In this document: one piece after another, positions 1 to 40,155 of the stretch | Numbering within the stretch: position 1 is the first letter of the stretch | How the letters are laid out: each line of letters starts with the position of its first letter | DNA from: Kofleriaceae bacterium | GTDB lineage: Bacteria; Myxococcota_A; Polyangia; Haliangiales; Haliangiaceae | Assembly: GCA_046597055.1 (NCBI GenBank) | Contig: JBKJLC010000158.1 | Location: forward strand, 1-40,155 | Direction: 5' to 3' | Length of the DNA: 40,155 bases | Made by a program: the position numbers and the translations under genes | The notes under the pieces: model-generated | The model's input: only the letters and a program-made list of their open reading frames with translations | Database searches by the model: none | What the model was told of the DNA's origin: nothing

Positions 1-3000
1 GATGCCCTCCCCGCTCTTGTAGTCCGCGTCGAGGTGGGCCTTGATGTTGGTGATGCCCGCGGCCGGGATGCCGTTGATCTGGGCGTTGAGGTGGAAGTTG
101 AGGTCGGTCTGCTTGCCCGAGCCGATCAGCACGGAGAAGTCGGCGGTGACGCTCGAGAACGAGACGCCCTTGATCTTCTTCGCCAGCTCGGTGGCGTTGA
201 TCTTGCCCTTCAGCGCGAACGCGCCGGGCTCGCCGCCGCCGGCGCCGGCGGCGACGGTGAAGTCGACGGTGCATAAATTCGCGACGTCGGCGTGTGCGTC
301 GCCCTTGACCTCGAGGCGCTTGGTCGCCGAGGTCCAGCTGGCGGTGATCTTGCTGTCGTTCTTGAACTTGACCGGGCCGTAGCCCTTCGGCTTGAGCGTG
401 CCGGTCATCGAGAAGACGCTGCCGTCGTAGGCGAGCTTCAGGGTCGAGCCGGTGTCGAGCTCGGGAATGACCTTGGGTCCGCCGACGTCGACGGCCGCCG
501 ACACCGAGACCTTGCCGTCGACGTACTCGATCTTGCCGCCGGGGCCTTGTTTGAACGCCTCGGAGATCTTGCCGAGGTTCTTCACCTCGGAGACCTTGCC
601 CTTGACCGTGAACTTGTTCCGGGCGACCGCGATCTCGGCGTTTGCCGCGAACAGGGACGCGTACTCCCCGGCGAGCGCGAGCACGATCGGGGCGTTGGTC
701 GAGAGCTTGCCCTCATCCAGTCGCATGTCGACGTCGACCGGGGCGAACATCGCGAGCTTCGCGATGTGCAGCTGCGCGTTGCCGGACAGCTTCTTGGCCT
801 TCGAGTAGTCGATCGTGAACTTGCCGGTGCCGAGGCCCTTGGCTTCCACGGCGCCGACGAAGTGCGCGGTCAACCCCTGACCCTTCGTCAGGTTGATCGT
901 GCTCTCGTCGGAGATCGTGAGATCGGCGAAGCCGAGCTTGACCGGCGGCGTGCCCGCGCGCAGCTTGACGTCGACCGTGGAGTTGGTGAGCTTGGCCTGG
1001 AGCTTGACGCCCTTCAGCGCCGGGACCTTCATGTCGACGTCGGCTGCGAGCTCGAACTTCTTCGACGTGAGGTTGATGTTCGCGGTGGTCACCTTGCCGG
1101 CGGCGACGCCCGGCACGTCGAACGTGGCCACGCCGAGGCTGACGTCGCCGGTCTCGAGGTCGGCCGAGCCGCCCTTCGACGTGAAGTACCCCTCGCCCGC
1201 CGTGAGCTCGACCTTGTCGACTTTGCCGGCGAAGCCGCCCTCCGGGGTCATGCCGAGGTGGAAGTCGCCCTTGAGCTGGGTATCGCCGATCTTCGGGTAC
1301 TTCAAGGTGCCGTCGATGGCCCCATCGACCGACACCACGCCAGCCTTGACGCTGATCTTCGCCTCGGTCGCCGTCGTCGTGATGCCGACGCCGGGGACCT
1401 TGTCCAGGACCTTGTTGATCGCCTGGGTCGCGTTGATGACCGCGGTGAAGTCGCCCTTCTCCTTGTCGCCGGAGACGTGCTTGATGACGACGCCCGCGAG
1501 CGCTGGCGAGCCGAACGTGACCGTCCCCTCCGAGGTGAACTTGCCGGTGCCGTCGGACCCCGCAGCGGCGCGCACCTTGCCCCGCAGGACGTCCTTGGTG
1601 AGCGGGGACAGCTCGAACTCGGCCTCGGCGGCCCAGGTGAACTTCCCGTCCTTCCAGCCGATCTTGGCCTCGGCGGCGGCGCCTCCGGTCTGCGCGCTGG
1701 CTTGCAGGGAGCCGTCGAGCTTCTTGCCGGGGAGCAGCTGGACATGGCCGCCCTTGATCGTGACGGTCGCGCCACCGGCCTTGATCACGGTGCCGGCGGC
1801 GGCCTGGAGCGAGCCGGTGATCTCCGTGCCCTCGAGCTTGCCCTCGAACTTGCTGAAGAGGACCTGCTTCTCGAGCGGCTTGACGTCGACGGAGATGTTG
1901 GTCGCAGCGAACGCCAGCGAGCTCGCGGCGCCGGCGCCGCGCTTGTACGTCACCGCGAGGTTGCCGCCGAGCTCCGGCCTGATCTCGGCCAACGGGATCT
2001 TCGCCTCGACCGCGAGGTCGATCGGCTGACCCTTCTTCGCGACGACTTTCGCTGAGATCGTCGACTTGATGCCGGGGACCGTGATCGTGCCCTTGACCTC
2101 GCCCTCGACGCCAAGGCCCTTCGCGATCGTCAGCTTGGAGCCGTTGGCGATCACGACGTCGACCGGGCCGAACTTGACCTTCGCGCCGCCGGCGACCGTG
2201 ACGCTGCCGCCGAGATCGCCGCCCTTCTCGTAGTTGAGCGACGCGGTCGCCGAGAAGCCGCCGGCGTTGCCGAGGTTGAACGTGCCGGTGAGGTCGCCGT
2301 TGACGACGGTGCCGTCGATCTCGATCGTCGACTTGTCGAGCGACAGCGAGGCGCCGCCCGGCAGCGGTACCGTGATCGGCGAGCCCAGGCTGAGCTTCGC
2401 CGCGAGCTCGCTCTTCGCGAGGCGGACCTGCTCGAACTTGATCGGCGCCAGCGCGGGCAGCGTGAAGTGCAAGTCCTTGCTGTCGAGCGACAGCTTGCCG
2501 GCCTTGTACTCGATGACCGCGGTGCCGGCGATCCCGGGGAGCTTGACCGGGATCTTCGCTCCGGCGTCGAACGAGACGGTCTTGCCGTCGTACTTGATGA
2601 CCGCGTCCGCCTGCGTGTCCGCGAGGCCCTTGATGTCGATCTTGCCGGTGATCGTCGCCTTGAACGTGACGCCGGCGCTGTCGACCTTGAGGGCGATCGC
2701 CATCGTGGCGGCGCCCTTGGCCATGCCGTTCTCGATGGTGACCGCCGCGTTGCCGGTGAGGCCAACCTCGATATCACCGATCGCCGACCGCTTGACCGTG
2801 AGCTCGAAGTCGCTCGTCTTGATCGGGAAGTCTTTGCTGGTGAAGTCGCTCGGCTTGAGCTTGGCCGTGCCGGTGAACCCGTCCGCGTCGAACTCGACGC
2901 TGATCTCCTTGACGAACATCCCGGGTGCGTTCACCGGGAGCTTCATCGCGCCGGAGACCTTGCCGTCCACGTCGACCGTGAGCGCGCCGGTGGTGCCCTT

Positions 3001-4557
3001 CAGCGCACCGGACTCGATCGTCGCTGCCAGCGTGGCCGACTCGACCTTGTCGCCGTTCTGCTTGAACCGGGCGGAGACGAGCTTCACCGGCCCGACGGTC
3101 TGGTTGATGTCGATCGACTTCGTGCCGTCGCCGTGGTCCTTCGCGCCGGCGAGCCGCGCGGTCAGATCGAGCGCCTGCCCCGCCAGCTTGAGCTTCCACT
3201 CCTTGGGCCCGGCGGTCGCACCGGCGGCGGGCGGCGCCGCGGCTACCTGGCGCGCGATCGTGCCCGACGTCGGCGCGCGGTCGTGGATCACCGGCGCGGG
3301 CGCGCGAACGTCAGCGGTCGGACGGGTCCGGTCCTCGGCCGCGCGCGCCTCGACCTCGACCGCGCTCGACTCGGCCGCGATCTCGACCGCGCTGCCCGCC
3401 GCCAGGTCCCCGCGGGCGTGCTGGACGACGTGGGTCAGCTCGTGGCGGAGCAGCCGATCGCCGGCGTCGGTGTTGGGCGCGTACTCGCCGTCGCCGAAGA
3501 AGATGTGGTTACCGAGCGTGAACGCCTTCGCGCCCAGGAGCCGCGCCGCCTCGGCGGCATCGGCGCCGGTGTGGATCCGGACGTTGTCGAACGCCGCGCC
3601 GAGCACGGTCTGCATCAGCTTCGCGATCTCGGCCTCGAGGGCGGTGCCGCCGCCGGCGGCCTGGGCCCGCGCGAGCGCCTGCTCGATGATCGCGCGGTCC
3701 TCCTCGAGCGTGCGACCCGACTGCGCCTTCGCTGCCAGGCGCGCCATTGGCCGGCCCGCGCTCGGGGCGTGCCGCCGGTCGTCGCCCGCGCGTCGCTGAT
3801 CGCGCGCCCCGGGCGGGACGGGCCTGACCCGGCCGGCGGCCGGCTGGTGGGCTTCGCGGGCGCCGCTGGCGGGGGTGCGGCGGGCGACGAACCCGTCGGC
3901 GCGCGGATCGGCGGCGCGCGCGCTGGCACCACGCAGCGCGCTGACGTGCAGCTCGTCGGTGTCGACCACCCCGGCCGCGTGGGCGACCTCGTCCGCGATG
4001 AGGCGCCGCCCCACCTCGGTCTCGGGCTGATACGTCCCGGCCGCGAAGTGGATATCGCGGCCGATCGTGAAGGCCTTTGCGCCCAGCGCGTTCGCGGCCG
4101 CGGCCGCCGCCGATCCGTCGTGGATGCGAATCGCGTCGAGGTCGATGCCGAACACGCCGGCCAGCTCGGCGAGCATGGTCGAGGGCAGCGGAGCTCCCGG
4201 GTCCGGGTGCACCATCACCAGCGGCTCGACCGCGTGCCGCGGGTCGACGGTCATCGCCTGGCGAGGCACCGGCACCGAGGCCAGGCGGGTCGTCCGCGGC
4301 TTCTTGCCCGGCAGCTTCGCACCCGCACCGCGACCGCCCCCGCGCGTCCGCCTCCCGGCCCCGGCCCGCGCGTGGGTCGCCTCGGGATCGTCGCGCACGA
4401 CGCCCTCCGCTTCGTCGTCGATCTGCCGGGTCGCCTCGGCGACCGCGCTGAGCCAGTCGTGCCCCGCCGCGACCAGCTCGAGCGCCCGCACCTCGATGTC
4501 GCGATCGCGCTCCGCGCCGTCCGCTTCGCCCCGGCGCCGCCGGCCCCATTCGCGCAT
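1..4557 (-). CDS. Giant tandem-DUF4157 (eCIS core domain) protein with a long beta-strand-rich C-terminal region; 3' end runs off the window (>1519 aa)
   Basis: Manual translation from ATG at 4557 (MREWGRRRRGEADG...) found no in-frame stop down to base 1, so the ORF track omits it. Two DUF4157-type blocks: IRIHDG..ALGAKAFTIGRDIHFAAGTYQPETEVGRRLIADEVAH (~3970-4200) and VRIHTG..LLGAKAFTLGNHIFFGDGEYAPNTDAGDRLLRHELTHVVQ (~3420-3650). Below ~3200 the sequence is K/G/V/T-rich with alternating beta-type patterns. Confidence 0.88.
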   Translation of the reverse strand, partial: MREWGRRRRGEADGAERDRDIEVRALELVAAGHDWLSAVAEATRQIDDEAEGVVRDDPEATHARAGAGRRTRGGGRGAGAKLPGKKPRTTRLASVPVPRQAMTVDPRHAVEPLVMVHPDPGAPLPSTMLAELAGVFGIDLDAIRIHDGSAAAAAANALGAKAFTIGRDIHFAAGTYQPETEVGRRLIADEVAHAAGVVDTDELHVSALRGASARAADPRADGFVARRTPASGAREAHQPAAGRVRPVPPGARDQRRAGDDRRHAPSAGRPMARLAAKAQSGRTLEEDRAIIEQALARAQAAGGGTALEAEIAKLMQTVLGAAFDNVRIHTGADAAEAARLLGAKAFTLGNHIFFGDGEYAPNTDAGDRLLRHELTHVVQHARGDLAAGSAVEIAAESSAVEVEARAAEDRTRPTADVRAPAPVIHDRAPTSGTIARQVAAAPPAAGATAGPKEWKLKLAGQALDLTARLAGAKDHGDGTKSIDINQTVGPVKLVSARFKQNGDKVESATLAATIESGALKGTTGALTVDVDGKVSGAMKLPVNAPGMFVKEISVEFDADGFTGTAKLKPSDFTSKDFPIKTSDFELTVKRSAIGDIEVGLTGNAAVTIENGMAKGAATMAIALKVDSAGVTFKATITGKIDIKGLADTQADAVIKYDGKTVSFDAGAKIPVKLPGIAGTAVIEYKAGKLSLDSKDLHFTLPALAPIKFEQVRLAKSELAAKLSLGSPITVPLPGGASLSLDKSTIEIDGTVVNGDLTGTFNLGNAGGFSATASLNYEKGGDLGGSVTVAGGAKVKFGPVDVVIANGSKLTIAKGLGVEGEVKGTITVPGIKSTISAKVVAKKGQPIDLAVEAKIPLAEIRPELGGNLAVTYKRGAGAASSLAFAATNISVDVKPLEKQVLFSKFEGKLEGTEITGSLQAAAGTVIKAGGATVTIKGGHVQLLPGKKLDGSLQASAQTGGAAAEAKIGWKDGKFTWAAEAEFELSPLTKDVLRGKVRAAAGSDGTGKFTSEGTVTFGSPALAGVVIKHVSGDKEKGDFTAVINATQAINKVLDKVPGVGITTTATEAKISVKAGVVSVDGAIDGTLKYPKIGDTQLKGDFHLGMTPEGGFAGKVDKVELTAGEGYFTSKGGSADLETGDVSLGVATFDVPGVAAGKVTTANINLTSKKFELAADVDMKVPALKGVKLQAKLTNSTVDVKLRAGTPPVKLGFADLTISDESTINLTKGQGLTAHFVGAVEAKGLGTGKFTIDYSKAKKLSGNAQLHIAKLAMFAPVDVDMRLDEGKLSTNAPIVLALAGEYASLFAANAEIAVARNKFTVKGKVSEVKNLGKISEAFKQGPGGKIEYVDGKVSVSAAVDVGGPKVIPELDTGSTLKLAYDGSVFSMTGTLKPKGYGPVKFKNDSKITASWTSATKRLEVKGDAHADVANLCTVDFTVAAGAGGGEPGAFALKGKINATELAKKIKGVSFSSVTADFSVLIGSGKQTDLNFHLNAQINGIPAAGITNIKAHLDADYKSGEGI

Positions 4558-5029
4558 CAGGTGAGCTCCCGGCCGGCGGCGGGTTCACGTGCAAGCGGCG
4601 TCATGGCGCAGTCATCCCGCAACGGAAGCCGGGTACACGATGACCGGGTTGCGGTGGCGCACGCAACGCAAAATCCCTTGCCGACGACGAATGCGCGCTC
4701 GTGCAACCGCGCATCCCACAGCGGAGCAGCGCCACGCACATCCTCGACGGCCAGCCCCCCGGTCGTCCGGACGAGGCGGCGTGCGGGTCCGGGCGGACCT
4801 GGGCGGGGACGCCACGCCGCGACACCGGGTCGGAGCACCGGGGACCGGAGGTCGGCCGGTGGGGGACAGGAAGCCGCAGGCGTTGGAGCGAGGCGGTCAT
4901 GGTTGTGACGCACCTCTGAATACGGGTACCGGGGGCTACACCTTCCCGGCGCGGTGCGCTTCGCGTGGCAAGCCGGGCTTTGCGAGGCGGAACATGGCGG
5001 GGCGAGGCCGGGAGCGCGCCCGTCGGCGC

Positions 5030-5617
<588 letters not shown>

Positions 5618-5620
5618 GGC

Positions 5621-7540
5621 TCATCGTAGCCCGGGTGCTGGCCTGGTGGGGGCGGAACGCCGGGTCAGGTTCACCTGGCGGAGCGCGGCCTGGGCCAGGC
5701 GCGCGCCGGCGGGATCGGCGGCGGTCGCGATCGCCATCAGGCGGACGACTGCGCGGCCGTGGTGATCGGCCCGGGCCGCCGCGGCCACCTCGCGGGCGAT
5801 CGCCGCCCGCACGTCGGTGAGGTCCCACGCCGATGGCAGCCCGACCAGCGGCGCGAGCCCACGGGCGGCGTCGGTGCGGCCCAGCTCGCCGAGCAGCGCG
5901 ATCGCGAGCCCGGCCGGCGCGTCCTCGTCGCCCGGCGCCGACAGCTCGATCGCCTGGCGGGTCAGGGTCAGCGCGGCGAGCGGCTGGCCGGCGGCGGCGA
6001 AGCCGCGGGCGCCCCGGTACAGCGTGGTGGCGGGATCGCCGGACCCGGCGGCGGCCCGGCTCATGAGCTGCAACGCGGCCGGGGAATCGCCGGCGTCGGC
6101 GATCGCCAGCGCGAGGCCGAGCGCGAGCGCGGGGTCATCGGGATCGGCGTCGAAGCCGCGCTGCCACAGCGCGCGGGCCCGAGCCGGGTCGCCCAGGATC
6201 GCGAACAGCCGGGCCAGCCGCGGCGCCGCCTCGGCGACATCGACCGCGCGGGCGAGCACCTCCTCGCCGCGGCGATCGGCCAGCGCGGGATCCGCGAGGT
6301 AGCCGACCACGACCGCGACCAGCGCGGGCGCGAGCGCGGGGGTGTCGCCGGCGGCGACCCGCGCGACCACGTCGGGCCACGGCGGGGTGGTCGCCGAGGC
6401 CCGACGCGCGACGAGCAGCTCGACCGCACGCCGGGGGCCTGGCGGCAGGTCGTCGGTCGCCGGCAGCGGCGCCTCGTCGTCGTCGAGCGCCGCCAGCGCG
6501 GCGCGAGCCCATCGCGGCAGCGCCTCGTCGCGGGCAAGCGCGTCGAGGTCGACGTGATCGCGGATCGCGCGCGACGCCGAGCCGAGCTGACCGCGGCCCT
6601 CGGCGCGCAAGGCGACCGCGATCCAGGCCAGCGCCTGCGCGCGCCCGGTGGCGCGGACGCCGTCGCGCTCCCACGCGTCGACCAGCGCCGGCTCCCAGTC
6701 GGGGCCGTCGGCGAGCGGGCTGCCGGCGGCGAGCGCCACGTCGCACCGGGCGCGGTCGGCGGCCGGGAACCAGCACGGGTTGGCGCCGGCGACCAGGGCA
6801 CGCTCGAGCGTGCTCAGGTCGGGCCGGCCGTCGGGCCCGGCCCACCCGCGGGTCGACGCCAGCCATCGATCGAGGCCGGCGACCGGGTCGGCCATCGCCG
6901 CAAAGCCGGCCGCGCCCTGCGCGACCTCGAAGCGCGCGAGCAGCTCGTACAGCGCGCGCCTGGCCCCGGCGGCGTCGAGCCAGATCGCGGCTCGTTCGAC
7001 CTCGCGCGGCATGGCGCGCGCGTCCTCGAGCGCCCCGGCCAGCGTGGGGTCGACCAGGTGCAGCCGAGCGCGGCCGCGATGGCGCCGGCGCGGATCGCTG
7101 TGGCGCAGATCGGCGGCGATCGCGACCAGCGCCGCGTCGCGAGCCAGCGCGGCTGGCACCGGCGCGCCAAGCGTGCGGGCGCGGGCGACGTCGGCCTCGG
7201 CGCCCGGCGAGCGCCGCGCGACCCGGGCCCGGGCCCGCGCCACCAGCAGCCGGCCGAGCCGCGCCTCGTCGGCGCCACCCACGCCCCCGCGCAGGGGCCG
7301 CCCCAGCCGCTCGGCCGCCTCGAGCGCGGCCAGCGCGGCGCCCGGTCGTCCGCGCTGATCCTCGACGGCCGCCAGCGCGGTGTACAGATGGCGGTCGCGC
7401 GGATCGGTCGCGAGCCGGAAGCGCAGCTCGTCGGCCGTGCAGTCGAGCCCACAGGTCGCGATCATCCGCTGCGGATCAAACCCGGCCCCGCCGCACGCCA
7501 CCGCGCTCGCCAGCGCGACCGCCGCGATCAGCCGCGTCAT
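5621..7540 (-). CDS. Putative lipoprotein with TPR-like helical repeats
   Basis: Start MTRLIAAVALASAVACGG has a lipobox-like AVAC. Ala/Leu/Arg-rich helical repeats (e.g. GDPARARALWQRGFDADPDD). The ATG overlaps the upstream stop (ATGA). Confidence 0.65.
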   Translation of the reverse strand: MTRLIAAVALASAVACGGAGFDPQRMIATCGLDCTADELRFRLATDPRDRHLYTALAAVEDQRGRPGAALAALEAAERLGRPLRGGVGGADEARLGRLLVARARARVARRSPGAEADVARARTLGAPVPAALARDAALVAIAADLRHSDPRRRHRGRARLHLVDPTLAGALEDARAMPREVERAAIWLDAAGARRALYELLARFEVAQGAAGFAAMADPVAGLDRWLASTRGWAGPDGRPDLSTLERALVAGANPCWFPAADRARCDVALAAGSPLADGPDWEPALVDAWERDGVRATGRAQALAWIAVALRAEGRGQLGSASRAIRDHVDLDALARDEALPRWARAALAALDDDEAPLPATDDLPPGPRRAVELLVARRASATTPPWPDVVARVAAGDTPALAPALVAVVVGYLADPALADRRGEEVLARAVDVAEAAPRLARLFAILGDPARARALWQRGFDADPDDPALALGLALAIADAGDSPAALQLMSRAAAGSGDPATTLYRGARGFAAAGQPLAALTLTRQAIELSAPGDEDAPAGLAIALLGELGRTDAARGLAPLVGLPSAWDLTDVRAAIAREVAAAARADHHGRAVVRLMAIATAADPAGARLAQAALRQVNLTRRSAPTRPAPGLR

Positions 7541-7791
7541 CCGCGACGCTTCCGCGAGGTGGGTGGCTGCTTCGTGGCCAATGGCTCGGTGATGAAGTAA
7601 ACGTCGGGCCGCCCCGCGAGCAGCGCGTCCTGCTCGTCGAGGTTCCCGGTCAGGAACACCACGGACGCGCCGTCCTCCTTGAGCCGCACGAATGACTTGC
7701 CGCGGACCGCCAGGGCCGGTGTGCGAAACCAGCTGCCCTCGGAGACCTCGGGCAGCTCGAGGCCGCGGGCGCACACCTGCTTCCAGTTCAT
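7537..7791 (-). pseudogene. C-terminally truncated MmcQ/YjbR family protein
   Basis: LELPEVSEGSWFRTPALAVRGKSFVRL..PDVYFIT matches the family. The expected HY.GYP.VLVRL segment is replaced by EPLATKQPPTSRKRRG*; only 84 aa. Confidence 0.65.
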
Positions 7792-7803
7792 GACCCGCGC
7801 ATC

Positions 7804-8943
7804 TTACCGCCCTGCCCCGGCCCGCGCCCATGCGCGCAGCTGTCCCGGTGCCGGCGCGAGCTGCGCCTCATCGGCGGCCTGGTAGCTCGCCATGACGCCA
7901 GGCTCGTCGAGCAGCCCCGGCGCCTGGGCCAACCGCAGCCCGGGCGCCAGCCGCCAGGCCGCCTCCACCGGTGCCCCCTCGAGCAGCGCCGCCTCGATCC
8001 GCACCAGCTGCCGGGTCAACGCCTCGCGCCGCAGCCGCCGCGCCCGCGCCGCGCCCGCGATCCCCGGCTCCGCCTCGAGCGCGCGCACGGCCCACGCGGC
8101 GATCGCCTCGTCGAACCAGCGGGTCGGCGCCGCCGCCAGCCCCAGCGGCAGCCCGCCCTGCTGCGCCGCGTACAGCCCGTGCCCGATCTCGTGCATCGCG
8201 ACGATCAGCGCGTCGAGCCGGTCACGCCCCGAGCCGATCACGCACCGCACCTGACCGGGCGCGATGACCGTCGTCAGCGCCGCGGCCCCCACCCGCACCT
8301 CGAGCCCCCCCGTCTCCAGCCCGTGCCGCGCCACCAGCCGCGCCAGCACCTCACGCCACCCCGGCACCTCACCCTCTCCTGCTGCCTCTCGCTCCCCAGC
8401 TCCCTCTCGCTCCCCAGCTCCCTCTCGCTCTCCAGCTCCCTCTCGCTCTCGCTCTCGCTCTCCAGCTCCCTCTCGCTCTCGCTCTCGCTCTCCAGCTCCC
8501 TCTCCCTCTCCCTCTCCGCGTCCATCCTCCCCCCCCGATCGCACCGGCACCGCTCCGTACATCCCATCCACCAGCGCCCGCGCCCCGGCAAACCCCAGCC
8601 GCGCCGCCGCGCCGGCCAGGGCCCGGTGCCGCCGTTCCAGGCCCGGCAGATCCCGTGCGCCCGCCCGCGCCTCGCGCCACGCCGCATCCCCCGCCAGCGC
8701 CGCCGCGGTCGCCCACCGCCCGAGCGTTCGCACCCGCGCTCGCAGCCCGGCGTCGCCGACGACGCCCGCGGCGCGCGCCATCCGCGCCACCCGACCGTCG
8801 AGCAAGATCGCCGGCCACGGGGGCGCCGCCGGATGCACGTCCACCAGCGCCCGCGCGTGCAGGGCGGCCGCGTGCGCCGCCAGCTCGGGACCGAGCTCGG
8901 CCTCGTACCGATCGAGCGCCAGCTCGAGATCGAGCTCGTTCAT
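7804..8943 (-). CDS. Hypothetical gluzincin-like (HExxH...E) metallopeptidase-related protein with an internal Glu/Arg/Gly repeat
   Basis: MHEIGH followed downstream by [10 protein letters not shown] overlaps the udg stop. Confidence 0.55.
8386..8517. repeat. In-frame low-complexity tandem repeat (CCAGCTCCCTCTCGCTC-like units with extra TCGCTC hexamers) encoding EGAGERERE
   Basis: Directly visible pyrimidine-rich tandem units. Confidence 0.9.
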
Positions 8944-9779
8944 GCCCGCGGCGGACGCGGCGCCGGGACCCCGAGCCGCTCGAGCTCGGCGATCACCTGC
9001 TTGAGATCACTCCACGTCTCGCGCTTCTTGTCCGGCATGCGCAGCAGGTAGGCCGGATGAAACGTCGGCATCACGCGGATGCCGCGGTGCTCGTGGAAGC
9101 GGCCGCGCAGGCTGCTGATCGGCGCGTCGAGGCCGAGCACGACGTTGGCCGCCGGCCGCCCCAGCGTCACGATCAGGCGCGGCCGCACCGCGCCGATCTG
9201 CGCGTCGAGGAACGGTCGGCACGCCGCGACCTCGTCGGGCTCGGGGTTCCGGTTCCCCGGTGGCCGACACTTGATGACGTTCGCGATGTGCACGTCGGCG
9301 CGGCCCCAGCCCATCGCCTCGATCATCTTGTCGAGCAGCTCGCCGGCCTTGCCGACGAATGGATCGCCCAGCCGGTCCTCGTCGGCGCCCGGCGCCTCGC
9401 CGATGAACATCAGCGGCGCCGGCTCGGGCCCGACGCCGAACACGATCTTCTGCCGGGTCGTGCTCAGCTTGCAGCGCTGGCAGTCCCCGAGCTCCTCGCG
9501 GATCACCGCGAGCGTGCGCCCGACCGGCGCCGCGCCCGGGTCGGCCCCGACCGCCCGACCCATCGTCGGCGCCACCGCCAGCTCGCGCACCGGCAGCACC
9601 TCGGGCACCGGCATCGCCCCGGCCACCCGCGACGACGCGCCGCCCGGCGCGGCCCAGGCCCCGGCCCGCTGATGCCACGCCAGGCGGGTCCGCAGGTCGC
9701 GCGCCAGGGTCGCCAGCTCCTCGCGCGGGTCGCCGGGGTCCGGACCCTCCGGCAGGTCACGGTCGGGCGTGCTACCCAT
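8940..9779 (-). CDS. udg: Uracil-DNA glycosylase, family 4 (Fe-S)
   Basis: [42 protein letters not shown]. Start taken as ATG 9779 (MGSTPDR). Confidence 0.93.
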
Positions 9780-9789
9780 GGGGCGATCT

Positions 9790-10275
9790 ATGCCACGTCT
9801 CCTCCCCGTCGTCCTCGCGCTCGTGCTCGGCTTTTCCGCCACCGCCTGCAAGCGCGCGGACGAGGCCACCCCGCCGGCGGGCGACGTCGGCGCGCGCCTC
9901 GCCCTGCCGACCTTCGCCGGCGAGGCGTTCGACCCCGCGACCCTCGACGGCAAGCCCGCGGTCGTCATGTTCTGGCGCCCGAGTTGCCCGCACTGCGTCG
10001 CCGAGCTGCCCGACCTGCTGCGCGCGTGCAACGACAAGGGCGCGACCGCGGTCGCCGTCATGGTGACCGGCACGCGCGCAGCCGCCGACCCGGTCCTCGC
10101 CAGCGCCGGCTGGAACGGCGTCTCGCTCACCGATGACGGCACCCTGACCAAGAGCCTGGGCATCAAGGCCGTGCCGTACACGCTGGTGCTGCGTCCCGAC
10201 GGCACCGCCGCCCGCGCGTTCGTCGGCCGCCAGAGCTACGGCGTCCTCGCCGGCGCCATCGCCGCCGCGCGCTGA
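9790..10275 (+). CDS. TlpA/thioredoxin-like disulfide reductase lipoprotein
   Basis: Lipobox-like [18 protein letters not shown] (CxxC) and AVPYT cis-Pro motif. Confidence 0.85.
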
Positions 10276-10308
10276 GCGCTTGCACTGCCCGCGGCCCGGC
10301 CCTGACCG

Positions 10309-11565
10309 CTACCGGGCCGCGAGCAGCGCGGCGATCCGGTCCAGGATCCGGTGCGCGACCACCCGCTTGTCGGCGAGCGGCACCTCCTGCGTCCCGCCCG
10401 CCTCGACCAGCACGACCCGGTTGGTGTCGACCGCGAAGCCCGCGTCGGGCGCGGTCACGTCGTTGGCGACGACCAGGTCGATCTGCTTGGACGCGAGCTT
10501 GGCCTTCGCGTAGCTGACCACGTCGCGGGTCTCGGCCGCGAAGCCGACCAGCAGCGGGCCCCGCCCGCGCCGCGCGCGCTCGCCGCCGATGCCACCCAGG
10601 ATGTCGGGATTGGCCTCGAGCACGAGGGTCGGCTGCAGGCCGATCTCGGTCCGCTTGAGCTTCTGATCGCTGGGCGTCGCCGGGCGAAAGTCGGCGACCG
10701 CCGCCGCCATCACCAGCGCGTCGGCGGTCCAGACCTGCCGGTCGAGCGCGGCCGCCATCGCCCGGCCATCCTCGACGTGCACGACCTCGAGCCCGACCGG
10801 ATCCGGCAGCGCGGTCGGACCCGCGATCAGGGTCACCGCCGCGCCGCGGCGCGCGGCCGCGGCCGCCAGCGCGTAGCCCATCTTGCCCGACGAGCGGTTG
10901 CCGAGGTACCGCACCGGGTCGAGCGGCTCGTGGGTCGGCCCGGCGGTCACCACGATCCGCTTGCCCGCCAGATCCTGGGGCGCGAGCACCCGGCACGCGG
11001 CCTCGACGATGTCCGCGGGCTCGGCGAGCCGACCGGGGCCCGTCCACCGGCAGGCGAGGAAGCCGTCGCCGGGACCGATCACGCGGGTGCCGGCGACCTC
11101 CATCAGCCGGCGCAGGTTGGCCTGGGTCAGCGGGTGCTGCCACATGTTGACGTTCATCGACGGCGCTACCAGCACCGGCGCCTGGGTCGCCAGGCACACC
11201 GAGGTCACCACGTCGTCGGCCGCGCCCGACGCCAGCCGCGCCAGCACGTTGGCGGTCGCCGGCGCGATCACGACCAGGTCGGCGCGGTCCGCGATCTGGA
11301 TGTGGCCGATCTCCGACTCCTGGGTCAGATCGAACAGATCGGTGAAGACCGCCCGCCCGGTCAGCGCCTGGAAGGTGAGCGGTCCGACGAACCTGGTCGC
11401 CCGCCGGGTCATCACCACCTGCACCCGCGCCCCCGCCTTGATGAACAGCCGGGTCAGCTCGCACGCCTTGTAGGCCGCGATGCCGCCGCCGACGCCAAGC
11501 ACGATCTCGGCGCCGTCGAGCGGCGTCGCGGGGAGGTAGCTGCGCCGCTCGCGCGGGCCGGTCAC
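10309..11565 (-). CDS. coaBC: Bifunctional phosphopantothenoylcysteine decarboxylase / phosphopantothenate-cysteine ligase
   Basis: [61 protein letters not shown] 11565 overlaps the gabD stop (GTGA). Confidence 0.96.
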
Positions 11566-13004
11566 GACGGGCTCCGCCGCGTGGTCATCACGTACTTGAG
11601 CTCGAGGTAGTCGTCGAGCCCGTGGTGGCTGCCCTCGCGCCCGATGCCGGACGCCTTCACGCCGCCGAACGGTGCCTGCGCGGTCGACACCAGGCCCTCG
11701 TTGATCCCGACCATGCCCACGTCGAGCCGCGCCGCGATCGCGTCGGCCCGCTCGAGGTCGCGCGAGAACACGAACGCGACCAGGCCGGCGTCGGTGTCGT
11801 TGGCCAGCCGCACCGCGTGATCGTCGTCGGTCACGGTGCGCATCGCGATGACCGGTCCGAAGATCTCCTCGCGCCAGATCGCCATCTCGTCGGTGACGCC
11901 GGTGAGCACGGTCGGCGCGACGAAGCGCGACCGGGGCACGCCGCCGAGCAGCAGCGTGGCGCCGCGCGCCACCGCGTCCTCGATCAGGCGTGCGACCTTG
12001 GCCACCGCGGCGTCGTCGATCAGCGGGCCCAGGTCGACGCCGGGCTCGGTGCCGCGACCGACCTTGAGCGCGGCGACCCGGGGCACCAGCGCGGCCACGA
12101 AGTCGCGCGCGATCGGCGCCGCGATGAGGAACCGGTTGGCCGCCACGCAAGACTGACCGCCGTTGCGGAACTTGGCGACCATCGCGCCCGCGAGCGCGCG
12201 ATCGAGGTCGGCGTCGTCGAGCACCAGGAACGGCGCGTTGCCGCCGAGCTCGACGGTCGCGCGCGCGACCCGGGCCGCCGCCGCCGCCAGCACCACCTTG
12301 CCGACCTCGGTCGAGCCGGTGAACGACAGCTTGCGGACCCGCGGATCGTTCATGATCGCGCCGCCGACCCGGCGCGCGTCGCCGGTGACGACGTTGACGA
12401 CCCCGGCCGGCACCCCGGCCGCCTCGAGGATCGCGGCCAGCGCGAGCGCGGTCAGCGGGGTCTGGTGGGCCGGCTTGGCGACCACCGTGCAGCCGGCCGC
12501 CAGCGCCGGGGCCACCTTGCGGGCGAGCATCGCGGCCGGAAAGTTCCACGGCGTGATGAAGCCGCACACGCCGACCGGCTCGCGGTGCACGGCGATGCGC
12601 TGGTCGGTGCGCGAGGCCGGAATGGTCTCGCCGTAGACGCGGACCGCCTCGCCGGCGAACCACTCGAAGAAGCTCGCGGCGTAGCGCACCTCGGCGAGCG
12701 CCTCGGCCAGCGGCTTGCCGTGCTCGGCGGTGATCAGCGCAGCGAGCCCGGCCTCGCCTGCGCGCATCGCCACCGCGATCGCGGCCAGGACCGCGGCCCG
12801 GTCGGCGGCCGGGCGCGCCCGCCAGGCCGGCAGCGCCCGCGCGGCCGCGGTGATCGCGCGCTCGACCTCGGCCGTCGGTAGATCGGGGACCTCGGCCAGC
12901 ACGGCGTCGGTCGCCGGGTCGTGCACGGCGATCCGGTCGGCGGCGCCGGTCCACGCGCCGTCGATGTAGGCGTCGCGATGATGGATGACGAGCGTGGGGG
13001 TCAC
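11562..13004 (-). CDS. gabD: NAD(P)-dependent succinate-semialdehyde dehydrogenase
   Basis: [57 protein letters not shown] 13004 is preceded by AGGAG. Confidence 0.88.
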
Positions 13005-13117
13005 GCGAGCTGCTCCTGGACGCGGTTCCACAGCAGCTTGGCCTCGGTGCGGCCGCCGGTGACCACCGCGGTGGTCCCGGTGAGATCGACGGGGATGGGC
13101 TCGAGCGGGGCAGACAT
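13001..13117 (-). pseudogene. 38-aa remnant of a short-chain dehydrogenase (N- and C-termini joined by a large internal deletion)
   Basis: [38 protein letters not shown]: an SDR first-strand motif joined directly to a typical SDR C-terminal A..LW...E helix. Confidence 0.6.
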
Positions 13118-13126
13118 CGGCGGTGG

Positions 13127-14416
13127 CTATAGCAGGGGCGCGAACGCGCGGGCCAATTCGCGGGTCTCGACCAGGTTGTCCTCGATCGAGCAGTAGGTCC
13201 ATCCGCCGTAGCGGCCGACCGAGTAGACGCCAGCCGCCTCGAGGGTGCGCCGGACCCGGGCCTGCTCGGCCTGGCTGCGGCGGGTGATGTGGACGTAGGC
13301 CGGGTCGAGCACGACCGCGTGCGACGACACCAGCTGGTGACCATCGACCACGCCCTCGCGCGCGAGATCGGCGAGCACCTGCGCGCGGGTCAGCTCGAGG
13401 TCGAGCTCGGCGTCGGCGGTGGCGCCGACCTCGACGTAGAGGCTCATGCGATCACCGCCCAGGATGTTGTCGTACCAGCCGACCCGGTAGAACGACAGCG
13501 CCGGATCGGGGAAGTACATCCAGTGCAGGTCGGCGCGGCCCTTGCGGTCGAAGCCGAGGTTGTAGACCAGCACCTTGTTCCAGCTGAACGCCCCGGCGTC
13601 GTGCTCGAGCCCGCACAGCGCGAGCAGCCGCGGCAGCGGCGCCGACGACACCAACCGGCGGAACCCGAGCTCGCGCTTCGAGGTCCACGCGACCTGGCGG
13701 CGCAGGTCGACGCCGAGCAGGCGCTCGCCGAGCGACAGCTGGGCCGGCGGCAGGTCGCGCAGCAGCGCGCGCACGTACTCCATCGCCCCGCGCGCCGGAT
13801 ACGTGAAGGTCGCGTTGTAGCTGGCGTTGTCGGGCGCGCGCATGTTGCGCACGATGTCGGCGACCTCGGCGTGCGGAAAGAAGCGCCCCATCGCGTGCTC
13901 GTCGAGCGCGTCGAGGTCGGTCGCGTACAGCTTCTGGTTGTACGGAATGAGGAACGTCTCGGCGATGCCGCGTCCGAACCGCCGGTACAGCATGTCCTTG
14001 AACGAGCCGGTGGTCGCGGCCGGCGCCGCCTCGTCCTTGAAGTAGAGGTCGACCAGGCAGGCCAGGAACTGCGCGCGCGGCAGCTGGTGGATGTTCTTCT
14101 GGAACGGGAACTCGACGTCGACCCCGGCGACCCGGATCGCCGAGGCCTTGGTGACGGTGCGGACCTCGCCCTCCATCCGCGCCCGCAGCCAGGCCTCGAT
14201 GTCGGGGTGCTTGAAGTGGAAGAAGTGCCCGGAGTAGTCCCAGGTGAAGCCGTCCTGCACGATCGTCTTGCAGTAGCCGCCCGGCTCGTCGTCGGCCTCG
14301 AGCACCAGCAGCTCGGGCCCGGGCTGGTTGCGCGCGGCGGCCTCCTCGCGCAGCCAGCTGGCGAAGCCGAGGCCGCTCATGCCGGCGCCGACCACGAGGT
14401 ACTCGACCGACTCCAT
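13127..14416 (-). CDS. FAD-dependent oxidoreductase (protoporphyrinogen oxidase / UDP-galactopyranose mutase-like superfamily)
   Basis: [31 protein letters not shown]-terminal GRYGGWTY. Confidence 0.8.
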
Positions 14417-14503
14417 GGGCGCAGTATCACCCAACCGCGCAGGTCGGCACGCGGCCCGGCCGTCGATCAGCCGTCCCCGGGCGAGGTCCCGGGTGACCCG
14501 GGC

Positions 14504-16189
<1,686 letters not shown>

Positions 16190-16325
16190 GATGACGTATA
16201 CGACGAAGCGGCGGTCGCCGTCAGCGGGGCGAGCCCTCGCTCACACGGCCGGCGTCGGCGGCGTCGGGGCCGGCCGCCGGCGCCGGAGCGGCCACCCGTT
16301 CGCGACGCGCGCCGCCCGAGGTCGG

Positions 16326-16667
16326 TCATTCGATGGGAGGCGCGATCTCGACGTCGAACAACGCGATCACCTGCGTGATGATCATGTCGCCGACCCGCGG
16401 CTCGCGCGCCTGGTCGGTCCCCTCACGCTCGCCGGGCGGCGGGTCCGGCCGCCAGGGCCACCCGGCAGGCACCTCGGACGCGCGCAGGTCGTCGGCGACC
16501 GGGCCTGCGGATGGCGCGAGCGAGTCGATCACCGGGGTGTCGTCCGCGAGCGACGGGGGCGCCGCGGGCACCGGCCCGTGCAAGCAGAGGCCGGCGCCCA
16601 CGCACGCCACGAAGAGCATCATCGAAATCACCACTCGCCTGACCTGGTACTGCCGCGCTCGGTACAT
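16326..16667 (-). CDS. Small hypothetical membrane-anchored protein
   Basis: Single hydrophobic segment VVISMMLFVACVGAGLCL followed by a Pro-rich tail. Confidence 0.45.
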   Translation of the reverse strand: MYRARQYQVRRVVISMMLFVACVGAGLCLHGPVPAAPPSLADDTPVIDSLAPSAGPVADDLRASEVPAGWPWRPDPPPGEREGTDQAREPRVGDMIITQVIALFDVEIAPPIE

Positions 16668-16755
16668 CGCATCCTCGCTGGATCGGGGTTGCCGCCCCTA
16701 TCGCCGCGCTCGCGAGCGGTTGCGTGGGTGCCGACTCTTGCCAGCGGCGGGCGAC

Positions 16756-16965
16756 TCACCAGCCCGCGAGCGACGGGTGCACCGCCATCGTCCCTTCGCG
16801 CTCGAGGTACGGCGCCTCGGCCGCGGTCCGCGGCACGATCAGCGTCCCGACCAGCGTCGCCACGCACGCGTCGACCGCGGGAGACGCTGGTGGCTCGAGG
16901 AACTCCAGGTGCAGCAGCTCGATCTGGTCGCGCCGGGTCCGGGCGTCGAGCTCGCACGATCGTGC
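16756..16965 (-). pseudogene. Possible start-less gene fragment
   Basis: Frame reads CELDARTRRDQIELLHLEFLEPPASPAVDACVATLVGTLIVP...PSLAGW* with gene-like codon usage, but no in-frame start codon precedes this segment. Confidence 0.3.
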
Positions 16966-17126
16966 GGGGCCAGCTTGCGCAACGACCGGCCACGAGGGTG
17001 GCCATGTTCTCGCCGGGAGCAGTCACGCGGCGCGGGCGGTGACGCCGGCGTCGGGGCATCTACCGGAGATCACGCGGCGGGCCGCCACACGCGGGCCTGG
17101 ATCGCCCATTGCTCCTCGCGCGGGTC

Positions 17127-18543
17127 ATGTTCGTACGTTCGTTCTGCCTCGTGGCGCTCGCGCTCGCTGTCCCCGCCTGTACTGACGACCTCGACAAGGG
17201 TCCCGAGAGCGCGGATCCCGCGGTCGGCGCCCTCGACTCGATCTACTCGCCCACCGAGCACGGCGAGCTCGCGTTCGGTGCGCCCGCCACTGCCACCCTG
17301 ACCCGCAACCAGCAGTTCCATGCGTGGGACTTCACGGTCCACGGCCCGGCCTCGCTGGCGCTCGCGACCGGGCCGGCGGTCGGCCGCCGCGAGGTCGACA
17401 CCGTCATCTATGTCTATCGCGCCGATGGCAATGGCGGCTGGGGTCGCTACCTCGCCAAGAACGACGACGCTGGCACCAGCCAGTGGTCGGCGCTCGACCT
17501 CGAGGTCGACGCGGGCCGCTACCGCGTGATCGTGAAGGGCTTCTCGTCGCGCACCACCGGCCGCTTCGCGGTCACGGTCGACTGCGGTGGGAGCGGCTGC
17601 GCGCCGGTCGCAAGCACCTGCCGCCTCGGTGAGACCTATCGCGGCTTCCTGGCCGACCCCGCGTTCTCCGCCGTCAGCTCGGCCCGCCTGACCGCGGCTA
17701 ACCAGCTCGAGCCGCTGGTGGCCGCCCAGCTCCTCCGCGCGGTGCAGGTGACCTATGCGCCGACCACGGTCGCCGAGGCGTTCGCCGCGGTCGACGGCGG
17801 CGAGGTGAACCGGACCGAGGTGCATCACGCGGGCAGCGCGCAGTCCTTCGTCGCGTACGAGTTCGGCGCCGGTGACAACAGCTACGGTGCGATCTTCTCC
17901 AGCCGCACGCTCGACCTCGCGGCCGAGATCCGCGACGGCGACCTCACCGCGTGCACGTTCGTGGCAGCGCCCGGTGGCGTGCAGCAGGGCGAAGCCTGCC
18001 TCGCGATCGACGCCTGCGCCGACGGGCTCACCTGCCAGGGCTTCACCGGCGGGCGTGGCGTCTGCGTCTCGACCGCCGCGATCCCTGGCGACGGCGCGTC
18101 CTGCTCGAGCGTGGCGCCCGACTGCGGTGACGCGCGCCTGGTGTGCGCGGGTCTGACCCGCGGTGACCAGGGCATGTGCCTGCCGGCCGGGCAGCGTCGG
18201 AGCTTCTCCGATGTGGCCGCCGCCGCGATCCCCGATGGCGGCACGCTGACCCGGCAGCTGACCGGGTACGGCCTGGCCACGGTCGACATGGACGTCGAGC
18301 TCCGCGCCCTGCTCCACCACGACCGGCCCAGCCAGCTGCGCGTGTACCTGGCCAACCCGGTCGGCACCGAGGTGCTCGTGTACGACGGCCCCACCGCCAG
18401 CGACGACCGCGACGTCTACGTCGCGATCGACGGCGGCGTGCGCGGCTTCTCGGGCGACGAGTCGGTCAACGGCACCTGGACCCTGCGCACGGTCGACCTC
18501 GCGACCGGCGCCACCGGGACCCTGACGTCCTGGCACCTCACGA

Positions 18544-18563
<20 letters not shown>
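17127..18563 (+). CDS. Lipoprotein with PPC-like domain, Cys-rich modules and C-terminal proprotein-convertase P-domain
   Basis: Lipobox [25 protein letters not shown] (PPC-like); Cys-rich segments; [39 protein letters not shown] (P-domain). Confidence 0.8.
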
Positions 18564-20886
<2,323 letters not shown>

Positions 20887-21097
20887 GCGCGACCCTAGCG
20901 CAGGTGAGTCCGGCTCGTTCGCGGGCGGCGGGGAAACGCGCGGTCGGCACCGGCAGCGCGCCCGTCGTCCACTCGGCGACCCGGCTCGGTCAGGCGAGGA
21001 CCTTGCTGACCACCTCGGCCACCAGCGCCTGGAACCAGCGGTGACCAGGATCGACGTGCCGGCGCTGCGGCCACGAGGCGACGGCGCCGATCCCGGG

Positions 21098-21714
21098 CAG
21101 TTGCTCGATGCGGCGCGCACGGCCGGGGTCCGCCGCTTCATCTTGATCGGCACCGAGGCGGCGCTGTTCGACGGCCCCGACCTGCGCGACATCGACGAGA
21201 CCCAGCCGTACCCGCGCCGGCAGCGGTTCCTCTACTCCGAGACCAAGGCCGAGGCCGAGCGGCGGGTCCTGGCCGCGAGCGACGACCGCATGACCACGCT
21301 GTCGGTGCGTCCGCGCCTGGTGTGGGGGCCGCGCGATGCCAGCGTGCTGCCGGCGACCGCCGCGATGATCGCCGCCGGCCGCTTTCGCTGGATCGACGGG
21401 GGCCGGCCCGAGACCTCGACGACCCACATTGCGAACCTGGTTCACGGCGTGGAGCGAGCGCTCACGCATGGCCCGGGCGGCCAGGCCCGTCCGACCGGGC
21501 CGCGCCCGGGGCCCTGCTCCGCCCGCTCGCGCGCACCGTCGAGGCGGTGTGGCGCCTGCTCCGGATCCGACGAGATCCGCCGCTGTCGGCGTTCGCGGTG
21601 GCGATGATGTCGCGGACGGTGACGGTGCGCACCGAAAAGGCCCGCGCCGAGCTGGGCTGGAGCCCCGTGATCACCCTCGATCGCGGGCTGGCGGAGCTGA
21701 CACGTACCGGCTGA
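21098..21714 (+). pseudogene. Degraded NAD-dependent epimerase/dehydratase (3-beta-HSD-like)
   Basis: [22 protein letters not shown] (YxxxK), RPRLVWGPRD. No N-terminal GxxGxxG. The frame switches at ~21487 to ...EKARAELGWSPVITLDRGLAEL. Confidence 0.75.
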
Positions 21715-21736
21715 AAACGTGGTAGCACTCCGCCGC

Positions 21737-21955
21737 GTGAGCAAAGAAGAACTGGTCCACCTGGAGGGCGAGGTCGTCCTGATCGCCAAGGGCGGGAACT
21801 TTCGCGTGAAGCTGGAGAACGGCCACGAGGTCCTCGCCAAGCTGGCCGGCAAGGTCCGCCGCCACCGCATCCGCGTCGTGCTGGGTGATCGCGTGACCGT
21901 CGCTGTGTCGCCGTACGATCCGACCCGCGGCTTCATCGTCTACCGCCAGCGGTGA
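21737..21955 (+). CDS. infA: Translation initiation factor IF-1
   Basis: MSKEELVHLEGEV..FRVKLENGHEVLA..GKVRRHRIRVVLGDRVTVAVSPYDPTRGFIVYR (72 aa, GTG start). Confidence 0.93.
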   Translation: MSKEELVHLEGEVVLIAKGGNFRVKLENGHEVLAKLAGKVRRHRIRVVLGDRVTVAVSPYDPTRGFIVYRQR

Positions 21956-22044
21956 CTCGGGACCGGGCCGGGCGACGCCCGCGCCCACGTCCAGGGGGTG
22001 ATCCGGTGGTCGCCACCGAGGCGGCGGGATAGCCTCGCAGGGGC

Positions 22045-24498
22045 ATGGCTCACACGCCCCTCTACGCCGGGTTCGATCTCGGCACCAGCAACTCGGCGGC
22101 CGCGGTGTTCGACGGTGAACGCACCCAGGTGGTGCGCAACGCCTCGGGCGGAACGGTCACCCCCAGCGTGGTGCGCATCGACAAGCAAGGCCGCGCGACC
22201 GTCGGTCAGCGCGCCCGCCGCCTGCTCGATGCGGACCCCGCCAACACGGCGACCGAGTTCAAGCGGCTCATGGGGACCGGCCAGGACATCGCGTTCCCGG
22301 CCGCGGGGCTCACCCGCAAGCCCGAGGAGCTGTCGGCCGAGATCCTGCGCGCCCTGCGCGCCGACGTCGCGGACCAGGTCGGGTTTCCGGTCGAGCGCGC
22401 CGTCATCTCGGTGCCGGCGCTGTTCGAGCTACCGCAGAGCGCGGCGACCAGCGAGGCGGCCCGTCTGGCCGGGTTCGAGCGGGTCGAGTTGCTGCAAGAG
22501 CCGATCGCGTCGGCGCTGGCCGCCGGCTGGCGCGCCGACGACGACGGCGGCGGGGCCTGGCTGGTCTACGACCTGGGCGGCGGCACCTTCGACGCCTCGC
22601 TGCTCGAGACCCGCGACGGCCTGCTGCGGGTGGTCGGGCACGACGGCGACAACTTCCTCGGGGGCCGCGACTTCGACTGGGCGATCACCGAGCACCTCGC
22701 CGCCGAGCTGGCGGCCCGCACCGGCGTGCGCCTCACCCGCAAGGATCCGGCCCACGCCGGGCCGCTGCGGGTACTGCGGGCCGCCGCCGAGGACGCCAAG
22801 ATCGAGCTGTCGCGCTCGGGCAGCGCGCAGGTCACCCTGGCCCAGCCGCTGATCGTCGACGGCACCGAGCTGGAGGTCGACCTCGCGCTCGATCGCGCCA
22901 CGGTCGAGACGCTGACCGCGCCGCTGGTCGATCGCTCGCTCGAGGTGTGCCTGCGCCTGCTGGCCGCGACCGGGCTCGCGCCCGGCCGGCTGTCCCGGAT
23001 CGTCATGGTCGGCGGGCCGACCATCATGCCGGCGGTGCGAGCGCGGGTGGCCACCCGGCTCGACGCGGCGCTGGCCGAGGGACTCGATCCGATGACGCTG
23101 GTGGCCCAGGGCGCGGCGCTCTACGCCGCCACCGCCGGGCTCGACGGTCGCGGCGAGCGACGCGCGCGCGGCACCGGCAAGCAGGTGTGGCTGCAGTACC
23201 CGCCGGTGTCGGCCGACCTGACCCCGCACGTGGTCGGCCGCTTCGTCGGCGGCGATGCGCCCGCGACTCTTCGGCTCGAGCGCCACGACGGCGGCTGGTC
23301 GGGGCCCGACACCAAGATCGGCGACGACGGCAGCTTCATCACGATGGTGAGCCTGCTGCCGCGGGCCGCGTCGACCTTCGCCCTGGCCGCCGCCGACGCC
23401 GCCGGCGCGGCGATCGCGGTCGAGCCGCCGGCGTTCACGATCGTGCAGGGCCTCACCATCGCCGACCCACCGCTGTCGCGCACGATCGGCGTGGCGCTCG
23501 CCAGCGATCGCGTGCAGGTCTACTTCGAGCGCGGCGCGCCGCTGCCGACCCGCAAGACCTTCGTGCACACCACGGTCGAGACGGTCGCGGCCGGCAGCAC
23601 CGACAGCGTGCTGCGCATCCCGATCGTGCAGGGCGAGCTCGAGCAGGCCCACCTGTGCCGGCTGGTCGGCACCCTCGACCTGCGCGGCGACCTGGTCCGC
23701 GCGACCATCCCGCTCGGCGCCAAGGTCGAGGTCACGATCGAACTCGATCGCGCCGGCTGCCTGACCGCGCGCGCGCACGTGCCCGCGATCGACCAGCTGT
23801 TCGAGCACGTCGCGCACCTGCTGGTGCCCGAGGCGGCCCCGGCCGCGCTCGACGCCGCGCTGAGCGATCAGCGTCGCCACCTGACCCAGCTGCGCACCGA
23901 GGCGTTCCGCTCGGGGCTGCGCAAGGTGATCGACCAGCTCGACCAGGTCGAGGGCCAGCTGGCCGCGGCCGAGAAGGACATCGACGCCGCCCACGGCGGC
24001 GATGCCGATGCCGCCCAGAAGGCGCGCCGCACGCTGCTCGAGATCGACGCGGTGCTGGCCGAGGCCGATCTGGTGCGGACCTGGCCGGAGCTCGACACCG
24101 AGGCGCGCGAAGCGGCGATCCACGCGGCGTCGGCGGTGTCGGCGTTCGGGACCGACGCCGAGCGCAAGCTGCTCGACGAGGTGATCGCGGCGATCGAGCT
24201 GGCGCGGGCCGCGCGGGATCCGGCCGAGCTGGCCCGGCAGCTCCGGCTGTGCCGCCGGCTCGGCAACGCCGCGTTCCATCGCAACCCCGAGGCGTGGGAG
24301 CTGTACTTCGAGCACGCGGCATCCGAGATCGCGGTCGCGACCGACCTGCCCAGGGCGCGCGCGCTGGTCGACGAGGGTCACAAGGCGGTCGCGGCCAGCG
24401 ACCTCGCGCGGCTGCGCAAGATCGTCCAGGACCTGTGGGCGCTCTTGCCGGTGGACGCCCAGGACCGGCGCAGGTCGTTCGACTCCGGGGTGCGATGA
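22045..24498 (+). CDS. Atypical Hsp70 (DnaK-like) family protein, 817 aa
   Basis: GFDLGTSNS, TPSVV, AVISVPALF, LQEPIASA, VYDLGGGTFD, GDNFLGGRDFD, MVGGPT. Extra domain after the ATPase and a long helical C-terminus. Confidence 0.9.
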   Translation: MAHTPLYAGFDLGTSNSAAAVFDGERTQVVRNASGGTVTPSVVRIDKQGRATVGQRARRLLDADPANTATEFKRLMGTGQDIAFPAAGLTRKPEELSAEILRALRADVADQVGFPVERAVISVPALFELPQSAATSEAARLAGFERVELLQEPIASALAAGWRADDDGGGAWLVYDLGGGTFDASLLETRDGLLRVVGHDGDNFLGGRDFDWAITEHLAAELAARTGVRLTRKDPAHAGPLRVLRAAAEDAKIELSRSGSAQVTLAQPLIVDGTELEVDLALDRATVETLTAPLVDRSLEVCLRLLAATGLAPGRLSRIVMVGGPTIMPAVRARVATRLDAALAEGLDPMTLVAQGAALYAATAGLDGRGERRARGTGKQVWLQYPPVSADLTPHVVGRFVGGDAPATLRLERHDGGWSGPDTKIGDDGSFITMVSLLPRAASTFALAAADAAGAAIAVEPPAFTIVQGLTIADPPLSRTIGVALASDRVQVYFERGAPLPTRKTFVHTTVETVAAGSTDSVLRIPIVQGELEQAHLCRLVGTLDLRGDLVRATIPLGAKVEVTIELDRAGCLTARAHVPAIDQLFEHVAHLLVPEAAPAALDAALSDQRRHLTQLRTEAFRSGLRKVIDQLDQVEGQLAAAEKDIDAAHGGDADAAQKARRTLLEIDAVLAEADLVRTWPELDTEAREAAIHAASAVSAFGTDAERKLLDEVIAAIELARAARDPAELARQLRLCRRLGNAAFHRNPEAWELYFEHAASEIAVATDLPRARALVDEGHKAVAASDLARLRKIVQDLWALLPVDAQDRRRSFDSGVR

Positions 24499-24839
24499 AG
24501 GGGCAGCGCGAGCGCCTCGCCGACAACCCGTTCTTCGTGCTCGGGCTGACCCCGGCGGCGACCGCGCGCGAGGTGGAGCGCGAGGCCCAGAAGCTGCTCG
24601 GCATGATCGAGCTCGGGCTCGCCGCCGCGGCCAGCTACCCGACCCCGCTCGGGCCCCGCCCGCGCACCGCCGAGCGGGTGCGGGCCGCGGCCGCGACGCT
24701 GCGCGATCCGCGCGAGCGGCTGCTCGCCGAGCTGTGGGCGGCCGCCGGCGACGCCCCGGTCCCGGCCCCGCCGGTCGCGGCGCCCGGCGAGATGGTGACG
24801 TGGCCGGACGCGCTGACCGACGCCGGCTGGACCCGATGA
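24495..24839 (+). CDS. Small J-domain-like protein lacking the HPD motif
   Basis: ATGA overlap with Hsp70. MKGQRERLADNPFFVLGLTPAATAREVEREAQKL...TLRDPRER resembles J-domain helices I/II and L.DP..R. Confidence 0.7.
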   Translation: MKGQRERLADNPFFVLGLTPAATAREVEREAQKLLGMIELGLAAAASYPTPLGPRPRTAERVRAAAATLRDPRERLLAELWAAAGDAPVPAPPVAAPGEMVTWPDALTDAGWTR

Positions 24840-26398
24840 TCCGGCCGCTGTTCTGGCTGCTGTTCCTGGCCCGGTCGCGCGCGTGGAAGGCGCGACGGGC
24901 CCACCGGTCGGGCTGGTTCCTCTTTTACACCGCGCTCGCGGCCACCGCCGACGCGCTGGTGGTGGTGATGGCGGCGCTGTGGCTGGTGGTCGGCTTCGCG
25001 ATCGGCGAGCTGCCGCTCGCGCTGGTGATGTTCACGTTCATGATCGTGTTCATGTGCCCGCTGGTGGTGGTCGACCGGGTCCTGGTCCCGCTCGGCTGGC
25101 ACCGCGCGGCGTGGTTGTTCACGATGACCGGGCACCAGGGCGATCGGCGCGGCCGCGGTCCCGCGCAGCTCAACACCGCGCGCGCGCTGGCTCGCGCCGG
25201 TGCGCCGGCCGCCGGGGTCGCGTGGCTGCGGGCCCGACCGCGGTCGTGGGCCGGCGCCGACGATCTCGCGGCCGAGGCGATCCTGGCCCAGGCCGGCGGG
25301 AGTCTCGACGACGCGCACCGGCTGTTCGCCAGCCTGGCGCTGGTCCGCGATCCGGCGCCCGAGGCGCGCGAGCTCGCGAGCGAGTGGCTGGCGCTCGACG
25401 ACGCCCGGGCCGGCCGCTGGGACCCGATCGTCGCGCGCGGCGCGGCCCGGGTCCGGCCGACCCGGGGCGCCCACCGGGCTCCGGCGGCGATCAAGGACGA
25501 CCCCGGGGCGGTGCGCGGCGAGCCGCTGTGGCCGGCCACGACCACGACCTACTTCCTCGAGGGCGTCGCCGGCCGGCTGCTCGGTCACGGCGTCGCGCCC
25601 TCCCGGCTCGGCCTCTGGCTGCGGTGGCTCGAGACGCCGCACCGGCGGCGCACCTGGCCGCTGCTCCAGCGCGCGCGGGCCGCGCCGGTCCGCCTGGGAC
25701 CGCCGATCGAGGCGGGGCCGGCCACCGGCGAGGACCCGGTGACGCCGTCGCTGGCGGTGGCCGTGCGCGCCCACGCGGCGGCGGTGCGGTCGACCGCGGC
25801 GGCGCCGATCGCGGCGGCCGCGCGCGCGTGGGACCCGGTGCTCGACGACCCGGCGTGGCGGACCGAGGTGCTCGGTCGCGCCGCGGCGCTGGGCGCGCCG
25901 GCGGATGCCGGCACCCGCGTGCTGGCCGACCTGCGCGACCAGGTCGTCGGCGATCTGGCGGCGGTGATCCTCGACGGTGCCATCGCGCTGCCCCCGCTGG
26001 CGCGCGCGGGCGCTGGCTCGCCGGTGCTGGCGGCGGCCGCGGCCCGGGCCCGCCACGAGCTGCTGGCGCGGCTCGAGCTGGCGGTCGCGCGGGTCGGCAC
26101 CCGGATCGCCGACGATCACGCGCTGCCGGCCATCGACGAGTGGCGGTCGTTTCTCGCCGTGCACGCCGAGTACGCGGCGGTCGCCGCGCAGGGTGGCCTC
26201 GAGCTCGAGCGGCTGGCGTTTCCGCACGTGCACAGCGAGCTGACCGCGTGGGCGGTGTGGCTGTGGAACCAGCGCCAGCAGTACACGCTGTCGCACGCGC
26301 TCACCTCGTGGCTGTACGAGCGCGCGCTCGCGGTCGGCGACGCCGAGGCGATCGAGCTACACGGCAAGAACGGCGCGATCAGCGCTCCCGATGCCTGA
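24836..26398 (+). CDS. Hypothetical membrane protein with N-terminal TM helices and a large helical soluble region
   Basis: ATGA overlap with the preceding gene. Hydrophobic segments LVVVMAALWLVVGFAI and LALVMFTFMIVFMCPLVVV. Confidence 0.75.
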   Translation: MIRPLFWLLFLARSRAWKARRAHRSGWFLFYTALAATADALVVVMAALWLVVGFAIGELPLALVMFTFMIVFMCPLVVVDRVLVPLGWHRAAWLFTMTGHQGDRRGRGPAQLNTARALARAGAPAAGVAWLRARPRSWAGADDLAAEAILAQAGGSLDDAHRLFASLALVRDPAPEARELASEWLALDDARAGRWDPIVARGAARVRPTRGAHRAPAAIKDDPGAVRGEPLWPATTTTYFLEGVAGRLLGHGVAPSRLGLWLRWLETPHRRRTWPLLQRARAAPVRLGPPIEAGPATGEDPVTPSLAVAVRAHAAAVRSTAAAPIAAAARAWDPVLDDPAWRTEVLGRAAALGAPADAGTRVLADLRDQVVGDLAAVILDGAIALPPLARAGAGSPVLAAAAARARHELLARLELAVARVGTRIADDHALPAIDEWRSFLAVHAEYAAVAAQGGLELERLAFPHVHSELTAWAVWLWNQRQQYTLSHALTSWLYERALAVGDAEAIELHGKNGAISAPDA

Positions 26399-26403
26399 TT
26401 TTT

Positions 26404-26422
26404 CCGGATCTTTAAGATCCGG
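26404..26422. promoter_or_regulatory. Perfect 19-bp palindrome CCGGATCTT-T-AAGATCCGG, candidate operator upstream of the toxin gene
   Basis: 9-bp arms with a 1-nt spacer in an AT-rich 70-bp intergenic gap. A TATGGT -10-like hexamer lies at 26451-26456. Confidence 0.5.
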
Positions 26423-26468
26423 GTAATCCGCGTGGCTGGGCGGAGCCGGGTATGGTCGGCCTGGGCCG

Positions 26469-29400
26469 ATGAGCACATTCCAGCGGGGGCGGCGGGGTGA
26501 CGGGGATCAGGACGAGGCCGAGCGCGCGATCGAAGCGCGCGCGCTGGCCCTGCTCGACGCCGGCGTCGACTGGCTGACCGCGATCGCCGAGGCGACGCGC
26601 GAGGTCGACCCGGGGCGGCTGCCGCGGGCCCGGGGCACCTCGCCGCCGGGGCGGGCGTCGACCGCAGCCTCGCTGGGACGGCGCGGTCCGCCGCGAGCGG
26701 TCGCGCCCGGCAAGCACACGCGCACGGCGCGGCTCGCGGCGCCCGCGGAGCCGGCGCTGGCGGTGCATCGCAAGGCGGTCGAGGCCGCGGCGCTCGCGGA
26801 GGACGCGCCGGAGCGGGTGCGCGTGGCGCTGCGCGGGCTCGGCGCCGCCCTGCCGGGCCCGCTCGGCGTCGAGCTGGCTCGCGCGCTGGGCGTGTCGCCC
26901 GACGCGGTCGCGGCGGTGCGCGTCCACGCCGGGCCGGCGTCGGCTGACGCGGCGGACGCGCTCGCGGCCGAGGCGTTCACGGTGGGCACCGAGATCCACT
27001 TCGCGAGCGGGGCGTACCAGCCCGACACCACCGCGGGGCGCCGGCTGATCGCGCACGAGGTCGCCCATGCGGTGGCGCCGCCGGGCGGGACGGTGATCGG
27101 GGATGAGTTGCGGGTGAGCGAGCCCGGCGAGGCGCACGAGCAGGCGGCGGAGAGGTTTGCAGACAGCTTCATCGTGCGGGGGAGTGCGGTAGCCGCACCG
27201 GCAGCGGCAGCGGCAGCGGCAGCGGCAGCGGCAGCGGCAGCGGCAGCGGGGCCCGCGGCGGTGGGGCTGCCGGTGCTGGCGGCCTCGTCGGGAGCGACGA
27301 TCCACCGGACCGAGGCCGAGCTGACCGAGGAGGAGAAGAAGAAGCGCCGGAAGAAGAAAAAGAACGGCGCGGACGACCAGGCCACGGCTGAGGAGCGTGC
27401 GGGCGCGACCGCGGGGCCCGGCGCCGCGGCCGAAGCGCAGCCGGCCGCGATGGCGACACCGGCGGGCGGCGAACCGGCAGCGACCGGCGAGGCGCCGGCG
27501 CGAGGCACCAGTCCGCTCGATCGCGAGGTCGCGAGCGCAGGCGGCGACGGGGCCAGCGAGGTGGCGCGGCAGGCCCGGGGTCGCGACGGCGGCACCGCCG
27601 AGAGTGGAACCGGCGCGCACGATCCATCCGCGGCACCCCCGGCGTCGGCGCCAGGCGCGCCGAGCGCGACGCCGGGTATGCCCGCGGCAGGTGACACCAC
27701 GCCCGCCGGTGCGACCGCCGAGGTGGACGGTGCCGCCACCGCCGGTCCTGGCCAGGCGATGGCGGGGTCAACCCGGGATACGCCCGGTGCCGCGCCCGGT
27801 GCCGCGCCCGCCGCCGTGCCGGCCGCTCCGGGCGCCGGGGCCGGAGCTCCCGCCGCTGCGGCGCCCAGTGCCGCCGGGCCGGTCGCTGCGCCTGCCGGTG
27901 GTGGCCGGGCGCCGACCGCCGCGTCCGCACCCTCGCCTGCATCCGACGCCACCGACGCCGAGCCGGCCAGCCCCGCTGCCGCCGGACCGAGCGCCGGGGG
28001 TGAGGCCAGGGCAGCGAGCTCCGGTGCGATCGAGTTCGCCGAGACCGACGTCGAGCGCCTGATCGGACCGCCGGAGCCCGACGAGGGACCCGAGCAGCAC
28101 GCCGGGCGGGTCGCCGAGGCGCGGCAAGAGCTGGCGCACGACCGCGCCCACGCCATCGCACGCGTGGGCGCGTTCCGCGGCGAGCAGGGCCAGCGCATCG
28201 CGCAGCTATCCGAGCTGGCGCCGCAGCTCGACCGCGCGCTCGCCGCCGCCGAGCAGCGCGCGGCCGCCCAGCTGTCGCAGGCTGCGGCCGCCCAGAGCGC
28301 CGCCGTGCGCGCGGCGGTCGCCCAGGCGATCGGCCAGGCCACGTCGGCCGCCACCGCTGCGCGCGCGCAGATCCAGGCCTCGCACACCGCGACCGCGGCG
28401 GCGATCAACGCGGCCACCACCGCCTCGCGCGGCCAGATCGAGAGCTCGTACCAGCAGGCGGTGCAGTCGACCCGAGCCGCGGAGACGTCGCAGATCGGCG
28501 AGGTCGCGCGCCTGTACACCCAGGCCGAGAGCGCCTTCCGCGCCGCCGCCACCGCGGCTGGTTCGCACGCGATGACGGTCGCCACCGGGCGCGCCAGCAC
28601 CTACCGCGCCGGCAAGATCCACCGCGAAGACAGCTTCCTCGACGGGGCGCTCACCGACAACCGGTGCGAGGCCCAGGCCGAGGCGGCCGACAAGGTCGGC
28701 CAGTCCTACCGCGACGAGCTGCGCACCGAGGGCGACAACCAGGTCACCCAGCTGCGCACGCGCAAGCCGACCGACGAGGCCGCGGTCCGCCAGGTCGCCG
28801 AGGAGGCGCGCCGCAACCTCGAGACCGCGCACCGCGAGAGCCTGCGCGGGCTCGACGCGGGCAAGCAGCGCGCGCTGACCAGCGCCACCCAGGCGCGCGA
28901 CGGCGCGCTCGCCGGCACCGATCGCACGCTGCAGGAGACCGTCGGGGGCCTGCGCCGGCACGAGCAGGCCCAGGTCGCGGCGATCGCCCAGCAGGCCGCC
29001 GCGGCCAAGCAGGCGGTGCAGACCCAGCGCGCCACCGCCGGCACCCAGCTGCGCGAGACGCTGACCCGGACGATCACGGATCTGACGACCGGCCTCGATC
29101 AGGCGCTCGCCGCGATCGGCGCGGCCGAGGTGCCCGATCGGGCCGGGCTCGACGAGACCCTGGCCCAGAGCGGCCAGGCGATCGAGGGCCAGATCACGCA
29201 GCTGCGCGCCGGCCTCGACCAGGGGCGCGATCAGATCGTCCAGGCGCTCGGGCAGAGCGCGACCCAGGCCGACCAGGGCCTGGCCCAGGCCGGGACCGCG
29301 GCGACCGCGGCGGCGCGCCAGACCGGCGCCGGCGGCGCCCAGGCGATCACGCAGGGCGCGACCCAGGCTGCGCAGTCGTTCCAGCAGATGACCACCGGGC

Positions 29401-30806
29401 ATCAGACCTCGACCACCGAGGCGTCGGGCGCCGCGACCCGGGGCGCCACCGGCATCGTGACCGGCCTCGGCCAGGCCTACACGACGCTGAGCGGCAATCT
29501 GCGCGACGGCATGCAGCGCAACGCCGATGCGGTGCGCGACGGCCTGAGCGCGGTCGTCGACCGCGACATGGGTGGGACCATCACCACCGAGGCCCAGGCC
29601 GCGCGCGACCAGGTCAAGCCGCGGTGGCAGTCGGTCCTGCGCTGGGTGATCATCATCGCGATCGTCCTGGTCGTGGCGATCGTGCTCGGCCCGATGGTGA
29701 TCGGGGCGATCACCGGCCTGGCGGCCGGCCTCGGCGCCAGCGCCGCGGTCGCCGGCGTGGTGGGCACCGTGGTCGGCGGCGCGATCGTCGGCGCCGGCAC
29801 CGCCGCGGTCACGACGGTGGTCGACAACGCGTTCGCCGGCCGCACCGGCTGGGACCTGTTCCAGGGCGTCGGCACCGCGATGGCGTGGGGCGCGCTCGGC
29901 GGCGCGCTCGGCGGCGGCGCCTCGGCGCTGCTGGCCGGCCCGATGCAGGGCATGACCGCCCTCGCCCGCTACGGCCTCCAGGTCGGCGTCGACATGGTGC
30001 TCGACGTCGGCATCAGCGCGCTCAGCGGCAACCTGTCGTGGGAGAACTTCGGCACCAGCCTGCTGATGTCGATGATGGTCAACGGGGTCACGGCCCACCC
30101 GCGGGTGCACGCGGCCTCGCAGCGCGCGATGAGCCGCGGCTACGGCAGCGGGTTCGAGGCCGGCGTGGGGCTGCGCAGCCGGCTGCCGGGCGCACCGGCG
30201 GCGCCGGGTCCGATCTCGAGCGCGGCCCGCATGGAGCACATCGCGCGCGGCGATACCTCGCCGGCAACCAGCCCCAACGCTGGCAAGTGGAGCGTGCAGC
30301 CGAACAGCGGTGGCCACGCACCGGGCGAGATCATCCCGCGGGCCAACGCCGAGGGCGTGCCGCACCACACCCGCGCGACCGATCCGGTCAGCGGCGTGGC
30401 GATCGAACAGTTCACCCGGCCCAGCGGGGCCACCACCGACAAGTCGCTGTTCCCGCCCGGCACCGAACGGCCTCACATCGAAGCGATGGGGCGCACGGGA
30501 CTCGAGCGTGCACTCGGCGGCGCCAGCACCGGGCTTCCGACCGGAAGCGACCACGTACCGCCGGCCGGTCCGGGCCAGAATGGAAGCTTCCGAGCGGTGG
30601 TCCAGGGGCCCAACGGTCACCCGATCATCGTCGAGGGCTACTACCGGCCGGACGGCGCTGGTGGGTACACCATCGAGAGCGTCTACCCGAAGAGTAACTT
30701 GCAGACCGGCGAGATTCCGGTCGTCGGTGGCACCGGCCTCGGCGGGTCGCGCACCGTCCCGATGCCGGGCTACGCCACCCCACCCGCCACCAGCGAGGAC
30801 CGCTGA
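26469..30806 (+). CDS. DUF4157-containing polymorphic toxin with coiled-coil/TM region and C-terminal bacterial EndoU-like nuclease
   Basis: AFTVGTEIHFASGAYQPDTTAGRRLIAHEVAH; Ala/Pro linker; long Ala/Gln helical region; TM/glycine-zipper WVIIIAIVLVVAIVLG...; C-terminal EHIARG...GGH...KSLFP...IESVYP. Confidence 0.85.
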   Translation: MSTFQRGRRGDGDQDEAERAIEARALALLDAGVDWLTAIAEATREVDPGRLPRARGTSPPGRASTAASLGRRGPPRAVAPGKHTRTARLAAPAEPALAVHRKAVEAAALAEDAPERVRVALRGLGAALPGPLGVELARALGVSPDAVAAVRVHAGPASADAADALAAEAFTVGTEIHFASGAYQPDTTAGRRLIAHEVAHAVAPPGGTVIGDELRVSEPGEAHEQAAERFADSFIVRGSAVAAPAAAAAAAAAAAAAAAAGPAAVGLPVLAASSGATIHRTEAELTEEEKKKRRKKKKNGADDQATAEERAGATAGPGAAAEAQPAAMATPAGGEPAATGEAPARGTSPLDREVASAGGDGASEVARQARGRDGGTAESGTGAHDPSAAPPASAPGAPSATPGMPAAGDTTPAGATAEVDGAATAGPGQAMAGSTRDTPGAAPGAAPAAVPAAPGAGAGAPAAAAPSAAGPVAAPAGGGRAPTAASAPSPASDATDAEPASPAAAGPSAGGEARAASSGAIEFAETDVERLIGPPEPDEGPEQHAGRVAEARQELAHDRAHAIARVGAFRGEQGQRIAQLSELAPQLDRALAAAEQRAAAQLSQAAAAQSAAVRAAVAQAIGQATSAATAARAQIQASHTATAAAINAATTASRGQIESSYQQAVQSTRAAETSQIGEVARLYTQAESAFRAAATAAGSHAMTVATGRASTYRAGKIHREDSFLDGALTDNRCEAQAEAADKVGQSYRDELRTEGDNQVTQLRTRKPTDEAAVRQVAEEARRNLETAHRESLRGLDAGKQRALTSATQARDGALAGTDRTLQETVGGLRRHEQAQVAAIAQQAAAAKQAVQTQRATAGTQLRETLTRTITDLTTGLDQALAAIGAAEVPDRAGLDETLAQSGQAIEGQITQLRAGLDQGRDQIVQALGQSATQADQGLAQAGTAATAAARQTGAGGAQAITQGATQAAQSFQQMTTGHQTSTTEASGAATRGATGIVTGLGQAYTTLSGNLRDGMQRNADAVRDGLSAVVDRDMGGTITTEAQAARDQVKPRWQSVLRWVIIIAIVLVVAIVLGPMVIGAITGLAAGLGASAAVAGVVGTVVGGAIVGAGTAAVTTVVDNAFAGRTGWDLFQGVGTAMAWGALGGALGGGASALLAGPMQGMTALARYGLQVGVDMVLDVGISALSGNLSWENFGTSLLMSMMVNGVTAHPRVHAASQRAMSRGYGSGFEAGVGLRSRLPGAPAAPGPISSAARMEHIARGDTSPATSPNAGKWSVQPNSGGHAPGEIIPRANAEGVPHHTRATDPVSGVAIEQFTRPSGATTDKSLFPPGTERPHIEAMGRTGLERALGGASTGLPTGSDHVPPAGPGQNGSFRAVVQGPNGHPIIVEGYYRPDGAGGYTIESVYPKSNLQTGEIPVVGGTGLGGSRTVPMPGYATPPATSEDR
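27201..27248 (+). repeat. (GCAGCG)8 hexamer repeat encoding poly-Ala
   Basis: Counted directly. Confidence 0.95.
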
Positions 30807-30809
30807 CCC

Positions 30810-31700
30810 ATGGACGCCGACCGACTCGATGCAATCGCCGCTACCCAGATCATCGGTGACCCCGAGGTCGCGCACTGCTGGCCGCTGATCCGCGAGGGCA
30901 TCCGGACCGACAAGATCGGCCTCGGCAATCTGGCGAACCTGATCGCGCACCTGCGGGCCGGCAACGGCAAGACGCTCGACGAGCTCACCGTCGAGGTGCT
31001 CCTCGACGATCCCGCCCGCGTCCTGGTCGCCCTGCTCGACGATCACCGCACTTGCCCGCCCACCGCCCTGATCGTCGAGCTCGAGCGGCTGCTCGTGCGG
31101 GCCGGCGGCAGCGCCGGATCGTCGCCATCGCCCGGGGCGCCGCCTCCGTCGAGCGTGCCGCCGGCCGGCCGATCGGCTGGCCCGGCCGACGCGCCCGACC
31201 TGCTCGGCGTGCTCGCCGGCCTGCTCGGGACCACGCCGGCGCGGCTGGCCGGCGATCCCGACGCCTACCGCGCGCAGGTCGAGCGCGTGCGCACCGCGAC
31301 CGCCTCGCTCGCCGCCGCGGTCGCCGATCCCACCGGCGACGACGCCGGGCGCCGCGCGGCCGCGGCCGGGCTCCGTCAGGTCCTCGTCGACACCGTCGCG
31401 TCTGCCGACGCCACCGCGCAGGCGCGCACCGCCGACGTGCCCGCGACCCTGGCCGCGCTCGGCATCGACCTCGATCGCTTCGCGGCCGCGCTGCGCACGG
31501 TCACCGACTGGCTCGAGCAGCGCACGCCCGCCGCGGGCGCTGCGGTCGATCGCCTGGTGGCCGCGCTCGATGCCGCCGCCGGGCCGCTCCTGGGCGGCCC
31601 CGATCGGGCCGCGCGCGACGCCGCGCGCGACGACCGCGCGCGCACCGCAGCGCGGACCGCGATCGCGGCCCGCCTGGGCAAACCTCCCACCGCCAGCTGA
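30810..31700 (+). CDS. Putative immunity protein for the upstream toxin
   Basis: ATG 3 nt after the toxin stop, same strand. ~100-aa helical N-domain, Pro/Ser linker, second helical domain. No recognised family. Confidence 0.6.
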   Translation: MDADRLDAIAATQIIGDPEVAHCWPLIREGIRTDKIGLGNLANLIAHLRAGNGKTLDELTVEVLLDDPARVLVALLDDHRTCPPTALIVELERLLVRAGGSAGSSPSPGAPPPSSVPPAGRSAGPADAPDLLGVLAGLLGTTPARLAGDPDAYRAQVERVRTATASLAAAVADPTGDDAGRRAAAAGLRQVLVDTVASADATAQARTADVPATLAALGIDLDRFAAALRTVTDWLEQRTPAAGAAVDRLVAALDAAAGPLLGGPDRAARDAARDDRARTAARTAIAARLGKPPTAS

Positions 31701-33188
31701 TCAACCGGGCGGCGCTGGCGCCGGAGCCACGATCTCACGCCGGCGCAGCGTCCACCCCAGCCACGCCGCGCAGGCCGCCAGCCACAGATACAGGGGCACC
31801 AGCGAGCCGTGGCCGGTGAGCCCGGCCTTCATGCCGAGGTTCCACGCCTGGCGCGGCCCCTTCGGCGGGTTGTCGGGCATGTCGATGCTCTGGGTCGAGA
31901 TCGACAGCCGACCGGCGCGAAAGTTCGGCCACACGAACTGCGCGTAGGGCCGCTTCCAGCGGGTGTCGATCTCCGGCTTCACCGCGGTGGCCGCGAACAT
32001 GTTGGCGCCGCTCACGACCAGCAGACCGGCCACCACCAGCGCGCCGACGATCGCGGTCACCCGCTTCCAGGCCGCTCCGGCCAGCAGCTCGACGCCACGT
32101 ACGAGCACACCGCCGGCGAGCACCGCGGCGAACGGCAGCATCGGGACCAGGTAGCGCGGGCCGGCGCCCCAGCCACCGTGCCAGGGCGGGATCGATGAGT
32201 TGAGCCACAGGAACGCGATCACCGCCCACGCGCACACCGCGACCTCCCAGCGGTGACGGCGCGCCAGGAGGACCGCCCCCGGCAGCGCGAGCACCAGCCA
32301 CGGCGTGGTGTACAGCAGGCCGCGATACTCGCCGACCAGGATGTTGCGCAGCGCGAAGCCGCGCGGCACGCCGATGCCCATGAACCAGCCGGTCTTGGGC
32401 GTCTCCCACACCGAGTAGTCGTACGGGAACGCGAACGGGCTACCGAACGCGGCCGCGTGGTACCAGAGCAGCGCCGTGAGCGGGATGAGCCCGCCGACGA
32501 TCGCCCACATGGACCGCCGCCAGCCGGCGACCGCGAGGCCATAGAGTCCGATCGGCGCCGCGATCAGCGCGGCCGGGTACTCGGTCGCGCCCGCGAAGCC
32601 GATCAGCGCGCCGACCGCGAACATGCGGCCCGGGGTCGCGGCGGTGCCGTGACGGACCTCGACCAGCAGCGCGAAGGCGATGAGCAGGAACGCCCCGGCG
32701 ATCTGGTTGCCGTAGAGCAACGTCGCGTACGGCAGGCCCATCGTCGCCAGCCCCCAGCCGAGCGCGATCCCGATCGACATCCGTGGCCCCAGCCCGAGCT
32801 GGCTGGCCAGCCGCGCCAGGAACACCGCTGCGATCGCGGAGGGCACGCCGACCGCGAAGACGATCGAGAGCCAGGCCGCCCAGGCCAGCCATCCCGGCGC
32901 CACCGGCGCGGGGGCGCCGGCGAGGTGATACATCGCCGCGTACGTCGGCGTGCACAGCCAGGACGAGCCCGGCGCCTTGTCGCAGTAGTAGTGACCGTCG
33001 CGGATCGAGTCGTCGCCGGTGTTCTTCTGCAGCCGGTCGATGCGGAGCGAGCCGTCTTCGACCACCGCCCGCACCAGGTCGAACCGCGAGTTCTGGTTCC
33101 AGCCGCCGGCCTGGTAGAAGTACCCGTACACGCCGAGCAGCAGCGCGAACAGCGCCACCAACGGCCGGCTGGCCAGAGACCGCATCAC
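31701..33188 (-). CDS. Polytopic membrane protein, possibly GT-C-type glycosyltransferase
   Basis: About 10 or more hydrophobic segments, a first large loop with [16 protein letters not shown], and GPRYLVP near the C-terminus. Confidence 0.6.
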
Positions 33189-33263
33189 CGTCGCCTGATA
33201 CCATACCGTGCCTGTACTCAGCGGGCTGGTCGCGCCTGGAGTGGAGCGCCCCAGCGAGGACGG

Positions 33264-34076
33264 TCACTCGGCCAGATCGACCCACACTTCGTTGCGCCGC
33301 ACGGGGCCCAGCGTCCACGGGGGGTCGTAGGCGGCGAACACCGGTGCCCCGATCGCGGTCAGGCCGGCCTGAGCGACCAGCCGCAGCAGCTCGCGTTCGC
33401 GGTCGGCGATCGCGTCGCCACGGTGCTTGCCGGTGAAGCGCAGCAGCGCGACCCGCCGCTCCGGCTCGTGGAAGTGACGGATGCGATCGTCGTCCGGCCG
33501 CGGCAACGAGTCCATGGTGCGGCCGGGCGGCATCACGAAGCCGATCGTGTATCCGTGGTGGGTGAAGCCGGCCATCGGGTCCTGCAGCGGCAGCTGCTCG
33601 CTGCGGGCGTGGCCGCGGGCCAGGACCGGCGTCGTCATCGTCAGCGCCTCGTGGCTCTGGTTGCCGCCGCGGATGTACGAGGCGAGTCGTCGGAAGCCGA
33701 CCTCGAGCGCGGCATCGAAGGTGGCGCCGGTCACCGTGGTCCGGGCCTCGATCCGCGGCGCGTAGCGCCGGACCTCCAGCGGACCGATCTTCTCGACCAC
33801 TTCGTGGTCGGGCTCGGCGGTGAAGAAGCGGGTCAGTTGCCAGCGCAAGGCCACCAGGCCGGCGGCGGTCAGGCTGCCGGCCAGCGCGCCATTGCGGCGA
33901 GAGCTCAGGAGCGATGCCAGCCCGAAACCGATCGCGACCGGCGCCGCGACCAGGCCCGTATAGAACGCGATCGAGCGGGGGCGGGTCGCATGCAACGCGC
34001 TCGTACTAGCCGGGTGGCTGGTGTCGTTGGGTGGCCGGAGCCGGGGCGGCGGCTCGGCGATGATGGTGATCTCCAT
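33264..34076 (-). CDS. SOUL family heme-binding protein with N-terminal membrane segment
   Basis: EVRRYAP, GFRRLASYIRGGN, MTTPV, FVMP, LPRPDD, AAYDPPWTLGPVRRNEVWV. Confidence 0.9.
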   Translation of the reverse strand: MEITIIAEPPPRLRPPNDTSHPASTSALHATRPRSIAFYTGLVAAPVAIGFGLASLLSSRRNGALAGSLTAAGLVALRWQLTRFFTAEPDHEVVEKIGPLEVRRYAPRIEARTTVTGATFDAALEVGFRRLASYIRGGNQSHEALTMTTPVLARGHARSEQLPLQDPMAGFTHHGYTIGFVMPPGRTMDSLPRPDDDRIRHFHEPERRVALLRFTGKHRGDAIADRERELLRLVAQAGLTAIGAPVFAAYDPPWTLGPVRRNEVWVDLAE

Positions 34077-34135
34077 GACAGAACAACACAGCAAGCTCCG
34101 TTCCACTCAGGGACCCCTGTCCGTACCCGAACGTG

Positions 34136-34182
34136 GGTGTCGCACGCCGAGCGCTCGCGCTCACTGGGCACGTCGCGACACC
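34136..34182. other. Imperfect long hairpin just downstream of the cytochrome gene
   Basis: GGTGTCGC (34136-43) pairs with GCGACACC (34175-82); inner GAGCG/CGCTC stem. No U-tract. Confidence 0.35.
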
Positions 34183-34187
34183 ACTCA

Positions 34188-35387
34188 TCAGAGTCCGTCG
34201 CAGGTCATGGCGGCCGCGACGATGTGACACCTCAGGCACAGCCGCTGGTTCTTCCGCGCGAGCGCCTCGCACCGCGCGCTGCCCCGCCAGGCCGGACCGT
34301 GCGGCGAGATGCGCATACGTGCGGATGGCTCGGCGGTATGGCACTCACGGCAGAAGTCTTCACGGTGGCAGGAGGCGCACTGGGGCAGGTTCTTCTGGGC
34401 CTCTCGGGCGTGGCTGTCGGGCCCACCGGCGTCGGCCCACCCTGGGGGGTGGAACCGGCCGCTGTTGCCGGCCCGAAAAAACCCACTCTCGGCGCGGACC
34501 CCGATGCCGCTGCGCTCGTGGCACCCGACGCAGAAGGTCTGCGGGCGATGGCAGGTGCTGCACTCGGGCACGCCGCGCCGGGCCTCGACCGCATGCCAGG
34601 TGACGTAATCACCGGCGTGGAAGTCCATCGGCTTGATCACGCCCAGATGACAGTCGGCGCAGAAGCGCTCCTCGTGGCAGCTCGCGCAGGCGCGTGGCTC
34701 GCTGCGCGCGATCTGATCGTGGTCGAACCGGAAATTGGCATCGTGGGCGGCGCCGGTGACCCCGCCCGTCGGGGTCAGGTGGCCGTCGGGCAGATCGGTG
34801 CGGACCCGGCCGCCTGGCGTGGCGAGATGACAGGTCGTGCACGCGTCCGCGGCCCGGACCCCATCGTGGCAGCCGAGACACTGTGCCATCGACGGCAGGT
34901 GGTCGCGGGTGGCGAGGCCGACGCCGTCCTTCGCCAGATCGCCATGGCAGGTCTGGCACGCCGTCGACGCGTGGGCGGCATGACTGAACTTGAGGTTGGG
35001 CGCCGGGATGGACACCCGCGCGACCCGCGTCGGCGACGTCGGATCGAAGCCGGGGTGACACGCGAGGCACGACGCGGCCGGCGCGCCCGCGACGACCTTG
35101 GCGAACACGGCCCGGTCGATCGGATGACAGGCGCGACAGGCGGCCTCGCCGGGCGTCAGCAGATCGACCGCCGAGCGCGAGGTGGTCGCACGGTCGTGGC
35201 AGTCGATGCACGCCGCGCCGCGGGCCAGGTGGACCGCGTGCGAGAACCGCAGCGGTAGCGCCTGCGCCGGGTACACCACCGGCGATGGCCCGCCGGCAGC
35301 GCGCGAGCCCGTCAGCGTGAGCACCGCCGCGAGCGCGGCCGAGGCGCAAAGCAGCAACAGGAACGAGGAGCGGCGCGAGTCAGGCAC
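34188..35387 (-). CDS. Multiheme cytochrome c (13 CxxCH motifs, c3-like N-terminal half)
   Basis: CIDCH, CRACH, CLACH, CQTCH, CLGCH, CTTCH, CASCH, CADCH, CSTCH, CVGCH, CASCH, CRECH, CLRCH; FSHxxH motifs; N-terminal signal peptide; GTG 35387. Confidence 0.93.
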   Translation of the reverse strand: MPDSRRSSFLLLLCASAALAAVLTLTGSRAAGGPSPVVYPAQALPLRFSHAVHLARGAACIDCHDRATTSRSAVDLLTPGEAACRACHPIDRAVFAKVVAGAPAASCLACHPGFDPTSPTRVARVSIPAPNLKFSHAAHASTACQTCHGDLAKDGVGLATRDHLPSMAQCLGCHDGVRAADACTTCHLATPGGRVRTDLPDGHLTPTGGVTGAAHDANFRFDHDQIARSEPRACASCHEERFCADCHLGVIKPMDFHAGDYVTWHAVEARRGVPECSTCHRPQTFCVGCHERSGIGVRAESGFFRAGNSGRFHPPGWADAGGPDSHAREAQKNLPQCASCHREDFCRECHTAEPSARMRISPHGPAWRGSARCEALARKNQRLCLRCHIVAAAMTCDGL

Positions 35388-35389
35388 GG

Positions 35390-37033
35390 TCAGAGCTCCG
35401 GCTCGAAGGCGAGGTCGAGCACGGTCAGGGCCCGCGCCTGTAGCGACGCGTAGGGCCCGCCCGCGAGCTCGATCTGGGCGTGGAGGGCGATGCCAGAATC
35501 GATCGCCCAGTCGGCGCCGAGCTGGCCGACCGCGCGCGCGCCGTCGAGCGTGTCGCGCAGGTCGCGGTCGCCGTCGACCGTGAGCGCACCGAGCCGGGCG
35601 GTCACCGCCAGCGCGGGGGTCGATTGCCAGCGGGTCGCGACGGTCGCGCCGAGCCGGCGGCCGCCGTAGCCATCGTCGCCGACCAGGTCGAGACGGGCGC
35701 GCACGCGCCCGGTCAGGTCGAGCTCGCCGCCGGCGCGGACCCCGGCGACCCAGGCATCGGTCGCGGCGGTGCCGGCGGGATCGCTCGGCAGATCGTAGCG
35801 GCGCAGCCAGCCGGTCGCGAACGCGCGGTGGCGGCCGTGGCGGGGCGCGAGATCGGTGGTGAGCCGCAGGTCGGTGGCCGCACCGACCACGAACACGTTG
35901 AACAGCGAGTCGCCGTCGAAGGTCGGCACCGAGCGCGCGACCTCGGGCTCGATCGCCCACGCGCCCCGGCGCGCGCGCACCCCGGCGCCGGCCTCGTCCA
36001 CCACCGCGTGCAGCAACGAGTAGCGCGCCTGCGCCCACGGCTCGAGCTCGATCGGACCGGCCTGGGCCCGCACCCGCCCGACCAGCGCGACGTGCTCCTC
36101 GTCGATGCCCCACGCCGGGGCCTGCCCGAGCTCGTCGGGATACACGCCGGTGTCGGGGTGATCGAGGCGATCAACCGTGCCGATCAGGCCGGGCGTGCGC
36201 GACTGGCTGCGGCGATACGACAGGCGGCCGTGGATCCGCTGCCGGCGCTCGGTCTCGACCGCGACGCCGAAGGTCGGAGTCGCGGCCTCGCGCTCCGGGC
36301 AGTAGGTCGTGTCGGCGCCGAACGGATTGTCGCCGGGCGCCCGGCTGCGATCGACGATCTGCCAGCTGCCGGTGCTCGGGGTCGGGCCCTCGACGTACTC
36401 GGTGCAGTCGGCGCCGCTGGTCCCGTCGAGGTCGAGGTTGGCCGGGCCCAGCGGGGAGCGCTCGCGGACCCGCACGCCGGCGACCGCCTCGACCGCGAGC
36501 CGCCACGGCGTGTGCACCCGCGCGGTGAGGCCGTCGACCGCCCACCAGTCGAGGGCGTCGACCGAGAGCTGCCGGCCGATCCGCAGATCCACCCGGTCGC
36601 CGAGGCCATCGATCGCGACGTATCCATAGAGCAGCTCGATCCCGAGGCTGGACGCCGCCAGCTCGGGGATCGCGTCGATCGCCGACACCTCGCGGTCGTC
36701 GACCCGCAGCGCGCCGAGGGTCCAGTCACCGAAGTCGTGCTCGAGCCGCAGGTGGGTCGTCATCCAGACCACCGGCCCCGACCGCGCCAGCGCGGGCCGG
36801 TCGCGGAGGCGCTTGCGGCGCAGGTCGCCGATGTCCCAGATGCTCAGCGTCAGGCTCTGGCTGAACCGGCGCCGCGCCAGCCAGACATCGGCGCCGAGCA
36901 GCCGCAGCGACGGCAGCTGGTAGGCCTGGCCCACCGTGCGGGTCGCGATCTCGTACTCGTACGCGCCGGCGTCACGAAGAGGGGCGAGGCTCACGGCCCC
37001 GACGAGGCCCGCGAGCGCGACTGCGCGACGCAC
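35390..37033 (-). CDS. Putative outer-membrane beta-barrel (porin-like) protein
   Basis: Signal peptide ending AGA-Y; many amphipathic strands (VDLRIGRQ, GRLSYRR, GVRAGGELDL, GQLGADWAI, LTVLDLAF). Ends 2 nt before the cytochrome start. Confidence 0.7.
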   Translation of the reverse strand: MRRAVALAGLVGAVSLAPLRDAGAYEYEIATRTVGQAYQLPSLRLLGADVWLARRRFSQSLTLSIWDIGDLRRKRLRDRPALARSGPVVWMTTHLRLEHDFGDWTLGALRVDDREVSAIDAIPELAASSLGIELLYGYVAIDGLGDRVDLRIGRQLSVDALDWWAVDGLTARVHTPWRLAVEAVAGVRVRERSPLGPANLDLDGTSGADCTEYVEGPTPSTGSWQIVDRSRAPGDNPFGADTTYCPEREAATPTFGVAVETERRQRIHGRLSYRRSQSRTPGLIGTVDRLDHPDTGVYPDELGQAPAWGIDEEHVALVGRVRAQAGPIELEPWAQARYSLLHAVVDEAGAGVRARRGAWAIEPEVARSVPTFDGDSLFNVFVVGAATDLRLTTDLAPRHGRHRAFATGWLRRYDLPSDPAGTAATDAWVAGVRAGGELDLTGRVRARLDLVGDDGYGGRRLGATVATRWQSTPALAVTARLGALTVDGDRDLRDTLDGARAVGQLGADWAIDSGIALHAQIELAGGPYASLQARALTVLDLAFEPEL

Positions 37034-37045
37034 GCCGCGACGGTA

Positions 37046-38923
37046 TCACCGGTTGACCGCGATCGTCTCGATCGCGACCGCGCCGCCGAGCGCGGCGACG
37101 CCGATCCGGCCGGGCCCGAGATCGCCAGCGTCGCAGGTCAGCACCAGGCGCCCACCGGCGGCGACCCGCACGGTCGATCCGCGCACCTCGACCGTGACGG
37201 TCGCCGGGTCGTCCATCGCCGGGACCTGGTCACCGCCGCACAGGGTCGCGACCGCACCGTCCGCGTGGCGGTCGAGGTGGGCTGGCTGGCCGGGCACGAT
37301 GACCGCGCGGTGGTGGTGGGCGGCGTCGACGAAGCCGAGCAGCACCGCGACGCCCGCGTTCGCGCTCGACGCGGTCAGCTCGACCCGCAGATCGCGGCCG
37401 ACCACGCCGCCGATCACCGCCCAGCTGGCGCCGCCGCTCGCCGGTTCGCGCAGGCTCCACGCCGGGGTCTGGGTGACCCCGCCGGGATCGAGCGGCGTGA
37501 GCGCGGGCGCGCTGGCCTCGTCGGCGGGCACCACCGTCAGCGATCCGGCGAGCGGCCCGAGCAGCGGTGGCCGAAACCGCCAGGCGCGGTCGTCGGCGCC
37601 GCCGTCGCTGCCGCCGACGATCAGCACGCTGCCGTCGTCGAGTCGGATCGCGGCGTGGCCACCGGGCAGCGCCGGCGCGGCCGGATCGTTGGGACCGGTC
37701 GGCACGGCGCGCCAGGTCGCCGACGCCGGCCGGTAGCGCAGCGGGGCCCCCCCGCCGAGCGCGAGCACGTGGCCGTCCTCCTGGGTGACCAGCGCGACCC
37801 CGGTCCGCACCGCGGTCGCGGTCAGCGGGACCGCGGCGTCGACCCCGGGGACGATCGCCGCGGCGACGCCCGCCGGGGCCTGGCCGTCGGCTGCAAACGC
37901 GGTGACCAGGCTGCCCGCGTCGAGCGCGGCACCGACCCCTCCGGTCACGGCGAAGCCGACGCCCGGCCCACCGTCGAGCGCCAGCCGCTCGCCAGTGGTG
38001 ACCGCCACACCCTCGGCATCGACCCCGCCGATCAGCACGACCCGCCGGGCGCCATCGAGGCCGACCTCGAGGAACGCCTGCCCGTCCTGGCGGGCGACCG
38101 CGAGCGGCGGTCCGGGCACGATGTCGCCGCTGATCACGTCGAGGATCATCGAGTCGGCGCGGATCTCCTGGCAGCGACCGTCGTCGGCGACCCGCGAGCA
38201 GCCACCCGCGAGCAGCACCCGGGTCGCGTCGAGCGCGACGGCGGCGGCGTGGGAGCGCACCTGGTTCACCAGCACGCCGGATCCGCCGAAGTCGTCACCC
38301 GGCGCATAGATGGCGAAGCCCGAGCGCGGGCCGCTCACCAGCGCGATCCGGTCGTCGGGCAGCGGCACCAGCGCCGCTCCGGCCAGCCCGCGCGGTTCGA
38401 GCAGGCCGCTCGGCAGCGCGACCTCGCGGAAGCTGTCGGTCGCCGGATCGAACAGCTCGGCCGACGCCAGCGGCAGGCCGGTCGGCCCGTAGCCGCCGGC
38501 GATCAGCACGCGATCACCGGTGCGCGCGACCAGGGGCCGGGTCCGCGCGACGGTCATGCGGCCGTCGAGCCGGCAGAACCCGTCGAGCGGCGCCATCGCG
38601 ATGGCCAGCTCGGCGCCGTCGGTGAGCGCGGCCAGCTCGAACCGCGCGGTCTTGCCGACCGCCGCGATCGCGCCGTCGGCGCCCACCACCTCCACCGCGA
38701 GCTGCTCGGTGGTGGCGGGGAGATCGGCGAGCGTCACCGCGGCACCGAGGTCGACCGGGCGGCGCTCGGCGAGGAAGTCACCGAGCGGCGTCACCAGCAG
38801 CGCGCGGGCGCCGAGCGGTCGCGCGCACGTGCCGAAGCGCGGCACCAGCCGGACCTGTGCCGCGTCCTCGCCGCAGCCGGCCGCGGCGAGCGCGGCGACG
38901 GCGACGGCGACCAGGCGCTTCAC
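37046..38923 (-). CDS. Kelch-repeat lipoprotein with C-terminal beta-sandwich
   Basis: GTG 38923, MKRLVAVAVAALAAAGC lipobox; repeats RVLIAGG..AELFDP, RVLLAGG, VVLIGG, HVLALGG, SVLIVGG. Confidence 0.82.
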   Translation of the reverse strand: MKRLVAVAVAALAAAGCGEDAAQVRLVPRFGTCARPLGARALLVTPLGDFLAERRPVDLGAAVTLADLPATTEQLAVEVVGADGAIAAVGKTARFELAALTDGAELAIAMAPLDGFCRLDGRMTVARTRPLVARTGDRVLIAGGYGPTGLPLASAELFDPATDSFREVALPSGLLEPRGLAGAALVPLPDDRIALVSGPRSGFAIYAPGDDFGGSGVLVNQVRSHAAAVALDATRVLLAGGCSRVADDGRCQEIRADSMILDVISGDIVPGPPLAVARQDGQAFLEVGLDGARRVVLIGGVDAEGVAVTTGERLALDGGPGVGFAVTGGVGAALDAGSLVTAFAADGQAPAGVAAAIVPGVDAAVPLTATAVRTGVALVTQEDGHVLALGGGAPLRYRPASATWRAVPTGPNDPAAPALPGGHAAIRLDDGSVLIVGGSDGGADDRAWRFRPPLLGPLAGSLTVVPADEASAPALTPLDPGGVTQTPAWSLREPASGGASWAVIGGVVGRDLRVELTASSANAGVAVLLGFVDAAHHHRAVIVPGQPAHLDRHADGAVATLCGGDQVPAMDDPATVTVEVRGSTVRVAAGGRLVLTCDAGDLGPGRIGVAALGGAVAIETIAVNR

Positions 38924-38929
38924 GCGTGC

Positions 38930-38939
38930 ATGGTACACT
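38930..38939. promoter_or_regulatory. Overlapping back-to-back -10-like hexamers (TACCAT on minus, TACACT on plus) in a 30-bp divergent gap
   Basis: Sequence ATGGTACACT between the kelch and kinase start codons. Confidence 0.5.
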
Positions 38940-38953
38940 CGGCCGCGCACGCG

Positions 38954-40155
<1,202 letters not shown>

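What the first reader, a model, noticed from the sequence alone, without database searches (positions are those of the whole stretch)
4285..4557. Unassigned N-terminal leader shared by two otherwise different DUF4157 giants: candidate loading/targeting signal of a polymorphic effector family
Seen: the protein at 4557(-) begins RRRRGEADGAERDRDIEVRALELVAAGHDWLSAVAEATRQID and the one at 26469(+) begins RGRRGDGDQDEAERAIEARALALLDAGVDWLTAIAEATREVD. The consensus is IE.RAL.L..AG.DWL.A.AEATR..D. After a variable spacer both have PGK..RT.RLA (PGKKPRTTRLA / PGKHTRTARLA), then DUF4157, then DEL.VS. The C-termini are unrelated and neither protein has a Sec signal. Known: DUF4157 is associated with extracellular contractile injection systems and is often N-terminal to toxin domains. 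Inference: this ~30-aa helix plus PGK box is a lineage-specific export or loading tag for a dispersed effector family. I do not recognise it as a named domain.
Basis: partly seen in the sequence, partly recalled or inferred. Interest (0 to 1): 0.85.

Follow-up and report, generated by a model that had tools for sequence, protein, structure and literature searches.

The report
Candidate loading tag on myxobacterial effectors
The shared start of these two proteins is two things: a short motif found near the front of most likely cargo proteins of a syringe-like injection machine in one order of uncultured myxobacteria, probably the label that gets them loaded, and a small swappable helical cap found only in one branch of one genus.

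Summary

(1) The PGK box, [PA]G[KR]x[TS]x[TS]xxL, precedes the eCIS_core (DUF4157) domain in 20 of 26 such ORFs of this Kofleriaceae genome. It is in 69 of 84 from other genomes of the order, against 3 of 29 in other Myxococcota and 1 of 27 in other phyla, where a different GNxA box dominates. It usually starts 19-24 residues after a Met.

(2) The 30-residue helical hairpin is rare: 3 proteins here, 9 of 16 genus relatives, none real in 121 genomes of other genera. It rides on unrelated cores and bodies. Other genera put a different helical cap, or none, on the same bodies.

The genome has a CIS operon, four dispersed Pvc15-like ATPases and no T6SS sheath. Best reading: the box marks the CIS loading sequence and the helix is an exchangeable add-on. 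Loading itself is inferred, not shown. I found no paper describing either motif.

The parts
4417..4506 (-). Helical hairpin cap (class I), residues 18-47 of the 4557 protein; preceded by an Arg-rich RRG-acidic stretch
   Evidence: AlphaFold helices 8-30 and 35-55, pLDDT 88-98 over residues 11-50
4279..4311 (-). PGK box of the 4557 protein; a weak copy, not recognised by the matrix trained on other genomes
3979..4197 (-). First eCIS_core (DUF4157), HExxH degenerate (D for the first His); same clade as the core of the 26469 protein
3409..3639 (-). Second eCIS_core, intact HExxH; belongs to the body shared with another genus
1..3738 (-). Body of the 4557 protein: second core plus a long, probably beta-rich region, cut by the contig end. 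Closest relatives (76-77%) are in another genus and lack the helix cap
26520..26609 (+). Helical hairpin cap (class I) of the 26469 protein
26706..26738 (+). PGK box of the 26469 protein; rank 6 of 16.1 million six-frame positions with a matrix trained on other genomes
26868..27077 (+). eCIS_core (DUF4157), intact HExxH
30228..30689 (+). C-terminal domain, probable EndoU/BECR-type ribonuclease toxin, behind a helical region and a hydrophobic segment (about residues 1052-1106)
   Evidence: invariant His, GGH and Lys-Ser-x-Phe-Pro in 22 aligned sequences; fold match Z 6.3 over 116 residues to 5hkq, tied with other RNase toxins; hydropathy
30810..31700 (+). 296-aa gene directly downstream, probable immunity protein
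   Evidence: homologs carry locus tags adjacent to two toxin homologs; 10 of 22 toxin homologs share a contig length with one

Best explanation
Both genes encode cargo for the chromosomal contractile injection system (CIS) of Kofleriaceae. The disordered N-terminus carrying the PGK box is the loading sequence. A Pvc15-type AAA+ ATPase recognises it, unfolds the cargo and threads it into the tube, and the C-terminal domain acts in the target after injection. The helical hairpin is an optional cap between the N-terminal RG-acidic stretch and the box, in one branch of one genus, and it moves between cargo genes with the 5' cassette. It most likely tunes recognition, stability or timing and does not define the family. 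Shown here: both motifs, their ranges and positions, protein-level conservation, cap exchange on common bodies, and co-occurrence with CIS and ATPase genes. Taken from other systems: the region before DUF4157 is the loading sequence and needs the AAA+ protein. Inferred, not shown: that this box is the recognised element, which ATPase reads it, and what the cap does.
For: Box range: 17/19 in the same genus, 38/51 in other genera, 14/14 in another family of the order (shuffle expectations 2.6, 5.4, 1.2), vs 3/29 and 1/27 outside (2.5, 2.4). Outside, a GNxA box takes its place in 12/29 and 21/27 (expected 1.0, 1.2). Held-out matrix test: 17 of 20 same-genus and 15 of 40 other-genus loci score at least 14 bits. 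Reverse test: a matrix from 66 boxes of other genomes puts 12 eCIS_core ORFs in the top 20 of 16.1 million positions here. Three more are complete ORFs with the box near the N-terminus and no Pfam core; one is a broken gene. The box starts 19-24 residues after the nearest Met in 13 cap-less proteins. Machinery: CIS operon on C74 and four WHD+AAA genes; no VipB. Of 61 family genomes, 51 have at least 2 cores and at least 2 ATPases, 7 have neither, 3 are discordant. Cap exchange: the 4557 body has no cap in genus g8 and a different cap in g14, with a box in all 7 whose N-terminus is seen. The 26469 toxin body carries the other cap in P0027 and P0028. The helix is conserved as protein: codon-position identity 0.66/0.68/0.54 vs 0.39/0.25/0.43 expected. 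Precedent: in AlgoCIS the region before DUF4157 is required for loading, DUF4157 is not, and the sequence is proposed to be AAA+-specific (10.64898/2026.05.27.728243; passages and section 12 read).
Against: No direct evidence of loading. Six of 26 eCIS_core ORFs here lack the box (three are fragments). In other genera 13 of 51 lack it, 11 of them with neither box. Two of the three capped proteins here have weak boxes that the foreign matrix misses (best scores 8.9 and 7.0). The regular expression was written, so only searches are near-independent tests, and the home matrix still broke ties. Genomes are kin, so co-occurrence figures overstate. No ATPase paralog tracks the helix. A folded hairpin at the N-terminus contrasts with the disordered loading sequences described. 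In Streptomyces a DUF4157 protein was tested for binding to spike proteins and binds its partner cargo (passages), so docking may not need a leader.
Confidence: 0.58

Rival explanations
1. The box and cap bind a chaperone, protease or regulator in the producer, keeping the toxin inactive or setting its half-life. Loading depends only on general disorder or on DUF4157 docking.
For: PVC signal peptides change cargo stability (PMC11495950, passages). Published loading sequences are disordered and not conserved between systems. Short helix-only proteins exist (P0012, P0017, P0019; G008:C100, behind an ECF sigma gene) and could act in trans.
Against: The box is also on proteins with no Pfam core, keeps a narrow distance from the Met, and is replaced by another box in other lineages, as expected of a machine-specific address.
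Confidence: 0.2
2. Both motifs are inherited leftovers of a 5' cassette copied during the family's expansion, with no function of their own.
For: The two window cores are in one clade. Helix-positive genomes cluster on a marker tree (8 of 8 on one side plus G013, 2 changes). The box is short and degenerate.
Against: The flanking spacers are not alignable while the motifs persist. Of identical-residue codon pairs, 42% differ synonymously. The helix needs at least 7 gains or losses on a tree of 71 cores, second cores included. The box survives cap exchange.
Confidence: 0.12
3. One reading: helix plus box is one dedicated loading tag for a sub-class of large cargo, read by its own loader.
For: All 14 genus copies and all 3 home copies have the helix at the N-terminus followed by a box-like stretch (by eye). 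Boxes are weak in two capped proteins here, so the helix may compensate. A helix-less body from another genus acquired the whole cassette.
Against: Two ATPase paralogs occur in 15/16 and 13/16 genus genomes regardless of helix. The third is in 7 of 7 helix-negative and 1 of 8 helix-positive relatives sampled (hits of 59% identity or more). The fourth was not tested separately. Capped proteins are not all large.
Confidence: 0.1

Closest known systems
AlgoCIS cargo Cgo1/Cgo2 loading sequence (PMC8894135; bioRxiv 10.64898/2026.05.27.728243)
   Same: N-terminal region, then DUF4157, then a variable C-terminus; two cargos of one system share N-terminal similarity; an AAA+ protein is needed for loading.
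   Different: Two cargos inside the CIS cluster there; about 25 dispersed genes and four dispersed ATPases here. No motif is described there; here a short motif is conserved across an order, and a folded cap can precede it.
PVC signal peptides and Pvc15 (PMC11495950)
   Same: N-terminal tag of 50-70 residues; signal peptides fall into homology groups; ATPase with an N-domain and tandem AAA domains (here PF22977 + PF00004).
   Different: PVC cargos lack DUF4157 and lie beside their operon; the text passages read give groups but no consensus motif. No sequence comparison with PVC peptides was run.
eCIS-associated toxins with DUF4157 / eCIS_core PF13699 (PMC8213781; PMC11297309)
   Same: N-terminal DUF4157, long linker, C-terminal toxin, hydrophilic N-terminus.
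   Different: PMC11297309 states that no conserved signal peptide sequence was detected. Neither paper's DUF4157 passages describe this motif; Myxococc- occurs 0 times in the main text of PMC8213781.
DUF2934 (PF11154), a lead recalled from memory
   Same: Short helix-Gly-helix with DW.
   Different: Profile comparison with the genome's single copy gave 1% probability over 6 columns; Pfam did not report it for any of 17 members at E up to 1.

Membership tests
eCIS/CIS cargo with DUF4157 | eCIS_core domain near the N-terminus | tested here: met
   PF13699, E 1e-19 and 2e-50
eCIS/CIS cargo with DUF4157 | CIS structural operon in the genome | tested here: met
   C74: Pvc16_N, 2 sheaths, 2 gp19 tubes, CIS_tube, GPD, gpV, gp25, baseplate J
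eCIS/CIS cargo with DUF4157 | Pvc15-type AAA+ ATPase | tested here: met
   four genes with AAA plus a WHD match (three above the Pfam cut-off), found with ATPases from other CIS loci; none inside the operon
eCIS/CIS cargo with DUF4157 | Encoded beside the CIS operon | tested here: not met
   cargo genes lie on other contigs, among housekeeping genes
eCIS/CIS cargo with DUF4157 | Variable C-terminal effector with cognate immunity gene | tested here: inconclusive
   26469: conserved catalytic-like residues, middling fold match and a co-travelling downstream gene. 4557: C-terminus not assembled
eCIS/CIS cargo with DUF4157 | Present inside purified particles | not testable with these tools
   needs proteomics
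eCIS N-terminal loading sequence | Disordered, hydrophilic N-terminus | tested here: inconclusive
   the model has no secondary structure after residue 61 (pLDDT 57-65) but a confident hairpin before it; the box lay just beyond the modelled 80 residues
eCIS N-terminal loading sequence | Necessary and sufficient for loading, AAA+-dependent | not testable with these tools
   needs mutants and fusions
T6SS effector | T6SS sheath (VipB) in the genome | tested here: not met
   0 matches in a 94% complete genome
EndoU ribonuclease toxin | His-His-Lys catalytic set on an EndoU fold (features recalled) | tested here: inconclusive
   H16, H42 and K84 invariant; VIA Z 6.3, rmsd 3.7, tied with BrnT-like toxins; mean pLDDT 65; no Pfam hit
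DUF2934 | Profile match | tested here: not met

The most novel reading that the evidence does not exclude
CIS cargo is addressed by a modular code. A short lineage-specific linear motif (PGK box in this order, GNxA box in many other bacteria) is read by the AAA+ loader, and exchangeable helical caps sort cargo sub-classes or naturalise foreign genes. One machine could then draw on 20-70 dispersed cargo genes per genome, and helix-only proteins could act as competitors or adaptors.
Probability: 0.3. Interest if true: 0.85.

Novelty: new variant of a known kind. Interest (0 to 1): 0.62.

Why it matters
How CIS machines pick their cargo is open: one paper found no conserved signal (PMC11297309) and a 2026 preprint calls the mechanism unclear for any eCIS (10.64898/2026.05.27.728243). 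A defined motif of about ten residues turns this into point-mutant experiments. It also finds candidate cargo that lacks DUF4157 (three complete ORFs here) and exposes large dispersed repertoires in Kofleriaceae (21-72 core matches per genome in 16 genomes of this genus). The helix alone is a narrow feature of one sub-lineage.

Tried and rejected
DUF2934 likeness: rejected. Helix outside the genus: 16 weak hits (15 in other genera, 1 in G016) were all internal, partial and without a core nearby. Two of 16 rows and 3 of 19 library hits (P0015, P0020, P0021) were dropped as chance. Only 50 candidates per genome were scored, and the model contained the 17 known copies. Helix fold: Foldseek found nothing below E 1.4; PDB sequence search nothing below E 7; the ESM Atlas gave no usable hit twice. 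Homology between cap classes I and II: 5% probability, only the RG-acidic start aligns. A helix-specific ATPase: not found. A shared upstream DNA element: none seen by eye in 70 nt before 17 genes. Complex prediction of one ATPase with the 26469 leader: no verdict. RNA data: no RNA holder listed. The search for related loci with leader alignments gave nothing or could not run. A homolog search with the P0027 cap returned only itself; the genome search with the P0028 cap worked. Foldseek on the toxin model: no match at E 0.001 or better. Literature: seven searches, two for literal motif strings; no listed title concerns these motifs. Subscription journals, figure alignments and supplements were not seen, and preprint supplements are closed, so a description there is not excluded. 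Four look-ups in earlier findings gave nothing relevant.

Full report
Setting. The window is the whole contig C179 of an 8.38 Mb, 72% GC draft genome (94% complete, 7.55% contaminated). The eight best-ranked relatives of its sheath protein are 86-89% identical and six of them are labelled Kofleriaceae, so I treat it as Kofleriaceae. That this family lies in the order Haliangiales of the Myxococcota is recalled.

Observation. Both leaders are as described and far above chance (score 166 vs shuffle maximum 74). The bodies are unrelated. Pfam sees only eCIS_core. The 4557 gene is cut by the contig end and has two cores.

The leader is two elements. A model from the two leaders found a third copy of the helix at C104, also before an eCIS_core. 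All 26 core-bearing ORFs of the genome were then read. The helix is in 3 of them; a PGK-like box is in 20.

Range of the helix. It occurs in 9 of 16 other genomes of the genus: 14 copies after dropping 2 chance rows. Eleven precede a core, two run off a contig end, and one is a 92-aa protein. A 17-sequence model found no new real copy in 138 family genomes. Against 1.84 billion representatives it gave 19 hits, 16 real by inspection and all near the N-terminus. Ten of these have a core, two look like fragments, three are 57-67 aa helix-only proteins, and one has an unrelated tail. It is predicted as a helical hairpin, matches no family and is conserved as protein. On a marker tree of 16 genomes it fills one side (8 of 8) plus G013; that split has support 87, the root is a midpoint and G001 was not placed. 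On a tree of 71 cores the label needs 11 changes, at least 7 forced, with second cores counted and few columns. The two window first cores share a clade.

Range of the box. A matrix from this genome scored at least 14 bits upstream of the core in 17 of 20 loci of genus relatives and 15 of 40 of other genera; 22 of those 40 beat the best of 20 shuffles. These loci were chosen from the strongest core matches, not at random. A pattern written afterwards matched 17/19, 38/51 and 14/14 within the order, and 3/29 and 1/27 outside, near chance. Outside, a GNxA pattern matched 12/29 and 21/27. In the reverse test, 12 of the top 20 sites in this genome were core-bearing ORFs, four were box-bearing N-termini without a Pfam core (one of them a broken gene) and four were false, one a P-loop. 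The box starts 19-24 residues after the nearest Met in 13 cap-less proteins and 77 residues after it in the 26469 protein; these starts are not verified. The 4557 and C104 boxes were missed.

Caps are exchanged. The 4557 body has relatives in 11 of 137 genomes, none in its own genus. The two closest, in genus g8, match from just before the second core (81% over 103 residues for one of them). They have one core, no helix and their own box, and an ATPase gene lies 1.3 and 4.2 kb away. The 4557 gene therefore looks like a local cassette joined to a body from elsewhere (inference). In genus g14 the same body carries another helical cap (4 of 5 visible N-termini hit the class II model) and a box. 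This class II cap has 34 matches in 12 of 138 genomes; of 30 read, 26 are followed by the box pattern and 23 by a core within 500 residues. It also heads two relatives of the 26469 toxin. It is not detectably homologous to class I and matches no Pfam family.

Machinery. C74 holds a CIS operon without an ATPase. Relatives have it at a shared site near a gene I read as aspS in 4 of 6 loci examined. Four Pvc15-like ATPases lie elsewhere. No T6SS sheath was found. Sheath genes are in 50 of 61 family genomes. No ATPase tracks the helix.

Cargo. The 26469 protein ends in a domain with invariant His, His and Lys residues. Its model resembles RNase toxins, with the longest of the top alignments to CdiA-CT 5hkq (Z 6.3, 116 residues). 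That this entry is EndoU-type is recalled, and Z under 8 is weak. The downstream gene travels with it. Other helix-bearing genes end in different domains and are followed by TPR, ankyrin or unknown genes.

Literature. I read passages of PMC11297309, PMC8213781, PMC12210884, PMC11495950, PMC8894135 and 10.1101/2025.11.06.686954 (131), and passages plus section 12 of 10.64898/2026.05.27.728243 (19, 116). They establish N-terminal loading sequences that depend on an AAA+ protein and are not conserved between systems. None of the text seen describes these motifs. Supplements and figures were not seen.

Verdict. The feature is real and undescribed as far as searched. The candidate loading signal is the order-wide box, not the helix, which is an exchangeable cap of a sub-lineage. 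Function is inferred from position, distribution and precedent (confidence 0.58). New variant of a known kind; interest 0.62.

Noticed in passing
L177-L233, L258-L287: A GNxA box, often LQRxxGNxAV, precedes DUF4157 in 21 of 27 proteins at CIS loci of other phyla and 12 of 29 in other Myxococcota. It may be a widespread counterpart of the PGK box and deserves its own study.
   Followed up: partly
L288-L317 (G064, G027, G036 and others): A second, unrelated helical cap (class II) before the PGK box, with 6-10 matches per genome in genus g12.
   Followed up: partly
L060:2211-2486 (G008:C100); P0012: A 92-aa helix-plus-box protein directly behind an ECF sigma factor gene; P0012 has the same start and end but lacks the box.
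   Followed up: partly
G000 C41:1937-6280, C208:82977-81295, C259:27998-26706: Box-bearing ORFs with no Pfam core: candidate cargo missed by domain searches. C208 has a HExxH metallopeptidase-like region.
   Followed up: partly
G000 C208:16580-14448, C233:77186-74205, C230:2417-5815, C79:17309-19399: Four dispersed Pvc15-like ATPases; relatives have up to 19 matches. C230 has an extra N-terminal region of about 390 residues.
   Followed up: partly
G000 C74:17126-12006; C286:9124-8168; C252:24962-26320: A low-complexity gene of about 1,700 codons inside the CIS operon, conserved in position in relatives, and orphan tube-like genes outside it.
   Followed up: no
G000 C178, C150, C213, C294, C90, C288, C292, C46, C38, C207 and others: A dispersed repeat with about 20 near-identical copies among the top 60 rows, often near contig ends; possibly REP- or MITE-like.
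   Followed up: no
G000 C287:14340-17201: Cargo with a third kind of N-terminal extension before the box, plus SH3 and DUF6861 domains.
   Followed up: no
G063:C15, G036:C27: Two box-less core proteins lie 17 and 9 kb from sheath genes other than the genome's best sheath match, and one has the GNxA box. Anecdotal hint that box type follows machine type.
   Followed up: no
G000 C61:9700-10347: A 216-aa core-only protein without the box, behind a different AAA ATPase and FHA-type genes.
   Followed up: no
window 5033-36113: Other window genes match AMMECR1, UDG, CoaBC-type flavoprotein, DUF6909, malic enzyme, Hsp70, SOUL and a multiheme cytochrome; nothing ties them to the cargo genes.
   Followed up: no

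Follow-up and report, generated by a model that had tools for sequence, protein, structure and literature searches.

The 40,155-nt stretch of contig JBKJLC010000158.1 from a soil myxobacterium (Kofleriaceae) that we analysed (the window, with 27 called genes) contains two adjacent genes, P0001 and P0002, which we read, with a probability of roughly 0.65, as an orphan polymorphic antibacterial toxin of the eCIS type (DUF4157/PVC) and its immunity gene. DUF4157 toxins, EndoU toxins and toxin–immunity pairs are each known separately, and this headline is unsurprising for that reason. The new elements are a bipartite downstream gene and an immunity family with no match in the libraries that we searched. 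Within the article texts that our literature search covered, supplements aside, we found no paper joining EndoU to delivery by DUF4157 or an eCIS, and those that mention both EndoU and DUF4157 treat them separately.

P0001 (26469-30806, 1445 aa) and P0002 (30810-31700, 296 aa) lie on the + strand, as do all of the features described below, and are spaced 3 nt apart. ORF calls, Pfam matches, composition and motif positions confirmed both reading frames, with the coordinates and the domain order that a sequence-only reading had first described; the observation in that reading is thus confirmed, and its interpretation is partly supported. P0001 begins with a charged, low-complexity leader (26469-26843, aa 1-125), the first ~60 aa of which are shared with the window's second DUF4157 gene and with a relative in genome G127. 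By analogy (compare 10.64898/2026.05.27.728243), the leader is a candidate particle-loading sequence. The DUF4157 domain, also called eCIS_core or PVC-metallopeptidase (26868-27077, aa 134-203), is followed by a linker of 36% Ala, 14% Gly and 12% Pro (27189-28028, aa 241-520). The linker begins with a 6-nt tandem repeat encoding poly-Ala (27186-27249), whose copy number is unverified, since none of the listed contig pieces from three soil runs (two of them possibly source DNA) crosses it; because the unit is 6 nt long, the reading frame is kept whatever the copy number. Relatives L052, L053, L054 and others carry DUF4157 and the downstream carrier in a single shared frame. The three DNA runs, which come from a single study, have no listed sequence differences. 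A promoter and terminator scan of positions 21900-32000 was uninformative, returning no promoter-like and three weak terminator-like sites.

The second half of P0001 consists of a conserved carrier region of about 530 aa, predicted to form amphipathic helices (28029-29618, aa 521-1050), a hydrophobic, GxxxG-rich block (29613-30113, aa 1049-1215) and a tip that we predict to be a divergent EndoU-fold RNase (30219-30803, aa ~1251-1445). The main uncharged stretch of the block (aa 1049-1119) reaches a Kyte-Doolittle peak of 3.33 and has one charged residue within aa 1056-1118, and nine GxxxG motifs fall within aa 1050-1215; the block probably forms membrane-inserting helices. Profile searches gave weak apolipoprotein-like and weaker tape-measure-like matches to the carrier region. 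A PDB profile search scored apolipoproteins (E 4.7e-9) above a tape measure (E 0.0027), and tape-measure PHROG families matched 2 of 14 carriers (E 0.003 and 0.007) and P0001 not at all, so that a tape-measure origin of the carrier is not established. P0001 likewise has no NCBIfam match.

We now consider how P0001 may leave its producer. Its DUF4157 domain matches Pfam eCIS_core (PF13699) with an E-value of 9.9e-20 and 70.9 bits, compared with a cut-off of 22. Within the HExxHxxQ-E peptidase signature of this domain (PMC3482391), the HExxH is present as HEVAH (aa 196-200, at 27054) and the Gln is replaced by Ala, a substitution that bears on peptidase activity and not on the domain assignment. 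None of the window's 27 genes has a structural injection Pfam match, in agreement with the sequence-only reading, which had proposed looking for delivery loci elsewhere in the genome. There, contig C74 holds an eCIS locus with Pvc16, two sheaths, tubes, a hub, two spike OB proteins, gp25, baseplate J and a CIS13-like gene, and the toxin's position is an orphan one. A type VI system was also suggested as a vehicle, but VipB, Hcp and TssF were not found in this 94%-complete genome, which disfavours contact delivery by a T6SS. The genome (G000) is a binned assembly with 7.55% contamination, and contigs C74 and C179 may therefore not share one cell. It contains 30 eCIS_core matches. Using tblastn, 14 proteins of the C74 locus found no match on the toxin's contig and none across loci L051-L074 after removal of the genome's own loci, so that no eCIS structural gene was found near the relatives. 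All 32 genomes of the order with a carrier have a CIS_tube gene, a co-occurrence that weighs little because 131 of the 147 genomes overall have one. Taken with the domain match, the C74 locus makes a phage-tail-like injection particle the probable vehicle of P0001.

The carrier is found with several kinds of C-terminal tip. Distant carriers bear canonical EndoU domains (E 1e-8 and 1e-9), an Endonuclea_NS_2-like domain (E 0.004) or other tails, with unrelated genes downstream, and it is this variety that identifies P0001 as a polymorphic toxin. The close subclade keeps its tip, which is present in 39 of 49 carrier matches and is not freely exchanged. The locus is patchily distributed, occurring in 32 of the order's 147 genomes. 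A carrier search of 401 sampled genomes from the class of G147 found a strong match in G147 alone and two marginal ones, and intact relatives occur in two actinomycetes, recorded as the strains Actinokineospora globicatena DSM 44256 and Actinosynnema pretiosum DSM 44132.

The carrier's distribution is followed by the second part of P0002. P0002 has 66 relatives besides itself, and searches of Pfam, NCBIfam, PHROG and the ESM Atlas gave no match, nor was there a significant match among PDB sequences. The sequence-only reading took the whole downstream gene to be an immunity gene, a view that fits only its first ~100 aa; the last ~170 aa form a separable, carrier-linked module that had been overlooked. 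This C-domain (31188-31685, aa 127-292; predicted all-helical) is present in 28 of the 32 genomes with a carrier versus 6 of 114 other genomes, occurs alone as a separate gene, and accompanies the carrier irrespective of its tip. Because it tracks the carrier and not the tip, we propose it as a candidate chaperone or adaptor; it looks like a previously undescribed helper for the carrier part. The C-domain has no Pfam or PDB-sequence match to Eag or any other named family, and an ESM Atlas search with a stand-alone C-domain protein gave no usable match. In 8 of 20 loci, a stand-alone C-domain gene lies near a CDC48-like AAA ATPase, a type of protein named as a PVC partner (PMC3482391). We considered whether this ATPase is a Pvc15 orthologue and kept the designation 'CDC48-like', since alignments were only partial, at 31-39% identity, in 3 of 8 Pvc16 loci.

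A more ambitious proposal, which we hold to be rather unlikely, is that the carrier, the hydrophobic block and the C-domain together make up an orphan delivery module, not described before, that belongs to the eCISs of myxobacteria and of a few actinomycetes. The C-domain would then be dedicated to membrane-inserting cargo, as its chaperone or loading adaptor, acting with the CDC48-like AAA ATPase as the eCIS counterpart of the Eag chaperones of the T6SS. In the P0002 subclade it would have become fused to the immunity domain, yielding one protein that grips both the transmembrane block and the active site until loading. If true, the fusion would also explain why tip swapping has halted in this subclade. 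Eag chaperones are small partners encoded beside T6SS effectors that have transmembrane helices and a cytoplasmic toxin (PMC7773334), and the C-domain's likeness to them is a functional analogy only; unlike Eag, it is fused to an immunity domain, in a genome where the three T6SS markers were not found. The C-domain offers a handle on how a producer renders its antibacterial cargo harmless until it is loaded, an open question in PMC8213781, and on how cargo is recognized and handled, which PMC11297309 and 10.64898/2026.05.27.728243 leave open. With intact copies in the two named actinomycete strains, the C-domain question is practical to test.

The same toxin and immunity gene could also operate without an eCIS. 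The hydrophobic block would then anchor in the producer's membrane, or insert itself after lysis, vesicle release or contact in the manner of a bacteriocin, and DUF4157 would be an optional passenger. DUF4157 is found in 10 of the 49 carrier matches, many of them short calls, and five relatives whose full open frames are 1183-1293 aa long (L067, L068, L070, L071 and L072) lack it; the carrier never stands beside eCIS structural genes; and the hydrophobic block is conserved at least as well as the tip (83% versus 63% identity to G046). However, the majority of the order's carrier loci hold DUF4157 in frame, and the charged N-terminus of P0001 has no hydrophobic signal segment. The proximity of stand-alone C-domain genes to a putative PVC partner also argues for an eCIS. 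Moreover, AlgoCIS cargo loads without DUF4157 (preprint 10.64898/2026.05.27.728243), so that its absence from relatives is compatible with eCIS delivery. On this balance, we regard a toxin without an eCIS as improbable and retain the eCIS-type toxin.

The first part of P0002 (30810-31103, aa 1-98) behaves as an immunity partner of the tip. All 12 of the other distinct loci in which the tip is matched also have a match to this N-domain downstream and on that strand, within 65 nt in 10 of them, at 2.3 kb in one and as a degraded remnant in one, whereas the seven complete carrier loci with other tips have none. A modelled complex of the tip with P0002 scores 0.83, compared with 0.01 for the best of three controls; 116 of 157 solved complexes attain the mark that we applied to this score, as do 2 of 215 mismatched pairs. 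Contacts agree between runs by at least 81% and the partner's pLDDT is at least 59. All of the listed P0002 contacts are within aa 2-78, and D57 and E58 touch the tip at H1283, K1325, S1326, S1404 and Y1406; H1257 is absent from the listed interface. Both acidic residues are conserved (D57 in 50 and E58 in 52 of 56 rows). P0002 has no sequence match to solved CdiI proteins. The pairing of toxin and immunity gene put forward in the sequence-only reading is upheld by this coupling and this model, and we predict that the N-domain is the cognate immunity domain and sits over the tip's active site.

An immunity gene could also serve a toxin that is aimed at its own cell. Much as proposed for Streptomyces Tme and Sle1, an intracellular CIS would bring the nuclease to the membrane of the very cell that made it, when that cell is stressed or developing, and P0002 would be the antitoxin that times self-killing. 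The architecture of P0001 resembles that of Tme (BN159_7576) of Streptomyces davawensis, which by layout likewise has DUF4157, a disordered region, coiled coils, predicted transmembrane helices and a C-terminal nuclease (PMC11126660), and the two actinomycetes with intact relatives fit such a role. Tme is, however, the largest ORF of its CIS cluster, directly upstream of the baseplate genes, and its nuclease is an EndA-type DNase/RNase, whereas P0001 lies outside any CIS cluster, has an EndoU-like tip and is not filed as a member of that type. Orphan immunity copies without a tip (in G127, G086, G092 and G048) and the exchange of tips together with matched immunity genes instead fit inter-strain conflict, and a locus as patchy as this one is unlike a core developmental function. 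A self-directed effector is thus also improbable, a shade more so than a toxin without an eCIS, and an antibacterial toxin remains our preferred reading.

We next asked what the tip is. An AlphaFold2 model built on a 40-row alignment has a pLDDT of 83.9; the single-sequence model, with a pLDDT of 41.8, was set aside. A fold search of 48,161 chains gave as its best match 5HKQ_A, the CdiA-CT of E. coli STEC_O31 (rmsd 3.4, 126 residues aligned), at a Z of 8.5 that is only slightly above the background of 7-8 that the tool states for models without a clear match. Its top eight included further EndoU chains, namely Nsp15 (Z 6.3), human EndoU (5.9) and XendoU (5.0). An 8-row profile of the tip alone, compared with PDB sequences, also placed 5HKQ_A first (E 7.7e-4), aligning the GGH, K and S/T positions with chain positions 24, 81 and 82, or H204, K261 and T262 in the 181-323 numbering. 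These three are among the listed active-site residues of CdiA-CT STEC_O31 (PMC9086364) and correspond to H1283, K1325 and S1326. H1257 would correspond to H187, judging from residue order and the HxxxG motif. The alignment stopped short of H321; family position 1406 is Tyr in 22 and Phe in 16 of 40 rows.

An EndoU site comprises two His and a Lys, with a Ser/Thr on the last strand (PMC3482391; bioRxiv 10.64898/2026.08.28.747851; PMC9086364), and the tip has all of them, distributed over HIARG (aa 1257, at 30237), GGH (aa 1281, at 30309, with H1283 at 30315), KSLFP (aa 1325, at 30441) and SVYP (aa 1404, at 30678). In the 40-row alignment, H1257 is kept in 37 rows (3 gaps), H1283, K1325 and S/T1326 in 38 each (2 gaps), and S/T1404 in all 40; because no covering row has a substitution in these columns, the motifs go beyond chance. 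The claim that H..G, GGH, K.(F/L)FP and (S/T).YP mark the tip as an EndoU toxin is supported by these columns and by 5HKQ_A. The model also has the duplicated BECR alpha/beta core, at a Z modestly over background. These results support an EndoU-fold nuclease with an intact His-His-Lys/Ser site, as judged from model and alignment.

Other searches place the tip far from the canonical family. The profile search proposed at the outset, against Pfam EndoU_bacteria (PF14436), found no match to the tip even at E ≤ 10 and none in the whole genome at E ≤ 1; the gathering cut-off is 25.3 bits, and the tip is accordingly not filed under PF14436. With E ≤ 0.1 as the limit, five of the 40 alignment members match EndoU_bacteria, and the best of them, at 1.4e-5, passes the cut-off. 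A Foldseek search of the PDB returned nothing at E ≤ 0.001, with EndoU chains only in weak rows; a six-row profile (A2) had no match among PDB sequences at E ≤ 10; comparing the tip's profile with that of the canonical EndoU tips in G049 yielded a probability of 2.4%; and a single-tip scan of genome contigs confirmed none of 292 pattern matches. For the 21-row tip alignment, the RTX-repeat proteins P0020, P0032 and P0035 and short fragments were left out of 33 matches as low-complexity or partial. We conclude that the tip belongs to an EndoU subfamily that Pfam does not detect. That it is instead another BECR-fold nuclease or an inactive relic, superficially resembling EndoU, is very unlikely: there is no direct Pfam match, and BrnT-like and other BECR chains reach Z 5-6.8, but these align over 76-103 residues versus 126, fold search and sequence profile converge on one EndoU toxin, and the catalytic columns are free of substitution.

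With an EndoU-like tip and an eCIS-type carrier, the following sequence of events may be proposed. In the producer, the P0002 N-domain would very probably bind the tip, its conserved acidic residues blocking the active site and so conferring protection, as the observed genomic coupling and the modelled binding suggest. The C-domain, given its co-occurrence with the carrier, might serve the carrier, most simply as a chaperone shielding the hydrophobic block or as a loading adaptor, a role that we propose tentatively. P0001 would then probably be loaded in trans via its leader and DUF4157 end into particles made by the C74 locus. Once injected, P0001 could enter the target's cytoplasmic membrane by its helical and hydrophobic regions and let the tip reach the cytoplasm, a step drawn by analogy with Tme, Sle1 and T6SS effectors with transmembrane domains and one on which we are evenly divided. 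Finally, the fold and residues make it highly probable that the tip would cut RNA through its His-His-Lys site, halting translation. The likeliest single substrate, at about an even chance, would be tRNA, as for the closest solved relative: CdiA-CT STEC_O31 is a clade III bacterial EndoU and a tRNA-Glu anticodon nuclease, with H187, H204, K261, T262 and H321 in its site (PMC9086364, PMC9990079). The tip differs from this toxin in sequence (17% identity, below the PF14436 cut-off) and in delivery, which is by two-partner secretion for CdiA-CT STEC_O31 and by a DUF4157 carrier for P0001. A cognate immunity gene implies that the targets are bacteria, including relatives without that gene.

P0001 shares with the PVC-metallopeptidase (DUF4157) and eCIS toxins an N-terminal DUF4157, a very long linker, a variable C-terminal toxin and an eCIS locus in the genome (PMC3482391, PMC8213781, PMC11297309). 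In Table 2 of PMC3482391, Tox-EndoU appears with T2SS, T5SS, T6SS and T7SS, and neither with PVC nor in delta-proteobacteria. Many eCIS toxins lack immunity genes (PMC3482391), whereas P0001 is tightly coupled to one in an orphan position. Sle1-type effectors (PMC13277306) are similar in their helical N-terminal part, their transmembrane hairpin and their variable C-terminus. Their genes adjoin a small DUF4157 gene and a sheath gene; in P0001, DUF4157 is fused (and absent in some relatives), with no sheath gene near. In one case, RS14790/RS14785 of Micromonospora eburnea, a Sle1-type effector is paired with a downstream immunity gene (PMC13277306).

We begin with the layout of the toxin locus, which lies on contig C179 (40,155 nt, the entire window) of a binned genome of 8.4 Mb (72% GC, completeness 94%, contamination 7.55%). 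The toxin gene (P0001; window 26469-30806, + strand) encodes 1445 residues, and a gene for a 296-residue protein (P0002; window 30810-31700, + strand) follows it; both reading frames, their 3-nt spacing and all five motifs lie where the sequence-only reading had placed them, and its statement that the window holds no injection genes stands (0 of 27 called genes). Close relatives of both proteins carry the source labels Kofleriaceae or Myxococcales, so the host is presumably a Kofleriaceae-like myxobacterium. The toxin's Pfam eCIS_core domain (DUF4157) spans residues 134-203 (E = 9.9e-20), and a poly-Ala-coding 6-nt tandem repeat of about 10.7 copies (window 27186-27249), at which public contigs end, joins it to the linker. 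The carrier comes next, a region of predicted helices (residues 521-1050) with its hydrophobic block, and the protein ends in an EndoU-like tip (residues ~1251-1445). The block had been proposed to be a membrane-translocation region, and it is indeed hydrophobic, Gly-rich and conserved: residues 1049-1119 reach a KD maximum of 3.33 with one charged residue within 1056-1118, nine GxxxG motifs fall within residues 1050-1215, and the block is 83% identical to its counterpart in genome G046, where the tip is 63% identical, and is conserved in 14 carriers. We consider it a putative translocation region.

The claim that the tip is an EndoU RNase survives in its fold and active-site residues, but not in its family score. 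The Pfam EndoU_bacteria profile matches the tip at no E ≤ 10, and no protein of the genome at E ≤ 1; by score, the tip is no member of PF14436. Searching 1.84 billion representatives with the tip yielded 33 matches and a second search yielded 22, from which we assembled a 40-row alignment. Its catalytic columns are invariant among the rows that cover them (H1257 in 37, H1283, K1325 and S/T1326 in 38 each, S/T1404 in 40), and five of its 40 members match EndoU_bacteria at E ≤ 0.1, one of them above the cut-off. Using a structure model built on this alignment (pLDDT 83.9), Foldseek returned nothing at E ≤ 0.001, but in a wide structural comparison against 48,161 chains the top match was 5HKQ_A, the CdiA-CT of E. 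coli STEC_O31 (Z = 8.5, rmsd 3.4, 126 aligned residues), as it was in a repeat search. By itself this Z is modest, as the tool's background is 7-8. The top eight also include MERS Nsp15 (6.3), human EndoU (5.9) and XendoU (5.0), with shorter matches to BrnT-like toxins interspersed between the EndoU chains. Independent support comes from an 8-row tip profile, whose best match among 177,635 PDB sequences is again 5HKQ_A (E = 7.7e-4; runner-up E = 1.3). The profile aligns GGH, K and S with chain positions 24, 81 and 82, which are H204, K261 and T262 under the 181-323 numbering and three of the five active-site residues given in PMC9086364 for CdiA-CT STEC_O31, described there as a clade III EndoU that cleaves the tRNA-Glu anticodon loop. 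Two His and a last-strand Ser/Thr are the signature that PMC3482391 and bioRxiv 10.64898/2026.08.28.747851 give for the EndoU group. The fold match, the profile match and the conserved residues together place the modelled tip in the EndoU superfamily, with a predicted EndoU-like function.

The two halves of P0002 have different distributions, as determined by separate HMMs of its N-domain (residues 1-98) and C-domain (residues 127-292), and the proposed toxin/immunity pairing applies to the N-domain, while the C-domain goes with the carrier. P0002 has 66 relatives besides itself and no match in Pfam, NCBIfam, PHROG or Atlas; among PDB sequences nothing matches better than E = 0.07, and there is no sequence match to the solved EndoU/CdiI complex. 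At every one of the 12 further distinct loci that have a tip match, the N-domain lies downstream of the tip, at a distance of 65 nt or less in 10 and of 2.3 kb in genome G066, with a degraded remnant in G049, and it is missing at all seven complete carrier loci whose tips differ. In loci L113 and L116, which hold the most distant tips, it follows as a separate gene of about 100 aa. Four genomes have an N-domain without the tip (G127, G086, G092, G048), the pattern that retained immunity genes would leave; in G127 it sits in a row of small genes that follow the end of a further long gene. A model of the tip with P0002 scored 0.83, against 0.01 for the best control. Among solved complexes 116 of 157 attain the mark on this scale, and among mismatched pairs 2 of 215; contact agreement between runs was at least 81% and partner pLDDT at least 59. 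All listed P0002 contacts fall within residues 2-78, and D57 (retained in 50 rows of 56) and E58 (in 52) rest on tip residues H1283, K1325, S1326, S1404 and Y1406. The model supports an N-domain that would bind the tip over its active-site residues.

None of the contacts listed between P0002 and the tip in this model involves the helical C-domain, and elsewhere this domain is found as a gene of its own, some 130-200 aa long, or as tandem copies. It follows the carrier, not the tip. Among the 146 genomes counted for the order (an unpublished one is excluded), the C-domain is present in 28 of 32 carrier genomes versus 6 of 114 carrier-less ones, with neither in 108; after removing the 18 genomes from which the two alignments came, the comparison is 12 of 14 versus 6 of 114, and the largest genus alone gives 21 of 23 versus 5 of 67. 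These counts, like those by locus below, are descriptive, because the genomes include non-independent kin and contig ends truncate several of the loci. Of the 28 genomes with both, 17 have carrier and C-domain on one contig and no more than 25 kb from each other, two have them about 0.9 Mb apart, and nine have them on separate contigs; in G008 the C-domain sits immediately upstream of a DUF4157 carrier that ends in another tip. At 20 loci with C-domain copies unattached to a P0001-type tip, flanks of up to 10 kb contain a carrier in nine, DUF4157 in nine and a strong match to a CDC48-like AAA ATPase in eight (L168, L172, L174, L175, L177, L180, L182, L184); at least one of the three is found in 13 loci and none in seven. 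As background, 5.2% of random positions in the toxin's own genome have a DUF4157 no more than 10 kb away. The simplest reading is that the C-domain is a candidate chaperone or adaptor of the carrier, and this carrier-linked domain is the result most worth following. The predicted role is analogous to that of Eag chaperones, which shield transmembrane helices of T6SS effectors according to PMC7773334, but no homology to Eag was found in Pfam or PDB sequences. Several of the ATPases, which repeatedly adjoin the C-domain gene and carrier, have a long N-terminal extension, and the nearest one in the toxin's genome (C230:2540-5818, 56% identity) is on another contig. Contig G127:C400 (L077/L187) encodes a full P0002 homologue with no EndoU tip.

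The carrier itself is patchily distributed: 32 of the order's 147 genomes have it, and of 401 sampled genomes of the actinomycetes' class only one gives a strong match. Two named actinomycetes have a carrier whose tip and immunity gene are the same, and the actinomycete relatives suggest transfer between phyla. By record title, these carriers belong to Actinokineospora globicatena, Actinosynnema pretiosum and Streptomyces milbemycinicus (L068, L070, P0131); they have no DUF4157 and unrelated genes around them, and the Streptomyces copy has another tail. A P0001-type tip is retained in 39 of 49 carrier matches, which speaks against free tip exchange; at least two of the other 10 seem cut off or frameshifted. 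Distant carriers in G049 have canonical EndoU ends (E = 1e-8 and 1e-9) partnered by an unrelated 89-aa protein, and others end in an Endonuclea_NS_2-like domain (E = 0.004), DUF5614 or unannotated tails. DUF4157 is optional in carrier proteins: it is found in 10 of the 49 matches, many of them short calls, and is missing from five full open frames. Individual loci include a Pro/Thr-rich tail interrupted by the contig end (L052, G127), an internally frameshifted tip with an intact downstream gene (L053, G005:C98) and a fragmented tip with an immunity remnant (L079, G049:C164). Some carriers are very long, with open frames of 3872-5711 aa (L061 in G007:C23; G021:C18; G017:C327; P0137; P0138), and one has a second, internal DUF4157. 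Some of their tails have motifs that we take to resemble RelA/SpoT-type synthetase domains.

Of the delivery systems to be sought elsewhere in the genome, an eCIS locus was found on contig C74 (155-23286; L063, L064), while searches of this 94% complete genome for the T6SS markers VipB, Hcp and TssF were negative. The eCIS locus encodes Pvc16, two sheaths, tubes, a hub, two spike OB proteins, gp25, baseplate J and a CIS13-like gene; the contig has no AAA ATPase gene. Between its tube and CIS_tube genes lies a 1653-aa Ala/Pro-rich frame with no Pfam or NCBIfam match. Outside this locus are stand-alone eCIS-like genes: two that carry gp19 tube domains in tandem (C286:8168-9106; C252 ~25400-26300), a second CIS_tube gene (C4:8738-9301) and a spike OB-domain gene (C39 ~55000). 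The genome has 30 eCIS_core matches, spread over some two dozen genes whose C-termini differ. A CIS_tube gene is present in all 32 carrier genomes, but also in 131 of 147 genomes overall (a tally with two unpublished ones); the searched loci of relatives contain no eCIS structural genes. DUF4157 is described as a mark of eCIS toxins, with linkers often above 1000 aa (PMC8213781; PMC11297309), and loading into AlgoCIS reportedly requires a disordered N-terminus with DUF4157 dispensable (bioRxiv 10.64898/2026.05.27.728243), in keeping with the shared leader and the relatives lacking DUF4157. Given the eCIS locus and the AlgoCIS precedent, we infer that loading of the toxin in trans into eCIS particles is plausible.

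The overall toxin design is already known. The nearest precedent for the putative translocation region is Tme of S. davawensis, described in PMC11126660 as combining DUF4157, disorder, coiled coils, transmembrane helices and a nuclease, the full-length protein exceeding the tip alone in toxicity; next come the Sle1-type effectors, of which one is paired with an immunity gene downstream (PMC13277306). However, both are defined partly by position in a CIS cluster and the P0001 gene lies outside any; its homology to tape-measure proteins is weak and outscored by generic amphipathic-helix matches. In Table 2 of PMC3482391, Tox-EndoU appears with T2SS, T5SS, T6SS and T7SS but not with PVC, and of the four tested antibacterial EndoU toxins described in PMC9990079, none is eCIS-linked. 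We found no published description joining EndoU to eCIS or DUF4157, and the architecture-rich supplements of PMC8213781 and PMC3482391 could contain one.

The window has a second DUF4157 gene (1-4557, - strand) of more than 1500 aa with two eCIS_core domains, extending past the contig end. Its C-terminal part is beta-rich and its first ~60-aa leader is common to the toxin; a third, weak leader match is on C104. Upstream of the toxin (22045-26398, + strand) are genes for an 817-aa atypical Hsp70, a 114-aa protein and a membrane-type protein of 520 aa that has no Pfam match, ending 70 nt before the toxin start on the same strand; this trio was not noticed in the gene lists of relatives' loci. 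The right flank (31701-38926, - strand) looks ordinary, encoding a glycosyltransferase-like membrane protein, a SOUL heme-binding protein, a multiheme cytochrome c7 and a Kelch-repeat protein.
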